Assembly (NCBI GenBank): GCA_900550285.1
Contig: URRW01000003.1
Location: forward strand, 41,478-105,477
Reading direction: 5' to 3'
Length of the DNA stretch: 64,000 bases
Source: an uncultured Lachnospiraceae bacterium
GTDB taxonomy: Bacteria > Bacillota > Clostridia > Lachnospirales > Lachnospiraceae
In this document: one piece after another, positions 1 through 64,000 of the stretch
Layout of the letters: the number at the start of each line of letters is the position of its first letter
Numbering within the stretch: the stretch's first letter is position 1
Program-made: the position numbers and the translations under genes
Notes under the pieces: generated by a model
Database searches by the model: none
Told to the model about the DNA's origin: nothing
The model's input: the letters and a program-made list of their open reading frames with translations, nothing else

Positions 1-346
1 AAGGCAGCGGCGGCGGGGATGGAGCAGCCCGCAAAGATTGAGAAGCTCCGGGAATTGCTGTATTGTGACCTTTATGAAATAAGAGTGGAATAGGGAAACG
101 GCGAATGGTTCCGCCCTCCGGCAAAGCTGCGTGCTGCCGGAGGGCGGAGCTGTTTAAAGGGGCGTTTTTGAGTGAGATGATGTGGGGCAGGGGCTGGATT
201 CCCAAATGTTTCATTGATTGTTTCCTTTTCGCTTGACATATATAGATGACCTATATATAATCAAAATATATAGATGATCTATATACTATGATGTTTTCAC
301 ACACAGGCGATGCACGGCATTGTGTCACATGGAAAAGGAGGCAAAT

Positions 347-688
347 ATGGCACTGGAGAAAAGCCTTGTCTCGGGCAGCATGACGATGCTGCTTCTGGGA
401 CTGTTAAATGAAAAGGATATGTACGGCTACGAGATGATCGAGAGCCTGCGGCGCAAGTCGGAAAATGTATTTGAGCTGAAGGCGGGCACGCTTTATCCCT
501 TGCTTCACGGAATGGAGGAAAAAAATCTTCTGACGTCCTACGAGCAGGAGGCGGGCGGAAAGGTGCGCCGGTACTATCGCATTACGCGGGAAGGAAAGCG
601 CTGCCTGAAACAGAAAAAAGAGGATTGGGACACCTACGCAAAAGCGGTGGAGAGCGTGATCGGGGGTGCGGCATATGCAGGAATCTGA
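347..688 (+). CDS. PadR family transcriptional regulator
   Basis: Winged-HTH PadR-like sequence (LYPLLHGMEEKNLL...RYYRITREG). RBS aaaggagg precedes ATG 347; the earlier ATG at 320 has no RBS. Confidence 0.8.
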   Translation: MALEKSLVSGSMTMLLLGLLNEKDMYGYEMIESLRRKSENVFELKAGTLYPLLHGMEEKNLLTSYEQEAGGKVRRYYRITREGKRCLKQKKEDWDTYAKAVESVIGGAAYAGI

Positions 689-2006
689 ACCCCGCATCGC
701 GGAATACGTCAGGCTGTGCGTCGGGCAGATGCGGTGCCGCGCGATGCGCCCCGTCGTAGAAAAAGAGCTGCGGGCGCACATGGAGGATCAGGAGGAAGCG
801 TATCTGGCGGAAGGGAAAACGCCGGAGGAGGCAGAACGGCTGGCGGTGGCGCAGATGGGCGATCCGGTGGAAGCCGGGATGGGACTGGACCGGGTGCACC
901 GTCCGCGGATGGACTGGAAGGCGCTGGGGCTGATCGGCGCGCTGGCTTTGGCAGGGATCGTGCTTCAGTTTATATGGGCAGGACAGGGCGGAAATATGCA
1001 GACGGCACAGCGCTTCGCCATATGCACGGGGATCGGGCTTGTGCTGATGACCGGCGTGTGTTTTGCAGATTATACGGTGCTTGGAAAATATCCGAGGCTG
1101 TCATGGTGCGTTATGACCGCGCTGGCGGCTGCCGCCTATCTGGGAGCAGAGCGGATAAACGGCGCAGGCAGGGCGGGATACATGGTCATGCTGATGGTTC
1201 CGTGCTTTGCCGGGCTCGTATGGTTTTACCGCCGCCAGAGGTGGATCGGGATCGGAAAGGCGCTGGGCTGGCTGTTTTTGTCATGGGCGCTGCTGCTTGT
1301 GTGCGGCGGTCTGCAGGACGGACTGATGGTAAAAATATGGCTGTGCGGCTGCGTCGCAGTGTTGGCGTTCGCGGTCGGAAAGGGCTGGTACGGCGTCAAA
1401 AAAGGCAAGGCAGCGCTGGTTCTTTTGATCCCGGCTGTTTTGGCAGGCTTTTATATCGGAAAACTGTTTTTGCAGGGGGCGACATATCAGACGGAGCGGT
1501 TAAAGGCGCTGTTTGGGATGATGGCGGGCAAGGCGGTTCCGGAGCAAATGAATTATCAGTGGCTGGCGGTGCGGGAGACGCTGGGGCAGCTTCGGCTTAC
1601 CGGCGCGGCTGCTGTGAAGGCGACCGGAGCAGTGCTTCCGGAAAATGAAAATTATGCGCTCCTGTGGATCTCAGAAAATTACGGGATCATTGCAGCCGTG
1701 ATTGTGCTGGCGGTTCTGGCAGCGCTGGCAGGATTTTTGCTTTGGAGGGTTGGGAAGGAGAAAAACCGTCTGGGCGCACTGGCGGGAATCGGCTGTATCT
1801 ATGTGTTTGCAGTATCGGCGGCGGTTCACGGGCTGGTAAATTTCGGGGTATTTCTGCCGGTTGACTGCGCGCTGCCGTTTCTTTCGATGAACGGCAGGCA
1901 GTGTATCGTGCTGTATGGGCTGATGGGTGTCTGGCTGTCCGTATACCGGGGAAGCTATATCCGCCCGGAGCCGTCCGGGGCGCGTGCGGCGGTTTCCGGA
2001 AAATAG
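675..2006 (+). CDS. Membrane protein: PadR-associated N-terminal cytoplasmic domain fused to an FtsW/RodA/SpoVE (SEDS)-like polytopic domain
   Basis: Overlaps the PadR stop by 14 nt (translational coupling). C-terminal region matches SEDS motifs (NYALLWISENYGIIAAV ~ DFIFAVIAEELG; FLPVDCALPFLSMNGRQ ~ LPTKGLTLPFISYGGSS, degenerate). Roughly 10 predicted TM helices. Confidence 0.6.
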   Translation: MQESEPRIAEYVRLCVGQMRCRAMRPVVEKELRAHMEDQEEAYLAEGKTPEEAERLAVAQMGDPVEAGMGLDRVHRPRMDWKALGLIGALALAGIVLQFIWAGQGGNMQTAQRFAICTGIGLVLMTGVCFADYTVLGKYPRLSWCVMTALAAAAYLGAERINGAGRAGYMVMLMVPCFAGLVWFYRRQRWIGIGKALGWLFLSWALLLVCGGLQDGLMVKIWLCGCVAVLAFAVGKGWYGVKKGKAALVLLIPAVLAGFYIGKLFLQGATYQTERLKALFGMMAGKAVPEQMNYQWLAVRETLGQLRLTGAAAVKATGAVLPENENYALLWISENYGIIAAVIVLAVLAALAGFLLWRVGKEKNRLGALAGIGCIYVFAVSAAVHGLVNFGVFLPVDCALPFLSMNGRQCIVLYGLMGVWLSVYRGSYIRPEPSGARAAVSGK

Positions 2007-2197
2007 GGGCTGAAACTTTTGCAAAAGGGCGCGGCAGCGGCGGCGCTGTCCATGAAAAGACCTATGAAAAATCCACGAAAAATTGATGAAAAAGTGCTTG
2101 CAGGAAGAATAAAGCATGGTATAATAAAAATACTGCGGCGCGGCAGAGTAAAAGAAATCTGCACGCGCCCGCTCCCGAAAAATAAGGAGGACGAATC

Positions 2198-4684
2198 ATG
2201 CTGAAGAAAGCACCGATGAAGTTTGATAAAGAGCTTTTCAAGGGCAGCGTTATAAACAATATCAAGACGCTGTACCGCAGGACGCTGGAGGAAGCGACTC
2301 CCCAGCAGGTATTTCAGGCTGTTTCCTATGCGATCAAGGACGTGATCGTGGACAACTGGATGATAACCCAGAAGGAATATGAGAAAAAAGACCCCAAGAT
2401 GGTTTACTATATGTCGATGGAATTTCTGATGGGGCGCGCTCTGGGCAATAACCTGATCAACCTTTGCGCATACAGCGAGGTTCAGGAGGCGCTGGACGAG
2501 CTGGGGCTGGATCTGAATCTGGTAGAGGACCAGGAGCCCGATCCGGCGCTTGGAAACGGCGGTCTGGGACGTCTGGCGGCATGCTTCCTGGATTCCCTTG
2601 CAACCCTGAACTATGCGGCATACGGCTGCGGCATCCGCTACCGTTACGGCATGTTCAAGCAGGAGATCCGGGACGGTTTTCAGGTGGAAGTGCCGGACAA
2701 CTGGCTTGCAGACGGCTATCCGTTTGAGCTGCGCCGTCCCGAGTATGCCAAGGAAGTTAAATTCGGCGGCTGGGTAAGCTCCTATGTGGATGAAAACGGA
2801 CGCACTGTTTTTAAGCAGGAAGGCTATCAGTCCGTTAAGGCGATCCCTTATGATATGCCGATCGTGGGCTACGGAAACGGCATCGTGAACACCCTGCGTA
2901 TCTGGGATGCGGAGCCGGTGGAGTGCTTCAGCCTGGATTCCTTTGACAAGGGCGACTATCAGAAGGCGGTGGAGCAGGAGAATCTGGCGCGCAATATCGT
3001 CGAGGTGCTGTATCCCAACGACAATCATTACGCCGGAAAAGAGCTCCGCTTAAAACAGCAGTATTTCTTCATTTCCGCATCCGTACAGGAGGCGGTGGAC
3101 AAATACATGCGTACCCACAAGGATCTGAAGAAGTTCCATGAGAAAGTGGCGTTCCAGTTAAACGACACCCATCCTACGGTTGCGGTTGCCGAGCTGATGC
3201 GCGTCCTGATGGACGACTATTATCTGACATGGGAAGAGGCATGGGACGTGACGACAAAGACCTGCGCGTATACGAACCATACGATCATGTCCGAGGCGCT
3301 GGAAAAATGGCCGATCGAGCTGTTCTCCCGCCTGCTTCCCAGAATCTATCAGATCGTGGAAGAGATCAACAGAAGATTTGTACTGCAGATCCAGCAGATG
3401 TATCCGGGCAATCAGGAGAAGATCCGCAAAATGGCGATCATTTATGACGGACAGGTTAAAATGGCGCATCTGGCGATCGTGGGAGGCCATTCCGTCAACG
3501 GCGTGGCACGCCTGCATACAGAGATCCTGAAGAATCAGGAGCTGAAGGATTTTTATGAAATGATGCCGGATAAGTTTACGAACAAGACAAACGGTATCAC
3601 GCAGAGAAGATTTTTGCTTCATGCCAACCCGCTTTTGGCAGACTGGGTGACGGATCATGTGGGCGACGAGTGGATCACCGATCTTCCGGCTCTTTCCCGC
3701 CTGCGCGTTTATGCGGACGACGAGAAGGCGCAGCAGGAATTTATGAACATCAAGTACCGCAATAAGGTGCGCCTTGCAAAATATATCCGCGAGCATAACG
3801 GCATCGAGGTCGATCCCAGATCTATTTTTGACGTGCAGGTAAAGCGTCTGCACGAGTATAAGCGTCAGCTTTTAAATATCCTTCACATCATGTATCTGTA
3901 CAATGAGCTGAAGGACCATCCGGATATGGAGTTCTATCCCAGAACCTTCATCTTCGGCGCGAAGGCGGCGGCAGGCTACCGCAATGCCAAGCTGACGATC
4001 AAGCTGATCAACAGCGTGGCTGATGTGATCAACAACGATCCCGTTGTAAACGGCAGGATCAAAGTCGTATTTATCGAGAACTACCGCGTTTCCAATGCGG
4101 AATGGATCTTTGCGGCGGCGGATGTTTCCGAACAGATTTCCACAGCCAGCAAGGAGGCGTCCGGCACAGGCAACATGAAGTTTATGTTAAACGGCGCGCT
4201 GACGCTTGGAACAATGGACGGTGCAAACGTGGAGATCGTGGAAGAGGTCGGCAAGGAAAACGCCTTCATCTTCGGACTGAGTGCGGATCAGGTAATCCAG
4301 TACGAAAACTTTGGCGGCTACAACCCGATGGATATTTTCAACAACGATCAGGACATCCGCCGCGTGCTGATGCAGCTCATCAACGGAACCTATTCTGCAA
4401 ACGATACAGAGCTGTTCCGCCCGCTGTACAACTCCCTGCTCAACACCCAGAGCACATCCAAAGCGGACACCTATTTCATCCTGGCTGACTTTAAGGCTTA
4501 TGCGGAAGCACAGCGCAGGGTGGAGGCGGCTTACCGCGATGAGAAGAACTGGGCAAAGAGCGCGATCTTGAATGTTGCGAGCGCAGGAAAATTCAGCTCC
4601 GACCGCACGATCGAGGAATATGTGGAGGACATCTGGCATCTGGATAAGGTAATGCTTCCCCAGAAGCCTGAAAAGACAAAATAA
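2198..4684 (+). CDS. glgP: Glycogen/maltodextrin phosphorylase
   Basis: 828 aa. PLP-lysine motif EASGTGNMKFMLNGALTLGTMDGANVE and N-terminal phosphorylase signature YYMSMEFLMGRALGNNLINL. RBS aaggagg. Confidence 0.95.
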   Translation: MLKKAPMKFDKELFKGSVINNIKTLYRRTLEEATPQQVFQAVSYAIKDVIVDNWMITQKEYEKKDPKMVYYMSMEFLMGRALGNNLINLCAYSEVQEALDELGLDLNLVEDQEPDPALGNGGLGRLAACFLDSLATLNYAAYGCGIRYRYGMFKQEIRDGFQVEVPDNWLADGYPFELRRPEYAKEVKFGGWVSSYVDENGRTVFKQEGYQSVKAIPYDMPIVGYGNGIVNTLRIWDAEPVECFSLDSFDKGDYQKAVEQENLARNIVEVLYPNDNHYAGKELRLKQQYFFISASVQEAVDKYMRTHKDLKKFHEKVAFQLNDTHPTVAVAELMRVLMDDYYLTWEEAWDVTTKTCAYTNHTIMSEALEKWPIELFSRLLPRIYQIVEEINRRFVLQIQQMYPGNQEKIRKMAIIYDGQVKMAHLAIVGGHSVNGVARLHTEILKNQELKDFYEMMPDKFTNKTNGITQRRFLLHANPLLADWVTDHVGDEWITDLPALSRLRVYADDEKAQQEFMNIKYRNKVRLAKYIREHNGIEVDPRSIFDVQVKRLHEYKRQLLNILHIMYLYNELKDHPDMEFYPRTFIFGAKAAAGYRNAKLTIKLINSVADVINNDPVVNGRIKVVFIENYRVSNAEWIFAAADVSEQISTASKEASGTGNMKFMLNGALTLGTMDGANVEIVEEVGKENAFIFGLSADQVIQYENFGGYNPMDIFNNDQDIRRVLMQLINGTYSANDTELFRPLYNSLLNTQSTSKADTYFILADFKAYAEAQRRVEAAYRDEKNWAKSAILNVASAGKFSSDRTIEEYVEDIWHLDKVMLPQKPEKTK

Positions 4685-4790
4685 GCTCAGAAATAAAACG
4701 GCATAGATTGTTTCCGGGAAACGGCACGGCTTCGGCTGCGCCGTTTCTTTGTGGTGTCTGTCAGAAAGTGCGGCTGTAAGGCTTCCATTT

Positions 4791-5164
4791 TTACTCCCAC
4801 GGAAGCTTCCAGACCGTTTCCTTACGCGCCATGGCGGCGTACTGGGACGGCGGCATGCCTGTAAGCTGCTTGAACCGGCGTGAAAAATAGTGCACGTCGG
4901 AATAGCCGAGCGCGTCCGCGATCTGCGAAATATTTAAGTCCCGGCGGACAAGGAGCTGCTTTGCCGCAGAGATTTTAAAGAGGGAAAAGCTGTGCATGAC
5001 GCCGTTTCCGGTGTGCGCAAGAAAAAGGCGTTCCAGCTGGCTGCGTCCGATCCGGTTGTCCCGGCAGATGCGGGCGACGGAAAGCGGTTCGCGGATATGG
5101 GCAAAAAGATAGGTGCAGACGCTCAGATAAACGAGATTGTCCGGGAAAGAAGAAGGGGATTTCA
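4791..5164 (-). CDS. AraC-family HTH-only transcriptional regulator (short form)
   Basis: C-terminal AraC-type double HTH (ISQIADALGYSDVHYFSRRFKQLTGMPPSQY). The long ORF N-terminus is implausible; internal ATG 5164 (MKSPSSF...) chosen. Confidence 0.5.
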
Positions 5165-5422
5165 TGAAAGGACTCCTTTGGAAACATGTATTGAGATTGT
5201 TCTGAAATATTGGATACAGCGCAGAAAACAGGTAAAAACGTATACGGATACTGTTTTTATAGTACCAGAGCCTTGTCAGAAAAGACAGCAGGCGGCGGTT
5301 TTGAAAAAAATAAGATGTACAAACCACCCGAAAGGATGTTATACTGGAATCTAGCAAAAAGCGCTGCGGGGGCGCGGATGTGTGCCGCTGCGCGCAGGAT
5401 TTTTACATTGGAGGGTAAGTAT

Positions 5423-6538
5423 ATGGGAAACTTGAATATGGAAGAGATCAGGGAAAAGGTAGCGTCGCAGTTTGCGATGGAGGGAACCTTGAAGGAGGTG
5501 GCTGTTTTTGGGAACGGCCATATCAACGACACGCTGCGCGCGACATGCGAACTGCCGGAGGGGGGCACAAAGCGCTACATCGTGCAGCGGATGAACGACG
5601 GCATTTTCAAAAATCCGGACGAGCTGATGGAAAATGTTATGAACGTCACTTCTTTTCTGCGTAAAAAGATCATCGCGGCGGGCGGCGATCCCGACCGTGA
5701 GACGTTGAATGTGATCCCGACAAAGGATGGGAAGAACTATCTGACGGACGAAAACGGGGATTTCTGGAGATGCTATATTTTTATTGAGGATGCGACGAGC
5801 TTCGATCAGGTGGAGAAGCCGGAGGATTTTTACAACAGCGCGGTGGCGTTCGGTAATTTCCAGAGGCTTCTGGCGGATTATCCGGCGGCGACCCTGCATG
5901 AGACGATCAAAAATTTCCACAATACCGTAAGCCGCTTTGCGGACTTTAAAAAGGCTGTGGAGGAGGACGTGGCGGGACGCGCAAAGGACGTTCAGAAAGA
6001 GATTCAGTTCGTACTCGACAGGGAGGCGGACTGCCATGTGATCTGCGACGCGCTGGCAAAGGGTGAGATCCCGCTGCGCGTTACCCACAACGACACGAAG
6101 CTGAACAATATCATGATCGACAACCGTACCGGAAAGGGGCTGTGCGTCATCGACCTGGATACGGTAATGCCGGGCTCTTCCCTGTATGATTACGGCGATT
6201 CCATCCGCTTTGGCGCGAGCACGGGCGCGGAGGACGAGCAGAATCTGGATCTGATCTGGTGCGATCTGGAGCTGTTTGAGATTTATACAAAGGGCTATGT
6301 GGAGGGCTGCGGCGGCAGCCTGACTGAAAAAGAGATCCGCATGATGCCGATGGGTGCAAAGCTCATGACCTTAGAGTGCGGCATGCGTTTTCTGGCGGAT
6401 CATTTACAGAATGACATTTATTACAAGATTCATCGTGAAAACCACAACTTGGACCGCGCAAGGACGCAGTTTAAGCTGGTTGCCGATATGGAGGCAAAAT
6501 GGGATAAGATGAATGAGATCGTGGAGAAATATATCTGA
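5423..6538 (+). CDS. APH-fold phosphotransferase (N-acetylhexosamine-kinase NahK-like / aminoglycoside phosphotransferase family)
   Basis: Brenner-type catalytic motif HNDTKLNN and DLD metal-binding motif. RBS ggaggg before ATG 5423; upstream part of the long ORF has no support. Confidence 0.6.
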   Translation: MGNLNMEEIREKVASQFAMEGTLKEVAVFGNGHINDTLRATCELPEGGTKRYIVQRMNDGIFKNPDELMENVMNVTSFLRKKIIAAGGDPDRETLNVIPTKDGKNYLTDENGDFWRCYIFIEDATSFDQVEKPEDFYNSAVAFGNFQRLLADYPAATLHETIKNFHNTVSRFADFKKAVEEDVAGRAKDVQKEIQFVLDREADCHVICDALAKGEIPLRVTHNDTKLNNIMIDNRTGKGLCVIDLDTVMPGSSLYDYGDSIRFGASTGAEDEQNLDLIWCDLELFEIYTKGYVEGCGGSLTEKEIRMMPMGAKLMTLECGMRFLADHLQNDIYYKIHRENHNLDRARTQFKLVADMEAKWDKMNEIVEKYI

Positions 6539-7650
6539 TGCCTGCAATACATGTGATGATCAAGCCCGCTTCCGGGCTTTGCAATATGCGCTGCCGCTAC
6601 TGCTTTTACGCGGACGAGATGGAAAACCGCAGTCAGGCGTCCTACGGGATCATGAGCATTGAAACGCTGGAAAACGTGATCCGCGAGACGCTTGCCTTTG
6701 CGGAGGGAAGCTGCACCATCGCCTTTCAGGGCGGGGAGCCGACGCTGGCGGGGCTGGATTTTTACCGGGAATGTATCCGGCTGGAACAAAAATACAATAC
6801 CAAAAATGTCAGGATCGACCATGCGCTGCAGACCAACGGCTATGTGCTGGATGAGGAATGGTGCCGCTTTTTTGCAAAAAACCGCTTCCTGATCGGGCTG
6901 TCCGTGGACGGGATCAAGGCGACCCACGACTGCTACCGCAAGGACGCGGACGGGCAGGATACGTATTTTAGGATTCTGGAAGCGGCAAAGAAGCTGGAAG
7001 CAGCGGGCGTTGATTTTAACGTGCTGACCGTGGTAAACGGAAAGACGGCGCCGAAGATCCGCCGGATTTATGAGAATTATAAAAAGCTGGGCTTTTCGTG
7101 GCAGCAGTATATCGCCTGTCTCGACCCGATCGGGGAAGAGCAGGGGCAGCAGGAATATTCCCTGACGCCGGAGGCTTACGGAAAGTTTCTGATCGAGCTG
7201 TTTGATCTGTGGGAGATGGATTTGAGGCAGGGAAAGCAGCCCTATATCCGGCAGTTTGAAAATTATGTTGGGATTTTGATGGGGCACTATCCGGAATCCT
7301 GCGAGCAGCGCGGCGTGTGCAGCTTCCAGAATATCGTGGAGGCGGACGGCAGCGTGTATCCCTGCGACTTTTATGTGCTGGATCAGTGGCGGCTTGGCAA
7401 TCTGAACGAGGACAGCTTTGAGACGATCCACAAAAGGCGGCTGGAAAGCGGCTTCGTGGAGGCTTCCTACAATCACACGGAGGAATGTAAGGGCTGCCGC
7501 TACTTTATGATCTGCCGGGGCGGCTGCCGCAGACACCGGGAGCAGACCGGGGACCGGCCGGGCGAAAACCATTTCTGCGCATCGTACCGGATGTTTTTTG
7601 ACGCGTGCCTGCCAAGGCTTAAGGACATCGCGCGAAGCTGCATGAGGTAA
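6538..7650 (+). CDS. Anaerobic sulfatase-maturating enzyme (radical SAM/SPASM, anSME family)
   Basis: N-terminus [20 protein letters not shown] (CxxxCxxC) typical of anSME; C-terminal SPASM cysteines (CDFY..., [14 protein letters not shown]). ATG overlaps the upstream stop (ATGA coupling). Confidence 0.85.
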
Positions 7651-7663
7651 AGGAGGTATTTTC

Positions 7664-9958
7664 ATGGTTACATTGGCAAACGGCGGCGCATGGCTGATAA
7701 ACGGCGCCGGACTGATTTTGGACGGGGCAGAGGCTCCGGCGGCTGTGAAGGCGGCGCTGGGGCACTGCGTTGACAAAGAAGAGGCAAAAAAACAGACGAT
7801 CGCATACGGTATTCTGGAAAACCATAATACCTCCGGCAGCATGGAAAAGCTGAAGATCAAGTTCGACAAGCTGACGAGCCACGACATCACGTTCGTGGGC
7901 ATCATCCAGACGGCGCGGGCGTCGGGGCTGACGAAATTCCCGATCCCCTATGTGCTTACAAACTGCCACAATTCCCTGTGCGCGGTGGGCGGCACGATCA
8001 ACGAGGACGATCATTTATTCGGTCTGACCTGCGCGAAAAAATACGGCGGCGTTTATGTTCCCCCGCATCAGGCGGTCATCCATCAGTTTGCCCGCGAGAT
8101 GCTTGCAGGCGGCGGCAGGATGATCCTTGGCTCCGATTCCCACACCCGCTACGGCGCGCTCGGCACGATGGCGATGGGCGAGGGCGGCCCGGAGCTTGTA
8201 AAGCAGCTGTTAAACCAGACCTATGACATCAATATGCCGGAGGTGGTCGGCGTTTATCTGACCGGGAAGCCGGAAAAGGGCGTCGGCCCGCAGGACGTGG
8301 CGCTGGCGATCATCGGCGCGGTGTTTGCAAACGGCTATGTCAAAAATAAAGTGATGGAATTTGTCGGCCCCGGCGTGGCGAATTTAAGCGCCGATTTCAG
8401 GATCGGCATCGACGTGATGACGACCGAAACAACCTGCCTGTCCTCCATCTGGCAGACAGATGATGAGATCCGCGATTTTTATGAGATCCATGGAAGGACA
8501 GAGGACTATAAAGAGTTAAAGCCCGGGGAGGCAGCCTATTACGACGGGCTGATCACGGTGGATCTGTCAAAGGTAAAGCCGATGATCGCGATGCCGTTCC
8601 ACCCGAGCAACACCTACACGATCGAGGAGCTGAACGCAAATCTGACGGATATTCTGGCGGATGTGGAGAAAAAGGCGCTTGTAAGCCTTGACAACGCCGT
8701 GGAATACAGCCTGAAGGATAAGGTGCGCGGCGGCAGGTTTTATGTGGATCAGGGCATCATCGCGGGCTGCGCCGGCGGCGGCTTTGAAAATATATGCGCG
8801 GCGGCTGATATTTTAAGGGGAAGCAACATCGGAAACGACGCCTTTACCTTAAGCGTATACCCGGCCTCCATGCCCGTTTATATGGAGCTGGTGAAAAATG
8901 GCTGCGCGGCTGCGCTGATGGAGACGGGCGCAGTCATGAAAACGGCGTTCTGCGGCCCTTGCTTCGGCGCGGGCGATACGCCGGCAAACAACGCCTTTTC
9001 CATCCGGCATTCCACGAGAAACTTCCCGAACCGCGAGGGCTCCAAGCTGCAGAACGGCCAGATCGCTTCCGTGGCGCTCATGGACGCGCGTTCCATCGCG
9101 GCGACGGCGGCAAATCAGGGGATTTTGACGCCCGCGACGGACTTTGACGGGCCGATCGGAAAATATAAATATCATTTTGACGCAAAGATTTACCGGAACC
9201 GGGTATTTGACTCCCACGGGGAGGCGGATCCGTCCGTGGACATCCATTTTGGCCCCAACATCAAGGACTGGCCGAGGATGTGCGCGCTTCCGGACGACCT
9301 CGTTTTACAGGTGGTTTCCGAGATCCACGATCCGGTGACGACGACGGACGAGCTGATCCCCTCCGGCGAGACGAGCTCGTACCGCTCCAACCCGCTGGGG
9401 CTTGCGGAATTTACCCTTTCCCGCAAGGATCCCGCCTATGTGGGGCTGGCAAAGGAGATTCAGAAGGCGCAGAAGGCGCTGGAAGAGGGAGAAGATCCGC
9501 TGGCGGCAAAAAAAGAGCTGGTTCCGGTCATGGAGCAGATTTGGGCGCAGTTTCCGCAGGCAAAGGAAGGAAGCCTTGGCTTTGGCTCGACGATCTTTGC
9601 GGTAAAGCCTGGGGATGGCTCTGCGAGGGAGCAGGCGGCAAGCTGCCAGAAGGTGCTGGGAGGCTGGGCGAATATCGCCAACGAATATGCGACAAAGCGC
9701 TACCGTTCCAACCTGATCAACTGGGGCATGCTCCCGTTTGTGATCGAAAAGGGCGAGCTGCCGTTCCAGAACCATGATTATCTGTTTTTCCCCAATATCC
9801 GCCGCGCGGTAGAGGAAAAGGCGGAGAAGATCATGGGCTATCAGGTGTCTGCAGCGGGCTTGAAGCCGTTTACAGTAACGCTGGGCGAGCTGACGGACGA
9901 GGAGCGCAGCATTATTTTGAAAGGCTGTCTCATCAATTACAACAGAGTGGATGCGTGA
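7664..9958 (+). CDS. Aconitase-family hydro-lyase (aconitate hydratase-like)
   Basis: 764 aa. GSDSHT motif, RNF-type motif ([12 protein letters not shown]), FCGPCFGAG and a C-terminal swivel-like domain. Strong RBS aaggagg. Confidence 0.65.
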
Positions 9959-10021
9959 CGCTTCTGCTTTACAGGATAGCGAGTGCCCTTGTACACTGAG
10001 GGGAAACAGAAGCCGCGGCAG

Positions 10022-10051
10022 CGCATAAGGCTGTCCGCCCTTTCATACAAT
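10022..10051 (+). promoter_or_regulatory. Candidate sigmaE-type (mother-cell) promoter upstream of spoIID
   Basis: -10 CATACAAT (matches the sigmaE -10 consensus CATACA-T) with a partial -35-like GCATAAG 13-14 nt upstream. Confidence 0.4.
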
Positions 10052-10091
10052 GTCTGTGAACATCCAATGGCAGGGTATGGGAGGGATAGAC

Positions 10092-11072
10092 ATGCAGGAA
10101 AGAGGACTGGAAAAAAGAGCGGCAGGAGCCGTAAGAAGGAAACGGATGCAGGACCTTCTTACGGTTCTTCTTTTTATGCTGATGCTTCCTTATACATGCA
10201 GCGTCGTGGCAAGGACGGGGAGCGGGCAGACGGTGGAAACGCTTGCGGTCGGCGGGGCGGAGGGGAGCGTTTTGTGGGAATGCGCCGGACAGACCCGCAG
10301 GCTTTCGGAGGAGGATTTTTTGACGGGGGCGCTGGCGGCGTGTATCCCGGCGCAGTACCGGGAGGAGGCGCTGAAGGCGCAGGCGGTGATCTTAAGAAGC
10401 ACGATGCTTGCCGGAAAAGGCGGCGCTGGCGGCAGGATCTGCGTCAGCGCGGAAGAAAGCGGGCTTGCGTGGCTTTCGGAGGAGGAGCGAAAAAAGCTGT
10501 GGGGCAGGGAATTTGAGGAGCTGGAAGCAAAGTGCCGGCGCGCCGTTGCAGATACGGAAGGAAAGTATCTGGCGTATGACAGCGGAGCTGTAAGCCCGCC
10601 CTTTTTCAGGCTGAGCGCGGGGAGCACCCGAAGCGGCGCAGAGATTTTCGGGCAGGAGCAGGCGGCGTGGTGCAGAAGCGTTGCGTGCGGCGGCGATGAA
10701 AATGCGGCGGATTTTTTGCAGGAAACGGTTCTTAGCCGGGGCGAATTTTCCAGAAAGCTTGCATCGGAGGGGATGAGCCTTCCAAAAGAGAATGCGAAGA
10801 TCGTGCTGGAACGCGACAGCGCAGGCTATGTGCTGACCGTGTCCTGCGGGGAGAAAAGGATGGAGGGCGAGCGGTTCCGGCAGCTGTTTAGTCTGGCGTC
10901 CTCGTGCTTTTTTGTGCGGGAGGAGTCGGGCAGGATCCATTTACAGACAAGGGGGATCGGGCACGGGCTGGGCTTTGACCAGTATCAGGCGGATCTTCTG
11001 GCGGGGCAGGGCAAGCCGTGGCAGGAGATTTTGGGGATCTTTTTTGAAGAGCTGGAAATTGCGGAGGGATAA
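10092..11072 (+). CDS. spoIID: SpoIID/LytB-domain protein (stage II sporulation protein D-like lytic transglycosylase)
   Basis: SpoIID-family similarity across the protein. RBS gggaggg before ATG 10092. sigmaE-like promoter upstream. Confidence 0.75.
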   Translation: MQERGLEKRAAGAVRRKRMQDLLTVLLFMLMLPYTCSVVARTGSGQTVETLAVGGAEGSVLWECAGQTRRLSEEDFLTGALAACIPAQYREEALKAQAVILRSTMLAGKGGAGGRICVSAEESGLAWLSEEERKKLWGREFEELEAKCRRAVADTEGKYLAYDSGAVSPPFFRLSAGSTRSGAEIFGQEQAAWCRSVACGGDENAADFLQETVLSRGEFSRKLASEGMSLPKENAKIVLERDSAGYVLTVSCGEKRMEGERFRQLFSLASSCFFVREESGRIHLQTRGIGHGLGFDQYQADLLAGQGKPWQEILGIFFEELEIAEG

Positions 11073-11099
11073 GCCGGTTTTTGCTGATTTTTGCCGGAG

Positions 11100-11128
11100 T
11101 TGTAAAAATCTGCATTTTGTGGTATGAT
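11100..11128 (+). promoter_or_regulatory. Putative extended -10 promoter for the acyl-ACP thioesterase gene
   Basis: TTGTAA-17 nt-TGgTATGAT. Confidence 0.5.
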
Positions 11129-11158
11129 GACTGAAATCTATGAACAACGAGGCGAAGC

Positions 11159-11878
11159 ATGTATACATTTGAGAGCAGGGTACGTTACAGCGAAACAGAT
11201 GAAAACGGACTTTTGAGCATCGCGGGGATCGTGGACTACTTTCAGGACGTGTCCACCTTCCAGTCGGAGGATCTGGGGATTGGCGTGGAATATCTGCGCA
11301 GCCAGAATATGCTGTGGGTGATGAGCGCGTGGCAGATCGTGATCCACAGATACCCGGCTCTGGGCGAGCGGATCGTGGCAGGGACGCTTCCGTATGCGTT
11401 CCGCAGCTTTATGGGGTTGAGGAATTTCTTTCTGGATACGGCGGACGGTGAGCGGCTGGTGGAAGCCAATTCTGTCTGGACGCTGATGGATTTCAGGAAG
11501 GGGACGCCGGTGCGCCCGACGCAGGAGATGCTGGAAAAATACGTGCTGGAAGAGAAGCTTCCGATGGACTATGCTTCGCGCAAGATCGGGATGCCAAAGG
11601 ACGGCAGGGCGCACGAAGGCTTTGCGGTGGGACGCCAGCATTTGGACGGCAACCATCATGTGAACAACGGGCAGTATATCCATATGGCGATGGACTATCT
11701 GCCGGCGGATTTCAAGATCGGGCAGATGCGGGCGGAGTACAAAAAATCCGCGCTTTTGCACGATGTGATCGTCCCGGTCGTGAAGGAAGAGGAAAACTGC
11801 GTGACGGTCTGCTTATGCAGCGAGGATCAAGCCCCCTATGCGGTGGTGGAATTGACAAGGAAACAGGAATATGCTTGA
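11159..11878 (+). CDS. Acyl-ACP thioesterase
   Basis: 239 aa; hot-dog acyl-ACP thioesterase family similarity (RYSETDENGLLS..., NHHVNNGQYI). Confidence 0.8.
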   Translation: MYTFESRVRYSETDENGLLSIAGIVDYFQDVSTFQSEDLGIGVEYLRSQNMLWVMSAWQIVIHRYPALGERIVAGTLPYAFRSFMGLRNFFLDTADGERLVEANSVWTLMDFRKGTPVRPTQEMLEKYVLEEKLPMDYASRKIGMPKDGRAHEGFAVGRQHLDGNHHVNNGQYIHMAMDYLPADFKIGQMRAEYKKSALLHDVIVPVVKEEENCVTVCLCSEDQAPYAVVELTRKQEYA

Positions 11879-12704
11879 AATAGGGAAAATTCAGGAACTG
11901 ACGATTGTAAAAAAGGTGGATTTCGGCGTTTATCTGGCAGAGAGCGCGGATGCGGCGGAGAAGGTGCTGCTTCCGGGCAGGCAGGTGCCGAAGGACGCAA
12001 AGCCGGGCGATAAGCTGGAAGTGTTTTTATATAAGGATTCCAGCGACAGGCTGATCTCTACGACGGCGCGCCCGAAGCTGCTTCTGGGCGAGGTGGCGGA
12101 GCTTACCGTGGCGCAGACCGCGCGGATGGGCGCGTTTCTGGACTGGGGGCTGGAAAAGGATCTTTTCCTCCCTTTTAAGGAACAGACCAAAAAGGTAAAA
12201 GAGGGCGACCGCTTCCCGGCAGCGCTGTATGTGGACAAGAGCGGCAGGCTGTGTGCGACGATGAAGGTCTATCATTATCTTCACACGGACAGCCCCTACA
12301 AAAAGGACGATCAGGTAAGCGGCTATCTGTATGAGATCAGCCGCCAGTTCGGCGCGTTTGTGGCGGTGGACGGCCGTTACAGCGCCCTGATCCCGCCGAG
12401 GGAGATGTACGGCGAGTTAAAGGTAGGCGATACGGTTAAGGCACGGGTCGTAAAAGTACATGAGGACGGAAAGCTGGATCTGAGCGTGCGCGAGAAGGCG
12501 TGGCTGCAGATCGAGGCGGACGCCGAAAAGGTGATGGCGCTGATCGACAGCTTTGACGGCGCGCTCCCCTTTACGGACAAGGCGTCTCCGGAGGTGATCA
12601 AAAGGGAGCTTTCCATGAGCAAGAACGAATTTAAGAGAGCGGTCGGCAATCTTTTGAAAAACGGACGGATAGAGATCACGGAAAGGGCGATCCGCAGGAT
12701 TTAA
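11871..12704 (+). CDS. cvfB: S1 RNA-binding domain protein, CvfB family
   Basis: Three S1-like repeats and a C-terminal winged helix, typical of CvfB. Confidence 0.75.
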   Translation: MLEIGKIQELTIVKKVDFGVYLAESADAAEKVLLPGRQVPKDAKPGDKLEVFLYKDSSDRLISTTARPKLLLGEVAELTVAQTARMGAFLDWGLEKDLFLPFKEQTKKVKEGDRFPAALYVDKSGRLCATMKVYHYLHTDSPYKKDDQVSGYLYEISRQFGAFVAVDGRYSALIPPREMYGELKVGDTVKARVVKVHEDGKLDLSVREKAWLQIEADAEKVMALIDSFDGALPFTDKASPEVIKRELSMSKNEFKRAVGNLLKNGRIEITERAIRRI

Positions 12705-12768
12705 AGGGCAGGACGGCAGACCCTGTGGGGGCAGGGACTGGCGGATGCCGGAACAGCAGGCAGGAATT

Positions 12769-13437
12769 ATGAAAAGGTATTCAGTTTTGGGGATTTCCCT
12801 GATGGATTTTTCCGCAAGGGAAGGTTTGCGGAGGGCAGAGCGCTTTCTGCAGACGGGTGCGCTCAATACAACAAGCTACATAAACGCGCAGTCGCTGGCG
12901 GCAGCGTCGCGGGACGAACAGATCAAGCAGTATCTGGAAGAGATGGATCTGATCTTTTGTCTGGAACCGGATATTCTGGAAGCGGCGGGCATCGCTTCTC
13001 CGGGCAGGGTGCGGGAGATCGAGGACCGGGTGTTTTTAAGAGAATTTTTAAAGCGGCTCGGCAGGCAGCGGGATAAGGTATATCTGATCGGAGACACCGT
13101 AAAACAGGCGGAGGCGCTGCGGGAAATGCTTTTAAAGGTTCAGGAGAACTTAAATATAGCCGGCGCGCGGGGATACGAGGAATTTGAAGAGCAGCCGGAG
13201 CGGCTGATGAACGAATTAAACGAAGCGGCCCCGAAGGTGATCTTTTCGCGGATGACGTTTCCGACGGATCTGGCGCTGATGCACGCGGGCAGGAAATTTT
13301 TGAATGCGGAGCTGTGGGTGGCGCTTCCGGACACGAAATTAAAAGAGCGGCAGAAACCGACCTTCTGGGGGAATATCCGGAAAAAACTCTTCCAGAAAAA
13401 GGTAAATGAGTATAATCAGGAAAAGGCGGAACAGTAA
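12769..13437 (+). CDS. Divergent WecB/TagA/CpsF-family-like protein
   Basis: Weak similarity to the TagA-like fold (KVYLIGDTVKQAEAL...GYEEFEEQ...PKVIFSRM). Conserved catalytic-looking residues are not evident. Confidence 0.35.
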   Translation: MKRYSVLGISLMDFSAREGLRRAERFLQTGALNTTSYINAQSLAAASRDEQIKQYLEEMDLIFCLEPDILEAAGIASPGRVREIEDRVFLREFLKRLGRQRDKVYLIGDTVKQAEALREMLLKVQENLNIAGARGYEEFEEQPERLMNELNEAAPKVIFSRMTFPTDLALMHAGRKFLNAELWVALPDTKLKERQKPTFWGNIRKKLFQKKVNEYNQEKAEQ

Positions 13438-13639
13438 TCCCGTCTTTTTTTGGTACAGAAGCGTGAAGATTTCTGTGTCAAAATTGTGAACTTTGGGAAA
13501 GTGCATAAATTTTTTACGGTTTGCTATAGCTTTTTTTGTGGTTTTCTTTTAAAATATAGAAAGGGTTATAGCGAAATTGCAGGGCGGCGCAGCGGCTGTG
13601 CCGCAGAATGCGTTAATTCAATATGGAGGAGACGGGGTT

Positions 13640-14728
13640 ATGATCTCAAATCAGATTTTACAGAGTACGCTTGAGGGATTCAAAGCGATCGCCAGAGTGG
13701 AATTATGTGTGGCGGACATGGACGGGAATGTGGCGGCGTCCACATCGGACAGCTTGGACGGCTGCCTGCCGGCAGTCAGGGCGTTTATCGATTCGCCCGC
13801 GGACAGTCAGGAAGTGCAGGGCAATCAGTTTTTTAAGATCTATGACGATCAGCAGCTGGAATACATCCTTGTGGTCGGGGGAGCCGGGGAGAATTTCTAC
13901 ATGATCGGGAAGATGGCGGCATTTCAGGTGCAGAACCTGCTTGTGGCGTACAAGGAACGCTTTGACAAGGACAATTTTATTAAGAACCTGCTTTTGGACA
14001 ACCTGTTGTTAGTCGATATTTACAGCAGGGCGAAGAAGCTGCATATCCCGGCGGACGCAGACCGCGTGGTGTTTATCATCGAGAGCGGCGGCGGGAAGGA
14101 CAACAATATTCTGGAGCAGATGCGTCCGGTCTTTGGAAATAACAACCACGACTTTATTACGGCGGTGGATGAAAACAACGTGATCGTGGTAAAGGAACTT
14201 GCTGAGGGCGATCAGGCAAAGGAGATCGGCGATTACGCTACAGGTATTTTGGAATGGCTTGAAAATGAGGGCGTATCGGACAACCGCGTATCCTACGGCA
14301 CGATCGTGCGGGAGATCAAGGAGGTCAGCCGTTCCTACAAGGAAGCGAAGATGGCGCTGGACGTGGGAAAAATTTTCTTTGACGAACGCACCGTTATCGC
14401 GTATAGTGAACTGGGAATCGGCCGTCTGATCTATCAGCTTCCGATCCCGCTGTGCAAAATGTTTATCCGCGAGATCTTCGGCGGCAAGAGCCCGGACGAT
14501 TTCGATGAGGAAACATTGACGACCATCAGCAAATTTTTTGAAAACAGCCTGAACGTTTCGGAGACGAGCAGACAGCTTTTCATCCACCGCAATACGCTCG
14601 TATACCGGCTGGATAAGCTGCAGAAGTCCACGGGGCTGGATCTGCGCGTATTCGAGGACGCGATCACTTTCAAGATCGCGCTGATGGTTGTGAAGTACAT
14701 GAAGTATATGGAAACTTTTGAATACTAG
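13640..14728 (+). CDS. PucR/CdaR-family transcriptional regulator
   Basis: C-terminal PucR-type HTH (SETSRQLFIHRNTLVYRLDKLQKSTGLDL). RBS ggaggag before ATG 13640. Confidence 0.6.
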   Translation: MISNQILQSTLEGFKAIARVELCVADMDGNVAASTSDSLDGCLPAVRAFIDSPADSQEVQGNQFFKIYDDQQLEYILVVGGAGENFYMIGKMAAFQVQNLLVAYKERFDKDNFIKNLLLDNLLLVDIYSRAKKLHIPADADRVVFIIESGGGKDNNILEQMRPVFGNNNHDFITAVDENNVIVVKELAEGDQAKEIGDYATGILEWLENEGVSDNRVSYGTIVREIKEVSRSYKEAKMALDVGKIFFDERTVIAYSELGIGRLIYQLPIPLCKMFIREIFGGKSPDDFDEETLTTISKFFENSLNVSETSRQLFIHRNTLVYRLDKLQKSTGLDLRVFEDAITFKIALMVVKYMKYMETFEY

Positions 14729-14742
14729 GATGGTGACAAAAT

Positions 14743-15483
14743 TTGGCGCAAAACGACAGGAAGAAAAAAAGAAGGCGGGAAGGCAGCGATGCTGTGATCC
14801 AGCTTGACAGGGTAAGCAAGTCTTATTCCACGGGCTCCCCGGCTCTGGACAATGTGAGCTTAAGCATCAAAAGAGGGGAGTTTGTGTTCATTGTAGGCGA
14901 CAGCGGTTCCGGAAAATCGACGCTGATCAAGCTGCTTTTGCGGGAGCTGACTCCCACCAGCGGCAGGGTTATCGTAAACGGCTCCGACGTGGCGAAGCTA
15001 AAGCGGCGCGAGGTGCCGAAGTTTCGGAGAAACCTCGGGATCGTGTTTCAGGATTTCCGTCTTTTAAACGACAGGAACGTATATGAGAACGTGGCGTTTG
15101 CACAGCGCGTGATCCAGATGCCCACCAAGCTGATGCGCCGGAACGTACCGAACGCGCTGGCGGTCGTGGGGCTTGCGGGCAAGTACAAGGCGCGGACGAA
15201 GCAGCTTTCCGGCGGCGAGCAGCAGCGCGTGGCGCTGGCGAGGGCGCTCGTCAACGAACCGCCGATCCTTCTTGCGGATGAGCCGACAGGAAACCTCGAT
15301 CCGAAAAATTCATGGGAGATCATGAAGCTTCTGGAGCGGATCAACGAGGAGAAAGGGACGACGATCCTGGTCGTAACGCATAACAGGGAGATCGTCAACG
15401 CGATGGAAAAGCGCGTGATCACGATGAAGAAGGGCGTTATTATCAGCGACGAGGAAAAAGGCGGTTATATCGATGAGGATTAG
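14743..15483 (+). CDS. ftsE: Cell-division ABC ATPase FtsE
   Basis: Walker A GDSGSGKST, ABC signature LSGGEQQRV, Walker B. The listed start is TTG; the true start may be the GTG near 14803 (VIQLDRVSKSY). Confidence 0.9.
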   Translation: MAQNDRKKKRRREGSDAVIQLDRVSKSYSTGSPALDNVSLSIKRGEFVFIVGDSGSGKSTLIKLLLRELTPTSGRVIVNGSDVAKLKRREVPKFRRNLGIVFQDFRLLNDRNVYENVAFAQRVIQMPTKLMRRNVPNALAVVGLAGKYKARTKQLSGGEQQRVALARALVNEPPILLADEPTGNLDPKNSWEIMKLLERINEEKGTTILVVTHNREIVNAMEKRVITMKKGVIISDEEKGGYIDED

Positions 15484-16372
15484 TACATTTTTTTATACGT
15501 TGAAGCAGGGAATTATCAATATTTTCCGCAATAAGCTGTTTTCGCTGGCGTCGGTTGCCACGATCTCGGCGTGCCTGTTTCTTTTCGGCCTGTTTTTTAC
15601 GGTAATTTTAAACTTCCAGCACATGATCCGGACGGCGGAAGAGGGCGTTTCCGTGACGGTCTTTTTCAAGGAGGGCGTGACGGAGGAGGAGATGGTTGCG
15701 GTAGGCGACCAGATCCGGGCAAGACAGGAGGTTTCGGAAGCGGTTTTTGTGACGGCGGACGAGGCGTGGGCTGAATGGGCGCCCGAAAACATCGGCGAGG
15801 ATTACGAAGAGATCTATTCCGAAAACCCGCTGGAAGGCCTTGACAACTATGAGATTTATATGAAGGATGTGGCGCAGCAGGAGACGCTTGTGACATGGCT
15901 GGAATCGCTGCCGCAGGTAGACAGCGTAAAGCGCTCCGAGATGGCGGCGACGACGCTGACCGGCGTGAACATGGTCGTGGCGTATACGTCTGCGGCAATC
16001 ATTGCGATCCTTTTGGCGGTATCCATTTTCCTGATCAACAATACGGTCATGATCGGTATTTCTGTCCGCAAGGAGGAGATCGAGATCATGAAATATATCG
16101 GCGCGACGGACTTTTTCGTTCGTTCCCCGTTCGTGATCGAAGGCATTCTGATCGGCCTGATCGGTTCCTGCATCCCGCTGGGCGTGATCTATCTTCTGTA
16201 TATGCAGGTGATGGAATATGTGGCGCTGCAGTTCCCGGCGCTGTCCGGGCTGATGCAGTTCCTTCCGGTTTCCGAAGTGTACCGCACGCTCGTTCCCGTA
16301 TGTATGGGGCTTGGCGCGGGCATTGGATTTTTGGGAAGCTTTGCGACGGTGCGTAAGCATCTGCGCGTCTGA
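15473..16372 (+). CDS. ftsX: Cell-division permease FtsX
   Basis: 4-TM FtsX topology with a large extracellular loop; overlaps the ftsE stop. Confidence 0.9.
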   Translation: MRISTFFYTLKQGIINIFRNKLFSLASVATISACLFLFGLFFTVILNFQHMIRTAEEGVSVTVFFKEGVTEEEMVAVGDQIRARQEVSEAVFVTADEAWAEWAPENIGEDYEEIYSENPLEGLDNYEIYMKDVAQQETLVTWLESLPQVDSVKRSEMAATTLTGVNMVVAYTSAAIIAILLAVSIFLINNTVMIGISVRKEEIEIMKYIGATDFFVRSPFVIEGILIGLIGSCIPLGVIYLLYMQVMEYVALQFPALSGLMQFLPVSEVYRTLVPVCMGLGAGIGFLGSFATVRKHLRV

Positions 16373-16386
16373 TGAGAGGGAACAGA

Positions 16387-17601
16387 ATGCGGAAAAGGAT
16401 AAGGCAGGGCCTTGCAGGCTGTCTGATCGCTGCGCTGCTTTTGGCGGCAGTCCCGGCGGGCAGCGTGCAGGCGGGCACGCTTGAGGACAGCATCAAGGAG
16501 AAACAGGAAGCGATCAGTCAGGCGGAGCAGGAAAAGAAAAAGCTCCAGTCCAGCATTTCCAATATCAAAGCGATGGTAAAGGATCTGGAAAAATCCAAAA
16601 GCGATCTGGAAACCTATGTAAAGGAGCTGGACGGCAAGCTGGCGGACATCGGGGCAAAGATTGACGAGCTGCAAAAGCAGATCGCCCAGAAAAAAGAAGA
16701 AATCGCGCAGGCGAAGGCTGACCTTGAAAAGGCGCAGGAGGTCGCGGACCAGCAGTATACGGATATGAAAAAGCGGCTCCGCTTTTTGTATCAGAACAGT
16801 AAGGGCAGCGGCTATCTGGAGCTTCTGGTAAGCGCGGAAAGCTTTGCGGATATGCTCAATCAGGCAGAATATGTGGAACAGCTGAGCGCTTACGACAGCC
16901 AGAAGCTGGAGGAATACCGTCAGAGCGTGGAATATATGAAGCTTTGCAAGCAGACGCTGGAAGAGGAAGAAGAGGTGCTTGCGTCCGCGCAGGCAAGCCT
17001 GGAACAGGAGCAGAAGGCGGTCGATACGCTGATCGGGGAAAAAGAGCAGCAGATACAGGCTTTTCAGGGAGACATCAACAATAAGGAAGCGGCGCTGAAG
17101 GAATACGAGGCGGATGTGGCGGAGCAGAACGCCACGATCGCGGCGCTGGAAAAGGCGGTTGCCGCCGATAAGGCGAAGCTTGCGGAACAGAACCGGATCA
17201 AATACGACGGCGGCATGTTCCAGATGCCCTGTCCCGGCTACAAACGCGTTTCCAGCGATTACGGAACGCGGATGCATCCGACGCTGGGCGTCCAGAAATT
17301 CCATAACGGCGTGGACTTTGCGGCGGCGAGCGGAACGCCGATCCTTGCGGCGTACAGCGGCAACGTGGTGGCGGCTTCCTACAACAGCTCGATGGGAAAT
17401 TATGTGATGATCGACCACGGCGACGGGCTTTATACGATCTACATGCACGCGTCGAAGCTTTACGTTTCGTCGGGGCAGTCGGTCAGCAAGGGCGACCAGA
17501 TCGCGGCAGTGGGCTCTACGGGACGTTCGACCGGGCCGCACCTTCACTTCTCGGTGCGCCTAAACGGCAACTACGTAAGCCCCTGGGGATACTTAAAGTA
17601 A
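16387..17601 (+). CDS. Peptidase M23 (EnvC/PcsB-like) with N-terminal coiled coil
   Basis: Signal peptide, long coiled coil and C-terminal M23 LytM domain (HNGVDFAA...HLHFSV). Gene order ftsE-ftsX-M23. Confidence 0.85.
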   Translation: MRKRIRQGLAGCLIAALLLAAVPAGSVQAGTLEDSIKEKQEAISQAEQEKKKLQSSISNIKAMVKDLEKSKSDLETYVKELDGKLADIGAKIDELQKQIAQKKEEIAQAKADLEKAQEVADQQYTDMKKRLRFLYQNSKGSGYLELLVSAESFADMLNQAEYVEQLSAYDSQKLEEYRQSVEYMKLCKQTLEEEEEVLASAQASLEQEQKAVDTLIGEKEQQIQAFQGDINNKEAALKEYEADVAEQNATIAALEKAVAADKAKLAEQNRIKYDGGMFQMPCPGYKRVSSDYGTRMHPTLGVQKFHNGVDFAAASGTPILAAYSGNVVAASYNSSMGNYVMIDHGDGLYTIYMHASKLYVSSGQSVSKGDQIAAVGSTGRSTGPHLHFSVRLNGNYVSPWGYLK

Positions 17602-17626
17602 ACCCGCCGCCGTGTGGGCGGGTTTA
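17600..17626 (+). terminator. Rho-independent terminator after the M23 peptidase gene
   Basis: AACCCGCC-gccgtgtg-GGCGGGTT followed by a T-containing tail. Confidence 0.7.
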
Positions 17627-18010
17627 CTGCTACTTCTCGATTTCTGAAAGGAAATTGAGAAGGTTCCCGAAAGGGATCCGCCGCCGTATGGGCGGTAAAA
17701 ATGAATAACAGGTGCGACAGACCGGAACGGGGGATTGGGGCTTCTAAATCCTTCGTTCCGGTTATATATATGATGATACCAAGGAACCAAGGTCAATGAT
17801 CCGACGCAAGCTTGCTTGCAGGAGGATTTTTGACTTTGGTTCCCGCCAAAACATGAGTAAGAAGCCATTTTCTGAAAGAAAATGAGCGGATTACGAATGT
17901 TTTTGAGGATTGCGGAAGCGCGGAGCGCGGAGCAATCCGGTATCAGGGATTATTTGTAAATGAAAAATCCAAAGAAGTGAAGGGTCATATAGATAACAGG
18001 TGGTAAAAAA

Positions 18011-19240
18011 ATGGGCAGAAAAAGAGTTTTTGCAGGCGGGCTGATCGCCGGGGCAGCGCTGACGCTGGCTCTGGGCGGCGGTATTTTTACGGGGGTGCAG
18101 CTTTATCAGGGGATAAAGGCGAGCACGGAGGCAGGCTCGGAAGGAATCTCCGGGGACGGGGAGCTTCTGAGCGGGGAGACGATGCGCAAGCTGGGCGTTT
18201 TGGAGGAAATGGTAGGCGACTATTATCTGGAGGACGTCAGCGAGGCGGATATGCAGCAGGGCGTTTATAAAGGGCTGATCGAGGCGCTGGACGATCCGTA
18301 TTCGGTTTATTACACGCCGGAGGAGCTTCAGGATCTTCAGGAAAAAACCGAAGGCATTTATTACGGGATCGGCGCGCGGGTTTCCATGGATCCGGACACG
18401 CAGCTTCCAAAGATCGCCAGCGTGATCTCCGGATCCCCGGCGGAGGAAGCCGGGATTTTAGCAAACGACCTGCTTTATAAGGTGGACGAAACGGAAGTGC
18501 AGGGCATGGATTTAAGCTCTGCCGTGGCGCTGGTAAAGGGCGATGAGGGCACGACGGTGCATCTGACGGTTATCCGTCAGGGCGAGCCGGATTATCTGGA
18601 GATCGACGTGGTGCGCCGCAAGCTGGAAAATGAGACGGTCACCCAGAAAATGCTGGAAAACAACATCGGCTATATCCAGATCCAGGAATTTGATGACGTA
18701 ACGCTGGAACAGTTTCAGGAGGCGATGGGAGCCTGCCGGGGTTCGGGAATGGAAGGGCTGATCATTGACCTGCGCGGAAATCCGGGCGGGAACCTTTCCA
18801 CCGTGTGCGACATCGCCCGGGAACTGCTTCCGAAAGGGCTGATCGTTTATACGGAGGATAAAAACGGAGAGCGCGAGGAGTACAGCTGCGACGGCGCAAA
18901 TCAGCTGGAAGTCCCGCTTGTCGTTTTGGTGGACGGAAACAGCGCATCCGCGTCGGAGATTTTAGCGGGCGCGGTCAAGGATTACGGCATCGGCACGCTG
19001 GTCGGCACGACGACCTACGGAAAAGGCATCGTACAGCGGATCATGAAGCTTTCGGACGGTTCCGCCGTGAAGCTGACCGTAAGCAAATATTATACCCCCA
19101 ACGGAAACAACATTCACAAGATCGGCATTGCGCCCGATGTGGAGGTTCCCTTTGAGCCCGAGCCGTATGTCGAGGACGGGACGGATAACCAGCTTGAAAA
19201 AGCGGTTGAGGTTTTGGCGGAGAAGATGGCGGCAGAGTAA
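18011..19240 (+). CDS. ctpA: S41 carboxyl-terminal processing protease
   Basis: PDZ domain plus S41 catalytic region (DLRGNPGG...SASASE, Ser/Lys dyad). Confidence 0.9.
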   Translation: MGRKRVFAGGLIAGAALTLALGGGIFTGVQLYQGIKASTEAGSEGISGDGELLSGETMRKLGVLEEMVGDYYLEDVSEADMQQGVYKGLIEALDDPYSVYYTPEELQDLQEKTEGIYYGIGARVSMDPDTQLPKIASVISGSPAEEAGILANDLLYKVDETEVQGMDLSSAVALVKGDEGTTVHLTVIRQGEPDYLEIDVVRRKLENETVTQKMLENNIGYIQIQEFDDVTLEQFQEAMGACRGSGMEGLIIDLRGNPGGNLSTVCDIARELLPKGLIVYTEDKNGEREEYSCDGANQLEVPLVVLVDGNSASASEILAGAVKDYGIGTLVGTTTYGKGIVQRIMKLSDGSAVKLTVSKYYTPNGNNIHKIGIAPDVEVPFEPEPYVEDGTDNQLEKAVEVLAEKMAAE

Positions 19241-19341
19241 ATTTTCATTGACGCGGTTTTGGGCAGGGATTACAATAGGATCAGACACATAAGGAAAACC
19301 GGGTCCCGGTTGGCACAGCTTTGAGAAAAGAGGGTGAGCAT

Positions 19342-19668
19342 ATGAGAGGACCGATGATGATTTTTGCAGCAGCAGTTTTTCTTTTGTTGATCGTGGCTTA
19401 TCTGGCGCACTGTAAGCGGTCAGGAGAGCGGATCGGGGGCAAATTGCATGATATGCTTTTGCTTGGTCTGATGCGTCTGGATATTGCGGTGACGCAGGGG
19501 CTTCACTATGTGCAGCTTGCGATTGCGTCTGTCTGCAAGGGCTACCATCCGGCAGGGATGGAAAGCTCGATCGCCCATAAGAGGGAGCGGATGGAGAACC
19601 ATCGCAGAGCCATGGGCGAAGTAGAGTATGTGCGCCGCAGGCGCTACAACCGCAAGATTCTGGAGTAG
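19342..19668 (+). CDS. Hypothetical small membrane protein
   Basis: RBS agagggtgag before ATG 19342; one TM helix; no recognisable family. Confidence 0.3.
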   Translation: MRGPMMIFAAAVFLLLIVAYLAHCKRSGERIGGKLHDMLLLGLMRLDIAVTQGLHYVQLAIASVCKGYHPAGMESSIAHKRERMENHRRAMGEVEYVRRRRYNRKILE

Positions 19669-19691
19669 AGCGGACTTAAGGAAGCCGCCGG

Positions 19692-19720
19692 CAGCGCCGG
19701 CGGCTTTCGTCCGGAAACTG
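19692..19720 (+). terminator. Terminator-like GC hairpin after the small hypothetical gene
   Basis: AAGCCGCCGGC-agc-GCCGGCGGCTT followed by TCGT; weak U tract. Confidence 0.55.
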
Positions 19721-19805
19721 CCGGAGGGCAGGGCAGCCGTGCGGCCAAACTGTTGCCGTTTGAAAATATTTTATGAAAAAAATTTTGAAAAATTGAAAAT
19801 AGTGC

Positions 19806-19834
19806 TTGCATTTTATGAAAACCTGTGCTAAGAT
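19806..19834 (+). promoter_or_regulatory. Putative sigmaA promoter for tRNA-Gly
   Basis: TTGCAT-17 nt-TAAGAT located ~35 nt upstream of the tRNA 5' end. Confidence 0.5.
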
Positions 19835-19870
19835 AAATTTCGTCGCTGAGACATACGGCGACAAGCGAAT

Positions 19871-19943
19871 GCGACAGTAGTACAGTTGGTAGTACGCCAC
19901 CTTGCCAAGGTGGAGGTCGCGGGTTCGAGCCCCGTCTGTCGCT
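19871..19943 (+). tRNA. tRNA-Gly (anticodon GCC)
   Basis: Cloverleaf recognisable: acceptor GCGACAG/CTGTCGC, anticodon stem-loop CCACC-TTGCCAA-GGTGG, T-arm GGTTCGAGCCC. No encoded CCA. Confidence 0.85.
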
Positions 19944-20158
19944 CTTCTTAAGGAAGAACTTTGAATGATCAAGGTTCTTTTTTTTTACCCAGTTACGGGA
20001 AGCCTGACCGTGGGTTATCCGCGGTCGGGGAGCAGGAAGATAATAGAGGATTACGGCACGGCTGCCGGTGCAGGAGCGTCGCAGGCAGCCATGACGGCGG
20101 GAAAGCGCATCTGAGGTTTTTCACCGTCCTGCGTTTACGCTCCGGAATGGAGATTGAA

Positions 20159-21496
20159 ATGGAAAGGCCACATAACAGCATCGGACAGGAGTTTACGGTC
20201 CTTTCGCTGCTGAAATTTGTAGCGCCGACGGTGGTCATGCTGGTGTTCATGTCCCTTTATCAGATGGTAGACGGCGTTTTTGTATCAAAATTTGTAGGGG
20301 AAAACGCGCTGTCGGCTTTAAATATCGTGTATCCGATCCCGAGCATCATTATCGCGGTTTCCATCATGCTGGCGACCGGGGGAAGCGCGGTCATCGCCCG
20401 GAATATGGGAGAAGGGAAAAACCGGGAAGCGAAGGAAAATTTTTCCTTCCTCGTGCTGACAGGCGCGGCCGTGGGCGCGGTCATCGTGGCGGCGGGCGTC
20501 CTTTTTATCGAGCCGCTGATCTATCTGCTCGGTTCGACGCCGGCTTTATACGATTACTGCTATGATTATCTGTTGATCCTGATTCTTTCGGCTCCGCTGG
20601 CGGTTTTCCAGATGCTGTTCCAGAGCTTTTTTGTGACGGCGGGCAAGCCGCATCTGGGGCTTACGCTGACGGTTCTGGGAGGGATCGCCAATATCGTTCT
20701 GGATTATGTGTTTATCGTAGTCTGCGGCTTCGGGGTAAGCGGCGCCGCGCTGGCGACGTCGATCGGATATTCGATCCCCGGGCTGTTCGGGCTGGTTTAT
20801 TTTACGGTAAACCGGAGGGGGACGCTGTACTTTGTAAAGCCGGTGCTGCGCTGGCGGCTTCTGCTCCGCTGCTGTGCAAACGGTTCCTCCGAGATGGTCA
20901 ATAATCTGGCGGTGGCGGTCACGACGTTTTTGTTTAATGTGCTCATGCTGAAGTATGCGGGCGAAGCGGGTGTGGCGGCGATCACGATCGTGCTGTACGC
21001 GCAGTTTCTTATGACGTCCGCATTTATGGGATTTTCCAGCGGCGTCGCCCCGGTTGTGAGCTTTAATTACGGAAGCAGGAATGTGAGGCAGCTGAAAAAA
21101 ATATTTAAGATCAGCGTCTGCGTGGTAGCGATCGTTTCGGCGCTCGTTTTCGGGATCGCGGAGCTGGGTTCGGACATCGTGATCTTGGTGTTTACGCCGG
21201 CGGGAAGCGAGGTATTTGCGCTTGCCAAGCATGGCTTCGCCATTTTTTCCGTCAGCTTTTTGTTTACGGGGATGAATATTTTTGCGTCGGCGCTGTTTAC
21301 GGCGTTTTCCAACGGCAAGGTTTCCGCCATCCTGTCTTTTTTGAGGACGTTTGTATTTCTGGCAGTGTGCCTGCTCATCCTTCCGCTGTTCTGGGGAGTG
21401 GACGGGATCTGGACGGCGGTGCCGATCGCGGAGGCGATGGCGTTTTTCGTATCGGTCTATTATCTGGCAAGATTTAAAAAAGTATATGAATATTGA
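20159..21496 (+). CDS. MATE family efflux transporter
   Basis: 12-TM MATE-like sequence. Start set at the ATG with ggag upstream (20147 is also possible); the long upstream ORF is unsupported. Confidence 0.85.
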   Translation: MERPHNSIGQEFTVLSLLKFVAPTVVMLVFMSLYQMVDGVFVSKFVGENALSALNIVYPIPSIIIAVSIMLATGGSAVIARNMGEGKNREAKENFSFLVLTGAAVGAVIVAAGVLFIEPLIYLLGSTPALYDYCYDYLLILILSAPLAVFQMLFQSFFVTAGKPHLGLTLTVLGGIANIVLDYVFIVVCGFGVSGAALATSIGYSIPGLFGLVYFTVNRRGTLYFVKPVLRWRLLLRCCANGSSEMVNNLAVAVTTFLFNVLMLKYAGEAGVAAITIVLYAQFLMTSAFMGFSSGVAPVVSFNYGSRNVRQLKKIFKISVCVVAIVSALVFGIAELGSDIVILVFTPAGSEVFALAKHGFAIFSVSFLFTGMNIFASALFTAFSNGKVSAILSFLRTFVFLAVCLLILPLFWGVDGIWTAVPIAEAMAFFVSVYYLARFKKVYEY

Positions 21497-21507
21497 AGCG
21501 CTGCAGC

Positions 21508-21547
21508 GTACAGGGACGGCTCCGGGTGGTTCCCTGTACGTTTTTTA
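21508..21547 (+). terminator. Rho-independent terminator after the MATE gene
   Basis: GTACAGGGA-loop-TCCCTGTAC followed by GTTTTTT. Confidence 0.75.
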
Positions 21548-21607
21548 TATGTTCATTTTTTCAGATATAAGGGACAAACAGGGCGCGGGAAAGGCAAATG
21601 TAAAAAA

Positions 21608-21663
21608 TTTTACATGAATTTTACAAAAACAGTAGCCAGACTTTACTTCAAGCTGTTACAATA
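21608..21663 (+). promoter_or_regulatory. Pho-box-like direct repeats (TTACA hexamers at ~11-bp phasing) overlapping a -10-like TACAAT
   Basis: TTTTACAt (21608), TTTTACAa (21619), TTTACTt (21642), GTTACAa (21655); -10-like TACAAT at 21658-21663. Upstream of the Na/Pi-PhoU transporter and RR/HK pair. Confidence 0.4.
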
Positions 21664-21730
21664 GTGGAGAAAATGAGAAATTTGTCGCAATTTGAAATGG
21701 AGAAAGAGAAAGAGAGGTTTCAACGTAAAA

Positions 21731-23416
21731 ATGGACAACATTTCAATGCTGTTTATGTTCATCGGCGGCCTGGGCATGTTCCTTTACGGAATGCACATCA
21801 TGGCAGAGGGCCTGCAGCACTTTGCCGGAGGCAGGATGCAGAAGCTTATGGGCTTTCTGACAAAGAACAAGCTCATGGCGATCCTGGCGGGCACGCTGGT
21901 AACCGCTGTTATCCAGAGCTCGTCTGCGACGACGGTCATGGTGGTGGGCTTTGTCAACGCCGGCATGATGAATCTGGCGCAGGCAGTCGGCGTGATCATG
22001 GGCGCCAATGTGGGTACGACGATCACCGCGTGGATGGTTTCCATGAGCGAGTGGGGAAGCCTTTTGAATCCGGAATTTTACGCGCCCCTGCTTCTGGGCA
22101 TCGGAGCGTTTATCGTCCTGTTTGTAAAATCCGATAAGAAAAAACAGGTCGGCGAAATCCTGATCGGCTTTTCCGTTCTGTTTATCGGCCTGTCCTTTAT
22201 GTCGGACGCGATCAAGCCTTACCGCGACGCGCCGATCTTTGCGCAGGCGTTTCAGGTGCTCGGCAAAAACCCGCTGCTCGGAATCCTGACGGGCGCGGTC
22301 GTAACGGCGATCATCCAGAGTTCGTCCGCTTCCGTCGGCATTTTGCAGACGCTGGCGATGAACGGCGTTGTAAACTGGAAGTCCGCGGTGTTTATTACGC
22401 TGGGACAGAATATCGGTACGTGCGTGACGGCGCTTTTGTCCAGCGTAAGCTCCGGCAGGAACGGAAAGCGCGCGGCGATGATCCATCTGTCCTTCAACGT
22501 GTGCGGCGCGGCTATTTTCGGCGTGATTATGTATATCCTGTTCGCGGTATTCCCGGAATGGGGGATGTCCACGATGAGCAGTGTGGAAATTTCTGTTTTC
22601 CATACGGTATTTAACGTGACCTGTACGCTGCTTCTGATCCCCTTTGCAAACGGCCTGGTTGCCCTTTCCGGCAAGCTGGTTCCCGGCAAGGACGACGACG
22701 GTATGGAAGTGGGCGCTGCCGTGAAGCTTGAGAAGCGTCTGGATAAGCGTATTTTAAACAACCCTTCCTTCGCGCTGGCGACCGCCCAGAAGGAAGTTGC
22801 TGCCATGGGGCGGGAAGCGTGCCTGAATCTGGAGCTGGCGCTGGAATCCGTTACGGAGGAAGGCGGAGAGAAGATCCAGCAGGTTTACGCGAGGGAAAAA
22901 GAGATCAACGGCATGGAGAAGATCCTGACCTCGTTCCTTGTGGAGGTGGACAATCTTTCCCTGACGGAAGAGCAGCATGAGCAGGTAAAAAACCTGTTCT
23001 ATACGGTCAGCGACATCGAGCGCGCCGGCGACCACGCGGAGAATATCGCGGAGCTGGCGGAGAACATGCAGCGGGACCAGGTCGCTTTTTCCAAAAAGGG
23101 CAAAGCGGATCTGGATCTGATCTCTGCGCAGACGCTGCAGTCTTTACAGATCGCGGTAGAGGCGCGGGAGACGGGCGCTGTGGAGACGGCGGATTCCGTG
23201 CGCGTTTTGGAGCAGAGCGTGGATATGCTGGAGGGCGATCTGCGTGAGAAGCATATCAAACGTCTTTCCAAGGGCAAATGCGAACCGGAAAGCGGCGTGA
23301 TCTTCCTTGACATCATCAGCAATCTGGAACGGATTTCGGATCATGCGGTAAATATCGCGGATTATGTAAAGGCGGAGACACATATCGGCCAGGCGGCGCA
23401 GAGCCAGCAGGGATAA
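21731..23416 (+). CDS. Na+/phosphate cotransporter (NptA-like) fused to tandem PhoU-like domains
   Basis: N-terminal Na/Pi cotransporter repeats (QSSSATTVMVVGF...IQSSSASVGILQ) and C-terminal PhoU-like helices (DIERAGDHAENIAE, ISDHAVNIADY). Confidence 0.85.
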   Translation: MDNISMLFMFIGGLGMFLYGMHIMAEGLQHFAGGRMQKLMGFLTKNKLMAILAGTLVTAVIQSSSATTVMVVGFVNAGMMNLAQAVGVIMGANVGTTITAWMVSMSEWGSLLNPEFYAPLLLGIGAFIVLFVKSDKKKQVGEILIGFSVLFIGLSFMSDAIKPYRDAPIFAQAFQVLGKNPLLGILTGAVVTAIIQSSSASVGILQTLAMNGVVNWKSAVFITLGQNIGTCVTALLSSVSSGRNGKRAAMIHLSFNVCGAAIFGVIMYILFAVFPEWGMSTMSSVEISVFHTVFNVTCTLLLIPFANGLVALSGKLVPGKDDDGMEVGAAVKLEKRLDKRILNNPSFALATAQKEVAAMGREACLNLELALESVTEEGGEKIQQVYAREKEINGMEKILTSFLVEVDNLSLTEEQHEQVKNLFYTVSDIERAGDHAENIAELAENMQRDQVAFSKKGKADLDLISAQTLQSLQIAVEARETGAVETADSVRVLEQSVDMLEGDLREKHIKRLSKGKCEPESGVIFLDIISNLERISDHAVNIADYVKAETHIGQAAQSQQG

Positions 23417-23507
23417 CGGAGATGATTTTCAGGGCGCGTGACAAAACGTGCCCTGATCTTACTTTATTCATGGTTTTTACGGAGGCAAAAGCCCGGAAAC
23501 GGAGGCA

Positions 23508-24200
23508 GTGGCGATGATCTATATTATTGAGGACGATGAAAATATCAGAAATCTGGTGCAGGTGGCGTTAAAGGGATCCGGCTATGAGACGGCGGCGTTT
23601 GAGACGGCTGAGGAGGCGCTGGGCGCTTTTAAGGTCAGGGAACCGCAGCTTGCGATCTTTGACCTGATGCTGCCGGGGATGGACGGTCTGGAGGCGATCC
23701 GCAGGATCCGGGAAAACGACCAGTGGAAGAAGCTCCCGGTGCTCGTGCTGACGGCGCGCGACAAGGAATATGACAAGGTTGCGGGACTGGACGGGGGAGC
23801 TGACGATTACATGACAAAGCCGTTCAGCGTACTGGAGCTTCAGGCGCGGGTGCGCTCTTTGCTGCGCAGGACGCGGGAGGAAGAGGAAACGCTCCCGAAG
23901 GTATTTGAATGCGGGCCGATCCGTCTGGATACGGACGCGCGGGAGGTGCGGGTTGGCGGCAGGGAAGTGATCCTGACCTATAAGGAATATGAGCTTTTGG
24001 CATATCTGGTGGAGAACCGCAGCCGCGTCGTTTCCAGGGACGAGCTTCTGGATAAGCTCTGGGACTGGAGGGCGGATGTGGAGACGCGGACGCTGGACAT
24101 CCATATCAAAACGCTGCGTCAGAAGCTGGGCGAGGAAGGCGGAAAATATATCAAGACGGTCAGAAGCGTGGGATACCGCTTTACGCGTCCGCAGGAGTAA
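23508..24200 (+). CDS. OmpR-family response regulator (PhoP-like)
   Basis: Receiver domain (DD...D...K) plus winged-helix output domain (LTYKEYELLAYL). Confidence 0.9.
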   Translation: MAMIYIIEDDENIRNLVQVALKGSGYETAAFETAEEALGAFKVREPQLAIFDLMLPGMDGLEAIRRIRENDQWKKLPVLVLTARDKEYDKVAGLDGGADDYMTKPFSVLELQARVRSLLRRTREEEETLPKVFECGPIRLDTDAREVRVGGREVILTYKEYELLAYLVENRSRVVSRDELLDKLWDWRADVETRTLDIHIKTLRQKLGEEGGKYIKTVRSVGYRFTRPQE

Positions 24201-24206
24201 AAAGAG

Positions 24207-25520
24207 ATGGCAGGGCATAAAAAAAAGATGTTTCGGAAAAATCCGATCCTGATGCGTTTTGCGGTGGTGCTGGTGCTTGCGCTTGCGATCAGCAGCCTGA
24301 TCTCGTCGATTCTTCTGGGCGAGCAGATGAGAAAGCAGAATGTGGAGGTGCTGGAAAAGACGATCGCGGTGGTGGACTATTCTCTGGATTATCAAAAGCC
24401 CCTTCAGGAGCAGATCCGGTCGATCCATAAGGAGGCGCTGAGCGGGGACATCCGCGTGACGGTCATCGGCCTGGACGGGACGGTTCTGGCGGATACGGAT
24501 CTGAAAAATGTGGATGCGCTGGAAAACCATCTGGGCAGGGAAGAGGTCGGGGAGGCGATTGAGCAGGGACAGGGCTATTCCACCAGATATTCGGAGAGTC
24601 TGGAACAGTATCTTTTGTATGTGGCAAAGCTGACCGGGGACAAAAGCGCGGTGATCCGGATGTCGGTTCCTTATACGAATATTTTCAGCTATATGGTCGT
24701 GATCGTCCCGGTACTTTTGGTCGGCATGGCGGTGGCGTTTATTGTCAGCGTCGCGGTCGCTGCAAAATTTTCGGGATATATCCGGTCGGACGAGATCAAG
24801 CGGCAGATGGTGCAGATGGAGAAGGACAAAAAGATCCGGCAGGATTTTTTCAGCAATGCGTCCCACGAGCTGAAAACGCCGATCACCTCGGTGCGGGGAT
24901 ACGCGGAGCTTTTGTGTCAGGATTTTGCACAGGATGAGGCGACGCGGAAGGATTTTCTGAACCGGATCATCAAAGAAACGGATCACATGACGGGGCTGAT
25001 CGACGATATTCTCATGATCTCGCGTCTGGAAAGCAAGGACGCGGAGGTGACGCTGAGCAGGGTGCAGATGGATCAGGTGCTGAAAGAGGTGCTGGACTGC
25101 CTTGCGCCGCAGGCGGCGTCCTGCGAGGTGGAGATTTCAGGGGAGTGCGAGGGCGTGTGCCTGCAGGCAAGCCTGAAGCAGATGCGTGAGCTTTTGCTCA
25201 ATTTGATGAGCAACGGCATCAAGTACAATCATCCGGGCGGCCATGTGTGGACGAAGATCCGGCAGGAGAAGGATGTGGTCTGCATCGAGGTAAAGGATGA
25301 CGGCGTGGGCATCGAGCCGGAGGATCAGAAGCGGATCTTTGAGCGGTTTTTCCGGGTGGATAAGGGCAGAAGCCGGAAGATGGGCGGCACGGGGCTTGGG
25401 CTGTCGATCGTCAAGCATATCGCGGCATATTACGGTGGAAGCGTGAGCCTTGAGAGCACGCCGGGCGCAGGAAGCACCTTCCGTGTCGAGATCCCGACGT
25501 CCGGGATCAGCGGGCAGTAA
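24207..25520 (+). CDS. Sensor histidine kinase (PhoR-like)
   Basis: 2 TM, HAMP, HisKA H-box (SHELKTPIT), HATPase N/G boxes (GGTGLGLSIV). Confidence 0.9.
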   Translation: MAGHKKKMFRKNPILMRFAVVLVLALAISSLISSILLGEQMRKQNVEVLEKTIAVVDYSLDYQKPLQEQIRSIHKEALSGDIRVTVIGLDGTVLADTDLKNVDALENHLGREEVGEAIEQGQGYSTRYSESLEQYLLYVAKLTGDKSAVIRMSVPYTNIFSYMVVIVPVLLVGMAVAFIVSVAVAAKFSGYIRSDEIKRQMVQMEKDKKIRQDFFSNASHELKTPITSVRGYAELLCQDFAQDEATRKDFLNRIIKETDHMTGLIDDILMISRLESKDAEVTLSRVQMDQVLKEVLDCLAPQAASCEVEISGECEGVCLQASLKQMRELLLNLMSNGIKYNHPGGHVWTKIRQEKDVVCIEVKDDGVGIEPEDQKRIFERFFRVDKGRSRKMGGTGLGLSIVKHIAAYYGGSVSLESTPGAGSTFRVEIPTSGISGQ

Positions 25521-25610
25521 AGGGAAAAATCGCCCGGCAATAAAGGGAAAATTTATCTGGGCTTCTGCCGCAGAGGGGGAGGCGTACAGCCGCCGCCCGC
25601 GCTGCCGCAG

Positions 25611-25639
25611 TTGACAATAAGAAGATTTGGCGTTAAACT
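25611..25639 (+). promoter_or_regulatory. Putative sigmaA promoter for the Lys/Ala-rich protein gene
   Basis: TTGACA-17 nt-TAAACT. Confidence 0.5.
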
Positions 25640-25707
25640 AAACCATAAGTTCAGGTACGGCTAGTTGGAATTGCTTGATGGATAGATACCTGGGTGTTAA
25701 GGAGGAA

Positions 25708-26280
25708 ATGAAAATGAGAAAGAGCACAGTGAAAAAGACTGCGGCGAAAGCACCCGTTGCAAAAGAAGAGGCTGTTCAGGCAGAATCCACAGTTTCTGTA
25801 AAAGCAGAGACGGCTGAGCCTGCAAAGAAGGAAGAGACAAAGGCAATCGTGAAGCAGGAGCCCGGCGTTGTCGCTCCGGTAGAGAAGAAGGAGACTGCGG
25901 TAGTGGCAGTTGAAAAGAAAGCTCCCGCAAAGAAGGAGACGAAAGCGGTAAAAGAGGAGAAGCCTGCCGCAAAGAAAGCGCCTGCAAAGAAGGCAGCAGC
26001 GGAAAAAACAGCTGCAGCAGAAAAGAAGCCTGCCGCAGAGAAGAAAGCCCCGGCAAGAAGGACCGCAAAAGCGGCAGAGCCTGCCGCAGAGGTTGAGATC
26101 CAGTTTTCCGGCAAGGAATACACGACAGAGAAGCTGGTTGCGATCGCAAAGGACGTATGGCAGTATGATCTGGGAGGAAAGCCGGAAGAGTTCAAGACGG
26201 TTAAATTATATGTGAAGCCGGAGGAAAACGCCGTTTATTATGTGATCAACGGCGAGACGACAGGAAGCTTCGCAATCTGA
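25708..26280 (+). CDS. Lys/Ala/Pro-rich histone-H1-like protein with conserved C-terminal globular domain
   Basis: AKKP-type low-complexity repeats, then a compact C-terminal domain (EIQFSGKEYTTEKLVAIAKDVWQYDLGG...YYVINGETTGSF). RBS aaggagg. Confidence 0.6.
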   Translation: MKMRKSTVKKTAAKAPVAKEEAVQAESTVSVKAETAEPAKKEETKAIVKQEPGVVAPVEKKETAVVAVEKKAPAKKETKAVKEEKPAAKKAPAKKAAAEKTAAAEKKPAAEKKAPARRTAKAAEPAAEVEIQFSGKEYTTEKLVAIAKDVWQYDLGGKPEEFKTVKLYVKPEENAVYYVINGETTGSFAI

Positions 26281-26291
26281 GAAAAAAGAGG

Positions 26292-26332
26292 CAGCCGCCG
26301 GACGGGGAGAAATCCTTGCCGGGGGCTGTTTT
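26292..26332 (+). terminator. Terminator after the Lys/Ala-rich protein gene
   Basis: CAGCCGCCGG-loop-CCGGGGGCTG followed by TTTT. Confidence 0.55.
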
Positions 26333-26374
26333 GGAATACAGCCGGTTTTAACGAAGGAAAGGAAAGGTCATCAG

Positions 26375-27352
26375 ATGGCAAGTATCAGCGACGTGGCAAA
26401 ACTCGCAGGAGTTTCAAGGAGCACGGTTTCTCTTGTATGCAATAATAAGGGCTATGTATCCCGGGAAATGAGGGAAAAAATCGAGCGGGCAATGCGGGAA
26501 TTAAATTATACGCCAAGCGAGCTGGGACGCAATCTGAAAAAGCAGCGTTCCGGGATTATTGGCATTATTATTCCGGATATGGCGCATCCTTTTTTTTCGG
26601 GATTTGTAAAGTATGCGGAAAAAGCCCTCTATTCAAGAGGATATAAGACGATGATCTGTGGAACAGCCAGCCGGGAGGACGTGGAGGCGGAGTATCTGAA
26701 CATGCTGGAGCGCCGTACGATGGATGGCGTTATTATGGGATCGCATTCTCTCGGAGTAGAAAAATACAGGGAGATTTCCAGACCGATCCTGGCATTGGAC
26801 AGACATTTATCGGAAACGATCCCTGTCGTCCGCACGGATAAGGAACAGACGGGAATAGCGGCAGCCGAATTATTTCTGGAAAAAGGCTGCCGGAATGTGG
26901 TGCAGATGGCGAGTTCCCATACCGTAAAAAATTATGAGCATGAAAAGGAAGATATTTTCAGGAAGCTTCTGGAAGAAAAAGGGGTTTTGGTTACAGATAT
27001 TCCCGTAGGATATAATGCTTTTACAGAGGATGCCTATCAGGACGCGGCGCGGCGGGTATTTGAGCTGTGCCCGGATGCAGATGGGATTTTAGGCGTCGAT
27101 ATGGCGATTATGGCATGTATGAAAGAAGCAAGGCGGAGGGGCAAAAGGGTTCCTCAGGATATACACATGACGGCGATCGACGGGACGTTTGTGACCCGGA
27201 TCGGGGAACGTCAGGTTACGGCGATCGTCCAGCCTGTAGAAAAGATGGCGGAGGCATGTGTGGATCTGATTCTGGATATGGTGGAAAAGAACCTGAGTGT
27301 GCCGCTCCAGACGGTTTTCCCGATTTCTGTTCAAAAGGGGGAAACGATGTAA
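26375..27352 (+). CDS. LacI-family transcriptional regulator (likely sucrose-locus repressor)
   Basis: N-terminal LacI HTH (ISDVAKLAGVSRSTVS) plus a periplasmic-binding-fold sensor; sits next to PTS/GH32 genes. Confidence 0.85.
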   Translation: MASISDVAKLAGVSRSTVSLVCNNKGYVSREMREKIERAMRELNYTPSELGRNLKKQRSGIIGIIIPDMAHPFFSGFVKYAEKALYSRGYKTMICGTASREDVEAEYLNMLERRTMDGVIMGSHSLGVEKYREISRPILALDRHLSETIPVVRTDKEQTGIAAAELFLEKGCRNVVQMASSHTVKNYEHEKEDIFRKLLEEKGVLVTDIPVGYNAFTEDAYQDAARRVFELCPDADGILGVDMAIMACMKEARRRGKRVPQDIHMTAIDGTFVTRIGERQVTAIVQPVEKMAEACVDLILDMVEKNLSVPLQTVFPISVQKGETM

Positions 27353-27477
27353 CAGAGGGTATATTGTGGATTTTACTAAAAAGGAAATGTGTATTTTGGT
27401 GAAAGTGCAGATTTCCTTTTTATTTATGGGAAAAGATTGACACTGAAACATGAAAGGCTTATGTTGTTTTCAACAGG

Positions 27478-27554
27478 TATCGAAACGATTCGACAAATAA
27501 ACGGCGCAGCCCCGAGGCTGCTTTCTTAAAACCCCTTATCGAATCGTTTCGATA
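27478..27554 (+). promoter_or_regulatory. Pair of LacI-type operator-like half-palindromes (mutual reverse complements) flanking a small terminator-like hairpin in the PTS leader
   Basis: TATCGAAACGATTCGAC (27478-27494) and TATCGAATCGTTTCGATA (27537-27554). GC hairpin GCAGCC-ccga-GGCTGC+TTTCTT at 27506-27527. TTGACA-17-TATGTT promoter at 27437-27465. Confidence 0.4.
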
Positions 27555-27644
27555 GCAGATCCGCGGAATGTATGATATGAAAAATAGCCTGAAAGAAATT
27601 GTGGAAAAGGGAAAATGCCGCATGTGCGGCGGAAGGAGACGAAA

Positions 27645-28853
27645 ATGAAAAAAGATCCATCATTAGCTGCCGGAAAAATTTTAGAAGCGTTCGGTGGAAA
27701 GGAAAATATCATAAGCGCGGAGCACTGCGCGACGAGGCTGCGCATTTCAGTGCATGATGCGCAGAAGGTAGATGCGGATGCTGTGCGTGCGGTTATGGGC
27801 GTGGCAGGGTATTTTGAAAAAAGCGGGCAGCATCAGGTAATTCTGGGAACGGGATTTGTCAATAAGGTATGTGATGAATTCAGAAAACGGGCAGGCCTGG
27901 ATGAAGCACCGGGAAATACCGAAAAAAAATCCGGGGAAACCGGGAAAATTACATTTCAGGGCATGACGAAGATGATTTCGGATATTTTCATTCCAATCAT
28001 ACCGGTTTTGCTTGCTACGGGTATTTTGATGGGAGTAAGAAGCCTGCTCGTCAACGGATTTGGGATTGCCTTTTCGGCGGAGTTTGACAGCATTTATACG
28101 ATTCTCACAGATACGGCATATACATTTATTCCGGTGCTTGTCGCATGGTCTGCATGCAAAAAATTCGGAGGCTCGCCGATTCTGGGGATTGTACTGGGGC
28201 TGATGCTGGTATCTCCCAACCTGCCGGATAAATGGGCGGTTGTGAATGGAACGGTGCAGGCGCTTCAAATCGATATGGGATTTTTGACGCTGAATATTAC
28301 AGGTTATCAGAGCTCGGTAATTCCGGCGCTGTTTATGGGATTTTTTGCGGCGACCTTGGAGAAGAAGCTTCATAAGATCATTCCGGATATTGTGGATATG
28401 CTGCTTGTTCCGTTCCTGACACTGCTGATTTCCCTTCTGGTCGGTCTGTTTGCGGTAGGGCCGGTGCTTTCGGCAGTAGAAAAAGGCATGACGGATCTGA
28501 TCCTGATGCTGCTGAAGCTTCCGTTTGGAATCGGAGGCATCGCGTACGGCGGACTGATCCAGATACTCTGCTCTGTTGGAATGCATCATACCGTGACGTC
28601 CATTATTGTGAGCATTTTTACAGAGACGGGAGTGGATTATATTAACCCGATGGGGGCTGCGGCGATCGCGGGGCAGCTTGGAGCAGGACTGGCAGTTGTA
28701 ATGATGCAGAAAAACCGTCAGGCGCGCGCCAATATGATTCCGGCATTGATCCCGGCGCTGTTTGGGATTTCAGAGCCGGTGATGTATGGGCTTACCTTCC
28801 CGAGGATTAAGCCGTTTTTTATGGGATGTCTGGGCGGAGCTGTATCCGTCTGA
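27645..28853 (+). CDS. PTS sucrose/glucose-family EIIBC component, C-terminally truncated
   Basis: EIIB motif CATRLR followed by an EIIC domain. The ORF ends about 50 aa short of full-length EIIC, right where the GH32 frame begins. Confidence 0.7.
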   Translation: MKKDPSLAAGKILEAFGGKENIISAEHCATRLRISVHDAQKVDADAVRAVMGVAGYFEKSGQHQVILGTGFVNKVCDEFRKRAGLDEAPGNTEKKSGETGKITFQGMTKMISDIFIPIIPVLLATGILMGVRSLLVNGFGIAFSAEFDSIYTILTDTAYTFIPVLVAWSACKKFGGSPILGIVLGLMLVSPNLPDKWAVVNGTVQALQIDMGFLTLNITGYQSSVIPALFMGFFAATLEKKLHKIIPDIVDMLLVPFLTLLISLLVGLFAVGPVLSAVEKGMTDLILMLLKLPFGIGGIAYGGLIQILCSVGMHHTVTSIIVSIFTETGVDYINPMGAAAIAGQLGAGLAVVMMQKNRQARANMIPALIPALFGISEPVMYGLTFPRIKPFFMGCLGGAVSV

Positions 28854-30049
28854 GGACTGCGACAGTTTTGGGTGCTATACGGGGATGGCGTTAAACGACG
28901 GCGATAAAGTCAGAATTTATTACAGCGGTATTATAGATGAGCGGAAGGAACCGTGCGTTGCGTACGGTGAATTTAAAGATGGAAAGATTACGGGCAGGCA
29001 TTTGATCATAGAACGAGATGCCCGGATTAGCGGCAGGGATTTTCGTGATCCGTGCGTTTTTAAGCGCAAAGATGGATTTTACATGCTGATCGGTGCGCAG
29101 AATCCGAAAGGGAAGTATTCTTTTATATAAAGGAGACGATCCGGAAAAATTCCGATGCAAAGGGGAATTGGAGATGGGGGACCGTTTCTTTGGATATATG
29201 CTGGAATGCCCGAATTATTTTGATACAGAAGACGGAGGGGTGCTGTTTTTTTCGCCGATGGGGATCGAAAGCGGAAACAAATATGATTTTAAAAATGTAT
29301 TTTCTGTGATATATGCAAAAGGAGAAAGGCTGGATACGGAAAACTGCCGGGTTGCTTTTGACAATTTTTATGAAATGGATAAAGGGTTTGATTTTTATGC
29401 GCCGCAGACATACCGGGATGGAAAAGGGCGTCAGATTTTAATGGGATGGCTTGGAAACTCAAAGAGCGAATATCCGACAGATAAAAATAACTGGGCGCAT
29501 ATGCTGACAATGCCAAGGGAAATTTTGTGGGATGGGGACAGGATGGTGCAAAGACCGCTGAAAGAGTTGGAACAGCTGCGGGGAAAGAAAAAGGAAATCC
29601 GAAGGGAATGCAGCGTGCAGGAAAAAGCGGGGACTCCGGATGTGATTTTGCCCGAGGGAAGGTGTTCTTTTGAAATAGAGGCGCAGGCGGAAGGCGATTT
29701 CTGGATAGAGCTTTCAAACGAAGCGGGAGACCGCGTATTGTTTCAAGGGGACATCAGGGAGTATGTACTGGACAGGGGAGGGATGAGTTATGTGTATGCA
29801 GAGCGTTTTGGAACGGTACGTTATGCACAGCGTCTGGAGAAGCGGCAAAGCCTGCGCGTGTTTGCAGACCGGTCCAGTCTGGAGATTTTTGCGGACGGAG
29901 GAAAAACAGTATTTACGACGAGAGTTTTTCTGGAAGGGCAGATTACGCTGCGCGTAAGGGGGCTGGAAGGAACGATGTATTTTTTAAATGGGATCGAAAT
30001 GGACAGGAGCGCGAGGCGCTTGACAGGTGTGAAGGATATTGAAAAATAA
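28786..30049 (+). pseudogene. GH32 sucrose-6-phosphate hydrolase / beta-fructofuranosidase, 5'-truncated and frameshifted
   Basis: Two overlapping ORFs in different frames carry GH32 motifs (FRDPCVF then MLECPNYF, FDFYAPQTY). The N-terminal WMNDPNG nucleophile region is absent. Frameshift near 29100-29125. Confidence 0.7.
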
Positions 30050-30066
30050 AGTTTTGAGACAGGTAA

Positions 30067-30098
30067 GGGCGGAGAAATCCGCCTTTATACTTTTTTCA
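30067..30098 (+). terminator. Terminator after the GH32 pseudogene
   Basis: GGCGGA-gaaa-TCCGCC followed by TTTATACTTTTTT. Confidence 0.6.
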
Positions 30099-30130
30099 TA
30101 CTTTATTCACAAGTATTTTCTGAAAAGCGG

Positions 30131-30159
30131 TTGACAATATGCAGGGGGAGTGCTATCTT
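30131..30159 (+). promoter_or_regulatory. sigmaA-type promoter of the hrcA-dnaK operon
   Basis: TTGACA-17 nt-TATCTT immediately upstream of CIRCE. Confidence 0.6.
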
Positions 30160-30176
30160 AAACATCAGAAAGCGTT

Positions 30177-30203
30177 AGCACTCAAACGAGATGAGTGCTA
30201 ATA
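30177..30203 (+). promoter_or_regulatory. CIRCE operator (HrcA binding site)
   Basis: Perfect TTAGCACTC-N9-GAGTGCTAA between the hrcA promoter and start codon. Confidence 0.9.
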
Positions 30204-30224
30204 AGACAAAAGGCAGGTGAGAGC

Positions 30225-31253
30225 GTGGAACTGGACGAGAGAAAAAAGAAGATTCTGCAGGCGGTGATCCGGAACTATCTGGAAACGGGCGAGCCGGTGG
30301 GCAGCAGGACGATTTCCAAAGATACCGATCTGAATCTGAGTTCCGCGACGATCCGCAATGAGATGTCTGATCTGGAGGAGATGGGCTACATCCTGCAGCC
30401 CCACACCTCGGCAGGGCGGATCCCTTCCGACAAGGGCTATCGCTTCTATGTAGATACGATGCTGGAGGAGAGGGAGCGCGAGGTCGAGGAGCTCAAAGGG
30501 CTTCTTCTGGAGAAGGACGAGAAGATGGACACCTTTTTAAAGCGGGTGGCAAGGGTTCTGGCGACCAACACCAATTATGCGGCGATGATCACGAGCCCGC
30601 AGTGCCAGCGCAACAAGTTGAAATTCATCCAGCTTTCCAGAGTGGACGAACATCAGATCCTGGCGGTTGTGGTCGTAGAAGGCAATGTGATCAAAAATAC
30701 GATACTCCATGTGGAAGAGGATCTGGACGACGCGGCGCTGTTAAAGCTCAACATCCTTTTGAACACACACTTGAACGGGCTTTCCATCGACGAAATCAAC
30801 CTCGGGATGATTTCTGCGATGAAGCAGCAGGCAGGGATACACAGCTCGATTGTGAGCGGCGTGGTGGACGCGGTCGCGGAGGCGATCCGGTCGGATGAAG
30901 ATCTCAGGATCTACACAAGCGGCACGAACAACATCCTCAAATATCCGGAGCTGACGGACAACCGGGAGAAAGCCAGCGAGCTGATCAATGTTTTCGAGGA
31001 AAAGAAGGCGCTGGGAGAGCTGGTGCAGGAAACGCTTTCCGATGAGAACAGCACCGGTATTCAGGTCTATATCGGCAATGAGACGCCGGTCCAGTCGATG
31101 AAGGACTGCAGCGTGGTAACGGCGACCTATGAGCTGGGCGAGGGCATGCGCGGTACGATCGGCATTATCGGCCCGAAGAGAATGGATTACGACAAGGTCA
31201 TCGGCACGTTGAAGACGCTGATGAACGAATTGGATACTTTATATAAAAAGTAG
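30225..31253 (+). CDS. hrcA: Heat-inducible transcription repressor HrcA
   Basis: HrcA N-terminus (ELDERKKKILQAVIRNYLETGEPVGSRTI). Start placed at the GTG downstream of CIRCE. Confidence 0.9.
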   Translation: MELDERKKKILQAVIRNYLETGEPVGSRTISKDTDLNLSSATIRNEMSDLEEMGYILQPHTSAGRIPSDKGYRFYVDTMLEEREREVEELKGLLLEKDEKMDTFLKRVARVLATNTNYAAMITSPQCQRNKLKFIQLSRVDEHQILAVVVVEGNVIKNTILHVEEDLDDAALLKLNILLNTHLNGLSIDEINLGMISAMKQQAGIHSSIVSGVVDAVAEAIRSDEDLRIYTSGTNNILKYPELTDNREKASELINVFEEKKALGELVQETLSDENSTGIQVYIGNETPVQSMKDCSVVTATYELGEGMRGTIGIIGPKRMDYDKVIGTLKTLMNELDTLYKK

Positions 31254-31267
31254 AAAGGAAGGCAGAC

Positions 31268-31900
31268 GTGGCAGACGAAAGAATGGACGAAGAATTAAAG
31301 CAGGAGAACGCCGGTCAGGAGCAGCCTGATTGCGAAGACGCCTGCGATACAGCGGCGGAGCCGGAAACGGAGGCAGAAGCGGAAGACGGCGGACAGGCGG
31401 AAGCGGCAGACGGCGACGGCAAAGAGAAGAAAGGATTTTTCTCCAAGAAAAAGAAGGAAGATCCGATGAAAGCGCAGGTCAGTGAGCTTCAGGACAAGGT
31501 AATGCGCCAGATGGCTGAATTCGAGAATTTCCGGAAGCGCTCCGAAAAGGAAAAGGCAGCGATGTTCGAGACGGGCGCCAAGAGCGTGATCGAGAAGATC
31601 CTTCCGGTTGTGGATAATTTCGAGAGAGGGCTGGCGATGGTTCCGGAAGAGGAAAAGGAAGCTCCTTTCGTGGACGGCATGACAAAGATTTACAAGCAGC
31701 TTCTGACGGAGCTTGAAAATCTGGGCGTGACCCCGATCGAGGCGGTCGGCAGGGAGTTTGACCCCAACTTCCACAATGCGGTAATGCAGGTCGCAAACGA
31801 CGAGCTGGAGCCGGGAACGGTGGCACAGGAGCTCTTAAAGGGCTACATGTACCGGGATTCCGTTGTGCGTCACAGCATGGTTGCGGTCGTTCAGGAATAA
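31268..31900 (+). CDS. grpE: Nucleotide exchange factor GrpE
   Basis: GrpE family similarity; operon position between hrcA and dnaK. Confidence 0.9.
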   Translation: MADERMDEELKQENAGQEQPDCEDACDTAAEPETEAEAEDGGQAEAADGDGKEKKGFFSKKKKEDPMKAQVSELQDKVMRQMAEFENFRKRSEKEKAAMFETGAKSVIEKILPVVDNFERGLAMVPEEEKEAPFVDGMTKIYKQLLTELENLGVTPIEAVGREFDPNFHNAVMQVANDELEPGTVAQELLKGYMYRDSVVRHSMVAVVQE

Positions 31901-31925
31901 CGGCGGGGCAGACAGCCGGGATTAA

Positions 31926-33899
<1,974 letters not shown>

Positions 33900-33990
33900 A
33901 ATAGTACCGGGTTTCAAAAGAGCGGGGGGACCAATTCATTGGTCCCTATCCGTGCGTGTGGGGATAAGCTTTTAAAGGAGTTTTTTAGTT

Positions 33991-35154
33991 ATGGCGGAAC
34001 AGAAAAGAGATTATTATGAAGTCCTCGGTGTGGATAAAAATGCCGATGACGCCGCTCTCAAAAAGGCATATCGTGCTCTGGCAAAAAAATATCATCCGGA
34101 TATGAATCCGGGCGATCAGGAAGCGGAGAAGAAGTTTAAGGAAGCGTCTGAAGCTTACGCGGTTTTGAGCGATCCGGAGAAGAGACGCAAGTACGACCAG
34201 TTCGGACATGCGGCGTTTGACGGCGGCGCAGGCGGAGCGGGGGGCTTTGACTTCAACAGTGCGGATTTTGGCGACATTTTCGGGGATATTTTCGGTGACC
34301 TCTTCGGCGGCCGCAGAAGCTCCGGAGCAAGAAGCGGTCCCATGAAGGGCGCGAATCTGCGTACGAGCGTGAGGATCACCTTTGAGGAAGCGGTATTCGG
34401 AACCGAAAAAGAGATCGAGCTGACAGTCAAGGAAGAGTGCAAGACCTGTCACGGTACGGGCGTAAAGCCGGGCACAAGCCCGGAGACGTGCTCCAAGTGC
34501 GGCGGCAAGGGTCAGGTCGTATTTACCCAGCAGTCGTTCTTCGGGACAGTCCGCAACGTACAGACCTGTCCGGACTGCGGCGGCAGCGGCAAGATCATCA
34601 AGGAGAAGTGTACGGACTGCCGCGGAACAGGCTATGTCCCGATGAAGAAGCGGTTTGCAGTAACGATCCCGGCAGGCATCGACAACGGCCAGTGCAAGCG
34701 TCTGGCAGGTCAGGGCGAGCCAGGTGTAAACGGCGGGCCCAGAGGCGATGTGCTCGTAGAGGTGATCGTCGGACAGCATCCGATCTTCCAGCGTCAGGAC
34801 GTCAATATTTATTCTACCGTGCCCGTTTCCTTTGCGGTTGCGGCGCTGGGCGGTGAGATTGTGATCGACACCGTGGACGGCAAGGTAATTTATGATGTAA
34901 AAGCCGGAACGCAGACCGATACGAGGGTGCGTTTAAAGGGCAAGGGCGTTCCTTCCCTGCGCAACAAGGATATGCGCGGCGACCATTATGTGACGCTTGT
35001 GGTACAGACGCCCGAGCATCTGTCCTTCGAGGCAAAGGAGCTTCTGCGTAAATTCGACGAAGCGTCGGGCGACAGCCTGCATGCGGCGGAGCGTCTGAAT
35101 GAGGACGGGCATCCGCATCATAAGGAAAAGAAGAAGCGGGGATTTTTTAAATAA
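33991..35154 (+). CDS. dnaJ: Chaperone DnaJ
   Basis: J-domain with HPD, G/F region, four CxxCxGxG zinc-finger repeats. Confidence 0.95.
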
Positions 35155-35177
35155 GGTCTGACAGCGGAATGATTTTA

Positions 35178-35221
35178 CAGGCGTTTTGTGCATTTTGCGG
35201 ATGCACAAACGCCTGTTTTTG
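35178..35221 (+). terminator. Rho-independent terminator after dnaJ
   Basis: CAGGCGTTTTGTGCAT-tttgcgg-ATGCACAAACGCCTG followed by TTTTT. prmA then has its own TTGTGC-16-TATAGT-like promoter. Confidence 0.8.
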
Positions 35222-35266
35222 TGCTATCATAAAATACTGATATAGTCTACCCGGAGGGAAAACCTT

Positions 35267-36253
35267 ATGAAATGGAAAAAATTTAAGATAAAAACAGTAA
35301 CCGAAGCAGAGGACATCATTATCAGCACCCTTTATGACATCGGGCTGGAAGGCGCGCAGATCGAGGACAAGGTTCCGCTGACAGCGATGGAGAAGGAGCA
35401 GATGTTTGTGGACATCCTGCCGGAAGGCCCCGAGGACGACGGCATCGCGTATCTGAGCTTTTTTGTAGAAGAAAAAGAGGACGGCAGCCTGGAATTAAAC
35501 GGCGAGCCTGTGACGGAAGAAGAGATCTGCCGGCAGGTCAGGGAGGAGCTGGATGGTCTGCGCGTATTCTGTGAGATCGGTGAGGGCAGCATTGCGGTGG
35601 ACGAGACGGAGGACATCGACTGGATCAACAACTGGAAGCAGTATTTCCACCAGTTTTATATCGACGACCTTCTGGTGATCCCTTCGTGGGAGGACGTAAA
35701 GCCGGAGGACGAGGACAGGATGGTGCTGCACATCGATCCGGGCACGGCGTTCGGCACGGGAATGCACGAAACGACCCAGCTGTGCATCCGCCAGCTCAAA
35801 AAATTCATCACGCCGGAAACGGAGCTCCTGGACGTGGGAACCGGAAGCGGCATCCTTGCGATCCTGTCTCTGATGTATGGCGCGAAGCATGCGGTCGGGA
35901 CAGACCTCGATCCCTGTGCGGTGGAAGCGGTAGCGGACAACATGAAAAACAACGGCATTGCGCCGGAGCAGTTTTCCATGATGATCGGCAACATCATTAC
36001 GGAGAAAGAGGTTCAGGACGAGGTCGGCTATGAGAAATATGACATCGTTGTGGCAAACATTCTGGCGGACGTGCTCGTGCCGCTGACTCCCGTGATCGTA
36101 AACCAGCTCAAAAAAGGCGGCGTTTATATTACATCCGGCATCATTGACGATAAGGAAACGGTCGTGACAGAAGCGGTAAAGGCGGCAGGGCTTGAGGTGC
36201 TGGAAGTGACCTATCAGGGCGAGTGGGTAAGCGTGACTGCCCGCAAGAACTAA
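35267..36253 (+). CDS. prmA: Ribosomal protein L11 methyltransferase
   Basis: PrmA family; SAM motif DVGTGSGILAI; follows dnaJ as in the B. subtilis dnaK operon. Confidence 0.9.
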   Translation: MKWKKFKIKTVTEAEDIIISTLYDIGLEGAQIEDKVPLTAMEKEQMFVDILPEGPEDDGIAYLSFFVEEKEDGSLELNGEPVTEEEICRQVREELDGLRVFCEIGEGSIAVDETEDIDWINNWKQYFHQFYIDDLLVIPSWEDVKPEDEDRMVLHIDPGTAFGTGMHETTQLCIRQLKKFITPETELLDVGTGSGILAILSLMYGAKHAVGTDLDPCAVEAVADNMKNNGIAPEQFSMMIGNIITEKEVQDEVGYEKYDIVVANILADVLVPLTPVIVNQLKKGGVYITSGIIDDKETVVTEAVKAAGLEVLEVTYQGEWVSVTARKN

Positions 36254-36267
36254 AGAGGAAGCGGGAC

Positions 36268-37008
36268 ATGTATCAGTTTTTTGTAGAGCCTTCCCAGATT
36301 CAGGGAAACCGGATCGTGATCGCAGGAAGCGATGTGAACCATATCAAAAATGTGCTCCGCATGAAGCCCGGCGAGGAGATCGCAGTTTCCAACGGGACTG
36401 ACGGCAAAGAATACCGCTGCGGCATTGAAGAGATTTTGGAGGACGAGGTGGTGTGCAGCCTCCGTTTTGTGAAGGAGGATGGACTGGAACTGCCCGCCCG
36501 CGTGACCTTTTTTCAGGGGCTGCCGAAAGCGGACAAGATGGAGCTTATCGTGCAGAAGCTGGTGGAGCTGGGCGCATACCGCATCGTGCCGGTTTCGATG
36601 AAAAGAAGCGTCGTCCGTCTGGATGAAAAAAAGGCGGGGGCGAAGCGGGAGCGCTGGCAGGCGATCGCAGAGTCCGCGGCAAAGCAGAGCAAGCGCAGGA
36701 TCGTCCCTGAGGTAGGCGCGGTGTGCACGATGAAGGAGGCGCTGCAGCAGTGCGCTGCGATGGATGTAAAGCTTTTGCCCTATGAGCTTTCGGAAGGAAT
36801 GCCCCGGACAAAGGAGCTGATCGGAGGCGTAAAGCCCGGTCAGGAAATCGCCGTTTTCATCGGGCCGGAGGGCGGCTTTGAAGAGGCAGAGGTGGAGCTT
36901 GCGCGCAGCGCAGGCTTTGAGGCGGTCACGCTCGGAAAGCGCATCCTGCGCACGGAAACGGCGGGACTTACGGTAATGGCATGGCTGATGTATCAGCTGG
37001 AAGAGTGA
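36268..37008 (+). CDS. rsmE: 16S rRNA (uracil1498-N3)-methyltransferase RsmE
   Basis: RsmE/YqeU family similarity; ATG 36268 with an RBS; conserved position after prmA. Confidence 0.85.
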   Translation: MYQFFVEPSQIQGNRIVIAGSDVNHIKNVLRMKPGEEIAVSNGTDGKEYRCGIEEILEDEVVCSLRFVKEDGLELPARVTFFQGLPKADKMELIVQKLVELGAYRIVPVSMKRSVVRLDEKKAGAKRERWQAIAESAAKQSKRRIVPEVGAVCTMKEALQQCAAMDVKLLPYELSEGMPRTKELIGGVKPGQEIAVFIGPEGGFEEAEVELARSAGFEAVTLGKRILRTETAGLTVMAWLMYQLEE

Positions 37009-37056
37009 CTGCATATGATAGGATATAATACAGTCAGAAAAAGCAGGTGAAATGTT

Positions 37057-38217
37057 ATGGAATGTTATCTGGACAATTCGGCGACCACGCGGTGCACAGA
37101 GGGCGTTGCGCAGGTGATGACCGAAGTGATGTGCAGCGCATACGGGAATCCGTCCAGTCTGCATCATAAAGGAGTCGAGGCGGAGCGGTATGTCCGGGAG
37201 GCGCGGGAGACGATCGCAAAGACGTTGAAATGTGCGCCGAAGGAGATTTTTTTCACATCCGGAGGAACAGAGTCGGATAATCTGGCGATCCGGGGGGCGG
37301 CATACGCCAATGCGCGGCAGGGGCGGCATCTGATCACGACGTCGGTGGAGCATCCGGCGGTCCTGAATACGATGCAGTATCTGGAACAGCAGGGCTATGA
37401 GGTAACGTATCTTCCGGTAGATGAGTATGGGCGCGTGCGCCTTTCCGAACTGGAAGCGGCGATCCGTCCCGACACGATCCTTGTGTCCATGATGCATACG
37501 AACAACGAGATCGGCGCGCTGGAGCCCATCGAGGCGGCGGGGGAGCTGATCAAGCGGGTGAACCCGAATACGCTGTTTCATGTGGATGCGGTGCAGGGGT
37601 ATGGCAAGAGCCGTATTTATGTAAAACGGATGAAAATCGACATGCTTTCGGTTTCCGCGCACAAGATCCACGGTCCGAAGGGGACGGGATTTTTATATGT
37701 GGGCGATAAGGTAAAGATCCGTCCGGTCGTATTCGGCGGCGGTCAGGAGCGAGGGCTGCGCTCCGGCACGGAAAATGTCCCGGCGATCGCAGGCATGGCG
37801 CGGGCGGCAGAGGAAATTTACCGGAATCTGGACGAGGATGCGGAACGCATGTATGAGCTGCGCGCCCGTCTGGAAGAGGGGATCATGCGGCTGGAAAATG
37901 TGCGCTTCAACACCCTTCCCGGCAGGGAAAGCGCGCCCCATGTGCTGAGCGTATCCTTTGCGGGCGTGCGCAGCGAGGTGCTTCTGCATGCGCTGGAGGA
38001 TAAGGGAATCTATGTTTCGGCGGGAAGCGCCTGCGCGTCAAATCATCCGGAGACGTCCGGCTCTGCGACGCTTCGGGCGATCGGACTGGAAAAGGAGCTG
38101 CTCAATTCCACGATCCGTTTCAGCCTTTCGCCGTTTACGACAGAGGAAGAAATCAATTATACCGTACAGGCGCTGGAAGAGCTGGTTCCGATGCTGCGCC
38201 GCTACACGAGACGATAA
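37057..38217 (+). CDS. Cysteine desulfurase (NifS/IscS family), PLP-dependent
   Basis: Class V aminotransferase fold; PLP lysine in SVSAHKIHGPKG; active-site Cys in SAGSACAS. Confidence 0.9.
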   Translation: MECYLDNSATTRCTEGVAQVMTEVMCSAYGNPSSLHHKGVEAERYVREARETIAKTLKCAPKEIFFTSGGTESDNLAIRGAAYANARQGRHLITTSVEHPAVLNTMQYLEQQGYEVTYLPVDEYGRVRLSELEAAIRPDTILVSMMHTNNEIGALEPIEAAGELIKRVNPNTLFHVDAVQGYGKSRIYVKRMKIDMLSVSAHKIHGPKGTGFLYVGDKVKIRPVVFGGGQERGLRSGTENVPAIAGMARAAEEIYRNLDEDAERMYELRARLEEGIMRLENVRFNTLPGRESAPHVLSVSFAGVRSEVLLHALEDKGIYVSAGSACASNHPETSGSATLRAIGLEKELLNSTIRFSLSPFTTEEEINYTVQALEELVPMLRRYTRR

Positions 38218-38274
38218 AGGCTGACAGTTTGACTGCGGCGGGGCAAAGCCGCTGCACGAAAGAGAGAGGAAAAC

Positions 38275-39459
38275 ATGGTTTTTAAAGCTTTTTTGATCAA
38301 ATACGCTGAAATCGGCGTAAAAGGCAAGAACAGGGATATTTTTGAGGAAGCCCTGTGCCGCCAGATAAAATATGCGTTAAAGCGCTGCGAAGGGGAATTT
38401 GCGGTGCGCCGGACGAGAGGACGCATCTATATCGACGTGCTGTCCGACTATGATTATGAGGAAACGGTGGAAAATCTGAAGACAGTCTGCGGCGTCAGCG
38501 CCATCTGCCCGATGGTGCAGCTGGAGGACGAGGGCTTCGATAAGCTGTGTGAGGATGTGATTTCCTATGTGGACGCGCAGTATCCGGACAAAAGCTTTAC
38601 CTTTAAGGTACATGCGCGCCGCGCCCGCAAAAATTATCCGGTGGAATCCATGGAAATCAACGCCCGTCTGGGAGAGAAGCTGCTGGACGCATTCCCGGAG
38701 ATCCGCGTGGACGTGCACCGTCCCGACGTGATGCTTTATGTGGAGATCCGCGAGCACATTTATGTATATTCGATCGAAATTCCGGGGCCGGGCGGAATGC
38801 CGGTGGGAACCAACGGCAAGGCGATGCTTCTTTTGTCCGGCGGCATCGATTCCCCGGTAGCGGGCTTCATGGTGGCAAAGCGCGGCGTGAAGATCGACGC
38901 GGTTTATTTTCACGCGCCCCCGTATACGAGCGAACGGGCAAAGCAGAAGGTTGTGGATTTGGCAAGGCTGGTTGCGAGATACAGCGGGCCGATCCATCTG
39001 CATGTGATCAATTTTACGGAAATCCAGCTTGCGATTTATGAAAAATGCCCGCACGATGAGCTGACGATCATCATGCGCCGCTATATGATGAAGATTGCGG
39101 AGGAGATCGCCAAAAAGACGGAATGCCTCGGTCTGATCACCGGCGAGAGCATCGGTCAGGTGGCGAGCCAGACGATCCAGTCCCTTGCGGTAACGAACGA
39201 GGTCTGCACCCTTCCGGTATTCCGTCCGTGCATCGGGCTGGACAAGCAGGAGATCGTGGAGATTTCTGAAAAGATCGGCACATATGAAACGTCGATCCAG
39301 CCGTTTGAGGACTGCTGTACGATCTTTGTGGCAAAGCATCCTGTGACGAAGCCGAACCTGAACGTGATCAAGAGACACGAAGAAAATCTGGCGGACTGTA
39401 TCGGGGAGATGATGCAGAGGGCGCTGGACAGCGCAGAAGTGCTCGTTGTGGAGGCGTAA
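38275..39459 (+). CDS. thiI: tRNA 4-thiouridine(8) synthase ThiI
   Basis: THUMP domain plus PP-loop SGGIDSPVA. Confidence 0.9.
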   Translation: MVFKAFLIKYAEIGVKGKNRDIFEEALCRQIKYALKRCEGEFAVRRTRGRIYIDVLSDYDYEETVENLKTVCGVSAICPMVQLEDEGFDKLCEDVISYVDAQYPDKSFTFKVHARRARKNYPVESMEINARLGEKLLDAFPEIRVDVHRPDVMLYVEIREHIYVYSIEIPGPGGMPVGTNGKAMLLLSGGIDSPVAGFMVAKRGVKIDAVYFHAPPYTSERAKQKVVDLARLVARYSGPIHLHVINFTEIQLAIYEKCPHDELTIIMRRYMMKIAEEIAKKTECLGLITGESIGQVASQTIQSLAVTNEVCTLPVFRPCIGLDKQEIVEISEKIGTYETSIQPFEDCCTIFVAKHPVTKPNLNVIKRHEENLADCIGEMMQRALDSAEVLVVEA

Positions 39460-39476
39460 GGGATTTTAAGAAAAAA

Positions 39477-39498
39477 GGTGTGCGCTGCAGCGCACACC
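39477..39498. terminator. Perfect 22-nt palindrome between convergent thiI and the HPr-like gene (bidirectional terminator)
   Basis: GGTGTGCGCTGCAGCGCACACC with an A6 run on the 5' side (a T run on the minus strand). Confidence 0.7.
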
Positions 39499-39602
39499 TG
39501 CTTCCCGGCAGCCGGGATCTGACAGAGAGCAGGATTTTTCGGGCGCACAAAAAAAGGACTATGCGGTTTGCGCATAATCCCTTTGGTGCGTCGGAATCCC
39601 GA

Positions 39603-39833
39603 TTAGATCAGGTAAGGCTTGAGGACTTCAAGAACAGCCTCAGCGTTGTCCTCTGCATGGATGTTTAAGTCGATCGGCTTGGAAAGATCCAGGCTGAAGA
39701 TACCCATGATGGACTTCGCGTCGATTACGTATCTGCCGGATACTAAATCGAAGTCGTAATCGAATTTGGTAATATCGTTAACGAAAGATTTTACCTTGTC
39801 GATAGAGTTTAAGGAAATCTGAACTGTTTTCAT
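39603..39833 (-). CDS. HPr-fold protein lacking the His15 phosphorylation site
   Basis: 76 aa. Motif KSIMGIFSLDL is HPr-like (Ser46 region conserved); no His at the position of the GIHARPA motif. Confidence 0.5.
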   Translation of the reverse strand: MKTVQISLNSIDKVKSFVNDITKFDYDFDLVSGRYVIDAKSIMGIFSLDLSKPIDLNIHAEDNAEAVLEVLKPYLI

Positions 39834-39935
39834 TTTTTATTTACCTCCTTTAGGTTCATACCTTCTGCCCATATATTAACAAACTATAGCATCAAAAGTC
39901 AATTATCAAACATAACAAAAATGGTGGAGAATACT

Positions 39936-41375
39936 ATGAAAAATGTTGCATTACACAATTTGGGCTGTAAAGTCAACGCATACGAGATAGAGGTTATGCA
40001 ACAAAAGTTACAAGAGAGCGGTTACCAAATTGTACCTTTTGAGTCTGACGCGGACGTCTATATCATCAACACCTGTACCGTTACCAATATTGCGGACAGA
40101 AAGAGCCGTCAGATGCTCCATCGGGCAAAGCATAACAACCCGGACGCGGTCGTCGTGGCGGTGGGCTGCTATGTGCAGGCAGGCCGGGAAAACCAGATGG
40201 ATCCGTGCATCGATCTGGCGGTCGGGAACAACCGCAAAAAGGACATCGCAGAGATTCTGGACGCTTTTTTAAAGGAGCGGGAAGCGGCGGAAAAAAAGGG
40301 GACGGATCCGGACGGACAAGCCGGGCTTTCCGCGGCAGCGCAGGTATTGGAGGACGCCGTGCCCGACATCGCCCGTGAAAATGTTTACGAAGAGATGCGC
40401 ATGGAAAAGAGCGAAAACCACACCCGCGCCCACATCAAGATCCAGGACGGCTGCAACCAGTTCTGCTCCTACTGCATTATCCCGTTTGTGCGCGGCAGGG
40501 TCAGAAGCCGCAGACCGGAGGACGTGATCGCCGAGGTGGAAGGGCTGGCAAAGGAAGGCTGCCGCGAGGTCGTTGTGACCGGCATCCATTTAAGCTCCTA
40601 CGGCATGGATTTTATCGGGGAGACGGACGGGGATTATCTGGAAGGCGGAAAAGATCTTCGGGGGACCGCTTTCAAACGCGCCTACCTCGTTTCTTTGCTG
40701 GAACGGATTTCGCAGGTGGAGGGCATCGAAAGGATCCGGTTGGGCTCTCTGGAACCGCGGATCATCACGCGGGAATTTGCAGAGCGGCTGGCGAAGATTC
40801 CGCAGCTTTGCCCCCATTTCCACCTGTCGCTGCAAAGCGGCTGCAACGAGACGCTAAAGCGGATGAATAGGCACTATACGGCAGAGGAATACTATGAAAA
40901 GGTGGAGCTTTTGCGCAGCGTGTTCGACCGTCCGGCGATCACGACGGACGTGATCGTGGGCTTTCCGCAGGAGACGGAGGAGGAATTTTTGGAGACAAAG
41001 GCATTTCTGGAAAAGGTGCGCTTTTTCGAGATGCACGTCTTTAAATATTCCCGGCGCAAGGGGACGGTGGCAGACCGCCTTCCGGGTCAGCTGACGGATG
41101 CGGAAAAAACGGCGCGCAGCGCGCAGCTTCTGGAACTGGACCGAATCAATTCGGCGGAGTACCGCAGCGCCTGTCTGGGGACGGACATTGAGATCCTTGC
41201 GGAAGAAAAAAAGGAGATCGGCGGGAAGGCTTACTGGATCGGACATACAAAAACCTATGTGAAGGCGGCGTTTGCGGCAGAGGACGGCGGGGAGGACTTT
41301 TCCAACCGTCTTGTGACGGGAAGGGCGGCGTCGTTTTTGAACGGCGAAATCCTGTTGCTGGATGAAATCCGTTGA
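39936..41375 (+). CDS. mtaB: tRNA methylthiotransferase (MtaB/MiaB family, radical SAM plus TRAM)
   Basis: N-terminal MTTase domain (LGCKVNAYE...NTCTVT), radical SAM CNQFCSYC, C-terminal TRAM-like region. Synteny favours the YqeV/MtaB orthologue of the dnaK-operon neighbourhood. Confidence 0.8.
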   Translation: MKNVALHNLGCKVNAYEIEVMQQKLQESGYQIVPFESDADVYIINTCTVTNIADRKSRQMLHRAKHNNPDAVVVAVGCYVQAGRENQMDPCIDLAVGNNRKKDIAEILDAFLKEREAAEKKGTDPDGQAGLSAAAQVLEDAVPDIARENVYEEMRMEKSENHTRAHIKIQDGCNQFCSYCIIPFVRGRVRSRRPEDVIAEVEGLAKEGCREVVVTGIHLSSYGMDFIGETDGDYLEGGKDLRGTAFKRAYLVSLLERISQVEGIERIRLGSLEPRIITREFAERLAKIPQLCPHFHLSLQSGCNETLKRMNRHYTAEEYYEKVELLRSVFDRPAITTDVIVGFPQETEEEFLETKAFLEKVRFFEMHVFKYSRRKGTVADRLPGQLTDAEKTARSAQLLELDRINSAEYRSACLGTDIEILAEEKKEIGGKAYWIGHTKTYVKAAFAAEDGGEDFSNRLVTGRAASFLNGEILLLDEIR

Positions 41376-41458
41376 ATTTTTGCGGAAAGTAGGGTAATAT
41401 AGAAGAACAGAAATGACTATGCGGGCGAAATAAAACCCCGGACAAAGGACGTGACAGC

Positions 41459-41731
41459 ATGCAGGATTTGGAAAATACCCAATATTTTAAAGTGGAGACA
41501 GAGCCGGTAAACGGTGTGAAGATGATTCTGGCGGAGGTGTACGAGGCGCTTTCGGAGAAGGGCTATGACCCCGTAAGCCAGATCGTCGGCTACATCATGT
41601 CCGGCGACCCGACCTACATTACAAGCTACCGCAACGCGCGCGGGCTGATCGGGCGCGTGGAGCGGGACGAGCTTGTGGAAGAGATGTTTAAGGACTATAT
41701 CGAGAACAATCATTGGAAACAGAAGAAATAA
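41459..41731 (+). CDS. ireB: IreB-family regulatory phosphoprotein (UPF0297)
   Basis: 90 aa; matches the conserved YrzL/IreB family; precedes ruvX as in other Firmicutes. Confidence 0.8.
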   Translation: MQDLENTQYFKVETEPVNGVKMILAEVYEALSEKGYDPVSQIVGYIMSGDPTYITSYRNARGLIGRVERDELVEEMFKDYIENNHWKQKK

Positions 41732-41752
41732 CGGCATACAAGGAGAAGCGGG

Positions 41753-42205
41753 ATGCGAGTGATGGGGCTTGATTTCGGTTCCAAGACAGTGGGCGTTGCC
41801 ATCAGTGACCCGCTTTTTGTGACTGCCCAGGGAATCGAGATCGTAAGAAGACAGGATGAGAATAAGCTGCGCCAGACGCTGAGACGTCTGGAGGAGCTGA
41901 TTGTGGAATACGAGGTGGGCCAGCTGGTGATCGGCCTTCCGAAGCATATGAACGCGACCGAAGGGGAGCGCGTGGAAAAGACGAGAGAGTTTGCGGACAA
42001 GCTTTCCAGAAGGACGGGGCTGCCGGTGGCGTTTGTGGACGAGCGCCTGACGACCGTGGCGGCGGACCGGACGATGATGGAGGCAGGCGTGCGCAGGGAG
42101 AACCGTAAGGAATATGTGGACAAGATCGCCGCGACCCTGATCCTGCAGGAATATCTGGACAGACAGAGGATGCAGGAAAGCGCTGCGGCAGAGACGGAAG
42201 AATGA
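41753..42205 (+). CDS. ruvX: Holliday junction resolvase-like RuvX/YqgF
   Basis: [17 protein letters not shown]-terminus; RNase H-like fold family. Confidence 0.9.
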
Positions 42206-42311
42206 CACGAATACACAGCAGCATAACGTCAGAGTGACACAAAGGACACGGCGGCATAACTGCAGAGTGACACAATGACAGAATGATAGAGCGATAGAAC
42301 GACAGGAGACG

Positions 42312-42575
42312 ATGACGGTGGAGAAGATTACATTTTGCCCCGAGGACGGGGAAGCAGTGGATTTTTATGTTCTGGAACAGACGAGGCTTGGCGGCGTGGA
42401 CTATATTCTGGTGACAGACAGCGAGGGAGAGGACGCAGAAGCGCTGATCTTAAAGGACGTGTCGGCGCCCGAGGATACGGAGGCGGTCTATACGATCGTG
42501 GACGATGACGACGAGATGGACGCGGTTGCGGCGATTTTTGAGGATATGCTCGAGGACGTTGAGATCGAGAAATAA
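42312..42575 (+). CDS. DUF1292 family protein
   Basis: Acidic 87-aa protein with the DUF1292 pattern (FYVLE...GGVDYILV); conserved ireB-ruvX-DUF1292 arrangement. Confidence 0.75.
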   Translation: MTVEKITFCPEDGEAVDFYVLEQTRLGGVDYILVTDSEGEDAEALILKDVSAPEDTEAVYTIVDDDDEMDAVAAIFEDMLEDVEIEK

Positions 42576-42706
42576 ACGCAGCATAAAATCGGGAAACGGA
42601 CGCAAAAACAGAGAACAAATGTAAAATCAGGAAATAAACGCCCGCGCAGGACGGCGCACAGGGCTTGGTTTATAAATATATTTTAGAATGACGGAGGTAA
42701 TTTTAC

Positions 42707-44386
42707 TTGAAACGGACAAAAAAAGTGAATAATGCAGGCCCCGGACTTAAGGTGATACCGCTGGGAGGACTGGAGCAGATCGGAATGAACATTACTGCGT
42801 TTGAGTACGAGGACAGTATTGTTGTGGTAGACTGCGGTCTTTCCTTCCCGGACGACGACATGCTGGGAATCGATCTGGTAATTCCGGATGTTACTTATCT
42901 GAAGGAAAACATGGACCGGGTAAAGGGATTTGTGATCACGCACGGACACGAGGATCATATCGGCGCGCTGCCCTATGTGCTGCGCGAGTTAAACATCCCG
43001 ATCTACGCGACGCGGCTGACGATGGGGCTGATCGAAAACAAGCTGCGGGAGCACAACCTTTTGGGGCACACGAAGCGCAAGGTGATCAAATTCGGCCAGT
43101 CTGTCAATCTGGGACAGTTCAGGATCGAATTTATCAAGACAAACCACAGCATTGTGGACGCGGCTGCGCTTGCGATCCATTCCCCGGCGGGAACGGTGAT
43201 CCACACGGGCGACTTCAAGGTGGATTATACGCCGGTATTCGGAGAGGCGATCGACCTGCAGCGTTTTGCGGAGCTTGGCAAAAAGGGCGTGCTGGCGCTC
43301 ATGTGCGATTCGACCAACGCAGAGCGCAAGGGCTTTACGCAGTCTGAGCGGACGGTGGGACGCACCTTTGACACGATCTTCCACGAGCATCAGGGCTCCC
43401 GGCTGATTATCGCGACCTTTGCATCCAACGTAGACCGCGTGCAGCAGATCATCAATACGGCGCATAAGTACGGCAGAAAGGTTGTGGTCGAGGGCCGCAG
43501 CATGGTAAATATTATCGAGACGGCGATGAATCTGGGCTGTATCAGCATCCCGGACAATACGCTGGTAGATATTGACCGGTTAAAGGATTATCCCGACGAC
43601 CGCACGGTTATCATCACGACCGGCAGCCAGGGCGAAAATATGGCGGCGCTGAGCCGTATGGCTTCGAGCGTACACCGCAAGGTGTCCATCGGGCCGAACG
43701 ATACGATCATTTTTTCCTCCAATCCGATCCCCGGAAACGAGAAGGCGGTAACAAGGGTGATCAACGAGCTGGAACAGAAGGGCGCGGAAGTGATCTTTCA
43801 GGACGTCCACGTATCCGGACATGCCTGTCAGGAAGAGATCAAGCTGATGTATACGCTTGTCCAGCCCAAATACGCGATCCCGGTGCACGGCGAGTACAAG
43901 CACTTAAAGGCGCAGGAGGGAATCGCACAGGAGCTTGGCATCCCGAAGGAGAATATTTTTATCCTCCATTCCGGAAATGTGCTTGAGCTGACCGAGGAGA
44001 AGGCGTCCGTTGTGGGGACCGTTCCGTGCGGCGCGATCCTGGTGGACGGCCTTGGCGTAGGCGATGTCGGCAACGTGGTGCTGCGTGACAGACAGCATCT
44101 GGCGGAGGACGGCATCATGATTGTGGTCGTTGCGCTGGACGGCATTACCGGACAGATCGCCAGCGGGCCGGATCTGGTATCCAGAGGCTTTGTTTATGTA
44201 AAAGAATCCGATGCGCTCATGGACGAGGCGCGTGATCTGATGGACCGCGTGATGGAGGGCTGCGTAAGCCGCGGCTGTACCGACTGGGGACGCATCAAGA
44301 CGGCGATCAAGGACAATCTGGGCGATTTCATTTGGAAAAAGACGAAGCGCCGCCCGATGATTTTGCCGATCATTATGGAAGTATAA
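42707..44386 (+). CDS. rnj: Ribonuclease J
   Basis: Metallo-beta-lactamase HxHxDH (ITHGHEDHIGALP), beta-CASP and the RNase J C-terminal domain. TTG start with RBS ggaggt. Confidence 0.95.
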   Translation: MKRTKKVNNAGPGLKVIPLGGLEQIGMNITAFEYEDSIVVVDCGLSFPDDDMLGIDLVIPDVTYLKENMDRVKGFVITHGHEDHIGALPYVLRELNIPIYATRLTMGLIENKLREHNLLGHTKRKVIKFGQSVNLGQFRIEFIKTNHSIVDAAALAIHSPAGTVIHTGDFKVDYTPVFGEAIDLQRFAELGKKGVLALMCDSTNAERKGFTQSERTVGRTFDTIFHEHQGSRLIIATFASNVDRVQQIINTAHKYGRKVVVEGRSMVNIIETAMNLGCISIPDNTLVDIDRLKDYPDDRTVIITTGSQGENMAALSRMASSVHRKVSIGPNDTIIFSSNPIPGNEKAVTRVINELEQKGAEVIFQDVHVSGHACQEEIKLMYTLVQPKYAIPVHGEYKHLKAQEGIAQELGIPKENIFILHSGNVLELTEEKASVVGTVPCGAILVDGLGVGDVGNVVLRDRQHLAEDGIMIVVVALDGITGQIASGPDLVSRGFVYVKESDALMDEARDLMDRVMEGCVSRGCTDWGRIKTAIKDNLGDFIWKKTKRRPMILPIIMEV

Positions 44387-44445
44387 GGGCTGTGAAGGTA
44401 CTGAACCGTTACGAAGGATCAAAATAACGTAAGAGAGGCATTGTA

Positions 44446-44772
44446 ATGAGTAAGGTAGAGACAGCGCTGCAGGAGCTGATCGCGGCGGTGATTGATTCTC
44501 CGGAGTACCGGGAATTTGACCGACAGAAAAAGATCATGAAGCAGCATCCCGACTTAAAGCAGAGGATCGACGAGTTTCGTGAGGAGAATTTTTATCTGCA
44601 GCGGTCAGCGGAGTCTGACGAGCTTTTTGATAAGATGGATGAACTTTCCAGGCGCTATGAGGAATTCCGCAGGAATCCTCTGGTAGACCCGTTTCTGAAT
44701 GCGGAGGTGGAATTCTGCAGGATGATCCAGGGGCTGAACCAGCAAATTGTGGAGGCAGTAAATTTTGAGTAA
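44446..44772 (+). CDS. YlbF/YmcA-family regulatory protein
   Basis: 108 aa helical protein of the YlbF/YmcA (Com/RicA-like) family. Confidence 0.7.
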   Translation: MSKVETALQELIAAVIDSPEYREFDRQKKIMKQHPDLKQRIDEFREENFYLQRSAESDELFDKMDELSRRYEEFRRNPLVDPFLNAEVEFCRMIQGLNQQIVEAVNFE

Positions 44773-45184
44773 AAAGAGTGCAGGCAGAAACGGGAGCAAA
44801 AAGAAGGCGGCGGCAAAAAGCGTGGCGCAGAGCGCGGTCGGGACGGTGTTCAACATCGTCCTGGTCGTGGTTGCCGCGATGCTGATCTATCATTTTGCGG
44901 TTTCCGCTTATCAGTACGGCGTGCGCATCTACGGGGAGCCGCCGGTGTCGGAGGCGCCGGGCACGGAGGTGACGGTGACGATCACGGACGGCATGGATTT
45001 TAAAGGGATCGCAGAGCAGCTTTGCGATAAGGGGCTCGTCCGTGAAAAGACGCTGTTTTACATTCAGGAGCTTCTGTCCAATTATTCCGAGGATGGATTT
45101 ACGGAAGGGGAATATACACTTTCCACGGCGATGACGCCGGATGAAATGATGGACATCATGGGAGCAGACGGAGAAGAAAAATGA
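44765..45184 (+). CDS. MltG (YceG)-like N-terminal fragment: TM anchor plus the first periplasmic subdomain; catalytic domain absent
   Basis: Sequence (TEVTVTITDGMDFKGIAEQLCDKGLV...GEYTLS) matches the first ~130 aa of MltG/YrrL. The ORF stops where the yrrM-like methyltransferase starts (ATGA overlap). Confidence 0.5.
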   Translation: MSKKSAGRNGSKKKAAAKSVAQSAVGTVFNIVLVVVAAMLIYHFAVSAYQYGVRIYGEPPVSEAPGTEVTVTITDGMDFKGIAEQLCDKGLVREKTLFYIQELLSNYSEDGFTEGEYTLSTAMTPDEMMDIMGADGEEK

Positions 45185-45837
45185 TAGTAGAAGAGAGAAT
45201 GCGCACATTTATCAATTCTCTGGACAGGGGAAACCCGGAATGGCTGGACAGCCTGTATCGTCAGGCGGTGGCGGACAGGGTTCCGGTCATACGGACGGAG
45301 ACGGGGAGCCTGCTGCGCTTTCTGCTTGCGCTTACGCGGCCGTCATCCATTCTCGAGGTGGGGACGGCCGTTGGTTATTCCGCTCTTTTGATGAGCGAAT
45401 ATATGCCGGAGAACTGTCATATTACGACGATTGAAAAATACGAAAAAAGAATCCCCATCGCAAAGGAAAATTTCCGCAGGGCAGGCAGGGAGGGAAAGAT
45501 CACTCTTCTGGAAGGCGACGCGGCGGATATTCTGAAAGGGCTGGATGCGCCCTTTGACCTGATCTTTATGGATGCGGCAAAGGGGCAGTATCCCCATTTT
45601 CTGCCGGAGGCGGTGCGCCTGCTTGCGCCGGGCGGGCTTTTGGTGTCCGACAACGTGCTGCAGGAGGGCGACATCATTGAATCGCGCTATGCGGTAACGC
45701 GGCGCGACCGCACGATCCATACGCGGATGCGGGATTATCTGTACGAGCTGACACATCATGCGCTTTTGGAAACGGCAGTCCTGCCGGTCGGGGACGGTGT
45801 GACGCTCAGCGTGAAAAAAGGAGAACAGACAACATGA
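45181..45837 (+). CDS. Class I SAM-dependent O-methyltransferase (YrrM/TrmR-like)
   Basis: SAM motif LEVGTAVGYSAL; family 3 O-MTase; conserved position before the U32 peptidase. Confidence 0.85.
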   Translation: MIVEERMRTFINSLDRGNPEWLDSLYRQAVADRVPVIRTETGSLLRFLLALTRPSSILEVGTAVGYSALLMSEYMPENCHITTIEKYEKRIPIAKENFRRAGREGKITLLEGDAADILKGLDAPFDLIFMDAAKGQYPHFLPEAVRLLAPGGLLVSDNVLQEGDIIESRYAVTRRDRTIHTRMRDYLYELTHHALLETAVLPVGDGVTLSVKKGEQTT

Positions 45838-47102
45838 GAAAACCGGAACTTCTAATCCCGGCGGGGAGCTTAGAGGTGCTCAAAACTGCGGTCAATTTCG
45901 GGGCGGACGCCGTTTATATCGGCGGCGAGGCGTTCGGGCTGCGTGCAAAAGCGAAAAATTTTGGCCCCGAGGAGATGGCGGAAGGCATTTCCTATGCCCG
46001 CAAACGCGGCGTAAAGGTGTATGTGACCGCGAATATTCTGGCGCACAACGACGATCTGGAGGATGCTTCCGATTATTTTTTACAGCTGAAAAATCTCAAA
46101 ACAAAAGACGGGGAGCCTGCAGCGCCGGATGCGCTCATCATTTCCGATCCGGGGCTGTTCATGATCGCAAAGCGCGTCTGCCTGGAGATGGAGCTGCATA
46201 TTTCCACGCAGGCAAACAGCACCAACTATGAAACGTGGCTGTTCTGGTGGAATCTGGGCGCGAAGCGCGTGGTGTCGGCGCGGGAGCTTTCTTTAAAAGA
46301 GATCAGGCAGATCCGGGAGCACATTCCGTCCGATATGGAGATCGAGAGCTTCGTCCATGGGGCGATGTGCATTTCCTATTCGGGACGCTGTCTTTTAAGC
46401 AATTATTTTACCGGAAGGGACGCCAATCAGGGCGCGTGCACCCATCCGTGCCGCTGGAAATATGCGGTGATGGAGGAGAGCCGGCCGGGCGAATATATGC
46501 CGGTGTATGAAAATGAGCGCGGGACGTTTATTTTTAACTCGAAGGATCTGTGCATGCTGGAGCATATCCCGGATCTTTTGGCGGCGGGCGTGGACAGCTT
46601 CAAGATCGAGGGTAGGATGAAGACGGCGCTGTATGTGGCGACCGTGGCGCGGACGTACCGCAAGGCGATCGACGACTGTCTGGAATCTGAGGAAAAGTAC
46701 CGCGCAAATATCGAATGGTATAAGGAAGAGATCGCGAAATGCACCTACCGTCAGTTTACCACGGGCTTTTATTACGGAAAGCCAAACGACGACGCGCAGA
46801 TCTACGATTCCAACACCTATCAGAGCGACGCGGTCTATCTGGGAATCGTGTATGAGAAGAATGAAAACGGTCAGATCCGCACGGAGCAGCGCAACAAATT
46901 CTGCAAAGGCGATGTGATCGAGATCATGAAGCCCGACGGACGCAACGTGGCGGCAAAGGTGCTTCAGATTAAAAACGGCGACGGGGAAGAGATGGAGAGC
47001 GCGCCCCATCCGAAACAGGAATTATGGCTGACGCTTTCGGAGCAGGCGGAGGTCGGAGACATCCTGCGGGTGACGGCGAAGAAGGAGACTGGCGATGAAT
47101 AA
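45834..47102 (+). CDS. Peptidase U32 family protein (YrrN/YrrO-like)
   Basis: U32 signature region (E...SARELS..., HGAMCISYSGRCLLSNY) and C-terminal beta-barrel. Confidence 0.9.
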   Translation: MRKPELLIPAGSLEVLKTAVNFGADAVYIGGEAFGLRAKAKNFGPEEMAEGISYARKRGVKVYVTANILAHNDDLEDASDYFLQLKNLKTKDGEPAAPDALIISDPGLFMIAKRVCLEMELHISTQANSTNYETWLFWWNLGAKRVVSARELSLKEIRQIREHIPSDMEIESFVHGAMCISYSGRCLLSNYFTGRDANQGACTHPCRWKYAVMEESRPGEYMPVYENERGTFIFNSKDLCMLEHIPDLLAAGVDSFKIEGRMKTALYVATVARTYRKAIDDCLESEEKYRANIEWYKEEIAKCTYRQFTTGFYYGKPNDDAQIYDSNTYQSDAVYLGIVYEKNENGQIRTEQRNKFCKGDVIEIMKPDGRNVAAKVLQIKNGDGEEMESAPHPKQELWLTLSEQAEVGDILRVTAKKETGDE

Positions 47103-49218
47103 CGTATTGAATGTGGAAAAGCTGTTTGGCGAAAATGTTTTTACCCTTGGAAAGATGCAGGAGCGCCTGCCGCGCAAGGCATATGCCGAGGTAAAGCAGG
47201 TGATGGAGCACGGCGGTGAATTGAGCAGTGCCACGGCGGACGTGGTGGCAAAGGCGATGAAGGACTGGGCGGTGGAGCACGGCGCGACCCACTACACCCA
47301 CTGGTTCCAGCCGCTGACCGGCATTACGGCGGAAAAGCACGATTCCTTTGTGACGCATCCGGACGAGAGCGGGAAGATGCTGATGGAGTTTTCCGGCAAG
47401 GAGCTGATCAAGGGCGAGGCGGACGCGTCCTCGTTTCCTTCCGGCGGGCTGCGTTCCACATTCGAGGCGAGGGGCTATACGGTATGGGACATTACCTCTC
47501 CCGCGTTTTTAAAGGAGGATGCGACGGGCGTGATCCTGTGCATCCCGACGGCGTTCTGCTCCTTTAAGGGCGAGGCGCTGGACAAAAAAACGCCGCTTTT
47601 ACGTTCCATGGAAGCGCTTTCCACGCAGGCAATGCGTATCGTGCGCCTGTTCAATAAAAATACAACCGCCACGAAGGTAACGCCTTCCGTGGGCGCGGAG
47701 CAGGAGTATTTCCTGATCGACCGCGCAAAATATTTACAGAGAAAAGACCTGATTTTTTCCGGCAGGACGCTGTTCGGCGCGCCCGCGCCCAAGGGGCAGG
47801 AGCTGGAGGATCATTATTTCGGCGTCATCCGGGAACGGGTGGGCGCGTTTATGAAGGACTTGAACGTGGAGCTGTGGAAGCTGGGCGTAACGGCAAAGAC
47901 CCAGCACAACGAGGTGGCTCCCGCGCAGCACGAGCTTGCCCCGGTATATGAGACGGCGAACATCGCGATGGATCACAACCAGCTTGTGATGGAGACGATG
48001 AAAAAGGTAGCGGAGCGCCACAACCTGCGCTGTCTGCTGCATGAAAAGCCCTTTGCGGGGGTCAACGGCTCCGGTAAGCACGACAACTGGTCGATCACGA
48101 CCGATACGGGCATGAACCTGCTGGATCCGGGCGAGACGCCCAATGAAAATATCCAGTTTCTGCTGGTGCTTGCCTGCATCATGAAGGCGGTGGACACCCA
48201 TGCGGATCTGCTCAGAAGAAGCGCTTCCAATGTAGGAAACGATCTGCGTCTGGGCGCCAGCGAAGCGCCTCCGGCGATCGTGTCGATCTTTTTGGGGACA
48301 CAGCTCGAGGACGTGGTGCGCCAGCTTGTAGAAACGGGAGAAGCGCGCTCCTGTCTGGAAGGCTCCACGCTGCGCACCGGCGTTTCTACCGTGCCGGATC
48401 TGCACATGGACGCGACGGACAGAAACCGCACGTCACCCTTTGCCTTTACCGGAAACAAATTCGAGTTCCGTATGGTGGGCTCTTCGGATTCCATCGGAAG
48501 CCCTACGACGACGATCAACGCCATCGTGGCGGAGGCGTTCTGCGAGGCGGCGGACAGGCTGGAAGCCGCAGGCGAGGAGAACTTTGAAATTGCGGTGCAC
48601 GATCTGATCAAGGAATATATGACGAAGCATCAGCGGATCATTTTTAACGGGGACGGCTATTCGGAGGCATGGGCGAAGGAAGCAAAGCGCCGCGGACTGC
48701 CGGTGTTTGCGACGATGATCGATTCCGTGGAAGCCCTGACGGGAGATAAGGCGATCCAGCTGTATGAGAGGTTCGGTATTTATAATCGTGCCGAGCTGGA
48801 ATCCCGCAAAGAGATTTTATATGAAACCTATGTAAAGACAGTCCATATCGAGGTCAAGACGATGATCGACATGGCGTCGAAGGACATCCTTCCGGCGGTA
48901 ATGCGCTACAGCCACGATCTGGCGGAGACGGTTAGCCTGTTGAAGGCGGCGGGAGCCGACGCTTCCGTTTCCTCCGCACTTTTAAAGGAGATCAGCGAGC
49001 TTCTGGGCAAGGCTGCCGCTGCGCTGGAGGATCTGAAATGGAAGGAAAAGGAAGGCGAAGCGCTGTCGGCTGACGCAAGAAAGCAGGCGTTTTTCTACCG
49101 CGACACGATCGTTCCGGCGATGGAGGCACTGCGCAGCCCCGTGGACCTTTTAGAGACGAAGGTGGACCGGGCATACTGGCCGATGCCGGGCTATGCCGAT
49201 CTTTTGTTTGAGGTATAA
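47095..49218 (+). CDS. glnN: Glutamine synthetase type III
   Basis: 707 aa; GS-III N-terminus (HGATHYTHWFQPLTG) and catalytic region. Confidence 0.9.
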   Translation: MNNVLNVEKLFGENVFTLGKMQERLPRKAYAEVKQVMEHGGELSSATADVVAKAMKDWAVEHGATHYTHWFQPLTGITAEKHDSFVTHPDESGKMLMEFSGKELIKGEADASSFPSGGLRSTFEARGYTVWDITSPAFLKEDATGVILCIPTAFCSFKGEALDKKTPLLRSMEALSTQAMRIVRLFNKNTTATKVTPSVGAEQEYFLIDRAKYLQRKDLIFSGRTLFGAPAPKGQELEDHYFGVIRERVGAFMKDLNVELWKLGVTAKTQHNEVAPAQHELAPVYETANIAMDHNQLVMETMKKVAERHNLRCLLHEKPFAGVNGSGKHDNWSITTDTGMNLLDPGETPNENIQFLLVLACIMKAVDTHADLLRRSASNVGNDLRLGASEAPPAIVSIFLGTQLEDVVRQLVETGEARSCLEGSTLRTGVSTVPDLHMDATDRNRTSPFAFTGNKFEFRMVGSSDSIGSPTTTINAIVAEAFCEAADRLEAAGEENFEIAVHDLIKEYMTKHQRIIFNGDGYSEAWAKEAKRRGLPVFATMIDSVEALTGDKAIQLYERFGIYNRAELESRKEILYETYVKTVHIEVKTMIDMASKDILPAVMRYSHDLAETVSLLKAAGADASVSSALLKEISELLGKAAAALEDLKWKEKEGEALSADARKQAFFYRDTIVPAMEALRSPVDLLETKVDRAYWPMPGYADLLFEV

Positions 49219-49242
49219 GGACGGTTCGGTATGGAGGTAACA

Positions 49243-50304
49243 ATGGAAACAGTTTTGGTTTCGGTAGATCAGGAGCACCCTGATCAGGAGGTAATCCGGG
49301 CGGCGGGGGAGATCATCCGCAGGGGCGGTCTGGTAGCGTTTCCGACAGAGACGGTTTACGGTCTTGGAGGGGACGCCCTAAACCCGGAGTCGTCGCGCAA
49401 AATTTACGCGGCAAAGGGCAGGCCTTCCGATAATCCGCTGATCGTGCACATCTGTGAGTGGGAGGATATTTACCGGATCGCAGACCCCGTGCCGGAGGCG
49501 GCGGTCCGTCTGGCAGAGGCGTTCTGGCCGGGACCGCTGACGATGATCCTGCATAAGACGGGGCTTGTGCCGAAAGAGACGACCGGAGGGCTTGACACGG
49601 TGGCAATCCGGTTTCCGTCCGATCCGGTGGCGCAGGAATTTATCCGGGCGGCGGGCGGCTATGTGGCTGCGCCCAGCGCCAATACGTCGGGACGTCCAAG
49701 CCCCACGCTGGCGCAGTATGTAAAAGAGGACATGGACGGGCGCATCGAAATGATCCTGGACGGCGGCGAGGTCGGCATCGGTCTGGAATCCACCATTGTG
49801 GATCTGACCGGGGATAAGCCGATGATCCTGCGCCCGGGCTTTGTGACAAAGGAAATGCTGGAAGCGGTTTTGAATCAGGTGGACGTAGACAGGACGATCC
49901 TGGACGCCAACTGCCATTTAAGGCCGAAAGCCCCCGGAATGCGTTACCGTCACTACGCGCCCAAGGGCGAGCTGACGATCGTTGAGGGAGCGCAGGAGAC
50001 GGTGAGCGCGCGGATCTGTCAGGAGAGCCGGCAGGCAAAGGCAGATGGGAAAAAAGTCGGGATCATCGCGACGGACGAAACTGTTTTGCGTTATAAAAAA
50101 GAGAGCGGCGCAGACAGCGTCAAAAGCGTGGGAAGCCGCAGCGACGAAGCGTCTGTGGGCAGAAGCCTTTATCGGATCCTGCGGGAATTTGACGACGAGG
50201 ACGTGGACGTGATGTTTTCAGAATCCTTTTCGGAGAGCGGCTTCGGACAGGCGATCATGAACCGCCTTTTAAAGGCGGCGGGACATCATGTGGAGCGGGT
50301 GTGA
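49243..50304 (+). CDS. tsaC: L-threonylcarbamoyladenylate synthase (Sua5/YwlC/TsaC type, with Sua5 C-terminal domain)
   Basis: YrdC fold (GGLVAFPTETVYGLG) plus Sua5 C-terminal domain. ATG 49243 with RBS ggaggt. Confidence 0.9.
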   Translation: METVLVSVDQEHPDQEVIRAAGEIIRRGGLVAFPTETVYGLGGDALNPESSRKIYAAKGRPSDNPLIVHICEWEDIYRIADPVPEAAVRLAEAFWPGPLTMILHKTGLVPKETTGGLDTVAIRFPSDPVAQEFIRAAGGYVAAPSANTSGRPSPTLAQYVKEDMDGRIEMILDGGEVGIGLESTIVDLTGDKPMILRPGFVTKEMLEAVLNQVDVDRTILDANCHLRPKAPGMRYRHYAPKGELTIVEGAQETVSARICQESRQAKADGKKVGIIATDETVLRYKKESGADSVKSVGSRSDEASVGRSLYRILREFDDEDVDVMFSESFSESGFGQAIMNRLLKAAGHHVERV

Positions 50305-50400
50305 CAGAGAGGAAAGCGCTGCCGTTTACCGGTCTGTCGGCAAACAGCAGCATGAAAGCTGCCGTCTTTAAGGGGAGGCAGGCATAAGGAGGAAACGAGT

Positions 50401-50832
50401 ATGATAGCGCTGGCAAGCGATCACGGCGGATATGAATTAAAATGCAGACTGATCAGACATCTTGAGGAGAGAGGGCTTTCCTATCATGATTATGGCTGCT
50501 ACAGCACGGAATCCTGCGATTATCCGGATTTTGCAAAGCAGGCGGCAAAAGCGGTAGCGGACGGGGAATGCGAGAAGGGCGTGGTGATCTGCACCACCGG
50601 GATCGGCATTTCCATCGCGGCAAATAAGGTAAAGGGCGTGCGCTGCGCGCTGTGCGCAGACAGTTATTCGGCAAAAATGACGAGACTGCACAACGATGCG
50701 AACATGCTTGCCATGGGAGCGGGCATTGTCGGGCCGAACCTTGCGCTGGAAATTCTGGACGTTTTTCTGGACACGCCTTTTTCGGAGGAAGAAAAGCACG
50801 CAAGACGGGTCGCAAAGCTGGAGGAATGCTGA
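50401..50832 (+). CDS. rpiB: Ribose-5-phosphate isomerase B
   Basis: RpiB/LacAB family (IALASDHGGYELK..., GICTTGIGISIAANK). Confidence 0.9.
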   Translation: MIALASDHGGYELKCRLIRHLEERGLSYHDYGCYSTESCDYPDFAKQAAKAVADGECEKGVVICTTGIGISIAANKVKGVRCALCADSYSAKMTRLHNDANMLAMGAGIVGPNLALEILDVFLDTPFSEEEKHARRVAKLEEC

Positions 50833-50880
50833 TTTTTTAAAACCGGGGGAGAATAGAGTACACAAGAGGAGGAAAATGCC

Positions 50881-51510
50881 ATGTCAAAAGCAGTGGTAAT
50901 GGATCATCCGCTGATCCAGCATAAGATCGGACAGATCCGTAAAAAAGAAACCGGGACGAAGGATTTCAGGCAGATGATCAGCGAGATCGCGACGATGATC
51001 TGCTTTGAGGCGACCAGAAATCTGGAGCTGGAGGACGTTGAGATCGAAACGCCGATCTGCACGACGACGGTAAAGCAGCTGAAAGGGCGGAAAATGGCGA
51101 TCGTCCCGATCCTGCGCGCAGGGCTGGGAATGGTGGACGGCATGCTGCAGATGATCCCGGCGGCAAAGATCGGCCATATCGGGCTGTACCGCGACCCGGA
51201 GACGTTAAAGCCCGTGGAATATTACTGCAAGCTGCCGGCAGACTGCGCGGAGCGAGAGGTGTTTGTGGTGGATCCGATGCTTGCGACAGGCGGCTCGTCG
51301 GTGGCTGCGATCCAGATGTTAAAGGAAAAGGGCTGCAAAAAGATCTGCCTGCTGTGCATTATCGCCGCGCCGGAAGGCGTGCGGGCGATGCAGGAGGCGC
51401 ATCCGGACGTGGATCTGTATATCGGCGCGCTGGACGAAAAGCTCAACGAGCACGGCTATATCGTGCCGGGGCTGGGAGACGCGGGAGACAGGATTTTTGG
51501 AACGAAATAA
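50881..51510 (+). CDS. upp: Uracil phosphoribosyltransferase
   Basis: Upp signature (HPLIQHK..., [10 protein letters not shown]..., [16 protein letters not shown]). Confidence 0.95.
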
Positions 51511-51546
51511 AACCGGAGGCTGCAGCGAAGGGATGATGGAGGCGGT

Positions 51547-52026
51547 ATGAAGCGGGAAGATTATATTTCGTGGGACGAATATTTTATGGGAGTGGCAAAG
51601 CTTGCGGGAATGCGCTCCAAGGACCCGAGCACGCAGGTGGGAGCCTGCATCGTGGGGCAGGACAACAAGATCCTGTCCATGGGCTATAACGGCCTGCCGA
51701 TCGGCTGCTCGGATGATGAGTTTCCGTGGGAACGGGAAGGCGATACGCTGGAAACAAAATACCCGTATGTGACGCACAGCGAGCTGAACGCGATCTTAAA
51801 TTACAGGGGCGGAAGCCTTGCGGGGGCGAAGCTTTATGTGACGCTTTTTCCGTGCAACGAATGTGCGAAGGCGATCATTCAGAGCGGCATCCGGGAAGTG
51901 ATCTATGACAGTGATAAATACGCGGAAACGCCTTCTGTCCGGGCATCCAAGCGGATGTTTCGGGCAGCGGGGGTGGCTTACCGCCCCTATTCAAAGAGCG
52001 GACGCGTCGTGAAAATGGAGCTTTGA
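51547..52026 (+). CDS. dCMP deaminase (ComEB-like cytidine/deoxycytidylate deaminase)
   Basis: Zinc-binding motifs HSELNAI and PCNECAK. Confidence 0.85.
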   Translation: MKREDYISWDEYFMGVAKLAGMRSKDPSTQVGACIVGQDNKILSMGYNGLPIGCSDDEFPWEREGDTLETKYPYVTHSELNAILNYRGGSLAGAKLYVTLFPCNECAKAIIQSGIREVIYDSDKYAETPSVRASKRMFRAAGVAYRPYSKSGRVVKMEL

Positions 52027-53228
52027 TGAGAAAACAGGGCAGAAAAAAAGAGGGACACAAAAACAGAAGAGGGATGCGGCTGGCGGCGGGAGCGCTGGCA
52101 GCCGCGCTGTGTTTTGGCATGACACCTCCCGTCCCGGTCCATGCGGATACGATCAAGGATCTGCAGAACCAGATCAGCGAGGAAAAGGAAAAGCGGGAGG
52201 ATGCGCAGAACCAGAAGGACCAGACAGAGGACAACATCAATTCCCTGAGCGGCGCGCGGGATTCCCTGCAGGGGCAGCTGAATGGGCTGACGCAGGATCT
52301 GACGCAGATCAGCGCAAAGCTGGAAGAGATCGAGCAGAATATCATCGACAAAAATGCGGAGATCGAAGAAACGCAGAAAAAGCTTGCCCAGGCAAAGGAG
52401 ACGGAGCAGGAGCAGTATGCGGCGATGAAAAAGAGGCTCCGTTTTCTGTACATGGACAATAACCGGACTTATTATGAGATCCTTTTTAATGCGAAGAGCT
52501 TTTCGGATCTGTTAAACCAGAGCACCTATATCGAGAAGCTGCACGAATATGACCGCAGGATGCTTCTGACCTATCAGGCGCAGCGTGAGGCGATCGAGGA
52601 GATGGAAGCGAAGCTGGAACAGGAGAAGGCGGATCTGGACGGGCTGCAGGCGCAGGCAGAGGAGCAGAAATCCAATATCATGGCGAGCGTGAACCAGACC
52701 CAGAGCGGCATCAGCGCTTATTCGGGACAGATCGCTGACGCGCAGGCGCAGGCAGACGCGCTGGAGGCGCAGATCGCGGCGCAGGATGAAAATATCGCGG
52801 CGCTGCAAAAGCAGCTGCAGGAGGAAATCGCAAAATCCCGGCTGGCGGCGCGTTCCACATGGCGCGATATTTCGGAGGTGACGTTTGCGGAGGGCGACCG
52901 CTATCTTCTGGCAAACCTGATCTACTGCGAGGCGGGCAACCAGCCCTACGAGGGACAGGTCGCGGTCGGTTCAGTCGTAATAAACCGCGTTTTAAGCTCC
53001 GTATTTCCGAATACGGTATCCGGCGTCATTTACCAGTACAAGCAGTTTGCGCCGGTGCTGGACGGGCATCTTGCGCTTGCGCTTGCCGAGAACCGGGCGA
53101 CCGCCTCGTGCTATAAGGCGGCGGACGAGGCGATGGCAGGCTACAGCAACGTAGGGCACTGCGTGTATTTCAGGACGCCGATCCCGGGGCTGACGGGGAT
53201 GCAGATTGGGGATCATATTTTCTATTGA
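52023..53228 (+). CDS. Cell-wall hydrolase with N-terminal coiled coil and C-terminal SleB/Hydrolase_2-like domain
   Basis: Signal peptide, a long coiled coil paralogous to that of the M23 protein at 16387, and a C-terminal domain (NLIYCEAGNQPYEGQVAVGSVVINR...QFAPVLDG) of the SleB cortex-lytic family. Confidence 0.75.
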   Translation: MMRKQGRKKEGHKNRRGMRLAAGALAAALCFGMTPPVPVHADTIKDLQNQISEEKEKREDAQNQKDQTEDNINSLSGARDSLQGQLNGLTQDLTQISAKLEEIEQNIIDKNAEIEETQKKLAQAKETEQEQYAAMKKRLRFLYMDNNRTYYEILFNAKSFSDLLNQSTYIEKLHEYDRRMLLTYQAQREAIEEMEAKLEQEKADLDGLQAQAEEQKSNIMASVNQTQSGISAYSGQIADAQAQADALEAQIAAQDENIAALQKQLQEEIAKSRLAARSTWRDISEVTFAEGDRYLLANLIYCEAGNQPYEGQVAVGSVVINRVLSSVFPNTVSGVIYQYKQFAPVLDGHLALALAENRATASCYKAADEAMAGYSNVGHCVYFRTPIPGLTGMQIGDHIFY

Positions 53229-53268
53229 TTGCAAAAATCAAAAGAAAATATTGCACGGGTTTGTCTCC

Positions 53269-53808
53269 TTAGCGGTCAAAATCGTCGATGGGGGCGAGCA
53301 GGCTGTCCAGTCTGCCGCCGTAAATGCGGGAAAGAAGCCTGTCCAGGGAAAGCAGCGCCTGCCGAAGCTGCGCAGGCAAAAGCCTTCCGTCATCCAGCGC
53401 ATCTACCAGCTCATCCACGTCCACAACGCGCACAAAGCCGTTCGGTTCGATGATAACGTCTACTAAAAGATCGGTAACGGTCAGCTTATGCGCTGACGCG
53501 TCATAATCCGAGGTGATGATGTCGCAGTAATAATAGAGCAGGGAACCGTCGGCGCGGTAGAACTTGCTGATCTTATATCCGTCTTTCAGATAATAGCAGG
53601 AAAAGCCGTGATCCATATTTTTTTTAGGGCGGATGGTTTTCCAAGAGGTAATGAGAATGCCGTTTGCGCATTTTAAGATGCGGTCATCCGGAAGGGCGAT
53701 GCATTCCTCGGGGATGAGCCGCCGGCGGTACAGGATCAGCCCGTCGGGAGAGTCGGGGTAACAAAGGTCTTTTGCGTTTGAGGAAAGGGATGCGGGTGTG
53801 TGTTCCAT
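53269..53808 (-). CDS. DUF402-family protein (FomD/Ntdp-like)
   Basis: Pattern (KLTVTDLLVDVIIEPNGFVRVVDVDELVDALDDG) recalled from DUF402 proteins; assignment from memory only. Confidence 0.45.
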   Translation of the reverse strand: MEHTPASLSSNAKDLCYPDSPDGLILYRRRLIPEECIALPDDRILKCANGILITSWKTIRPKKNMDHGFSCYYLKDGYKISKFYRADGSLLYYYCDIITSDYDASAHKLTVTDLLVDVIIEPNGFVRVVDVDELVDALDDGRLLPAQLRQALLSLDRLLSRIYGGRLDSLLAPIDDFDR

Positions 53809-54115
53809 AGAGCCAGCCTCCTTTGTAAAAGCGTTTGCCGCAGCGTATACGGATATGATTTTACAAAAATTTTACGCCACTGCATCGGGCAAGTCAAGGG
53901 GATTTCCGGGATCCGCTGGCGGAGGGGGGAGCGGATGCCCTTGCGCCGCCGGAGGGCGTGTGTTACAGTGTAAGAAGCGGTACGGTGTGCAGGAAGGCGC
54001 ATACTTTTTTATACGCACTCGCGCGAAATGTAGGAATTGCCTGACGGCAAACGCGCTCGGCGCGGGTGTGTGCCAAGGCGCACACTTATTTATTGAAAAA
54101 CGGAGGGAAATCAGG

Positions 54116-54733
54116 ATGGAATATCAGGTAAAAACGATCGCATCCAAAGACGGGATCGAGAGCTGCGAGCGGTTTGAGATCAGCAATTTTATGTGGACGT
54201 GTCTGCAGCAGCCGAAGGCATGGGGCTGGATGGGCTACCTTGCGGGGGAGGGCTTTTATGTAAAGCTCGTATGTGAAGAAAAGGATCCGAAGCGCACGTT
54301 TACCAACTATATGGATATGGTGTGCAAGGACAGCGCGATGGAAGTATTTCTGGCGTTCCCGGAAGAGGGAGAGGCGCTGACAAACGACGTGATGTATCTG
54401 AATTTTGAGGCAAATTCCAATGGGGCGCTGTATGCAGCCTACGGCAAGGGCAGAAAGGGACGCAGCCGGATGCCGGAAAAATATCTGGAAGCATGTAATT
54501 GTCAGGCAAAGATCGAGGACGACCGCTGGACGCTGACCTATACGATCCCGGAGGAATATCTGAAAAACGAGGCGGGCGTGAAGGCTCTGGATCAGGATAC
54601 GGAGTTTTACTGCAATTTTTATAAGATTGCGGAAAGCCCGGAGATCGAGCATTACGCTTCCTATTCCCCGATTGATAACGAGAAGCCGAACTTCCATTTG
54701 CCGGTATTTTTTGCGCGCGCCCATATCGTCTGA
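54116..54733 (+). CDS. Hypothetical protein, possibly carbohydrate-binding family 9-like/DOMON-like
   Basis: ATG 54116 with RBS ggaggg; beta-rich sequence; family assignment tentative. Confidence 0.35.
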   Translation: MEYQVKTIASKDGIESCERFEISNFMWTCLQQPKAWGWMGYLAGEGFYVKLVCEEKDPKRTFTNYMDMVCKDSAMEVFLAFPEEGEALTNDVMYLNFEANSNGALYAAYGKGRKGRSRMPEKYLEACNCQAKIEDDRWTLTYTIPEEYLKNEAGVKALDQDTEFYCNFYKIAESPEIEHYASYSPIDNEKPNFHLPVFFARAHIV

Positions 54734-54812
54734 CGCCGGAAGCCGGGCGGGGGATGAAAGCGCCGGGCGCAGGGGAAGAGAGAAGCATTAAGACAGAATG
54801 GAGCGCAGCACT

Positions 54813-56225
54813 ATGAAAAATATGACATTATGGAATATTGCGCGTGCCTGCAAGGGAAAGCTTGTCGTTCCGGCGGGAAACAGCGCGGGGAGCTGCCCGA
54901 AGGCGGGCATGGCGGTCATCCGCGGATTTACGGGCAAGGAAGCCGGACGGATCGTGCTGGATTCGCGCAAGGTGGAGCCGGGAGACGTGTTTATCGCAAC
55001 GAGGGGCGAGCGCGTGGACGGACATGATTTTATCCATGAGGTTTTTGAAAAAGGGGCGATCGGCGTCGTCTGTGAAAAAGACCCGGAACCGCTGACCGGG
55101 CCGTGCATCCGGGTAGAGGACAGCTTTGCCGCGCTTCGGCAGATCGCCGCTTTTTACCGGGAGCAGATGCCTGTCCCGATCGTGGGGATCACAGGAAGCG
55201 TGGGAAAGACGAGCACGAAGGAATTTGTGGCGGCGGTGCTTTCGCAGAAATATAAAACGCATAAGACGCAGGGCAATTTTAACAATGAGGTCGGCGTGCC
55301 GCTCACCCTTTTAGCGATGCCGGAGGATACGGAGGCGGCGGTCGTGGAAATGGGGATCAACCATTTCGGGGAAATGCACCGCCTGAGTGAGATCGTGCGC
55401 CCGGATGTCTGCGTGATGACGAATATCGGTCAGTGCCATCTGGAATTTTTGGGCAGCAGGGATGGGATTTTGCAGGCAAAGTCTGAGATATTTGACTGTA
55501 TGAACCCGGAAGGCAGCGTATGCGTCAACGGAGACGACGACAAGCTTGTTACGATTCGGGAAGTAAACGGCAGAAAGCCGCTGCGCTTCGGGCTTTCGCC
55601 GGAAAACGATATTTATGCGGATCACATTGTAAGCCGCGGGCTGCTTGGCAGCACGGCGCAGATCCATGCGGACGGGGAGGTTTTTGAGGCGGACATCCCG
55701 CTGCCGGGTTCCCACATGGTATTGAATGCGCTGGCGGCAACGGCGGTTGGGAAGCTTCTTGGGCTGACGGCAGACCAGATCGCGGCAGGCATTCGGTCTG
55801 TGCAGGCGGTAAGCGGGAGAAGCCGTGTCGTTTCGGCAGGCGGCAAGGTGCTGATTGACGACTGCTACAATGCAAACCCGGTGTCCGCAAAGGCGGCGAT
55901 CGACCTGCTGGGGCTTGCGGACGGCAGGAAGGTTGCGGTGCTGGGCGATATGTTTGAGCTTGGCGAAAAGGAAAAAGAGCTTCACGCGCAGGTCGGCGCA
56001 TATGCTGCAGAACACGGCGTGGACTGCCTGTACTGCGCGGGCGCGCTTTCGGAGGAAATGTACCGCGCCGCGAAGGAGGCGGGCATCGCTGAGGCTGCGC
56101 ATTTTGCGGATACGGACGCGCTGCTTCAAGCTTTGCCGGGACTTTTGCGGTCGGGCGATTCCGTGCTTATCAAAGCGTCCCATGGGATGGGCTATCACCG
56201 GATCGTGGAGGCGCTGGAGCAGTAA
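54813..56225 (+). CDS. murF: UDP-N-acetylmuramoyl-tripeptide--D-alanyl-D-alanine ligase
   Basis: Mur ligase ATP-binding motif GITGSVGKTSTKE; Mur ligase middle and C-terminal domains. Confidence 0.9.
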   Translation: MKNMTLWNIARACKGKLVVPAGNSAGSCPKAGMAVIRGFTGKEAGRIVLDSRKVEPGDVFIATRGERVDGHDFIHEVFEKGAIGVVCEKDPEPLTGPCIRVEDSFAALRQIAAFYREQMPVPIVGITGSVGKTSTKEFVAAVLSQKYKTHKTQGNFNNEVGVPLTLLAMPEDTEAAVVEMGINHFGEMHRLSEIVRPDVCVMTNIGQCHLEFLGSRDGILQAKSEIFDCMNPEGSVCVNGDDDKLVTIREVNGRKPLRFGLSPENDIYADHIVSRGLLGSTAQIHADGEVFEADIPLPGSHMVLNALAATAVGKLLGLTADQIAAGIRSVQAVSGRSRVVSAGGKVLIDDCYNANPVSAKAAIDLLGLADGRKVAVLGDMFELGEKEKELHAQVGAYAAEHGVDCLYCAGALSEEMYRAAKEAGIAEAAHFADTDALLQALPGLLRSGDSVLIKASHGMGYHRIVEALEQ

Positions 56226-56480
56226 GATTAAGCTGACAGATACAAAATGTGTATACGAGGTCGGAGAGATGAAATATAAAAAGATTGTCGATAGTTTAAA
56301 GCTGTCGGCAATTTTTTTGTAGATATTTGGTAAAATTTAGAAAAAAAGAGGTGAAAATTGACACACATCAATTACTTCTAATGAGAATTATATTACTATA
56401 TATTTATAAAATTTTTATAAATAGGCAGAAAATATATTGCGATGATGAGAATAAAGTTTTGATGTCTGGAGGAAACTGAA

Positions 56481-58298
56481 ATGGCAAAATTTATAATGAA
56501 ATGTCCGATATGTACCTCAGAAGGAAAGGATGTGTATGTATGGGTAAATAGTGGCGTATTTGGGACAGGTTTATTTGGTAATCGTGAAGGTAAATGTCCT
56601 AACGGTCATACATTTAATATCAATGCTAATAAAATTGCGATGAAAGTATGCCCACATTGCGGTAATAACGTTGCTTATGACCAATCTAAGGGAGAGGCTG
56701 CCGTATGCCCAGTGTGTAAATCTGAATTAAATACATTGAAGGATAATTTAGCTACCGTTCAAATAAAATGTCCTCAATGTGGTTGTACTCATAGCGTGGC
56801 AAAAGATGCGAAAACAATAGAATGTGCCGTTTGCGGTGCTTTAGTCGATATTCAGCGAGAACTGGGAAAAATCCAGATGGCTGAAGAAAATACTGTAAGC
56901 TGTATAAAATATGAGGGAAATAACGAGACATTTGTTTGGAAGCATCCTATAGAAGATTTTAAATTTGGCTCACAGCTTATAGTTCATGATTCGCAGGAAG
57001 CACTATTTTTTGCAGGTGGACAGGCTCTTGATTTATTCGGAGGCGGAACATATACGCTGACAACAGAAAATATTCCGCTACTGAGCGCTGTGTATAGGGT
57101 TCCATCAGGGGAGGAAACCTTTCATAGTGAAGTATATTTTATTAATAAAACAGTACATACCGGAATTAAATGGGGAACCAGTTCCCGAATTAGTATGTTT
57201 GATCCTTATTCTGGTATGCATGTTGCAATTGGAGCATCGGGACAATTCAATATGGCAGTTTCAAACTCGAAAAAATTAATACTGAAACTTGTCGGAACAA
57301 CGGATGTTTTTGATCATTCACATAGCGTAGAGCAAATGTCTGAAAGCCGACAGGGGGATCCGTCAAATAATATTTTGTCATATATACGATCAGTGGTTAT
57401 AACCAAGGTAAAAACACATTTGGCAAATGTGATTAAAGAGCATCGGTGGAGTATCCTTGAACTTGATGCATACCTTGAAGAATTAGCGAACGGAATTAAA
57501 GAAAAAATCAATTTGGATCTGGATGAATATGGTTTGTTTATGCCTGACTTTTTCATTTTGAATATTTCGACGCCGGAGGATAGTACAGACCCGGTTGAGC
57601 GTGAAAATTACTTGAGAATGAAAAATCAGTTTGGAGAAAGATATATCCAGATACGGGAAGAAGAGAATAAAGAAGCGGTGGCTTTGGCAGCCCAAAAACG
57701 AAAACTGATAGAGGCGGAAACAGAAGCACGGCTCAATATCATTCAATCACAGGGAGAGGCAGAAAGTTTTCGTCTGCATGGTTTAGCCGAAGCTGATGTC
57801 CAACGTGCACAAGGGTTTACTGGAAAAGATAAAATGCAGTACGACGTTCAAAAAGCATTTGCAGAGAATATAGGAGGGATAAGCGGAGATGGAGGAGGCG
57901 CATTGGGTGATTTGATCGGTCTGGGAGCGGGATTGGGTTTGATGTCAAAAATAGGAAGTAGTGTAAGTTCAATGATGGATATGCCTGAAAATCATTCAGA
58001 ATTTTTGAATAAAGGAGCCGTTGTAAGTACATCTGACTCGTGGGATTGTTCCTGTGGAGCAAGGGGACAGACGGGAAATTTCTGCGCGGAATGTGGGAAA
58101 CCAAAACCGCATTCTGTCAATGAGTGGAAATGTGATTGCGGAGCTGTGAATAGAGGCGGAAATTTTTGCAGCGAGTGTGGAAAGCAACGTCCTGTTACAG
58201 AAACATGGACATGTTCCTGTGGAGCCAGTGGATTAAGCGGAAAATTTTGCAACGTATGTGGGAAAAAAAGAGATTCGGAGGCGATAGATGTTGAATAA
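56481..58298 (+). CDS. Multi-zinc-ribbon / SPFH (Band_7_1-like) / triple zinc-ribbon protein (island gene A)
   Basis: 605 aa, low GC. N-terminal CxxC zinc ribbons (CPICTS, CPHCGN, CPVCKS, CPQCGC, CAVCGA); central SPFH-like region (FVWKHPIEDFKFGSQLIVHDSQEALFFAGGQALDLFGGGTYTLTTEN...EVYFINK) with a coiled-coil tail; C-terminal three repeats of WxCxCG-(7)-FCxxCGK. RBS ggagg. Confidence 0.7.
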   Translation: MAKFIMKCPICTSEGKDVYVWVNSGVFGTGLFGNREGKCPNGHTFNINANKIAMKVCPHCGNNVAYDQSKGEAAVCPVCKSELNTLKDNLATVQIKCPQCGCTHSVAKDAKTIECAVCGALVDIQRELGKIQMAEENTVSCIKYEGNNETFVWKHPIEDFKFGSQLIVHDSQEALFFAGGQALDLFGGGTYTLTTENIPLLSAVYRVPSGEETFHSEVYFINKTVHTGIKWGTSSRISMFDPYSGMHVAIGASGQFNMAVSNSKKLILKLVGTTDVFDHSHSVEQMSESRQGDPSNNILSYIRSVVITKVKTHLANVIKEHRWSILELDAYLEELANGIKEKINLDLDEYGLFMPDFFILNISTPEDSTDPVERENYLRMKNQFGERYIQIREEENKEAVALAAQKRKLIEAETEARLNIIQSQGEAESFRLHGLAEADVQRAQGFTGKDKMQYDVQKAFAENIGGISGDGGGALGDLIGLGAGLGLMSKIGSSVSSMMDMPENHSEFLNKGAVVSTSDSWDCSCGARGQTGNFCAECGKPKPHSVNEWKCDCGAVNRGGNFCSECGKQRPVTETWTCSCGASGLSGKFCNVCGKKRDSEAIDVE

Positions 58299-58983
58299 AG
58301 TGAAACTAACCACGTTAGGATTTGTTATTGTGCTTATTCTATATAATTTTTTGGTTTTAATGATTGGCGGCATAAGTGATCATACGGTAACATTTTGGTT
58401 TTCTTATGCAATAGAAAATATTTCATTCATTATCGTAGGAGCATTGTTGGGCGTTTGTTTTTATAGAGGCGTATCGGAAAAATTATTTTTTCTGGGTTAT
58501 CCGATAGCATTCTGGTCTTGTATTTACTTACCGGCTCAGCTTGTTGTGTCAATTATTTTTATGTATATTGACCGCTATGCCAAAGCTGCCATAACAATTC
58601 AGGTGCTGTTGCTTGTATTGTATGTATTTATTGTGATTATGTGTATGCAGGCGAAGAATGCAATTGAAAATGTGTATGAAACGCGCAGTGCAAATATACA
58701 TAATATGCGCCATATGATAACAGTAATGGACAGTATAGTTCCATCTGTTTCAGATGTACAGCTAAGGAAGAAACTTTATAAATTAGCAGAGGATTTTCGA
58801 TATAGCGATATTGTATCTTCGGAAGCTACAGAAGCTCTTGAAAAGCAGATGATGGAAAAGATAGATTTGTTAAAGGTAAAGAGTAAAAATGCCCCGGATG
58901 ACGCAAGTATTCTTGCTGTAGAGATTTCAGAACAGCTGGCAGAAAGAAATTTTATTTGCAAAGAAAGTAAAAAAAGATATTAA
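58288..58983 (+). CDS. Small polytopic membrane protein (4 predicted TM) with cytoplasmic helical tail (island gene B)
   Basis: Overlaps the stop of gene A by 11 nt (coupled); hydrophobic segments aa ~8-30, 37-58, 66-95, 100-122; low GC. Confidence 0.6.
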   Translation: MLNKVKLTTLGFVIVLILYNFLVLMIGGISDHTVTFWFSYAIENISFIIVGALLGVCFYRGVSEKLFFLGYPIAFWSCIYLPAQLVVSIIFMYIDRYAKAAITIQVLLLVLYVFIVIMCMQAKNAIENVYETRSANIHNMRHMITVMDSIVPSVSDVQLRKKLYKLAEDFRYSDIVSSEATEALEKQMMEKIDLLKVKSKNAPDDASILAVEISEQLAERNFICKESKKRY

Positions 58984-59035
58984 AAGAGGTCTGAAAATAT
59001 GCTGATTCAAATAAACGAAAGAAAGGATAAATATT

Positions 59036-61174
59036 ATGAATATAAGATGTAAAATGTGCGGAGCAGCGGTTCAGGTAAATACGAAAGAGCACGTCGTAGT
59101 TTGCGAATATTGCGGTTCCTCAATTACTTTGCCGTCCCTTGAGGATGAAACGAAAACGCTTTTGTATAATCGTGCAAATCAAAGCCGTTTGCGCAGTGAG
59201 TTTGATAATGCTTATAAACTTTTTGAAGATTTATTGAAAACAAATCCGGAAGATCCGGAAATATATTGGTCGCTGCTTTTATGCCGTTATGGAATTGAAT
59301 ATGTGAAAGATCCTAAAACGGATAAATTTATTCCGACTTGTCATAGAACGTTGATGCGTCCTATTTATGAGGACGAGGATTATCAGGATGCAATAAAATA
59401 TGCATCTCCTGAAATGAGAAAAATTTATGAACAAGAAGCGGTAGAAATTGATCATATTCAGCAGGCTACTTTGCGTGCGGCAAAAGATATACCGCCATTT
59501 GACATTTTTATCTGCTATAAGGAAACAGATGAATTTGACAACAGGACAGTTGACAGTGTTCTGGCACAGAATTTATATGATAAATTGACGGGGGAAGGGT
59601 ATCATGTTTTTTATTCCAGAGAAACGTTGAAAGAAATTCCAGGTGAAGCTTATGAACCATATATATATGCAGCATTACGAAGCTCTAGGATAATGATTAT
59701 TGTCGGTACATGTCCAGAATTTTTATATGCTCGTTGGGTAAAGAATGAGTGGAGCCGTTTTATCAGTTTTATGGAAAAAGGGGAAAAGAAGTATCCGATT
59801 GTCGCTTATAAGGGGATGAATCCTCGTGAAATTCCAATTGAACTGGCTCATAGTGAAGCTTTGGACATGAATGCCATAGGATTTGTAGAAGATTTGCTTC
59901 GAGGGGTTCGGAGAATATTTGAAGGAAAGGTAACAAATTCTAATACGTTGTCAACAGGCGGTTTCTTAGAGGCAGGATTTTTGGCGGTGGCAACAAAAGA
60001 ATATGAAAAGGCGGCTGAGTTGTTTCAACAGGCTATTACAATTGATTCCTCTAATCCGTGTGCATATTTAGGTATGATTGGGGCAGTAGATGAAGAAAAG
60101 AAAGAACTGTACTACCAAAAGCTTTGTGAAGTTTCTTCAAAAAGAAATCGCGAGAGCGAACAACAATATTTAAAACTTTTAAAAGATAATATTGAAAGAG
60201 TACTATATTGCTTTATAGATCATAATGACATTTTGAGAATTAAGGAGTGCATTGCTACAGGGGCAGATTTAAGTATGGGGCTTTGCTATGCTGTCCAGAA
60301 AGAAAAAAAGGAGGTGGTAATCTGCTTATGTGGGGCGGAAGGAATTAATTTGGATGTATTGGTTAATGATCAGACAGCGTGTCCTGCTAGTATTGCATGT
60401 AGTGTCAAAAATAGTGAAATATTAGAATATCTATTGGAGAGGGGCGCATCTACAGATACGATTATTGAAAATACAGAACATTCAGATTATGATACACTTC
60501 TATCATATTGTATCCAAATTTATTATCCAGAGGGTATTAAAATATTACTTGATCATGGGGCAGAGGCAATAGAAAGATTTGGGAATAGGCAGTGCACAGT
60601 GCTTTCATTAGCAATAAGGAATTCATATAGGGATATTTGTGAAATGTTATTAGAGCATGGCGCAGATATTAATGCGATTTCTGATGTGATTCCGACATTT
60701 GTTTGGGCAATATTTGGAGATGTAGAGATGATAAGTTTTATTATTGAACAACATGCTAATTTAGATTTAAAATGGGAAGTAAATAATAAAAATTATAATA
60801 TTGTTTCGTATGCTTATAATTGTGAGGCATATAGGGCATTGGAATATTTAGCAAATAGTAAATATAGATATTTAATAAAAGAACACTTAGATGATTTACA
60901 TTTTGCAAAAAGTATGTTATATTTTCCAAGCAGATTTATTGGAGGAATTATTGTTGTTATATTTGTCGCAATTAGTATTGGAGTAGGAATTGCGGGAAGG
61001 AATGGAATGGAAGCATCTCAGTGGGTAGAAGAGTTTCTGGGAACAATATTGAGCGGTTTCTTGGGGGGACTTTTAGTGTATGTTGCGATAGCAGATTTTT
61101 TAAGAAAAGATGATAATGAAGATATATTATTAGTGAAGGAAGAGATACAATATTTTAAGAATATATTAAAGTGA
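59036..61174 (+). CDS. Zinc-ribbon / TIR-domain / ankyrin-repeat protein with two C-terminal TM helices (island gene C)
   Basis: 712 aa. N-terminal C4 zinc ribbon (CKMCG...CEYCGS). TIR fold aa ~153-285 (DIFICYKETDE...GYHVFYSRETL...IMIIVGTCPEFLYARWVKNEWSRFIS) with a candidate catalytic Glu at ~238. Ankyrin repeats aa ~395-610 (LLERGAST..., LLDHGAEA..., MLLEHGADINA). TM aa ~633-654 and 667-687. Confidence 0.75.
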   Translation: MNIRCKMCGAAVQVNTKEHVVVCEYCGSSITLPSLEDETKTLLYNRANQSRLRSEFDNAYKLFEDLLKTNPEDPEIYWSLLLCRYGIEYVKDPKTDKFIPTCHRTLMRPIYEDEDYQDAIKYASPEMRKIYEQEAVEIDHIQQATLRAAKDIPPFDIFICYKETDEFDNRTVDSVLAQNLYDKLTGEGYHVFYSRETLKEIPGEAYEPYIYAALRSSRIMIIVGTCPEFLYARWVKNEWSRFISFMEKGEKKYPIVAYKGMNPREIPIELAHSEALDMNAIGFVEDLLRGVRRIFEGKVTNSNTLSTGGFLEAGFLAVATKEYEKAAELFQQAITIDSSNPCAYLGMIGAVDEEKKELYYQKLCEVSSKRNRESEQQYLKLLKDNIERVLYCFIDHNDILRIKECIATGADLSMGLCYAVQKEKKEVVICLCGAEGINLDVLVNDQTACPASIACSVKNSEILEYLLERGASTDTIIENTEHSDYDTLLSYCIQIYYPEGIKILLDHGAEAIERFGNRQCTVLSLAIRNSYRDICEMLLEHGADINAISDVIPTFVWAIFGDVEMISFIIEQHANLDLKWEVNNKNYNIVSYAYNCEAYRALEYLANSKYRYLIKEHLDDLHFAKSMLYFPSRFIGGIIVVIFVAISIGVGIAGRNGMEASQWVEEFLGTILSGFLGGLLVYVAIADFLRKDDNEDILLVKEEIQYFKNILK

Positions 61175-61206
61175 AAATTTAAAAATTAGTAGTATTAAAT
61201 ATTTAT

Positions 61207-62797
61207 CCTAGATTATTCACGGAACAGTATCTGAATTGATAACAGTACCATGAATCTGAAAATTGATCCATGCAGCCATAACATCACTCAATTAACCCGT
61301 CAAAAGGGTATAAAATCCCTGTGGCAGAGTTCAGAGCAGTTGTTAAGCTGTCAATGTTCGTTAATAGTTGCTATTCCAGCTGTACATTCAGCTTGCCGAT
61401 ATTTGAAAGTGTCTCATAGAATTCATTCTTATAGGGGCAACTGCTGCACAGTTTGAATGTGATATATCTTGCTGAATGAACTACTTTTGCAGCAATCTTC
61501 AGCAATTTTAAACGGACGGTATCAATGCGTTGCTTTCTCATATTTGCTGATAGCACCAATCTTCTAAACCAATTAAATATGTTATACGCAAGAGCATGTA
61601 CCTGCAGTCTATTGGCATTTACCATTCTGGTATGACTGCTTACGGACGCAAAATCAAAACCGGATTTGCTTTCTTTAATGAAGTTTTCCATCAGCCCTCG
61701 CTTGCAGTAAAATTTGATGAGATACTCTGGTGAGGAATCCATGTTTGTGACAACAAATGTGTACATGTAAACCATTTGGTTTTCCGGCTTTTCAACCTTG
61801 CATACCACACGCCTTTCATAAGGCCATGAACTCGCTCTATACATGAATTCGCCATAGGCTACTGCATAATCGACTTTATTATTTTTGGTGATCTCATCAA
61901 GCTCATCCACAAGATAGGATGCTTTTTTGCGGAGAATGCCATTCTCCTTCAGCCGGATCACATAGCTTGTGCCGTTTTCCTCACACTGCTTATAAAGATC
62001 AGGTGTAGCGAAACCACTGTCACCACGAAGCAGAATACGGATCGCCGGATAATCATTCAGGTATTCATCAAGTATCGGCTGCAGGAAGTCAACCACTCCG
62101 GTAGAGGAATACTCGGTTCCATCACGAAGCTGGATTTTTACCAGATCTCCGGTCATTCCATCATAACAGACAAGTGGATGGTATCCATTGCTTTGATAAT
62201 GAAAGTTAAAGGCTCTGCCTTCCTGTTTGCCGTATGCATCAAGAAGAGTGGAATCCAGATCCAGAATAACAGCCTGTGGCATCTGAATACGATAAACTCT
62301 CTTTCGGAGTATTCTGCCAATCATAAGTAACTGGTTTAAGGTATCTTCATCCATACGGTTAAAGAATCTTGATACCGTAGGCTGTGATGCAAGGGTGTCT
62401 TTTTCAAGTACAGACTTGAATACAGGATCATTTGTAAGTTCATCGGAAGTATCATCTTCAAAGTAGCCTGCAATGATCATATATATCATCTGGAGCAGGT
62501 TTTTCTGATCTGTATGATATCTGAATAATGCAGAATCGTTGGTCTTGAAAACTTTGCCTAAAAGATTATCAATACCAAGTTTTCTTACGAATTCTTTGAT
62601 GAGAAGCAATCCTGCATCGGAGGATAAATGGAATAAGTTTTTTGGAAAATAGATATAAGTGACTACAATGGATTGGAAGTGATACTGGATAGTTGAAAAA
62701 ATGTTGTATCATTTGGCTGGATAAGCTATAATAAGCATGAAAAAATAAGAAAAGGGCTGATGGTACGTCAATATCAACAGCTCCAGAGTGAACAAGG
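61207..62797 (-). mobile_element. Putative IS1380-family insertion sequence (ends tentative)
   Basis: Candidate terminus CCTAGATTATTCACGG at 61207, resembling the ISEcp1 IR start CCTAGATT (as recalled). An imperfect inverted match (CCTTGTTCACTCTGG on the opposite strand) ends near 62797. Size ~1.6 kb fits the family. No clean direct repeats seen. Confidence 0.4.
61371..62609 (-). CDS. IS1380-family DDE transposase (ISEcp1-like)
   Basis: Clear similarity to ISEcp1-type Tnp as recalled (DSGF..., YCKRGLMENFIKESK, ARYITFKLCSSCPYK). First canonical start is TTG 62609, yet similarity continues ~15 codons further upstream with no ATG/GTG. Start degenerate or N-terminus truncated. Confidence 0.8.
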   Translation of the reverse strand: MLLIKEFVRKLGIDNLLGKVFKTNDSALFRYHTDQKNLLQMIYMIIAGYFEDDTSDELTNDPVFKSVLEKDTLASQPTVSRFFNRMDEDTLNQLLMIGRILRKRVYRIQMPQAVILDLDSTLLDAYGKQEGRAFNFHYQSNGYHPLVCYDGMTGDLVKIQLRDGTEYSSTGVVDFLQPILDEYLNDYPAIRILLRGDSGFATPDLYKQCEENGTSYVIRLKENGILRKKASYLVDELDEITKNNKVDYAVAYGEFMYRASSWPYERRVVCKVEKPENQMVYMYTFVVTNMDSSPEYLIKFYCKRGLMENFIKESKSGFDFASVSSHTRMVNANRLQVHALAYNIFNWFRRLVLSANMRKQRIDTVRLKLLKIAAKVVHSARYITFKLCSSCPYKNEFYETLSNIGKLNVQLE

Positions 62798-62874
62798 TTT
62801 TTTGAAAGGGGGTAGAAATAAACAAGGATATAATCAATGAATGTTTGAAAGACCCATAAGAAAGGAGTCAGTTT

Positions 62875-63360
62875 ATGAAGAAAACTTTTGCTATTTCTCT
62901 GCTCATTATTGTGTTATTCACTTTGGTGGCGTGTGGTTCAAAAACGGCACAAGATACTGTATCAAAGGAACTTGGACTGTCTGTGTCTGGTGGTAAAGAA
63001 GTTTCAAATATTAATACATACAGTGGTAGTGAGGGTCATTCCTGTATTGCAATAAGTTTTGAAGATGAAACTGTTTTGGAAGAAATCAAGGGTAATTCCA
63101 AGTGGAAGGAGTTTCCTCTTGATGAAACAATGCAAGCACTTGTCTATGGTTTGGAAGATGAAACAGGTGAGATTGGAGCATTTTTGAGCGATGGACAGGG
63201 AAATCTCTTAGTACCAGAAATTCAGAACGGCTATTATATCTTAATTGACCGTCATTCAGATACAAAAACAAATATTTTGGAGCGAGGTTCGTTTAATTTT
63301 ACTGTGGGATTGTATGATACAGATAGCAGCACGTTGTATTGCTGTAAGCTTGATACTTAA
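62875..63360 (+). CDS. Lipoprotein (hypothetical)
   Basis: Signal peptide with lipobox LVAC-G (MKKTFAISLLIIVLFTLVACGSK); low GC; RBS aaggag. Confidence 0.6.
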   Translation: MKKTFAISLLIIVLFTLVACGSKTAQDTVSKELGLSVSGGKEVSNINTYSGSEGHSCIAISFEDETVLEEIKGNSKWKEFPLDETMQALVYGLEDETGEIGAFLSDGQGNLLVPEIQNGYYILIDRHSDTKTNILERGSFNFTVGLYDTDSSTLYCCKLDT

Positions 63361-63405
63361 ATAACAGCAACGGCTGGCCTATATGGCCAGCCGTTGCTGT
63401 TATTT
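63358..63405. terminator. Bidirectional terminator between convergent lipoprotein gene and hypothetical gene
   Basis: 22-bp stem TAAATAACAGCAACGGCTGGCC-tatat-GGCCAGCCGTTGCTGTTATTT, T-rich on both sides. Confidence 0.8.
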
Positions 63406-63414
63406 TGTGATATA

Positions 63415-63882
63415 TTAAGAGGTAAAGTCGATATTGATCGTGATTTTGTGAAGCACGCCAGTTTGCTGGGAAAGCCATGCCCAGTTGTTTACCGCAGAGG
63501 TAAAAAGACTGTCGTAATTGTTATCCAGTGCAAAATCAAAAACGTCATAGACATGGACTTTGTAGTTTGTACCGGACTTGTTGAGTGTTACAGTGGCGTT
63601 GTGGAGAGCATAAAACAAGTCTGAGTTATCAGATTTGGTGAATTCTCTAACAGCACTGTCATGGGATTTGTTACTGTTTTTAGTTGCAGATAAGAAGTCT
63701 TTGAAAGTGGAAGTGGTTTTGATCTTTTCTGCAAAGGAGCCGTTATCCTCCTTGTAGTTGATGCCGAGAACGGAGTGTTCAACTGCTTTTGCAGCACAAG
63801 GATAACCGGCAAGTTTGGCAGCCTGAGCCGCTGCGAGCCATGCAGCTTTTAGTGTAGCTGTAGAGGAACCCGGCAGGATCAT
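63415..63882 (-). CDS. Hypothetical protein
   Basis: 155-aa ORF, low GC, converging on the lipoprotein gene across a shared 22-bp-stem terminator. Its ATG overlaps the stop of a 12-codon upstream ORF (ATGA). Confidence 0.4.
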   Translation of the reverse strand: MILPGSSTATLKAAWLAAAQAAKLAGYPCAAKAVEHSVLGINYKEDNGSFAEKIKTTSTFKDFLSATKNSNKSHDSAVREFTKSDNSDLFYALHNATVTLNKSGTNYKVHVYDVFDFALDNNYDSLFTSAVNNWAWLSQQTGVLHKITINIDFTS

Positions 63883-64000
63883 TCTGGAGTCGGTATCATC
63901 AGCAGAAGCAGAAACATTGTTCCTCCATCAAAATTTATTTTAATTTGTCTATTGCTTTCTAGTGATAAGGTGTTTACAATACTCATAAAGGGCTCCTTTG

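Follow-up and report, generated by a model that had tools for sequence, protein, structure and literature searches.

Three genes follow one another on the + strand in the window, that is the whole 64,000-nucleotide stretch of DNA that was analysed: gene A (56481..58298, 605 aa), gene B (58288..58983, 231 aa) and gene C (59036..61174, 712 aa), the last encoding a TIR protein. B starts with an ATG at 58288 and A ends with a TAA at 58296-58298, so the 11-nt overlap recorded in the initial annotation stands, and GGAGG Shine-Dalgarno sequences precede both A and B. A promoter and terminator scan gave counts at the level of shuffled sequence. This copy of the cluster lies in a low-GC insertion (0.35-0.40 vs 0.55) after murF, and its right border is variable.

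Domain architecture of the three proteins

Protein A runs from three zinc ribbons through an SPFH domain, a coiled coil and a linker to three more ribbons. The N-terminal ribbon region (56481..56849, residues 1-123) contains five CxxC knuckles, at residues 8, 57, 76, 97 and 115, plus a C39/H43 knuckle, and the CxxC cysteines together with C39 are invariant across 30 homologues. As judged from the sequence the knuckles pair as three four-ligand ribbons, in which ribbon 1 would use C8/C11 with C39 and H43 (CxCG in most homologues), ribbon 2 C57/C60 with C76/C79 and ribbon 3 C97/C100 with C115/C118; the five CxxC units first described at this end of A are therefore correct as knuckles but not as five ribbons. 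The C-terminal ribbons (58041..58265, residues 521-595) are three W-x-C-x-C-G-x7-F-C-x-x-C-G-K units, placed at 58041-58100, 58125-58184 and 58206-58265 by the regular expression W.C.CG-x7-FCxxCGK. They had been called near-identical, but their 20-residue cores are ~60% identical as counted from the sequences, and no tandem repeat underlies the three at the DNA level. Among 78 relatives of A nearly all have 2 to 5 copies of the C-terminal ribbon, with 0 and 1 copies found in one locus each. The Gly-rich low-complexity linker (57870..58034, residues 464-518) is modelled at pLDDT <50 and carries a conserved GxxGDxxGLGxxLG motif. There are more than 2400 homologues of A at E<=1e-5, and the best 120 listed are ~600 aa long, nearly all of them spanning 98-100% of A.

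Residues 158-375 (56952..57605) match Pfam Band_7_1 (PF13421) with E 8.1e-38 and 130.6 bits against a cut-off of 24, in the PDB the A profile picks out Erlin-1, QmcA and HflC, and the top 38 matches of a Foldseek search of the A model against the PDB are all SPFH proteins, including prohibitin, HflK/C, stomatin and flotillin. An SPFH core had been proposed for A at the outset, its absence being named as grounds for giving the idea up, and the Pfam and Foldseek results both bear the proposal out. The AF2 model, with a mean pLDDT of 63.8, was used solely for recognition of the SPFH fold. A long alpha-helix assigned by DSSP on this predicted model covers residues 371-443 (57591..57809), has pLDDT of 81-87 in 10-residue blocks and lies inside the profile regions aligned to the Erlin-1, QmcA and HflC chains, which fits the coiled-coil tail suggested earlier. 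Residues 140-225 form the most conserved stretch of the family and are poorly modelled by AF2, which left 137-224 unmodelled. No hydrophobic or TM segment was found in A, and the protein is predicted to be cytoplasmic.

Protein B has four TM helices (~residues 4-125), as the initial description of a 4-TM partner had it, and then a cytoplasmic helical bundle (~126-230) holding invariant R171, D174 and R220 and an RYSDP-like motif; its AF2 model has a pLDDT of 84. It matches nothing in Pfam, NCBIfam or PADLOC, and so is not an NfeD-family protein of the kind found in SPFH-NfeD pairs; neither PADLOC nor NCBIfam includes a model for A or B. When homologues of B were gathered by profile search, 3201 clusters (50% identity) were matched at E<=1e-3, and these are mainly from gut and rumen Clostridia.

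Protein C is arranged as a zinc ribbon (5-26), TPR, TIR (148-299), TPR, ankyrin repeats (~420-600) and a TM hairpin (626-689), with matches to Pfam TIR_2 (residues 157-279), Ank and TPR. Its TIR WxxxE motif lines up with 'WPARE' in the TIR of Brucella TcpB, and in the TIR N-modules of 101 paralogues W234 is invariant and E238 present in 99%. The catalytic Glu of the TIR is conserved on this evidence, and NADase activity would be expected. Across the family the TIR genes encode a constant ZnR-TPR-TIR module and then a hypervariable C-terminus, with paralogue identities of 37-49% in the N-module vs 10-23% in the C-terminus. The C-terminal domains include RCC1 (26/97) and DUF6273 (23/97), and also TPR, Ank, LRR_5, Flg_new and MORN. 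The proteins span 400-1900 aa and many are transmembrane, TM segments being present in 60/109 and lacking in ~45%. Some 34 of the 109, about a third, combine an extracytoplasmic repeat domain, a single TM and a cytoplasmic TIR; in these the K+R count falls from 5.6 ahead of the TM to 1.7 behind it, so that the variable end is assigned to the outside of the cell. The C protein of the window is predicted to keep its ankyrin sensor in the cytoplasm, on a membrane anchor.

An N-terminal CxxC-x14-CxxC ribbon heads 104/109 of the TIR proteins, and the same ribbon is found on TIR-less RCC1 paralogues in ~10 loci and on a trypsin-like protease of these operons. A specific pairing of this ribbon with those of A was considered and set aside, as hhalign gives only 29%, a generic similarity. 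The idea of one ribbon per TIR client was examined through the number of C-terminal ribbons in A and the number of TIR genes, which correlate weakly (rho 0.35, p 0.066, n=29).

In two relatives a diversity-generating retroelement (DGR) targets the variable end. At locus L094 a DGR VR/TR pair lies in the 3' end of the TIR gene, with 11/12 mismatches at template adenines, and L061 also has a VR/TR pair in the 3' end of its TIR gene; in both cases the DGR mutates the C-terminal lectin-type DUF6273 of the TIR-bearing protein, DUF6273 being a known DGR target domain (PMC11792537). With phmmer, neither the reverse transcriptase nor the Avd of the L094 DGR has a match among the ORFs of the window, and the C-terminal part of C consists of ankyrin repeats and TM helices. 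Given the constant module, the hypervariable repeat C-terminus, the 1-5 paralogues per locus and the occasional DGR targeting, the TIR genes resemble diversifying sensors more than plain TIR effectors.

Linkage and genomic setting

The coupling of A and B to a TIR gene extends well beyond the window. Of 40 species-level loci with 3 kb or more of flank on each side, 39 have a TIR gene on the same strand within 3 kb, all TIR matches (112/112) are on the strand of A, and each locus has one to five TIR genes. The initial annotation had joined A and B to a TIR effector, and had allowed that the proposal would fall if the pair never co-occurred with an effector-like third gene; the association is upheld by these loci, while the term effector is refined to sensor-like genes. 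A homologue of B comes after A in 69/78 genome loci, in most of them starting within -31 to +35 nt of the A stop and in a few set apart by insertions. Because the 80 genome loci represent the nearest relatives of A (38-64% identity), co-occurrence is shown for that clade only; the same layout recurs near a distant homologue of B and near A homologues from metagenomes. The arrangement is far beyond chance, since for each of A, B and the TIR module hundreds to thousands of homologues share it.

Some operons hold HEPN, SIR2_2, DUF2971 or CAP12-type TIR cassettes, an RHH regulator stands first in the operon at 22 loci, and three loci (L093-L095) are located on mobile elements. The wider neighbourhood is mostly housekeeping: 128 randomly sampled neighbour genes included 2 integrases and 1 methylase, and, judged by Pfam content, neither defence nor mobile genes were enriched. 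The signal of a classical defence island is thus missing, and searches based on defence islands would probably miss the cluster. In a phage collection nothing was found beyond short ribbon matches, plasmids gave solely YdjI-like proteins without the N-terminal ribbons, and IMG/VR has 7 loci, one of them of full type, so that the system is rare on phage contigs. A description of the A-B-TIR system could not be found in the libraries or in the literature searched on SPFH or Band-7 proteins with TIR, Thoeris or phage defence, and SPFH, 'Band' and 'zinc' are absent from the text and supplements of a 2025 systematic TIR survey.

Relation to YdjGHI and other known systems

The nearest characterised relative of A is to be sought in the PspA-YdjG-YdjH-YdjI module of B. 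subtilis (Scholz et al. 2021, PMC8581546; Ravi et al. 2024, PMC11237479), for which the reference ydjGHI DNA was recovered from a metagenome via a published primer. BLASTP of A against YdjI gives E 2e-18 with 26% identity across A residues 124-391, and the two have Band_7_1, a low-complexity stretch and one or more C-terminal zinc ribbons in common and are both free of TM segments; the low-complexity region of YdjI (PMC8581546) is analogous to the linker of A. With its predicted solubility, low-complexity residues 464-518 and C-terminal ribbons, A is by its sequence a YdjI-type SPFH protein. Ribbons 2 and 3 of A align with both YdjG ribbons (hhalign 92%, E 5.6e-7, 69 columns), whereas A is without the NTF2-like domain and TM segment that YdjG has (PMC11237479), and the rest of YdjG is unmatched in A or B. 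The fusion of YdjG to YdjI suggested at first is hence reasonably apt for the zinc ribbons alone. The likening of B to YdjH did not hold: YdjH matches TPM_phosphatase (E 7.7e-22), B has no TPM domain, and hhalign of the B profile against YdjH gives 0.2%. Nor is this a Psp operon or a PspA-associated cluster, as had been thought, since phmmer with B. subtilis PspA found no homologue in the ORFs of 88 loci at +/-10 kb. In the B. subtilis module and in the A-B cluster alike a soluble SPFH protein has a membrane protein encoded beside it; the client differs, being PspA in the former and, as proposed here, the TIR receptor family in the latter. In the L054 genome separate YdjG/YdjH-like genes lie beside a TIR-A locus, and with both side by side YdjGHI and A-B-TIR are paralogous systems.

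The closest solved relatives of A (prohibitin, HflK/C, stomatin, flotillin, QmcA and Erlin) all make membrane rings or cages, and HflK/C encloses FtsH. Like the HflK/C-FtsH, QmcA-YbbJ/NfeD, stomatin, flotillin and prohibitin complexes, A-B has an SPFH fold with a long wall helix and an SPFH gene paired with that of a small membrane protein; unlike them, A has no membrane anchor of its own and has six zinc ribbons, and its oligomer is predicted only.

NTP-dependent conflict systems whose effectors are TIR domains or peptidases have been described with DGR-diversified CLec sensors (Kaur et al. 2020, PMC7159879; Dore et al. 2024, PMC10907252), and the relatives L094 and L061 resemble them in that a DGR mutates the lectin-type end of a TIR protein. 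In contrast to those systems the core is here an SPFH protein and a 4-TM protein and not a STAND NTPase or MoxR-vWA, the hosts are unicellular gut Clostridia, and the window copy has ankyrin repeats and no DGR. A further likeness is to animal Toll-like receptors, which also combine extracytoplasmic repeats, a single TM and a cytoplasmic TIR, as in the 34 single-TM proteins, and the TIR profile matches TLR TIR structures. The polarity is however reversed, with the TIR N-terminal, and the TIR is probably enzymatic, so the likeness is one of convergent architecture and not orthology.

A proposed membrane platform for TIR receptors

Tentatively, and with slightly less than even confidence, A and B are read as the invariant two-gene core of a membrane-associated TIR conflict system of the immune type, common in gut and rumen Clostridia. 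The soluble, YdjI-type A would probably assemble, as other SPFH proteins do, in a large ring or cage under the membrane, and B, produced in step with A through what is presumably translational coupling, may anchor that assembly at the membrane by its cytoplasmic helical bundle. A precedent is YdjI, which is soluble and requires the membrane proteins YdjG and YdjH for its membrane localisation and for PspA recruitment (Scholz et al. 2021, PMC8581546). The neighbouring genes, C in the window, would then encode receptors with a constant cytoplasmic ZnR-TPR-TIR part and a hypervariable ligand-binding end, and these may be recruited to, or corralled by, the A-B platform, possibly via the zinc-ribbon arrays on both partners. 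Recognition of a ligand by the variable domain, which is cytoplasmic ankyrin in the window and RCC1, DUF6273, LRR or similar outside the cell in many relatives, could lead the TIR domains to assemble and cleave NAD+, upon which the attacked cell would arrest growth or die, or accessory effectors might receive the signal. TIR proteins acting as self-sufficient sensor-effectors would leave the strictly conserved A-B pair unexplained.

A somewhat unlikely alternative is a Thoeris-like system, in which the TIR proteins sense the invader and make a diffusible NAD-derived nucleotide that A-B, as the effector, binds in order to perturb or permeabilise the membrane. The Thoeris layout is indeed that of one strictly conserved non-TIR module with a variable number of TIR genes, here one to five per locus; the catalytic Glu is conserved, many of the effectors predicted for Thoeris are TM proteins or have unknown domains (Yirmiya et al. 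2025 preprint), residues 140-225 of A, being the most conserved in the family, could form a ligand site, and the TIR of C weakly matches ThsB-type models. These matches are far under the cut-offs (PADLOC ThsB1 E 1.7e-4; NCBIfam ThcB4 22.9 vs 220 bits), so that C is unmatched at the Thoeris cut-offs; the Thoeris models of PADLOC and NCBIfam do not match A or B, and Pfam, PADLOC and NCBIfam detect no SLOG, Macro, SAVED, CARF or STING domain in either. Thoeris (types I-XI) pairs a ThsB TIR with an effector, whereas the partner here is an SPFH scaffold and a 4-TM protein, and SPFH proteins are to our knowledge known for scaffolding and not for killing. ThsB proteins are also small, in contrast to receptors here of 400-1900 aa, many of them transmembrane, with a zinc ribbon, TPR and repeat or DGR-diversified ends. 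That a zinc ribbon is common to the TIR, TIR-less and protease genes argues for physical docking over a diffusible messenger.

It is improbable that A-B is a non-immune envelope-signalling or stress module, with a YdjGHI-like part in membrane organisation and repair, with the TIR proteins as outside-in surface receptors for host, diet or neighbour cues, and with an output other than cell death or defence. That A is homologous to YdjI, an envelope-stress protein, and to the ribbons of YdjG would suit such a module, as would the predominance of housekeeping neighbours, the RHH regulator at the operon head and the extracellular RCC1, LRR_5, Flg_new and DUF6273 domains, which are typical of gut Firmicutes surface proteins. 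Against it pspA is in no locus and the TPM partner is absent, HEPN, SIR2_2, DUF2971 and CAP12-type TIR cassettes occur within the operons, and the features that mark conflict systems are present in DGR hypermutation of the receptor end, the expansion of paralogues, islands of low GC and a distribution that is both patchy and mobile. Where bacterial TIR domains carry the catalytic Glu they are, further, known as NAD+-consuming immune enzymes. Least probable of all is a restraint or guard role, in which an A-B SPFH cage sequesters toxic TIR NADases until membrane damage by phage entry, holins or toxins frees them; SPFH cages do enclose membrane clients, with HflK/C-FtsH and QmcA among the best matches of A, TM segments are present in 60/109 of the TIR proteins, and the membrane-stress sensing first imagined for the locus suits YdjI biology (PMC8581546), but the elaborate diversifying ligand-binding domains are left unexplained and ~45% of the TIR proteins are without a TM segment.

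Beyond the preferred reading of A-B as the core of a TIR conflict system lies a more speculative and unlikely extension, that of a Toll-like surface surveillance in gut Clostridia. An A-B flotillin-like microdomain would here organise receptors in which a single TM helix joins a cytoplasmic TIR enzyme to a ligand-binding domain outside the cell, sometimes hypermutated by a DGR. Phage or competitors could thereby be detected at the cell surface ahead of DNA entry, and NAD+-based immunity triggered. TIR immunity and SPFH/flotillin scaffolds are each conserved from bacteria to humans, and no report was found of the two cooperating in bacteria. If true, such surveillance would be the bacterial parallel to raft-organised TLR signalling and would draw on an adaptive-like repertoire of receptors.

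As a 4.7 kb three-gene operon, A-B-C is experimentally tractable. Should the conflict system built on A and B prove functional, YdjI-type SPFH proteins would gain a second client besides PspA, the cluster would provide a model for membrane-platform control of TIR assembly, and bacteria would be seen to have transmembrane TIR receptors with diversifying extracellular sensors, some of them DGR-driven.

Architecture of A and B, and their relation to YdjGHI

The SPFH core proposed for A (56481-58298, + strand, 605 aa) in the initial annotation is borne out, since residues 158-375 correspond to Pfam Band_7_1 (E 8e-38) and even an AF2 model of low overall quality (mean pLDDT 63.8) has only SPFH proteins (prohibitin, HflK/C, stomatin, flotillin, QmcA) as its best 38 Foldseek matches in the PDB. 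A profile built from 30 homologues likewise matches solved structures including Erlin-1, QmcA and HflC. Residues 371-443 form a long helix and 464-518 a Gly-rich disordered linker, and no hydrophobic segment was found in A. The five N-terminal CxxC units noted initially are present (residues 8, 57, 76, 97 and 115), but together with C39/H43 they make up three four-ligand zinc ribbons and not five. The C-terminus does carry three W-x-C-x-C-G-x7-F-C-x-x-C-G-K ribbons (nt 58041-58265), but with cores just about 60% mutually identical by our own count they are not the near-identical units first described; no DNA-level repeat was found beneath them, and relatives of A nearly always have two to five.

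B (58288-58983, + strand, 231 aa) is a 4-TM partner of A, as had been suggested, with its ATG inside A in an 11-nt overlap and a GGAGG ribosome-binding site at each of the two genes. In its AF2 model (pLDDT 84) the last of the four TM helices runs on into the cytoplasm and leads to a three-helix bundle, and residues R171, D174 and R220, within an RYSDP-like motif, are invariant. A full HMMER scan gives 3201 clusters (50% identity) at E<=1e-3, and the best 150 listed of these are nearly all stand-alone proteins of 200-240 aa.

In B. subtilis YdjI requires YdjG/YdjH for its arrival at the membrane, and PspA is then recruited (PMC8581546); the pspA-ydjG-ydjH-ydjI sequence used for comparison was taken from a metagenome via a primer published in the same work. 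The resemblance of A to YdjI is upheld at E 2e-18, with 26% identity across the SPFH region, and both proteins terminate in a low-complexity stretch and zinc ribbon(s). The A profile also matches YdjG (probability 92% over 69 columns), A ribbons 2 and 3 aligning with its two, although the NTF2-like domain and TM segment of YdjG (PMC11237479) have no counterpart in A. In contrast the supposed equivalence of B and YdjH fails, at a profile probability of 0.2% and with YdjH being a TPM-domain protein, as does the association with PspA, which is absent from all 88 collected loci. Taken from these comparisons and the absence of PspA, A is by sequence a YdjI paralogue with acquired YdjG-like ribbons and B a membrane partner of another kind than YdjH, and so the A/B system is not a Psp operon.

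Two further loci (L plus a number denotes a collected locus with A or B relatives) touch on this relationship. In an Acutalibacteraceae MAG (L054) a YdjG-like gene (532-1626, E 5e-63) and a YdjH-like TPM gene (1641-2402) precede a TIR-TIR-A locus by 3 kb and are not followed by any YdjI-like gene, so that YdjGHI-type and TIR-A systems coexist there; their proximity may be fortuitous or may reflect a functional connection. The 20-kb Butyrivibrio fibrisolvens plasmid pNP21 (L092) encodes at 6700-7881 a 393-aa SPFH protein, 35% identical to A 124-597, whose gene has two hypothetical genes and a Txe/RelB toxin-antitoxin pair as neighbours; this protein lacks the N-terminal ribbons, and so the YdjI-like core is also carried by mobile DNA on its own.

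The operon, its borders and its spread

A and B are followed on the same strand by the TIR gene C (59036-61174, 712 aa), all three standing 3' of murF (54798-56225). The end of the window, 56000-64000, is a low-GC stretch with a G+C content of 0.35-0.40, against 0.48-0.58 in the remainder. Downstream of C lie an IS1380-type transposase gene (61371-62609, − strand; DDE_Tnp_1_4, E 8e-150) and two genes without a Pfam family (62875-63360, +, and 63415-63882, −), one for a predicted lipoprotein whose signal peptide ends in LVAC, the other for a 155-aa protein. The sister contig L089 keeps the murF-A-B-C block at 98-99.5% identity over 54041-61206; identity stops 32 nt past the C stop, and L089 then has LytTR and ABC-transporter genes and no IS, so the right border of the block is variable.

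Homologues of A number more than 2400 at E<=1e-5, the best 120 listed being of about 600 aa and nearly all full-length. Scanning one genome per species gave 80 loci with 38-64% identity to A, mostly from gut or rumen MAGs and nearly all with Clostridia or other Bacillota labels (three carry other MAG labels). A B homologue is found immediately 3' of A in 69 of 78 loci. The joining of A/B to a TIR gene, initially noted for the window, recurs across these loci: TIR ORFs, identified by jackhmmer with C residues 146-300 as query, directly flank A-B and share the strand of A in every case (112/112), number one to five per locus, and occur within 3 kb in 39 of the 40 loci whose flanks reach 3 kb or more on each side. 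In the one remaining locus a TIR-less paralogue sits between A and B. Metagenome contexts with precomputed Pfam calls independently give the same order of TIR_2, Band_7_1 and a gene of about 230 aa, and so do the surroundings of a distant B homologue.

Paralogues without the TIR, made up of a zinc ribbon, GTVxVxG repeats, TPR and RCC1, interrupt the A-B coupling in four loci (L028:11870-13549, L058:11861-13537, L082:11433-13049 and L085:11986-13914), and occupy other positions at L018:4675-6354, L022:12628-14217 and L066:4717-6375. A trypsin-like protease is also ribbon-headed, its peptidase domain being followed by a second zinc ribbon (L072:4150-5022). A ribbon-helix-helix, CopG-like regulator of about 65 aa heads the operon in 22 loci (for example L011:9775-9984, L038:9744-9989 and L017:3540-3752) and is absent from the window copy.

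TIR receptors and their diversifying ends

An N-terminal module is shared by 104 of 109 TIR proteins and consists of a zinc ribbon (C5, C8, C23, C26), one TPR and a conserved helical region, and the TIR at about 148-298. Within it W234 is invariant and E238 present in 99% of 101 sequences, forming a WxxxE motif that lines up with 'WPARE' in the TIR of Brucella TcpB and shares the spacing of the plant 'WCLxE' catalytic motif. Identity among paralogues is 37-49% in this module and falls to 10-23% past the TIR, where RCC1 propellers (26/97), DUF6273 (23/97), ankyrin repeats (three proteins, C among them), TPR, BspA-type LRR, Listeria-Bacteroides repeats and MORN are found. TM segments follow the TIR in 60 of 109 proteins. 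Among 34 that have one TM and extend more than 150 residues past it, the 15 residues before the TM contain on average 5.6 K+R as against 1.7 after, the bias having this direction in 33 of 34, and so the TIR is cytoplasmic and the variable domain lies outside. C is of a cytoplasmic-sensor type, with ankyrin repeats anchored by a C-terminal TM hairpin. TM-anchored proteins of repeated 'GDYxDS/A' units lie near some loci (L004:7377-7856, L004:11774-13654, L010:2797-4536), and the same repeat fills the region between TM and DUF6273 in long TIR receptors, in L094 at 13052-14513, for example.

DUF6273 is a known target of diversity-generating retroelements (DGRs) in Faecalibacterium phages (PMC11792537). 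At L094, a locus of order A-B-HEPN-TIR carried by a mobile element, the 3' end of the gene for an 1826-aa TIR-DUF6273 protein holds a 109-nt variable repeat (VR, 15589-15697), and downstream are bAvd (15925-16323), the template repeat (TR, 16372-16480) and a reverse transcriptase gene (16750-17799); 11 of 12 VR/TR mismatches fall at TR adenines, the signature of a DGR. At L061 a second DGR is directed at the DUF6273 that ends a TIR protein (gene 11925-14510) neighbouring an A homologue (VR 14361-14478 at the 3' end of the gene, Avd 17115-17348, TR 17517-17634, reverse transcriptase 19297-20361). Just 16 of its 29 mismatches are at TR adenines, and so these two repeats have either diverged further or are not a strictly matching pair. 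The locus also has a 129-nt repeat pair, 88% identical (14529-14657 and 20699-20827).

Some operons carry extra cassettes in the TIR-to-A or B-to-TIR gaps, these being SIR2_2, DUF2971, CAP12/Pycsar-type TIR or HEPN genes (L022:9127-9996, L048:8986-10005, L039:12469-13128, L067:2939-3634, L086:13199-13849, L094:9643-10251). Further inserted small genes are HEPN-like by eye (L017:9547-9996, L088:4066-4677) or of other families (L024:2777-3547 with L044:9243-9977). Resolvases, a relaxase and IS elements surround L093-L095.

A proposed mechanism, its alternatives and known systems

Overall it is established that a soluble YdjI-type SPFH protein, A, is translationally coupled to the 4-TM B, and that this pair is inherited strictly together with TIR receptors that begin with a zinc ribbon, look competent for catalysis and are diversifying at their far ends. 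The SPFH complexes of solved structure matched by A form rings or cages of 24-26 subunits. By analogy, and as the likeliest reading, B would anchor a ring of A beneath the membrane, and the A-B platform would recruit or corral the TIR receptors, whose binding of a ligand would permit the TIR domains to assemble and cleave NAD+. Physical docking among the operon proteins is hinted at best by the N-terminal ribbon common to three kinds of them, read with the limits that ribbon-to-ribbon similarity between A and the TIR proteins is at a generic level and that the number of A C-terminal ribbons correlates weakly with that of TIR genes.

The chief alternative is of the Thoeris type, with A-B as an effector switched on by a signal; the gene layout fits, several TIR genes with one constant partner being seen in Thoeris also, but a signal-binding domain was looked for and none was detectable. 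A cage-restraint model is possible, as is a non-immune signalling role. The DGRs, the inserted cassettes, the ribbon-headed TIR-less paralogues and protease, the RHH regulator and the mobile surroundings of L093-L095 are signs pointing to a conflict system; two observations count against a conflict reading, namely that a random sample of 128 neighbouring genes is mostly housekeeping and that the system is almost absent from phage collections.

With regard to known systems, A belongs by its features to the SPFH/Band_7_1 and YdjI-type proteins. The locus itself is not a PspA-YdjGHI operon, having neither pspA nor a TPM partner, does not qualify as an SPFH-NfeD pair and does not match the curated Thoeris models. 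Its logic is common with DGR-linked conflict systems (Kaur 2020; Dore 2024), although the cores of these are lacking. PADLOC 2.0 and NCBIfam 20 hold no model for the A/B system, nor Pfam one for B, and the text and supplements of a 2025 systematic TIR survey do not mention SPFH, Band or zinc components. Among open-access papers and preprints none was found combining SPFH with Thoeris, and an earlier description elsewhere is possible. We classify the cluster as a putative conflict system that relies on TIR proteins and is built around a new core of SPFH type, and A/B is an entry to a large unannotated family.

Follow-up and report, generated by a model that had tools for sequence, protein, structure and literature searches.

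The locus described here raises the question of what a TIR protein that carries both ankyrin repeats and a membrane anchor does in a Clostridial genome, and with which partners. The window, i.e., the whole stretch of 64,000 nucleotides that was analyzed, encodes this protein (gene C, 712 aa) at 59036-61174 of the + strand, exactly where an earlier note had placed it. The note described an unusual architecture made of a Zn-ribbon, a TIR domain, ankyrin repeats, and two TM helices. The features of the region are the following:

56275..56321, + strand, terminator-like hairpin after murF (20-pair stem and T-run), left edge of the low-GC island
56481..58298, + strand, gene A, 605 aa, soluble (no TM segment; Band_7_1, 8.1e-38 in Pfam)
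58288..58983, + strand, gene B, 231 aa, four TM helices (from TM segments)
59036..61174, + strand, gene C, 712 aa (Zn-ribbon, TIR, TPR-like linker, ankyrin, TM hairpin)
59036..59128, + strand, gene C Zn-ribbon (aa 1-31; C5, C8, C23, C26), four short beta-strands in the model
59147..59485, + strand, gene C conserved N-domain (aa 38-150), with TPR-like helices, a beta-hairpin, and a long helix
59498..59923, + strand, gene C TIR domain (aa 155-296)
59747..59749, + strand, codon of E238 in the motif W234-V-K-N-E238-W, putative catalytic Glu (from its invariance and alignments)
59954..60178, + strand, gene C TPR-like helical linker (aa 307-381; TPR_11, helices modelled), where the strain-variable tail begins
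60188..60856, + strand, seven ankyrin repeats of gene C (aa 385-607), predicted to be cytoplasmic
60911..61102, + strand, gene C TM hairpin (aa 626-658 and 666-689), its outside loop short and acidic (from hydropathy, model, and charges)
61118..61168, + strand, gene C C-terminal cytoplasmic helix (aa 695-711), from the model
61207..62609, - strand, IS1380-family element (transposase ORF 61371-62609; NCBIfam transpos_IS1380, 1.1e-112)

Profiles, hydropathy, and the AlphaFold2 model agree with the architecture initially proposed for gene C. The gene starts with an ATG, 52 nt after gene B, and is preceded by the Shine-Dalgarno-like sequence AAAGGA. The four cysteines of the Zn-ribbon show no variation in 131 relatives (from about 85 loci), and the N-domain, which has an invariant surface spanning W78 to R104, packs against the TIR domain. 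The ankyrin region had been credited with at least four repeats and has seven, which are tandem 33-residue helix-loop-helix units that match Ank profiles and form an ankyrin solenoid. The two hydrophobic C-terminal helices of the earlier note correspond to the segments 626-658 and 666-689, which AlphaFold2 models as a helical hairpin (611-653 and 660-690), and the charges around them obey the positive-inside rule. Gene C is thus membrane-anchored by a C-terminal in-out-in hairpin, as predicted from hydropathy, modelled helices, and charges, which places the Zn-ribbon, the N-domain, the TIR domain, and all seven ankyrin repeats on the cytoplasmic side. We found no signal peptide in gene C and no secretion system nearby. 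The notion of a class of membrane-anchored TIR-ankyrin proteins holds for gene C itself, but some members of the ankyrin subfamily itself lack a membrane anchor. Three elements had been overlooked: the N-domain (aa 38-150), the TPR-like linker (aa 307-381), and the operon partners A and B. The linker scores just above the Pfam cutoff of TPR_11, and below the cutoffs of TPR_2, TPR_19, and other TPR models.

The TIR assignment is robust to the choice of method. Pfam TIR_2 (PF13676) matches aa 157-279 with 35.9 bits for a cutoff of 28, while PF01582 (TIR) reaches 19.7 bits, just under its cutoff of 21.3. The motifs that had been quoted are in place (DIFICY at 156-161, GYHVFYS at 188-194, IMIIVG at 219-224, and WVKNEW at 234-239), and the AlphaFold2 models have beta-strands at 157-160, 191-193, and 219-224, followed by a helix at 233-247. 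The region folds as a flavodoxin-like alpha/beta domain whose best superpositions are with solved TIR structures, with the Glu present, and hence does not correspond to the non-TIR flavodoxin-like fold lacking this residue that the earlier note had named as the outcome that would overturn its claim. The top Foldseek match is AbTir in complex with an NAD analogue (7UXU, TM 0.71), and ThsB, SpbK, TIR-SAVED, and TIR-STING are also structural neighbours. In hhalign, W234 and E238 fall on the W-T-N-Y-E of AbTir, and WVKNEW aligns with the WCxxEL of plant and TLR domains. Among the matches listed, WVKNEW is found in 120 of 120 database relatives, and E238, which lies at the start of helix alphaC as in enzymatic TIRs, is invariant in the same 131 relatives. 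We take the catalytic Glu of AbTir and plant TIRs to be that of the W-x-x-x-E / WCxxEL motif. Judging by these alignments, the TIR domain of gene C keeps the W-x-x-x-E catalytic motif, and the earlier designation of Glu ~238 as the catalytic-site residue is correct.

The activity of this domain is less clear-cut. A Glu is also conserved at the position of E238 in scaffold TIRs of the TLR/MyD88 type, which counts against our preferred explanation, and so does the sole TIR of the family assayed so far. The isolated TIR domain of EUBELI_RS07950 (C4Z355) from E. eligens, a divergent relative sharing about 35% identity with gene C across this domain, was assayed as two constructs, and neither yielded NAD-derived products (Weagley 2022, PMC9092222 Table S2), whereas TIRs of the AbTir/BtpA type are active as isolated domains. 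That screen used isolated domains of fixed length in E. coli lysates, where about 28 of 152 were active, and its authors warn of false negatives (PMC9092222). Gene C may use its ankyrin array as a sensor and its TIR domain as an NADase, as was suggested. TIRs of the AbTir/BtpA type share the fold and the W-x-x-x-E alignment with gene C, but are small proteins with a coiled coil followed by the TIR domain, and have neither a membrane anchor nor a repeat tail.

Genes A, B, and C form a discrete low-GC island in the window. At its left edge (56275..56321), GC content drops from about 0.61 to 0.25-0.33, and in locus L001 the low-GC stretch is the A-B-C block. On the right, the IS1380-family element sits 32 nt past the stop codon of gene C, and the identity between the window and L001 ends at 61206. 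This element is outside the system and marks its right edge in the window; its own right end and inverted repeat were not located. A promoter scan did no better than shuffled sequence (27 found for 20.7 expected) and was therefore left unused. Gene A has an N-terminal Zn-ribbon array (CxxC at aa 8, 57, 76, 97, and 115), a Band_7_1 SPFH domain at aa 158-375, a coiled coil and a Gly-rich linker, and three C-terminal Zn-ribbons with the pattern W-x-C-x-CG...FCxxCG. It has no sequence match in the PDB. The stop codon of A and the start of B overlap by 11 nt. Gene B belongs to an unannotated family of 4-TM proteins of about 230 aa, and has a cytoplasmic helical tail of about 100 aa that carries a conserved YSDPxS motif. 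It has no match in Pfam, NCBIfam, PADLOC, or PDB, and none in Pfam and PDB even with a profile of 43 sequences. An exhaustive search retrieved 2,933 representatives of this family, and a word-indexed search retrieved 3.

The first 350 residues of gene C are 41-50% identical to those of hundreds of proteins, and are alignable over the CxxC...CxxC ribbon, the N-domain, and the WVxNEW TIR. They are the constant module of a very large Clostridial family, with a replaceable tail past about aa 320. The search returned at least 8,000 candidates, with more than 600 matches among species genomes and several paralogs per genome. The architecture of gene C is therefore unusual in its rare ankyrin tail, but not unique. 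The claim that the class is undescribed stands, as far as we could check: a literature search found no paper describing the architecture or the A-B-C operon, and public databases label the family only as "TIR domain-containing protein". A tblastn search with aa 1-350 gave 0 matches in INPHARED phages and PLSDB plasmids, and IMG/VR has only 2 relatives, which suggests that the system is not typically carried by phages or plasmids. This near-absence counts against our preferred explanation. A search of PHROGs with gene C gave only matches of unknown function, in the tail region.

In the window, A and B are adjacent to gene C on the same strand, and this triad of SPFH, 4-TM, and TIR genes recurs widely. 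When species-level loci are picked by the TIR module, an A-like gene lies no more than 2.1 kb away on the same strand in 49 out of 79, and in 21 of the 32 whose flanks reach 4 kb or more on each side. A recurs in 53 of the 84 loci and B in 46, and no other neighbour of the family TIR gene is recurrent. The reverse analysis is more striking: in loci picked by A alone and having enough flanking sequence, the family TIR gene is present in 31 out of 31 and B in 30 out of 31. The linkage persists through changes of gene order (A-B-C or C-A-B), identities of 35-41%, and unrelated genomic backgrounds. These results show that the A-B-C linkage is nearly obligate. Around one-third of the well-flanked family loci lack A and B, including the RCC1-tailed L013 and the five-paralog arrays of L014, L016, L027, and L035, and this counts against our preferred explanation. 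So does the fact that the neighbourhoods of the triad mostly contain housekeeping genes and few known defence genes (a few Abi, SoFic, and PDC matches among 149 neighbours of complete triads, a count without a baseline). Several family loci have integrases or recombinases nearby, and the A-B-C cassette is of low GC, mobile, and patchily distributed.

Family members differ mostly in their tails. A Pfam scan of the tails alone identified DUF6273 in 53 out of 105 and RCC1-like domains in 18, the others including LRR_5, SH3_3, and Flg_new. Ankyrin tails are very rare; they were searched using phmmer with real subfamily tails, since a consensus-ankyrin probe is only partly sensitive. Tails can also be exchanged. 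In DNA, loci L001 and L002 share 98-100% identity from A to about codon 300 of gene C, past which identity is 85% and falls to 47%, the drop starting at around aa 320 of the protein, before it returns to 98% shortly after the stop codon. Between these two strains, recombination has replaced the tail of gene C alone. The breakpoints are too sharp for a gradual drift, which is ruled out as the source of the difference. In another relative (L025), a DGR targets the DUF6273 tail: the VR is at the 3' end of the gene, the cognate TR, RT, and Avd are nearby, and the mismatches between VR and TR are adenine-specific. We found no RT or Avd in the window island (56.3-64 kb) for gene C, and we know of no ankyrin tails that are DGR targets.

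We searched for similarities with known systems, and neither PADLOC nor NCBIfam assigns A-B-C to one. In PADLOC (PADLOC-DB v2.0.0, 2023, with later systems outside its coverage), A and B have no match at E<=0.1, and gene C has weak matches to PDC-M72A (in the ankyrin region), ThsB1 (1.7e-4), and PDC-S66, an outcome that counts against our preferred explanation. Thoeris is made of a ThsB TIR sensor and a ThsA effector, either SIR2-SLOG or TM-Macro. No ThsA model of PADLOC matches A or B, and no ThsA-type gene (SIR2-SLOG or TM-Macro) recurs in 84 family loci; gene C is partnered by an SPFH/Zn-ribbon protein and a 4-TM protein. As regards CBASS, Pycsar, and type III CRISPR, Pfam, NCBIfam, and PADLOC identified no SAVED, STING, CARF, or cNMP-binding domain in gene C, and there is no cyclase gene among the recurrent neighbours of the family loci. 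SARM1, an animal TIR NADase regulated by solenoid repeats, has ARM repeats before SAM-SAM-TIR and assembles into SAM-driven octamers. In gene C, by contrast, the TIR domain follows a Zn-ribbon and the N-domain and precedes the ankyrin repeats; SAM is absent, a TM hairpin is present, and the operon partners are SPFH and 4-TM proteins. 

Two other comparisons concern the partners and the tails. Gene A resembles YdjI in being a soluble Band_7_1 SPFH protein with C-terminal Zn-ribbons (PMC8581546, PMC11237479), and resembles YdjG in its N-terminal Zn-ribbons; it also adjoins a gene for a small polytopic membrane protein (B). Contrary to YdjGHI/SamGHI-PspA, there is no PspA in the window island or among the recurrent neighbours, the third partner is a TIR protein, and A-B-C is a mobile low-GC cassette. 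Most members of the family are predicted to have, as Toll-like receptors do, a variable domain outside (ligand-binding in the receptors), one TM helix, and the TIR domain inside. However, their orientation is reversed, as they are type II membrane proteins with an N-terminal TIR domain, and the outside domains are DUF6273 and RCC1. As its ankyrin array lies in the cytoplasm, gene C exposes no domain outside the cell. Beyond the TIR fold, the similarity is one of analogy rather than homology. Finally, some family members share a hypermutated C-terminal binding domain and a TIR effector with the DGR-diversified conflict sensors of Dore et al. (2024, PNAS, PMC10907252). Those systems are based on STAND NTPases or MoxR-vWA and occur in multicellular bacteria (PMC10907252), whereas here there is no NTPase, the triad contains an SPFH protein and belongs to gut Clostridia, and gene C has no DGR nearby.

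Considering all this, A-B-C is most likely a membrane-associated module combining a TIR sensor and an effector, probably with a role in conflict or immunity. Our preferred explanation, which we regard as about equally liable to prove right or wrong, is that A, B, and C make up a self-contained membrane module acquired by horizontal transfer, with gene C as its TIR subunit. In this explanation, the soluble SPFH protein A would be recruited to the membrane by B, as YdjI of B. subtilis is by YdjG/H. YdjI, itself soluble, combines an SPFH domain with a C-terminal Zn finger, and its recruitment to the membrane requires the TM proteins YdjG/H, the three forming a membrane stress-sensor complex (PMC8581546; bioRxiv 10.64898/2026.02.06.704340; PMC11237479). 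Given the gene linkage, A and B may form a sub-membrane platform on which the constant Zn-ribbon/N-domain part of C docks, and this platform would set how closely the TIR domains of C can pack. The variable tail would be the specificity element, a role supported by tail replacement and DGR hypermutation: a cytoplasmic ankyrin solenoid in gene C, extracellular DUF6273 or RCC1 domains in most relatives. Binding of a ligand, or a membrane perturbation sensed by A and B, would trigger TIR oligomerisation and then NAD+ cleavage. A precedent for control by tethering is the TirC protein of Dictyostelium, an auto-active TIR NADase that is held in check by a TM tether (PMC13142454). Since there is no fourth conserved gene, the simplest output would be a depletion of NAD+ that arrests growth, as in abortive infection. 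Another option is an ADPR-derived signal acting on A or B.

A separate explanation is a Thoeris-like arrangement, in which the TIR domain makes an ADPR-derived second messenger and either B (with its four TM helices and YSDP motif) or A is the messenger-activated membrane effector. Type II Thoeris has a TM effector, and B is a conserved and uniform membrane protein with an invariant cytoplasmic motif. The structural proximity to ThsB, SpbK, TIR-SAVED, and TIR-STING, and the weak matches of gene C to ThsB1 and to the ThcB4 of type III Thoeris (3.4e-5 in NCBIfam), go in the same direction. However, there is no recognisable SLOG, Macro, SAVED, CARF, or STING domain in A or B, no nucleotide-sensing gene recurs near the family loci, and some family members lack A and B. 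We regard this arrangement as quite unlikely. A very unlikely alternative is that the TIR domain is not catalytic and drives homotypic assembly as an adaptor, in the manner of MyD88 or MAL, and so gathers membrane proteins into clusters on the SPFH platform. The best PDB profile match of the domain is a TLR TIR, MyD88 and TIRAP are among its top structural matches, and the E. eligens domain yielded no products in vitro.

A different kind of explanation is that the system serves the envelope rather than phage defence. A and B would be a sensor like YdjG/H/I (SamGHI), and the TIR proteins its clients or outputs in the place of PspA, tuning NAD+ metabolism or signalling to the state of the membrane or cell wall, or to surface ligands. 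Gene A, which joins a Band_7_1 domain to Zn-ribbons at both ends, combines the features of YdjG and YdjI, and the SPFH complex of B. subtilis serves in stress signalling and development (bioRxiv 10.64898/2026.02.06.704340). The family is also very abundant, with several paralogs per genome, mostly housekeeping genes around the triad, and many tails that are typical surface domains of Firmicutes (RCC1, LRR_5, SH3_3, Flg_new). Yet neither PspA nor any other stress-response gene recurs beside the triad, the cassette has low GC and is mobile and patchy, and the replacement of tails in near-identical strains together with DGR hypermutation suggests an arms race rather than housekeeping. We find this explanation rather unlikely. 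As some bacterial TIR proteins are virulence factors, gene C could in principle be delivered to the host and blunt TLR signalling, like TcpB/TcpC or the Ank effectors of Legionella, and its ankyrin repeats do match models of Legionella Dot/Icm Ank effectors, weakly and far below cutoff. But it has no signal peptide and no secretion system nearby, its TM hairpin and positive-inside charges keep it in the membrane of the producer, it is linked to cytoplasmic and membrane partners, and its ankyrin array is just one among the many exchangeable tails that the constant intracellular module can carry. We regard a host-directed role as extremely improbable, and a secreted effector of this kind is ruled out by topology and operon linkage.

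Gene C is thus a rare-tail member of a very large and uncharacterised family of gut Clostridia that is found beside SPFH and 4-TM genes, and A-B-C looks, on sequence grounds, like a new TIR-based system of sensor and effector. TIR domains are a currency of immunity common to bacteria, plants, and animals, and to our knowledge the bacterial systems that use them (Thoeris, CBASS, Pycsar, SPARTA, and SpbK) are almost all soluble. SPFH proteins organise membrane microdomains, and their roles in bacteria are poorly understood. A-B-C ties a putative TIR enzyme both to the membrane and to an SPFH scaffold. We tentatively raise the possibility, to which we give clearly less than an even chance, that the Zn-ribbon-TIR family with its SPFH and 4-TM partners is a new and widespread receptor-type system of immunity or recognition in gut Clostridia. 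In such a system, ligands would bind a hypervariable tail, and the signal would pass through a TIR enzyme tethered to the membrane and assembled on an SPFH "raft". The tails would be mostly extracellular, and swapped or hypermutated by DGRs, while the inward-facing gene C would survey the cytoplasm with its ankyrin array. Gut and rumen Clostridia have very many members of this family, and its constant TIR module with swappable, sometimes DGR-hypermutated tails offers a clear model of a modular sensor/effector. An active system would also matter for the metabolism of NAD+ and cADPR isomers in the gut, the question behind the screen of Weagley et al. (PMC9092222).

Gene C, the TIR-ankyrin gene, is an intact ORF of 712 aa, with AAAGGA on the 5' side of its ATG start. 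Its two partners, genes A and B, lie upstream on the same strand; the stop of A overlaps the start of B by 11 nt, and a gap of 52 nt separates B from C.

Genes of the triad (window positions, strand)
56481-58298, +, gene A, 605 aa
58288-58983, +, gene B, 231 aa, 4 TM helices, helical tail in the cytoplasm
59036-61174, +, gene C

Searches of gene C against Pfam gave TIR_2 at aa 157-279 (35.9 bits, for a gathering cutoff of 28) and Ank_2, Ank, Ank_3 and Ank_5, each over cutoff. They also gave TPR matches at aa 43-77 and 313-350, which the earlier note on this DNA did not mention; TPR_11, TPR_14 and TPR_19 are at or slightly over cutoff and the remaining TPR models under it. Kyte-Doolittle hydropathy placed TM segments at aa 626-658 and 666-689. 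A full-length AlphaFold2 model, built from 48 homologs, is confident (mean pLDDT 89.5).

Motifs and modelled domains of gene C (residues; domains from the AlphaFold2 model)
1-31, zinc ribbon of four strands
38-150, helical and beta-hairpin domain
155-296, alpha/beta domain
156-161, motif DIFICY
188-194, motif GYHVFYS
219-224, motif IMIIVG
234-239, motif WVKNEW, which contains E238
between the alpha/beta domain and the repeats, TPR-like helical linker
about 385-607, seven helix-pair repeats
611-653 and 660-690, long helical hairpin
695-711, terminal helix

The combination of zinc ribbon, TIR domain, ankyrin repeats and two TM segments described in the earlier note is thus confirmed by the ORF, Pfam, hydropathy and the model, and the motifs it quoted are all where it had placed them. 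Gene C has a cytoplasmic layout: its first TM helix comes only after 610 residues, which include no signal peptide, and the charges obey the positive-inside rule.

A profile of the TIR region alone, from 18 family members, matched TLR15/TLR2 best in the PDB (1.4e-5), with weaker matches to AtTIR, L6/L7 and MyD88 and no strong match outside TIR domains. In every one of these alignments the family's WVKNEW falls on the WCxxEL motif. When the family profile was aligned with the AbTir TIR sequence by hhalign, W234 and E238 were placed on W-T-N-Y-E, the motif that we take to carry the catalytic glutamate of AbTir (E208). E238 and its W-V-x-N-E-W context are invariant across 131 paralogs from about 85 loci, as are the four zinc-ribbon cysteines. 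Four independent lines of evidence, among them the Pfam score and the two profile alignments, agree that the domain is a TIR domain with a putative catalytic glutamate, and that the predicted catalytic motif is intact. Two family ORFs (L075:9989-11422 and L078:818-3142) escaped the exact pattern used to cut tails, W[VI][KR]NEW, perhaps through a different residue at the third position of the motif, even though the alignment shows E238 to be invariant.

Published activity data are less favorable. The isolated TIR domain of an Eubacterium eligens family member (EUBELI_RS07950 / C4Z355; YDIYISY...WVKNEW, 35% identity to the TIR region of the window) yielded no products with either of two constructs (Weagley et al. 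2022, PMC9092222, Table S2), and the same authors placed metagenomic family members in their "Inactive" cluster. The E. eligens result counts against catalysis, with modest weight: the domains screened were isolated, of fixed length and assayed in E. coli lysates, only about 28 of 152 proved active, and false negatives are a risk that the authors themselves point out (PMC9092222).

The family to which gene C belongs, zinc-ribbon-TIR proteins of gut Clostridia alignable over its aa 1-350, is large. The protein search returned at least 8,000 candidates, the best 120 of which share this region at 41-50% identity and differ in their C-terminal regions. All 120 carry WVKNEW or WVRNEW plus N-terminal CKMCG...CEYCG knuckles; in most of them a large tail comes after one TM helix near residue 500-600. 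When one genome of each species was scanned, there were at least 600 matches to the family pattern, those listed being from Lachnospiraceae, Oscillospiraceae, Acutalibacteraceae, Ruminococcus and related gut or rumen Clostridia; public annotation is only the generic "TIR domain-containing protein". In a Pfam census of 105 tails, DUF6273 was found in 53, RCC1-like repeats in 18, and LRR_5, SH3_3, RHS and Flg_new in a few each. Ankyrin repeats occurred in 4, namely the window and three loci deliberately fetched as ankyrin relatives. A phmmer search with 13 ankyrin-subfamily tails, whose control showed partial sensitivity, found none in 79 genome loci and none in 80 metagenome loci. This near-absence marks gene C as a rare variant of a common family. 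The interpretation in the earlier note is partly supported: the TIR domain with its catalytic motif stands, while the architecture is not a lone one. Within the ankyrin subfamily, C-terminal TM helices number one or two in the clade nearest gene C; P0112 carries one tail anchor, and the tail of another clade is without TM helix. Across the family, the N-terminal module is constant and the tail replaceable.

The gene A protein has an N-terminal array of five CxxC knuckles, followed by a Band_7_1 SPFH domain (8.1e-38), a coiled coil and, at its C-terminus (aa 520-598), three tandem W-x-C-x-CG...(N/G)FCxxCGK zinc-ribbon repeats; no TM segment was found in it. Gene A occurs in a long form of about 600 aa and a short one of about 380-480 aa; from its length and its Pfam results, the short form seems to be without the N-terminal array. 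Gene B matched no annotated family and has no Pfam or PDB relative; its own family counts 2,933 representatives at E<=1e-3, nearly all of about 230 aa, with a conserved YSDPxS motif.

The three genes co-occur in relatives at just 35-41% identity, in unrelated genomic backgrounds and differing gene orders. Among 79 loci picked solely by the TIR module, an A-like gene lies no more than 2.1 kb away on the same strand in 49, and a B-like gene is present in 39; where at least 4 kb is available on both sides, A is present in 21 of 32. All-against-all clustering of neighbors in 84 loci gave A (53 loci) and B (46) as the only recurrent partners, and no recurrent fourth component. Conversely, 80 metagenome loci picked solely by gene A contain a family TIR gene in 63 cases and B in 67, rising to 31/31 and 30/31 among the loci that have 3.5 kb or more of sequence on each side. 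The linkage is near-obligate from the side of gene A, and one A-B pair can precede one to five TIR paralogs. Not all family members are linked to the pair: the RCC1-tailed L013 is without both. Five-paralog tandem arrays of zinc-ribbon-TIR-TPR proteins (about 535-594 aa), with TPR as the only repeat type, occur at L014:6316-14964 and in L016, L027 and L035, with three paralogs in L022; several paralogs of the L014 type are tail-anchored, with one TM helix at the very C-terminal end. Near the L014, L016, L027 and L035 arrays there is neither an A nor a B gene, so part of the family probably works without the SPFH pair. We are highly confident in the architecture of gene C and the triad taken together.

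The cassette shows several signs of mobility. At the murF terminator of the window, GC content falls from about 55-60% to 33-41%; in the syntenic contig L001, the low-GC stretch and the A-B-C block coincide. Two strains, L001 and L002, carry the cassette at the same site, with flanking proteins, A and B 97-100% identical. Their gene C proteins are 98-100% identical to about residue 320 and then drop to 17-21% in the TM region; the DNA is 98-100% identical to about codon 300, 85% declining to 47% beyond it, and 98% again about 150 nt past the stop. This is a sharp recombination tract in which the tail alone was replaced. In another locus, L025, a bAvd-like gene and a reverse transcriptase lie after a DUF6273-tailed family member. 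A 127-nt repeat pairs the 3' end of the TIR gene with a copy between these two genes, and in its core all mismatches are at adenines of the template copy, the signature of a diversity-generating retroelement (DGR), here one aimed at the C-terminal DUF6273.

Features of tail replacement and diversification
L001:5058-7196 and L002:5071-7200, tail-swap pair, with the difference confined to about 1.2 kb of 3' gene C sequence
L025:12415-12541, VR
L025:12667-13080, bAvd-like gene
L025:13108-13234, TR
L025:13359-14468, reverse transcriptase (RT)

Avd-like clusters occur in 7 of 84 loci and RT clusters in 5 of 84. In phage receptor-binding proteins, DUF6273 has already been described as a domain diversified by DGRs.

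An IS1380-family element (61207-62609, minus strand; transposase 61371-62609) begins 32 nt after the gene C stop; its right end was searched for and not found. Past it the window is still low in GC and the match to L001 is lost, L001 running on into LytTR and ABC-transporter genes, which points to a probable rearrangement and not a simple insertion. This low-GC region holds a 155-aa ORF (63415-63882, minus strand) with a very weak, below-cutoff match (E 0.057) to pNTSase1, a predicted nucleotide synthetase, and an adjoining 161-aa ORF (62875-63360) that starts with a lipoprotein-like signal sequence.

Thoeris, CBASS, Pycsar and the other PADLOC-catalogued systems are ruled out for the triad by composition, and in the literature we found no publication joining SPFH proteins to TIR domains or describing the family of gene C. 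In its TIR enzyme the triad most resembles SARM1 or AbTir, in its scaffold the YdjGHI module, and in topology, for most family members, Toll-like receptors. In Bacillus subtilis, the SPFH protein YdjI/SamI is soluble, has a zinc finger at its C-terminus and depends on the membrane proteins YdjG and YdjH for its membrane localization; the three form a stress-sensor complex (PMC8581546; bioRxiv 10.64898/2026.02.06.704340; PMC11237479). B would likewise bring A into a platform beneath the membrane, on which the constant part of C would dock. TIR NADases generally become active on assembling into higher-order structures. In Dictyostelium TirC, a TM tether holds back an otherwise auto-active TIR domain (PMC13142454). 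Given this assembly requirement and this restraint, platform and tether may keep the TIR domains apart until a ligand binds the tail, or A and B sense a membrane perturbation, whereupon the domains would cluster and cleave NAD+. We give this sequence of events about an even chance of being right. Since there is no fourth conserved gene, NAD+ depletion would be the simplest output; the main variant is a messenger acting on A or B.

As for the biological role, mobility, patchy distribution, tail swapping and DGR targeting lead us to favor conflict or immunity. However, the neighborhoods of the triad consist mainly of housekeeping genes, with few known defense genes, and phage and plasmid collections contain hardly any family members. 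IMG/VR, with 2.9 million viral contigs, gave just two relatives (L094 and L095), both of which have an A-like gene, in the orders A-B-C and C-A. Triads of the ankyrin and DUF6273 types adjoin a NACHT/STAND protein, prophage tail genes, three serine recombinases, or a tyrosine integrase with ParAB (L005:690-2477; L007:1-4836; L003:1948-6933; L010:4234-5073); these settings fit mobile or accessory regions and give no consistent defense-island signal. We rate the triad as a probable TIR-based sensor and effector system, with gene C as a rare ankyrin-tailed, cytoplasm-facing member.
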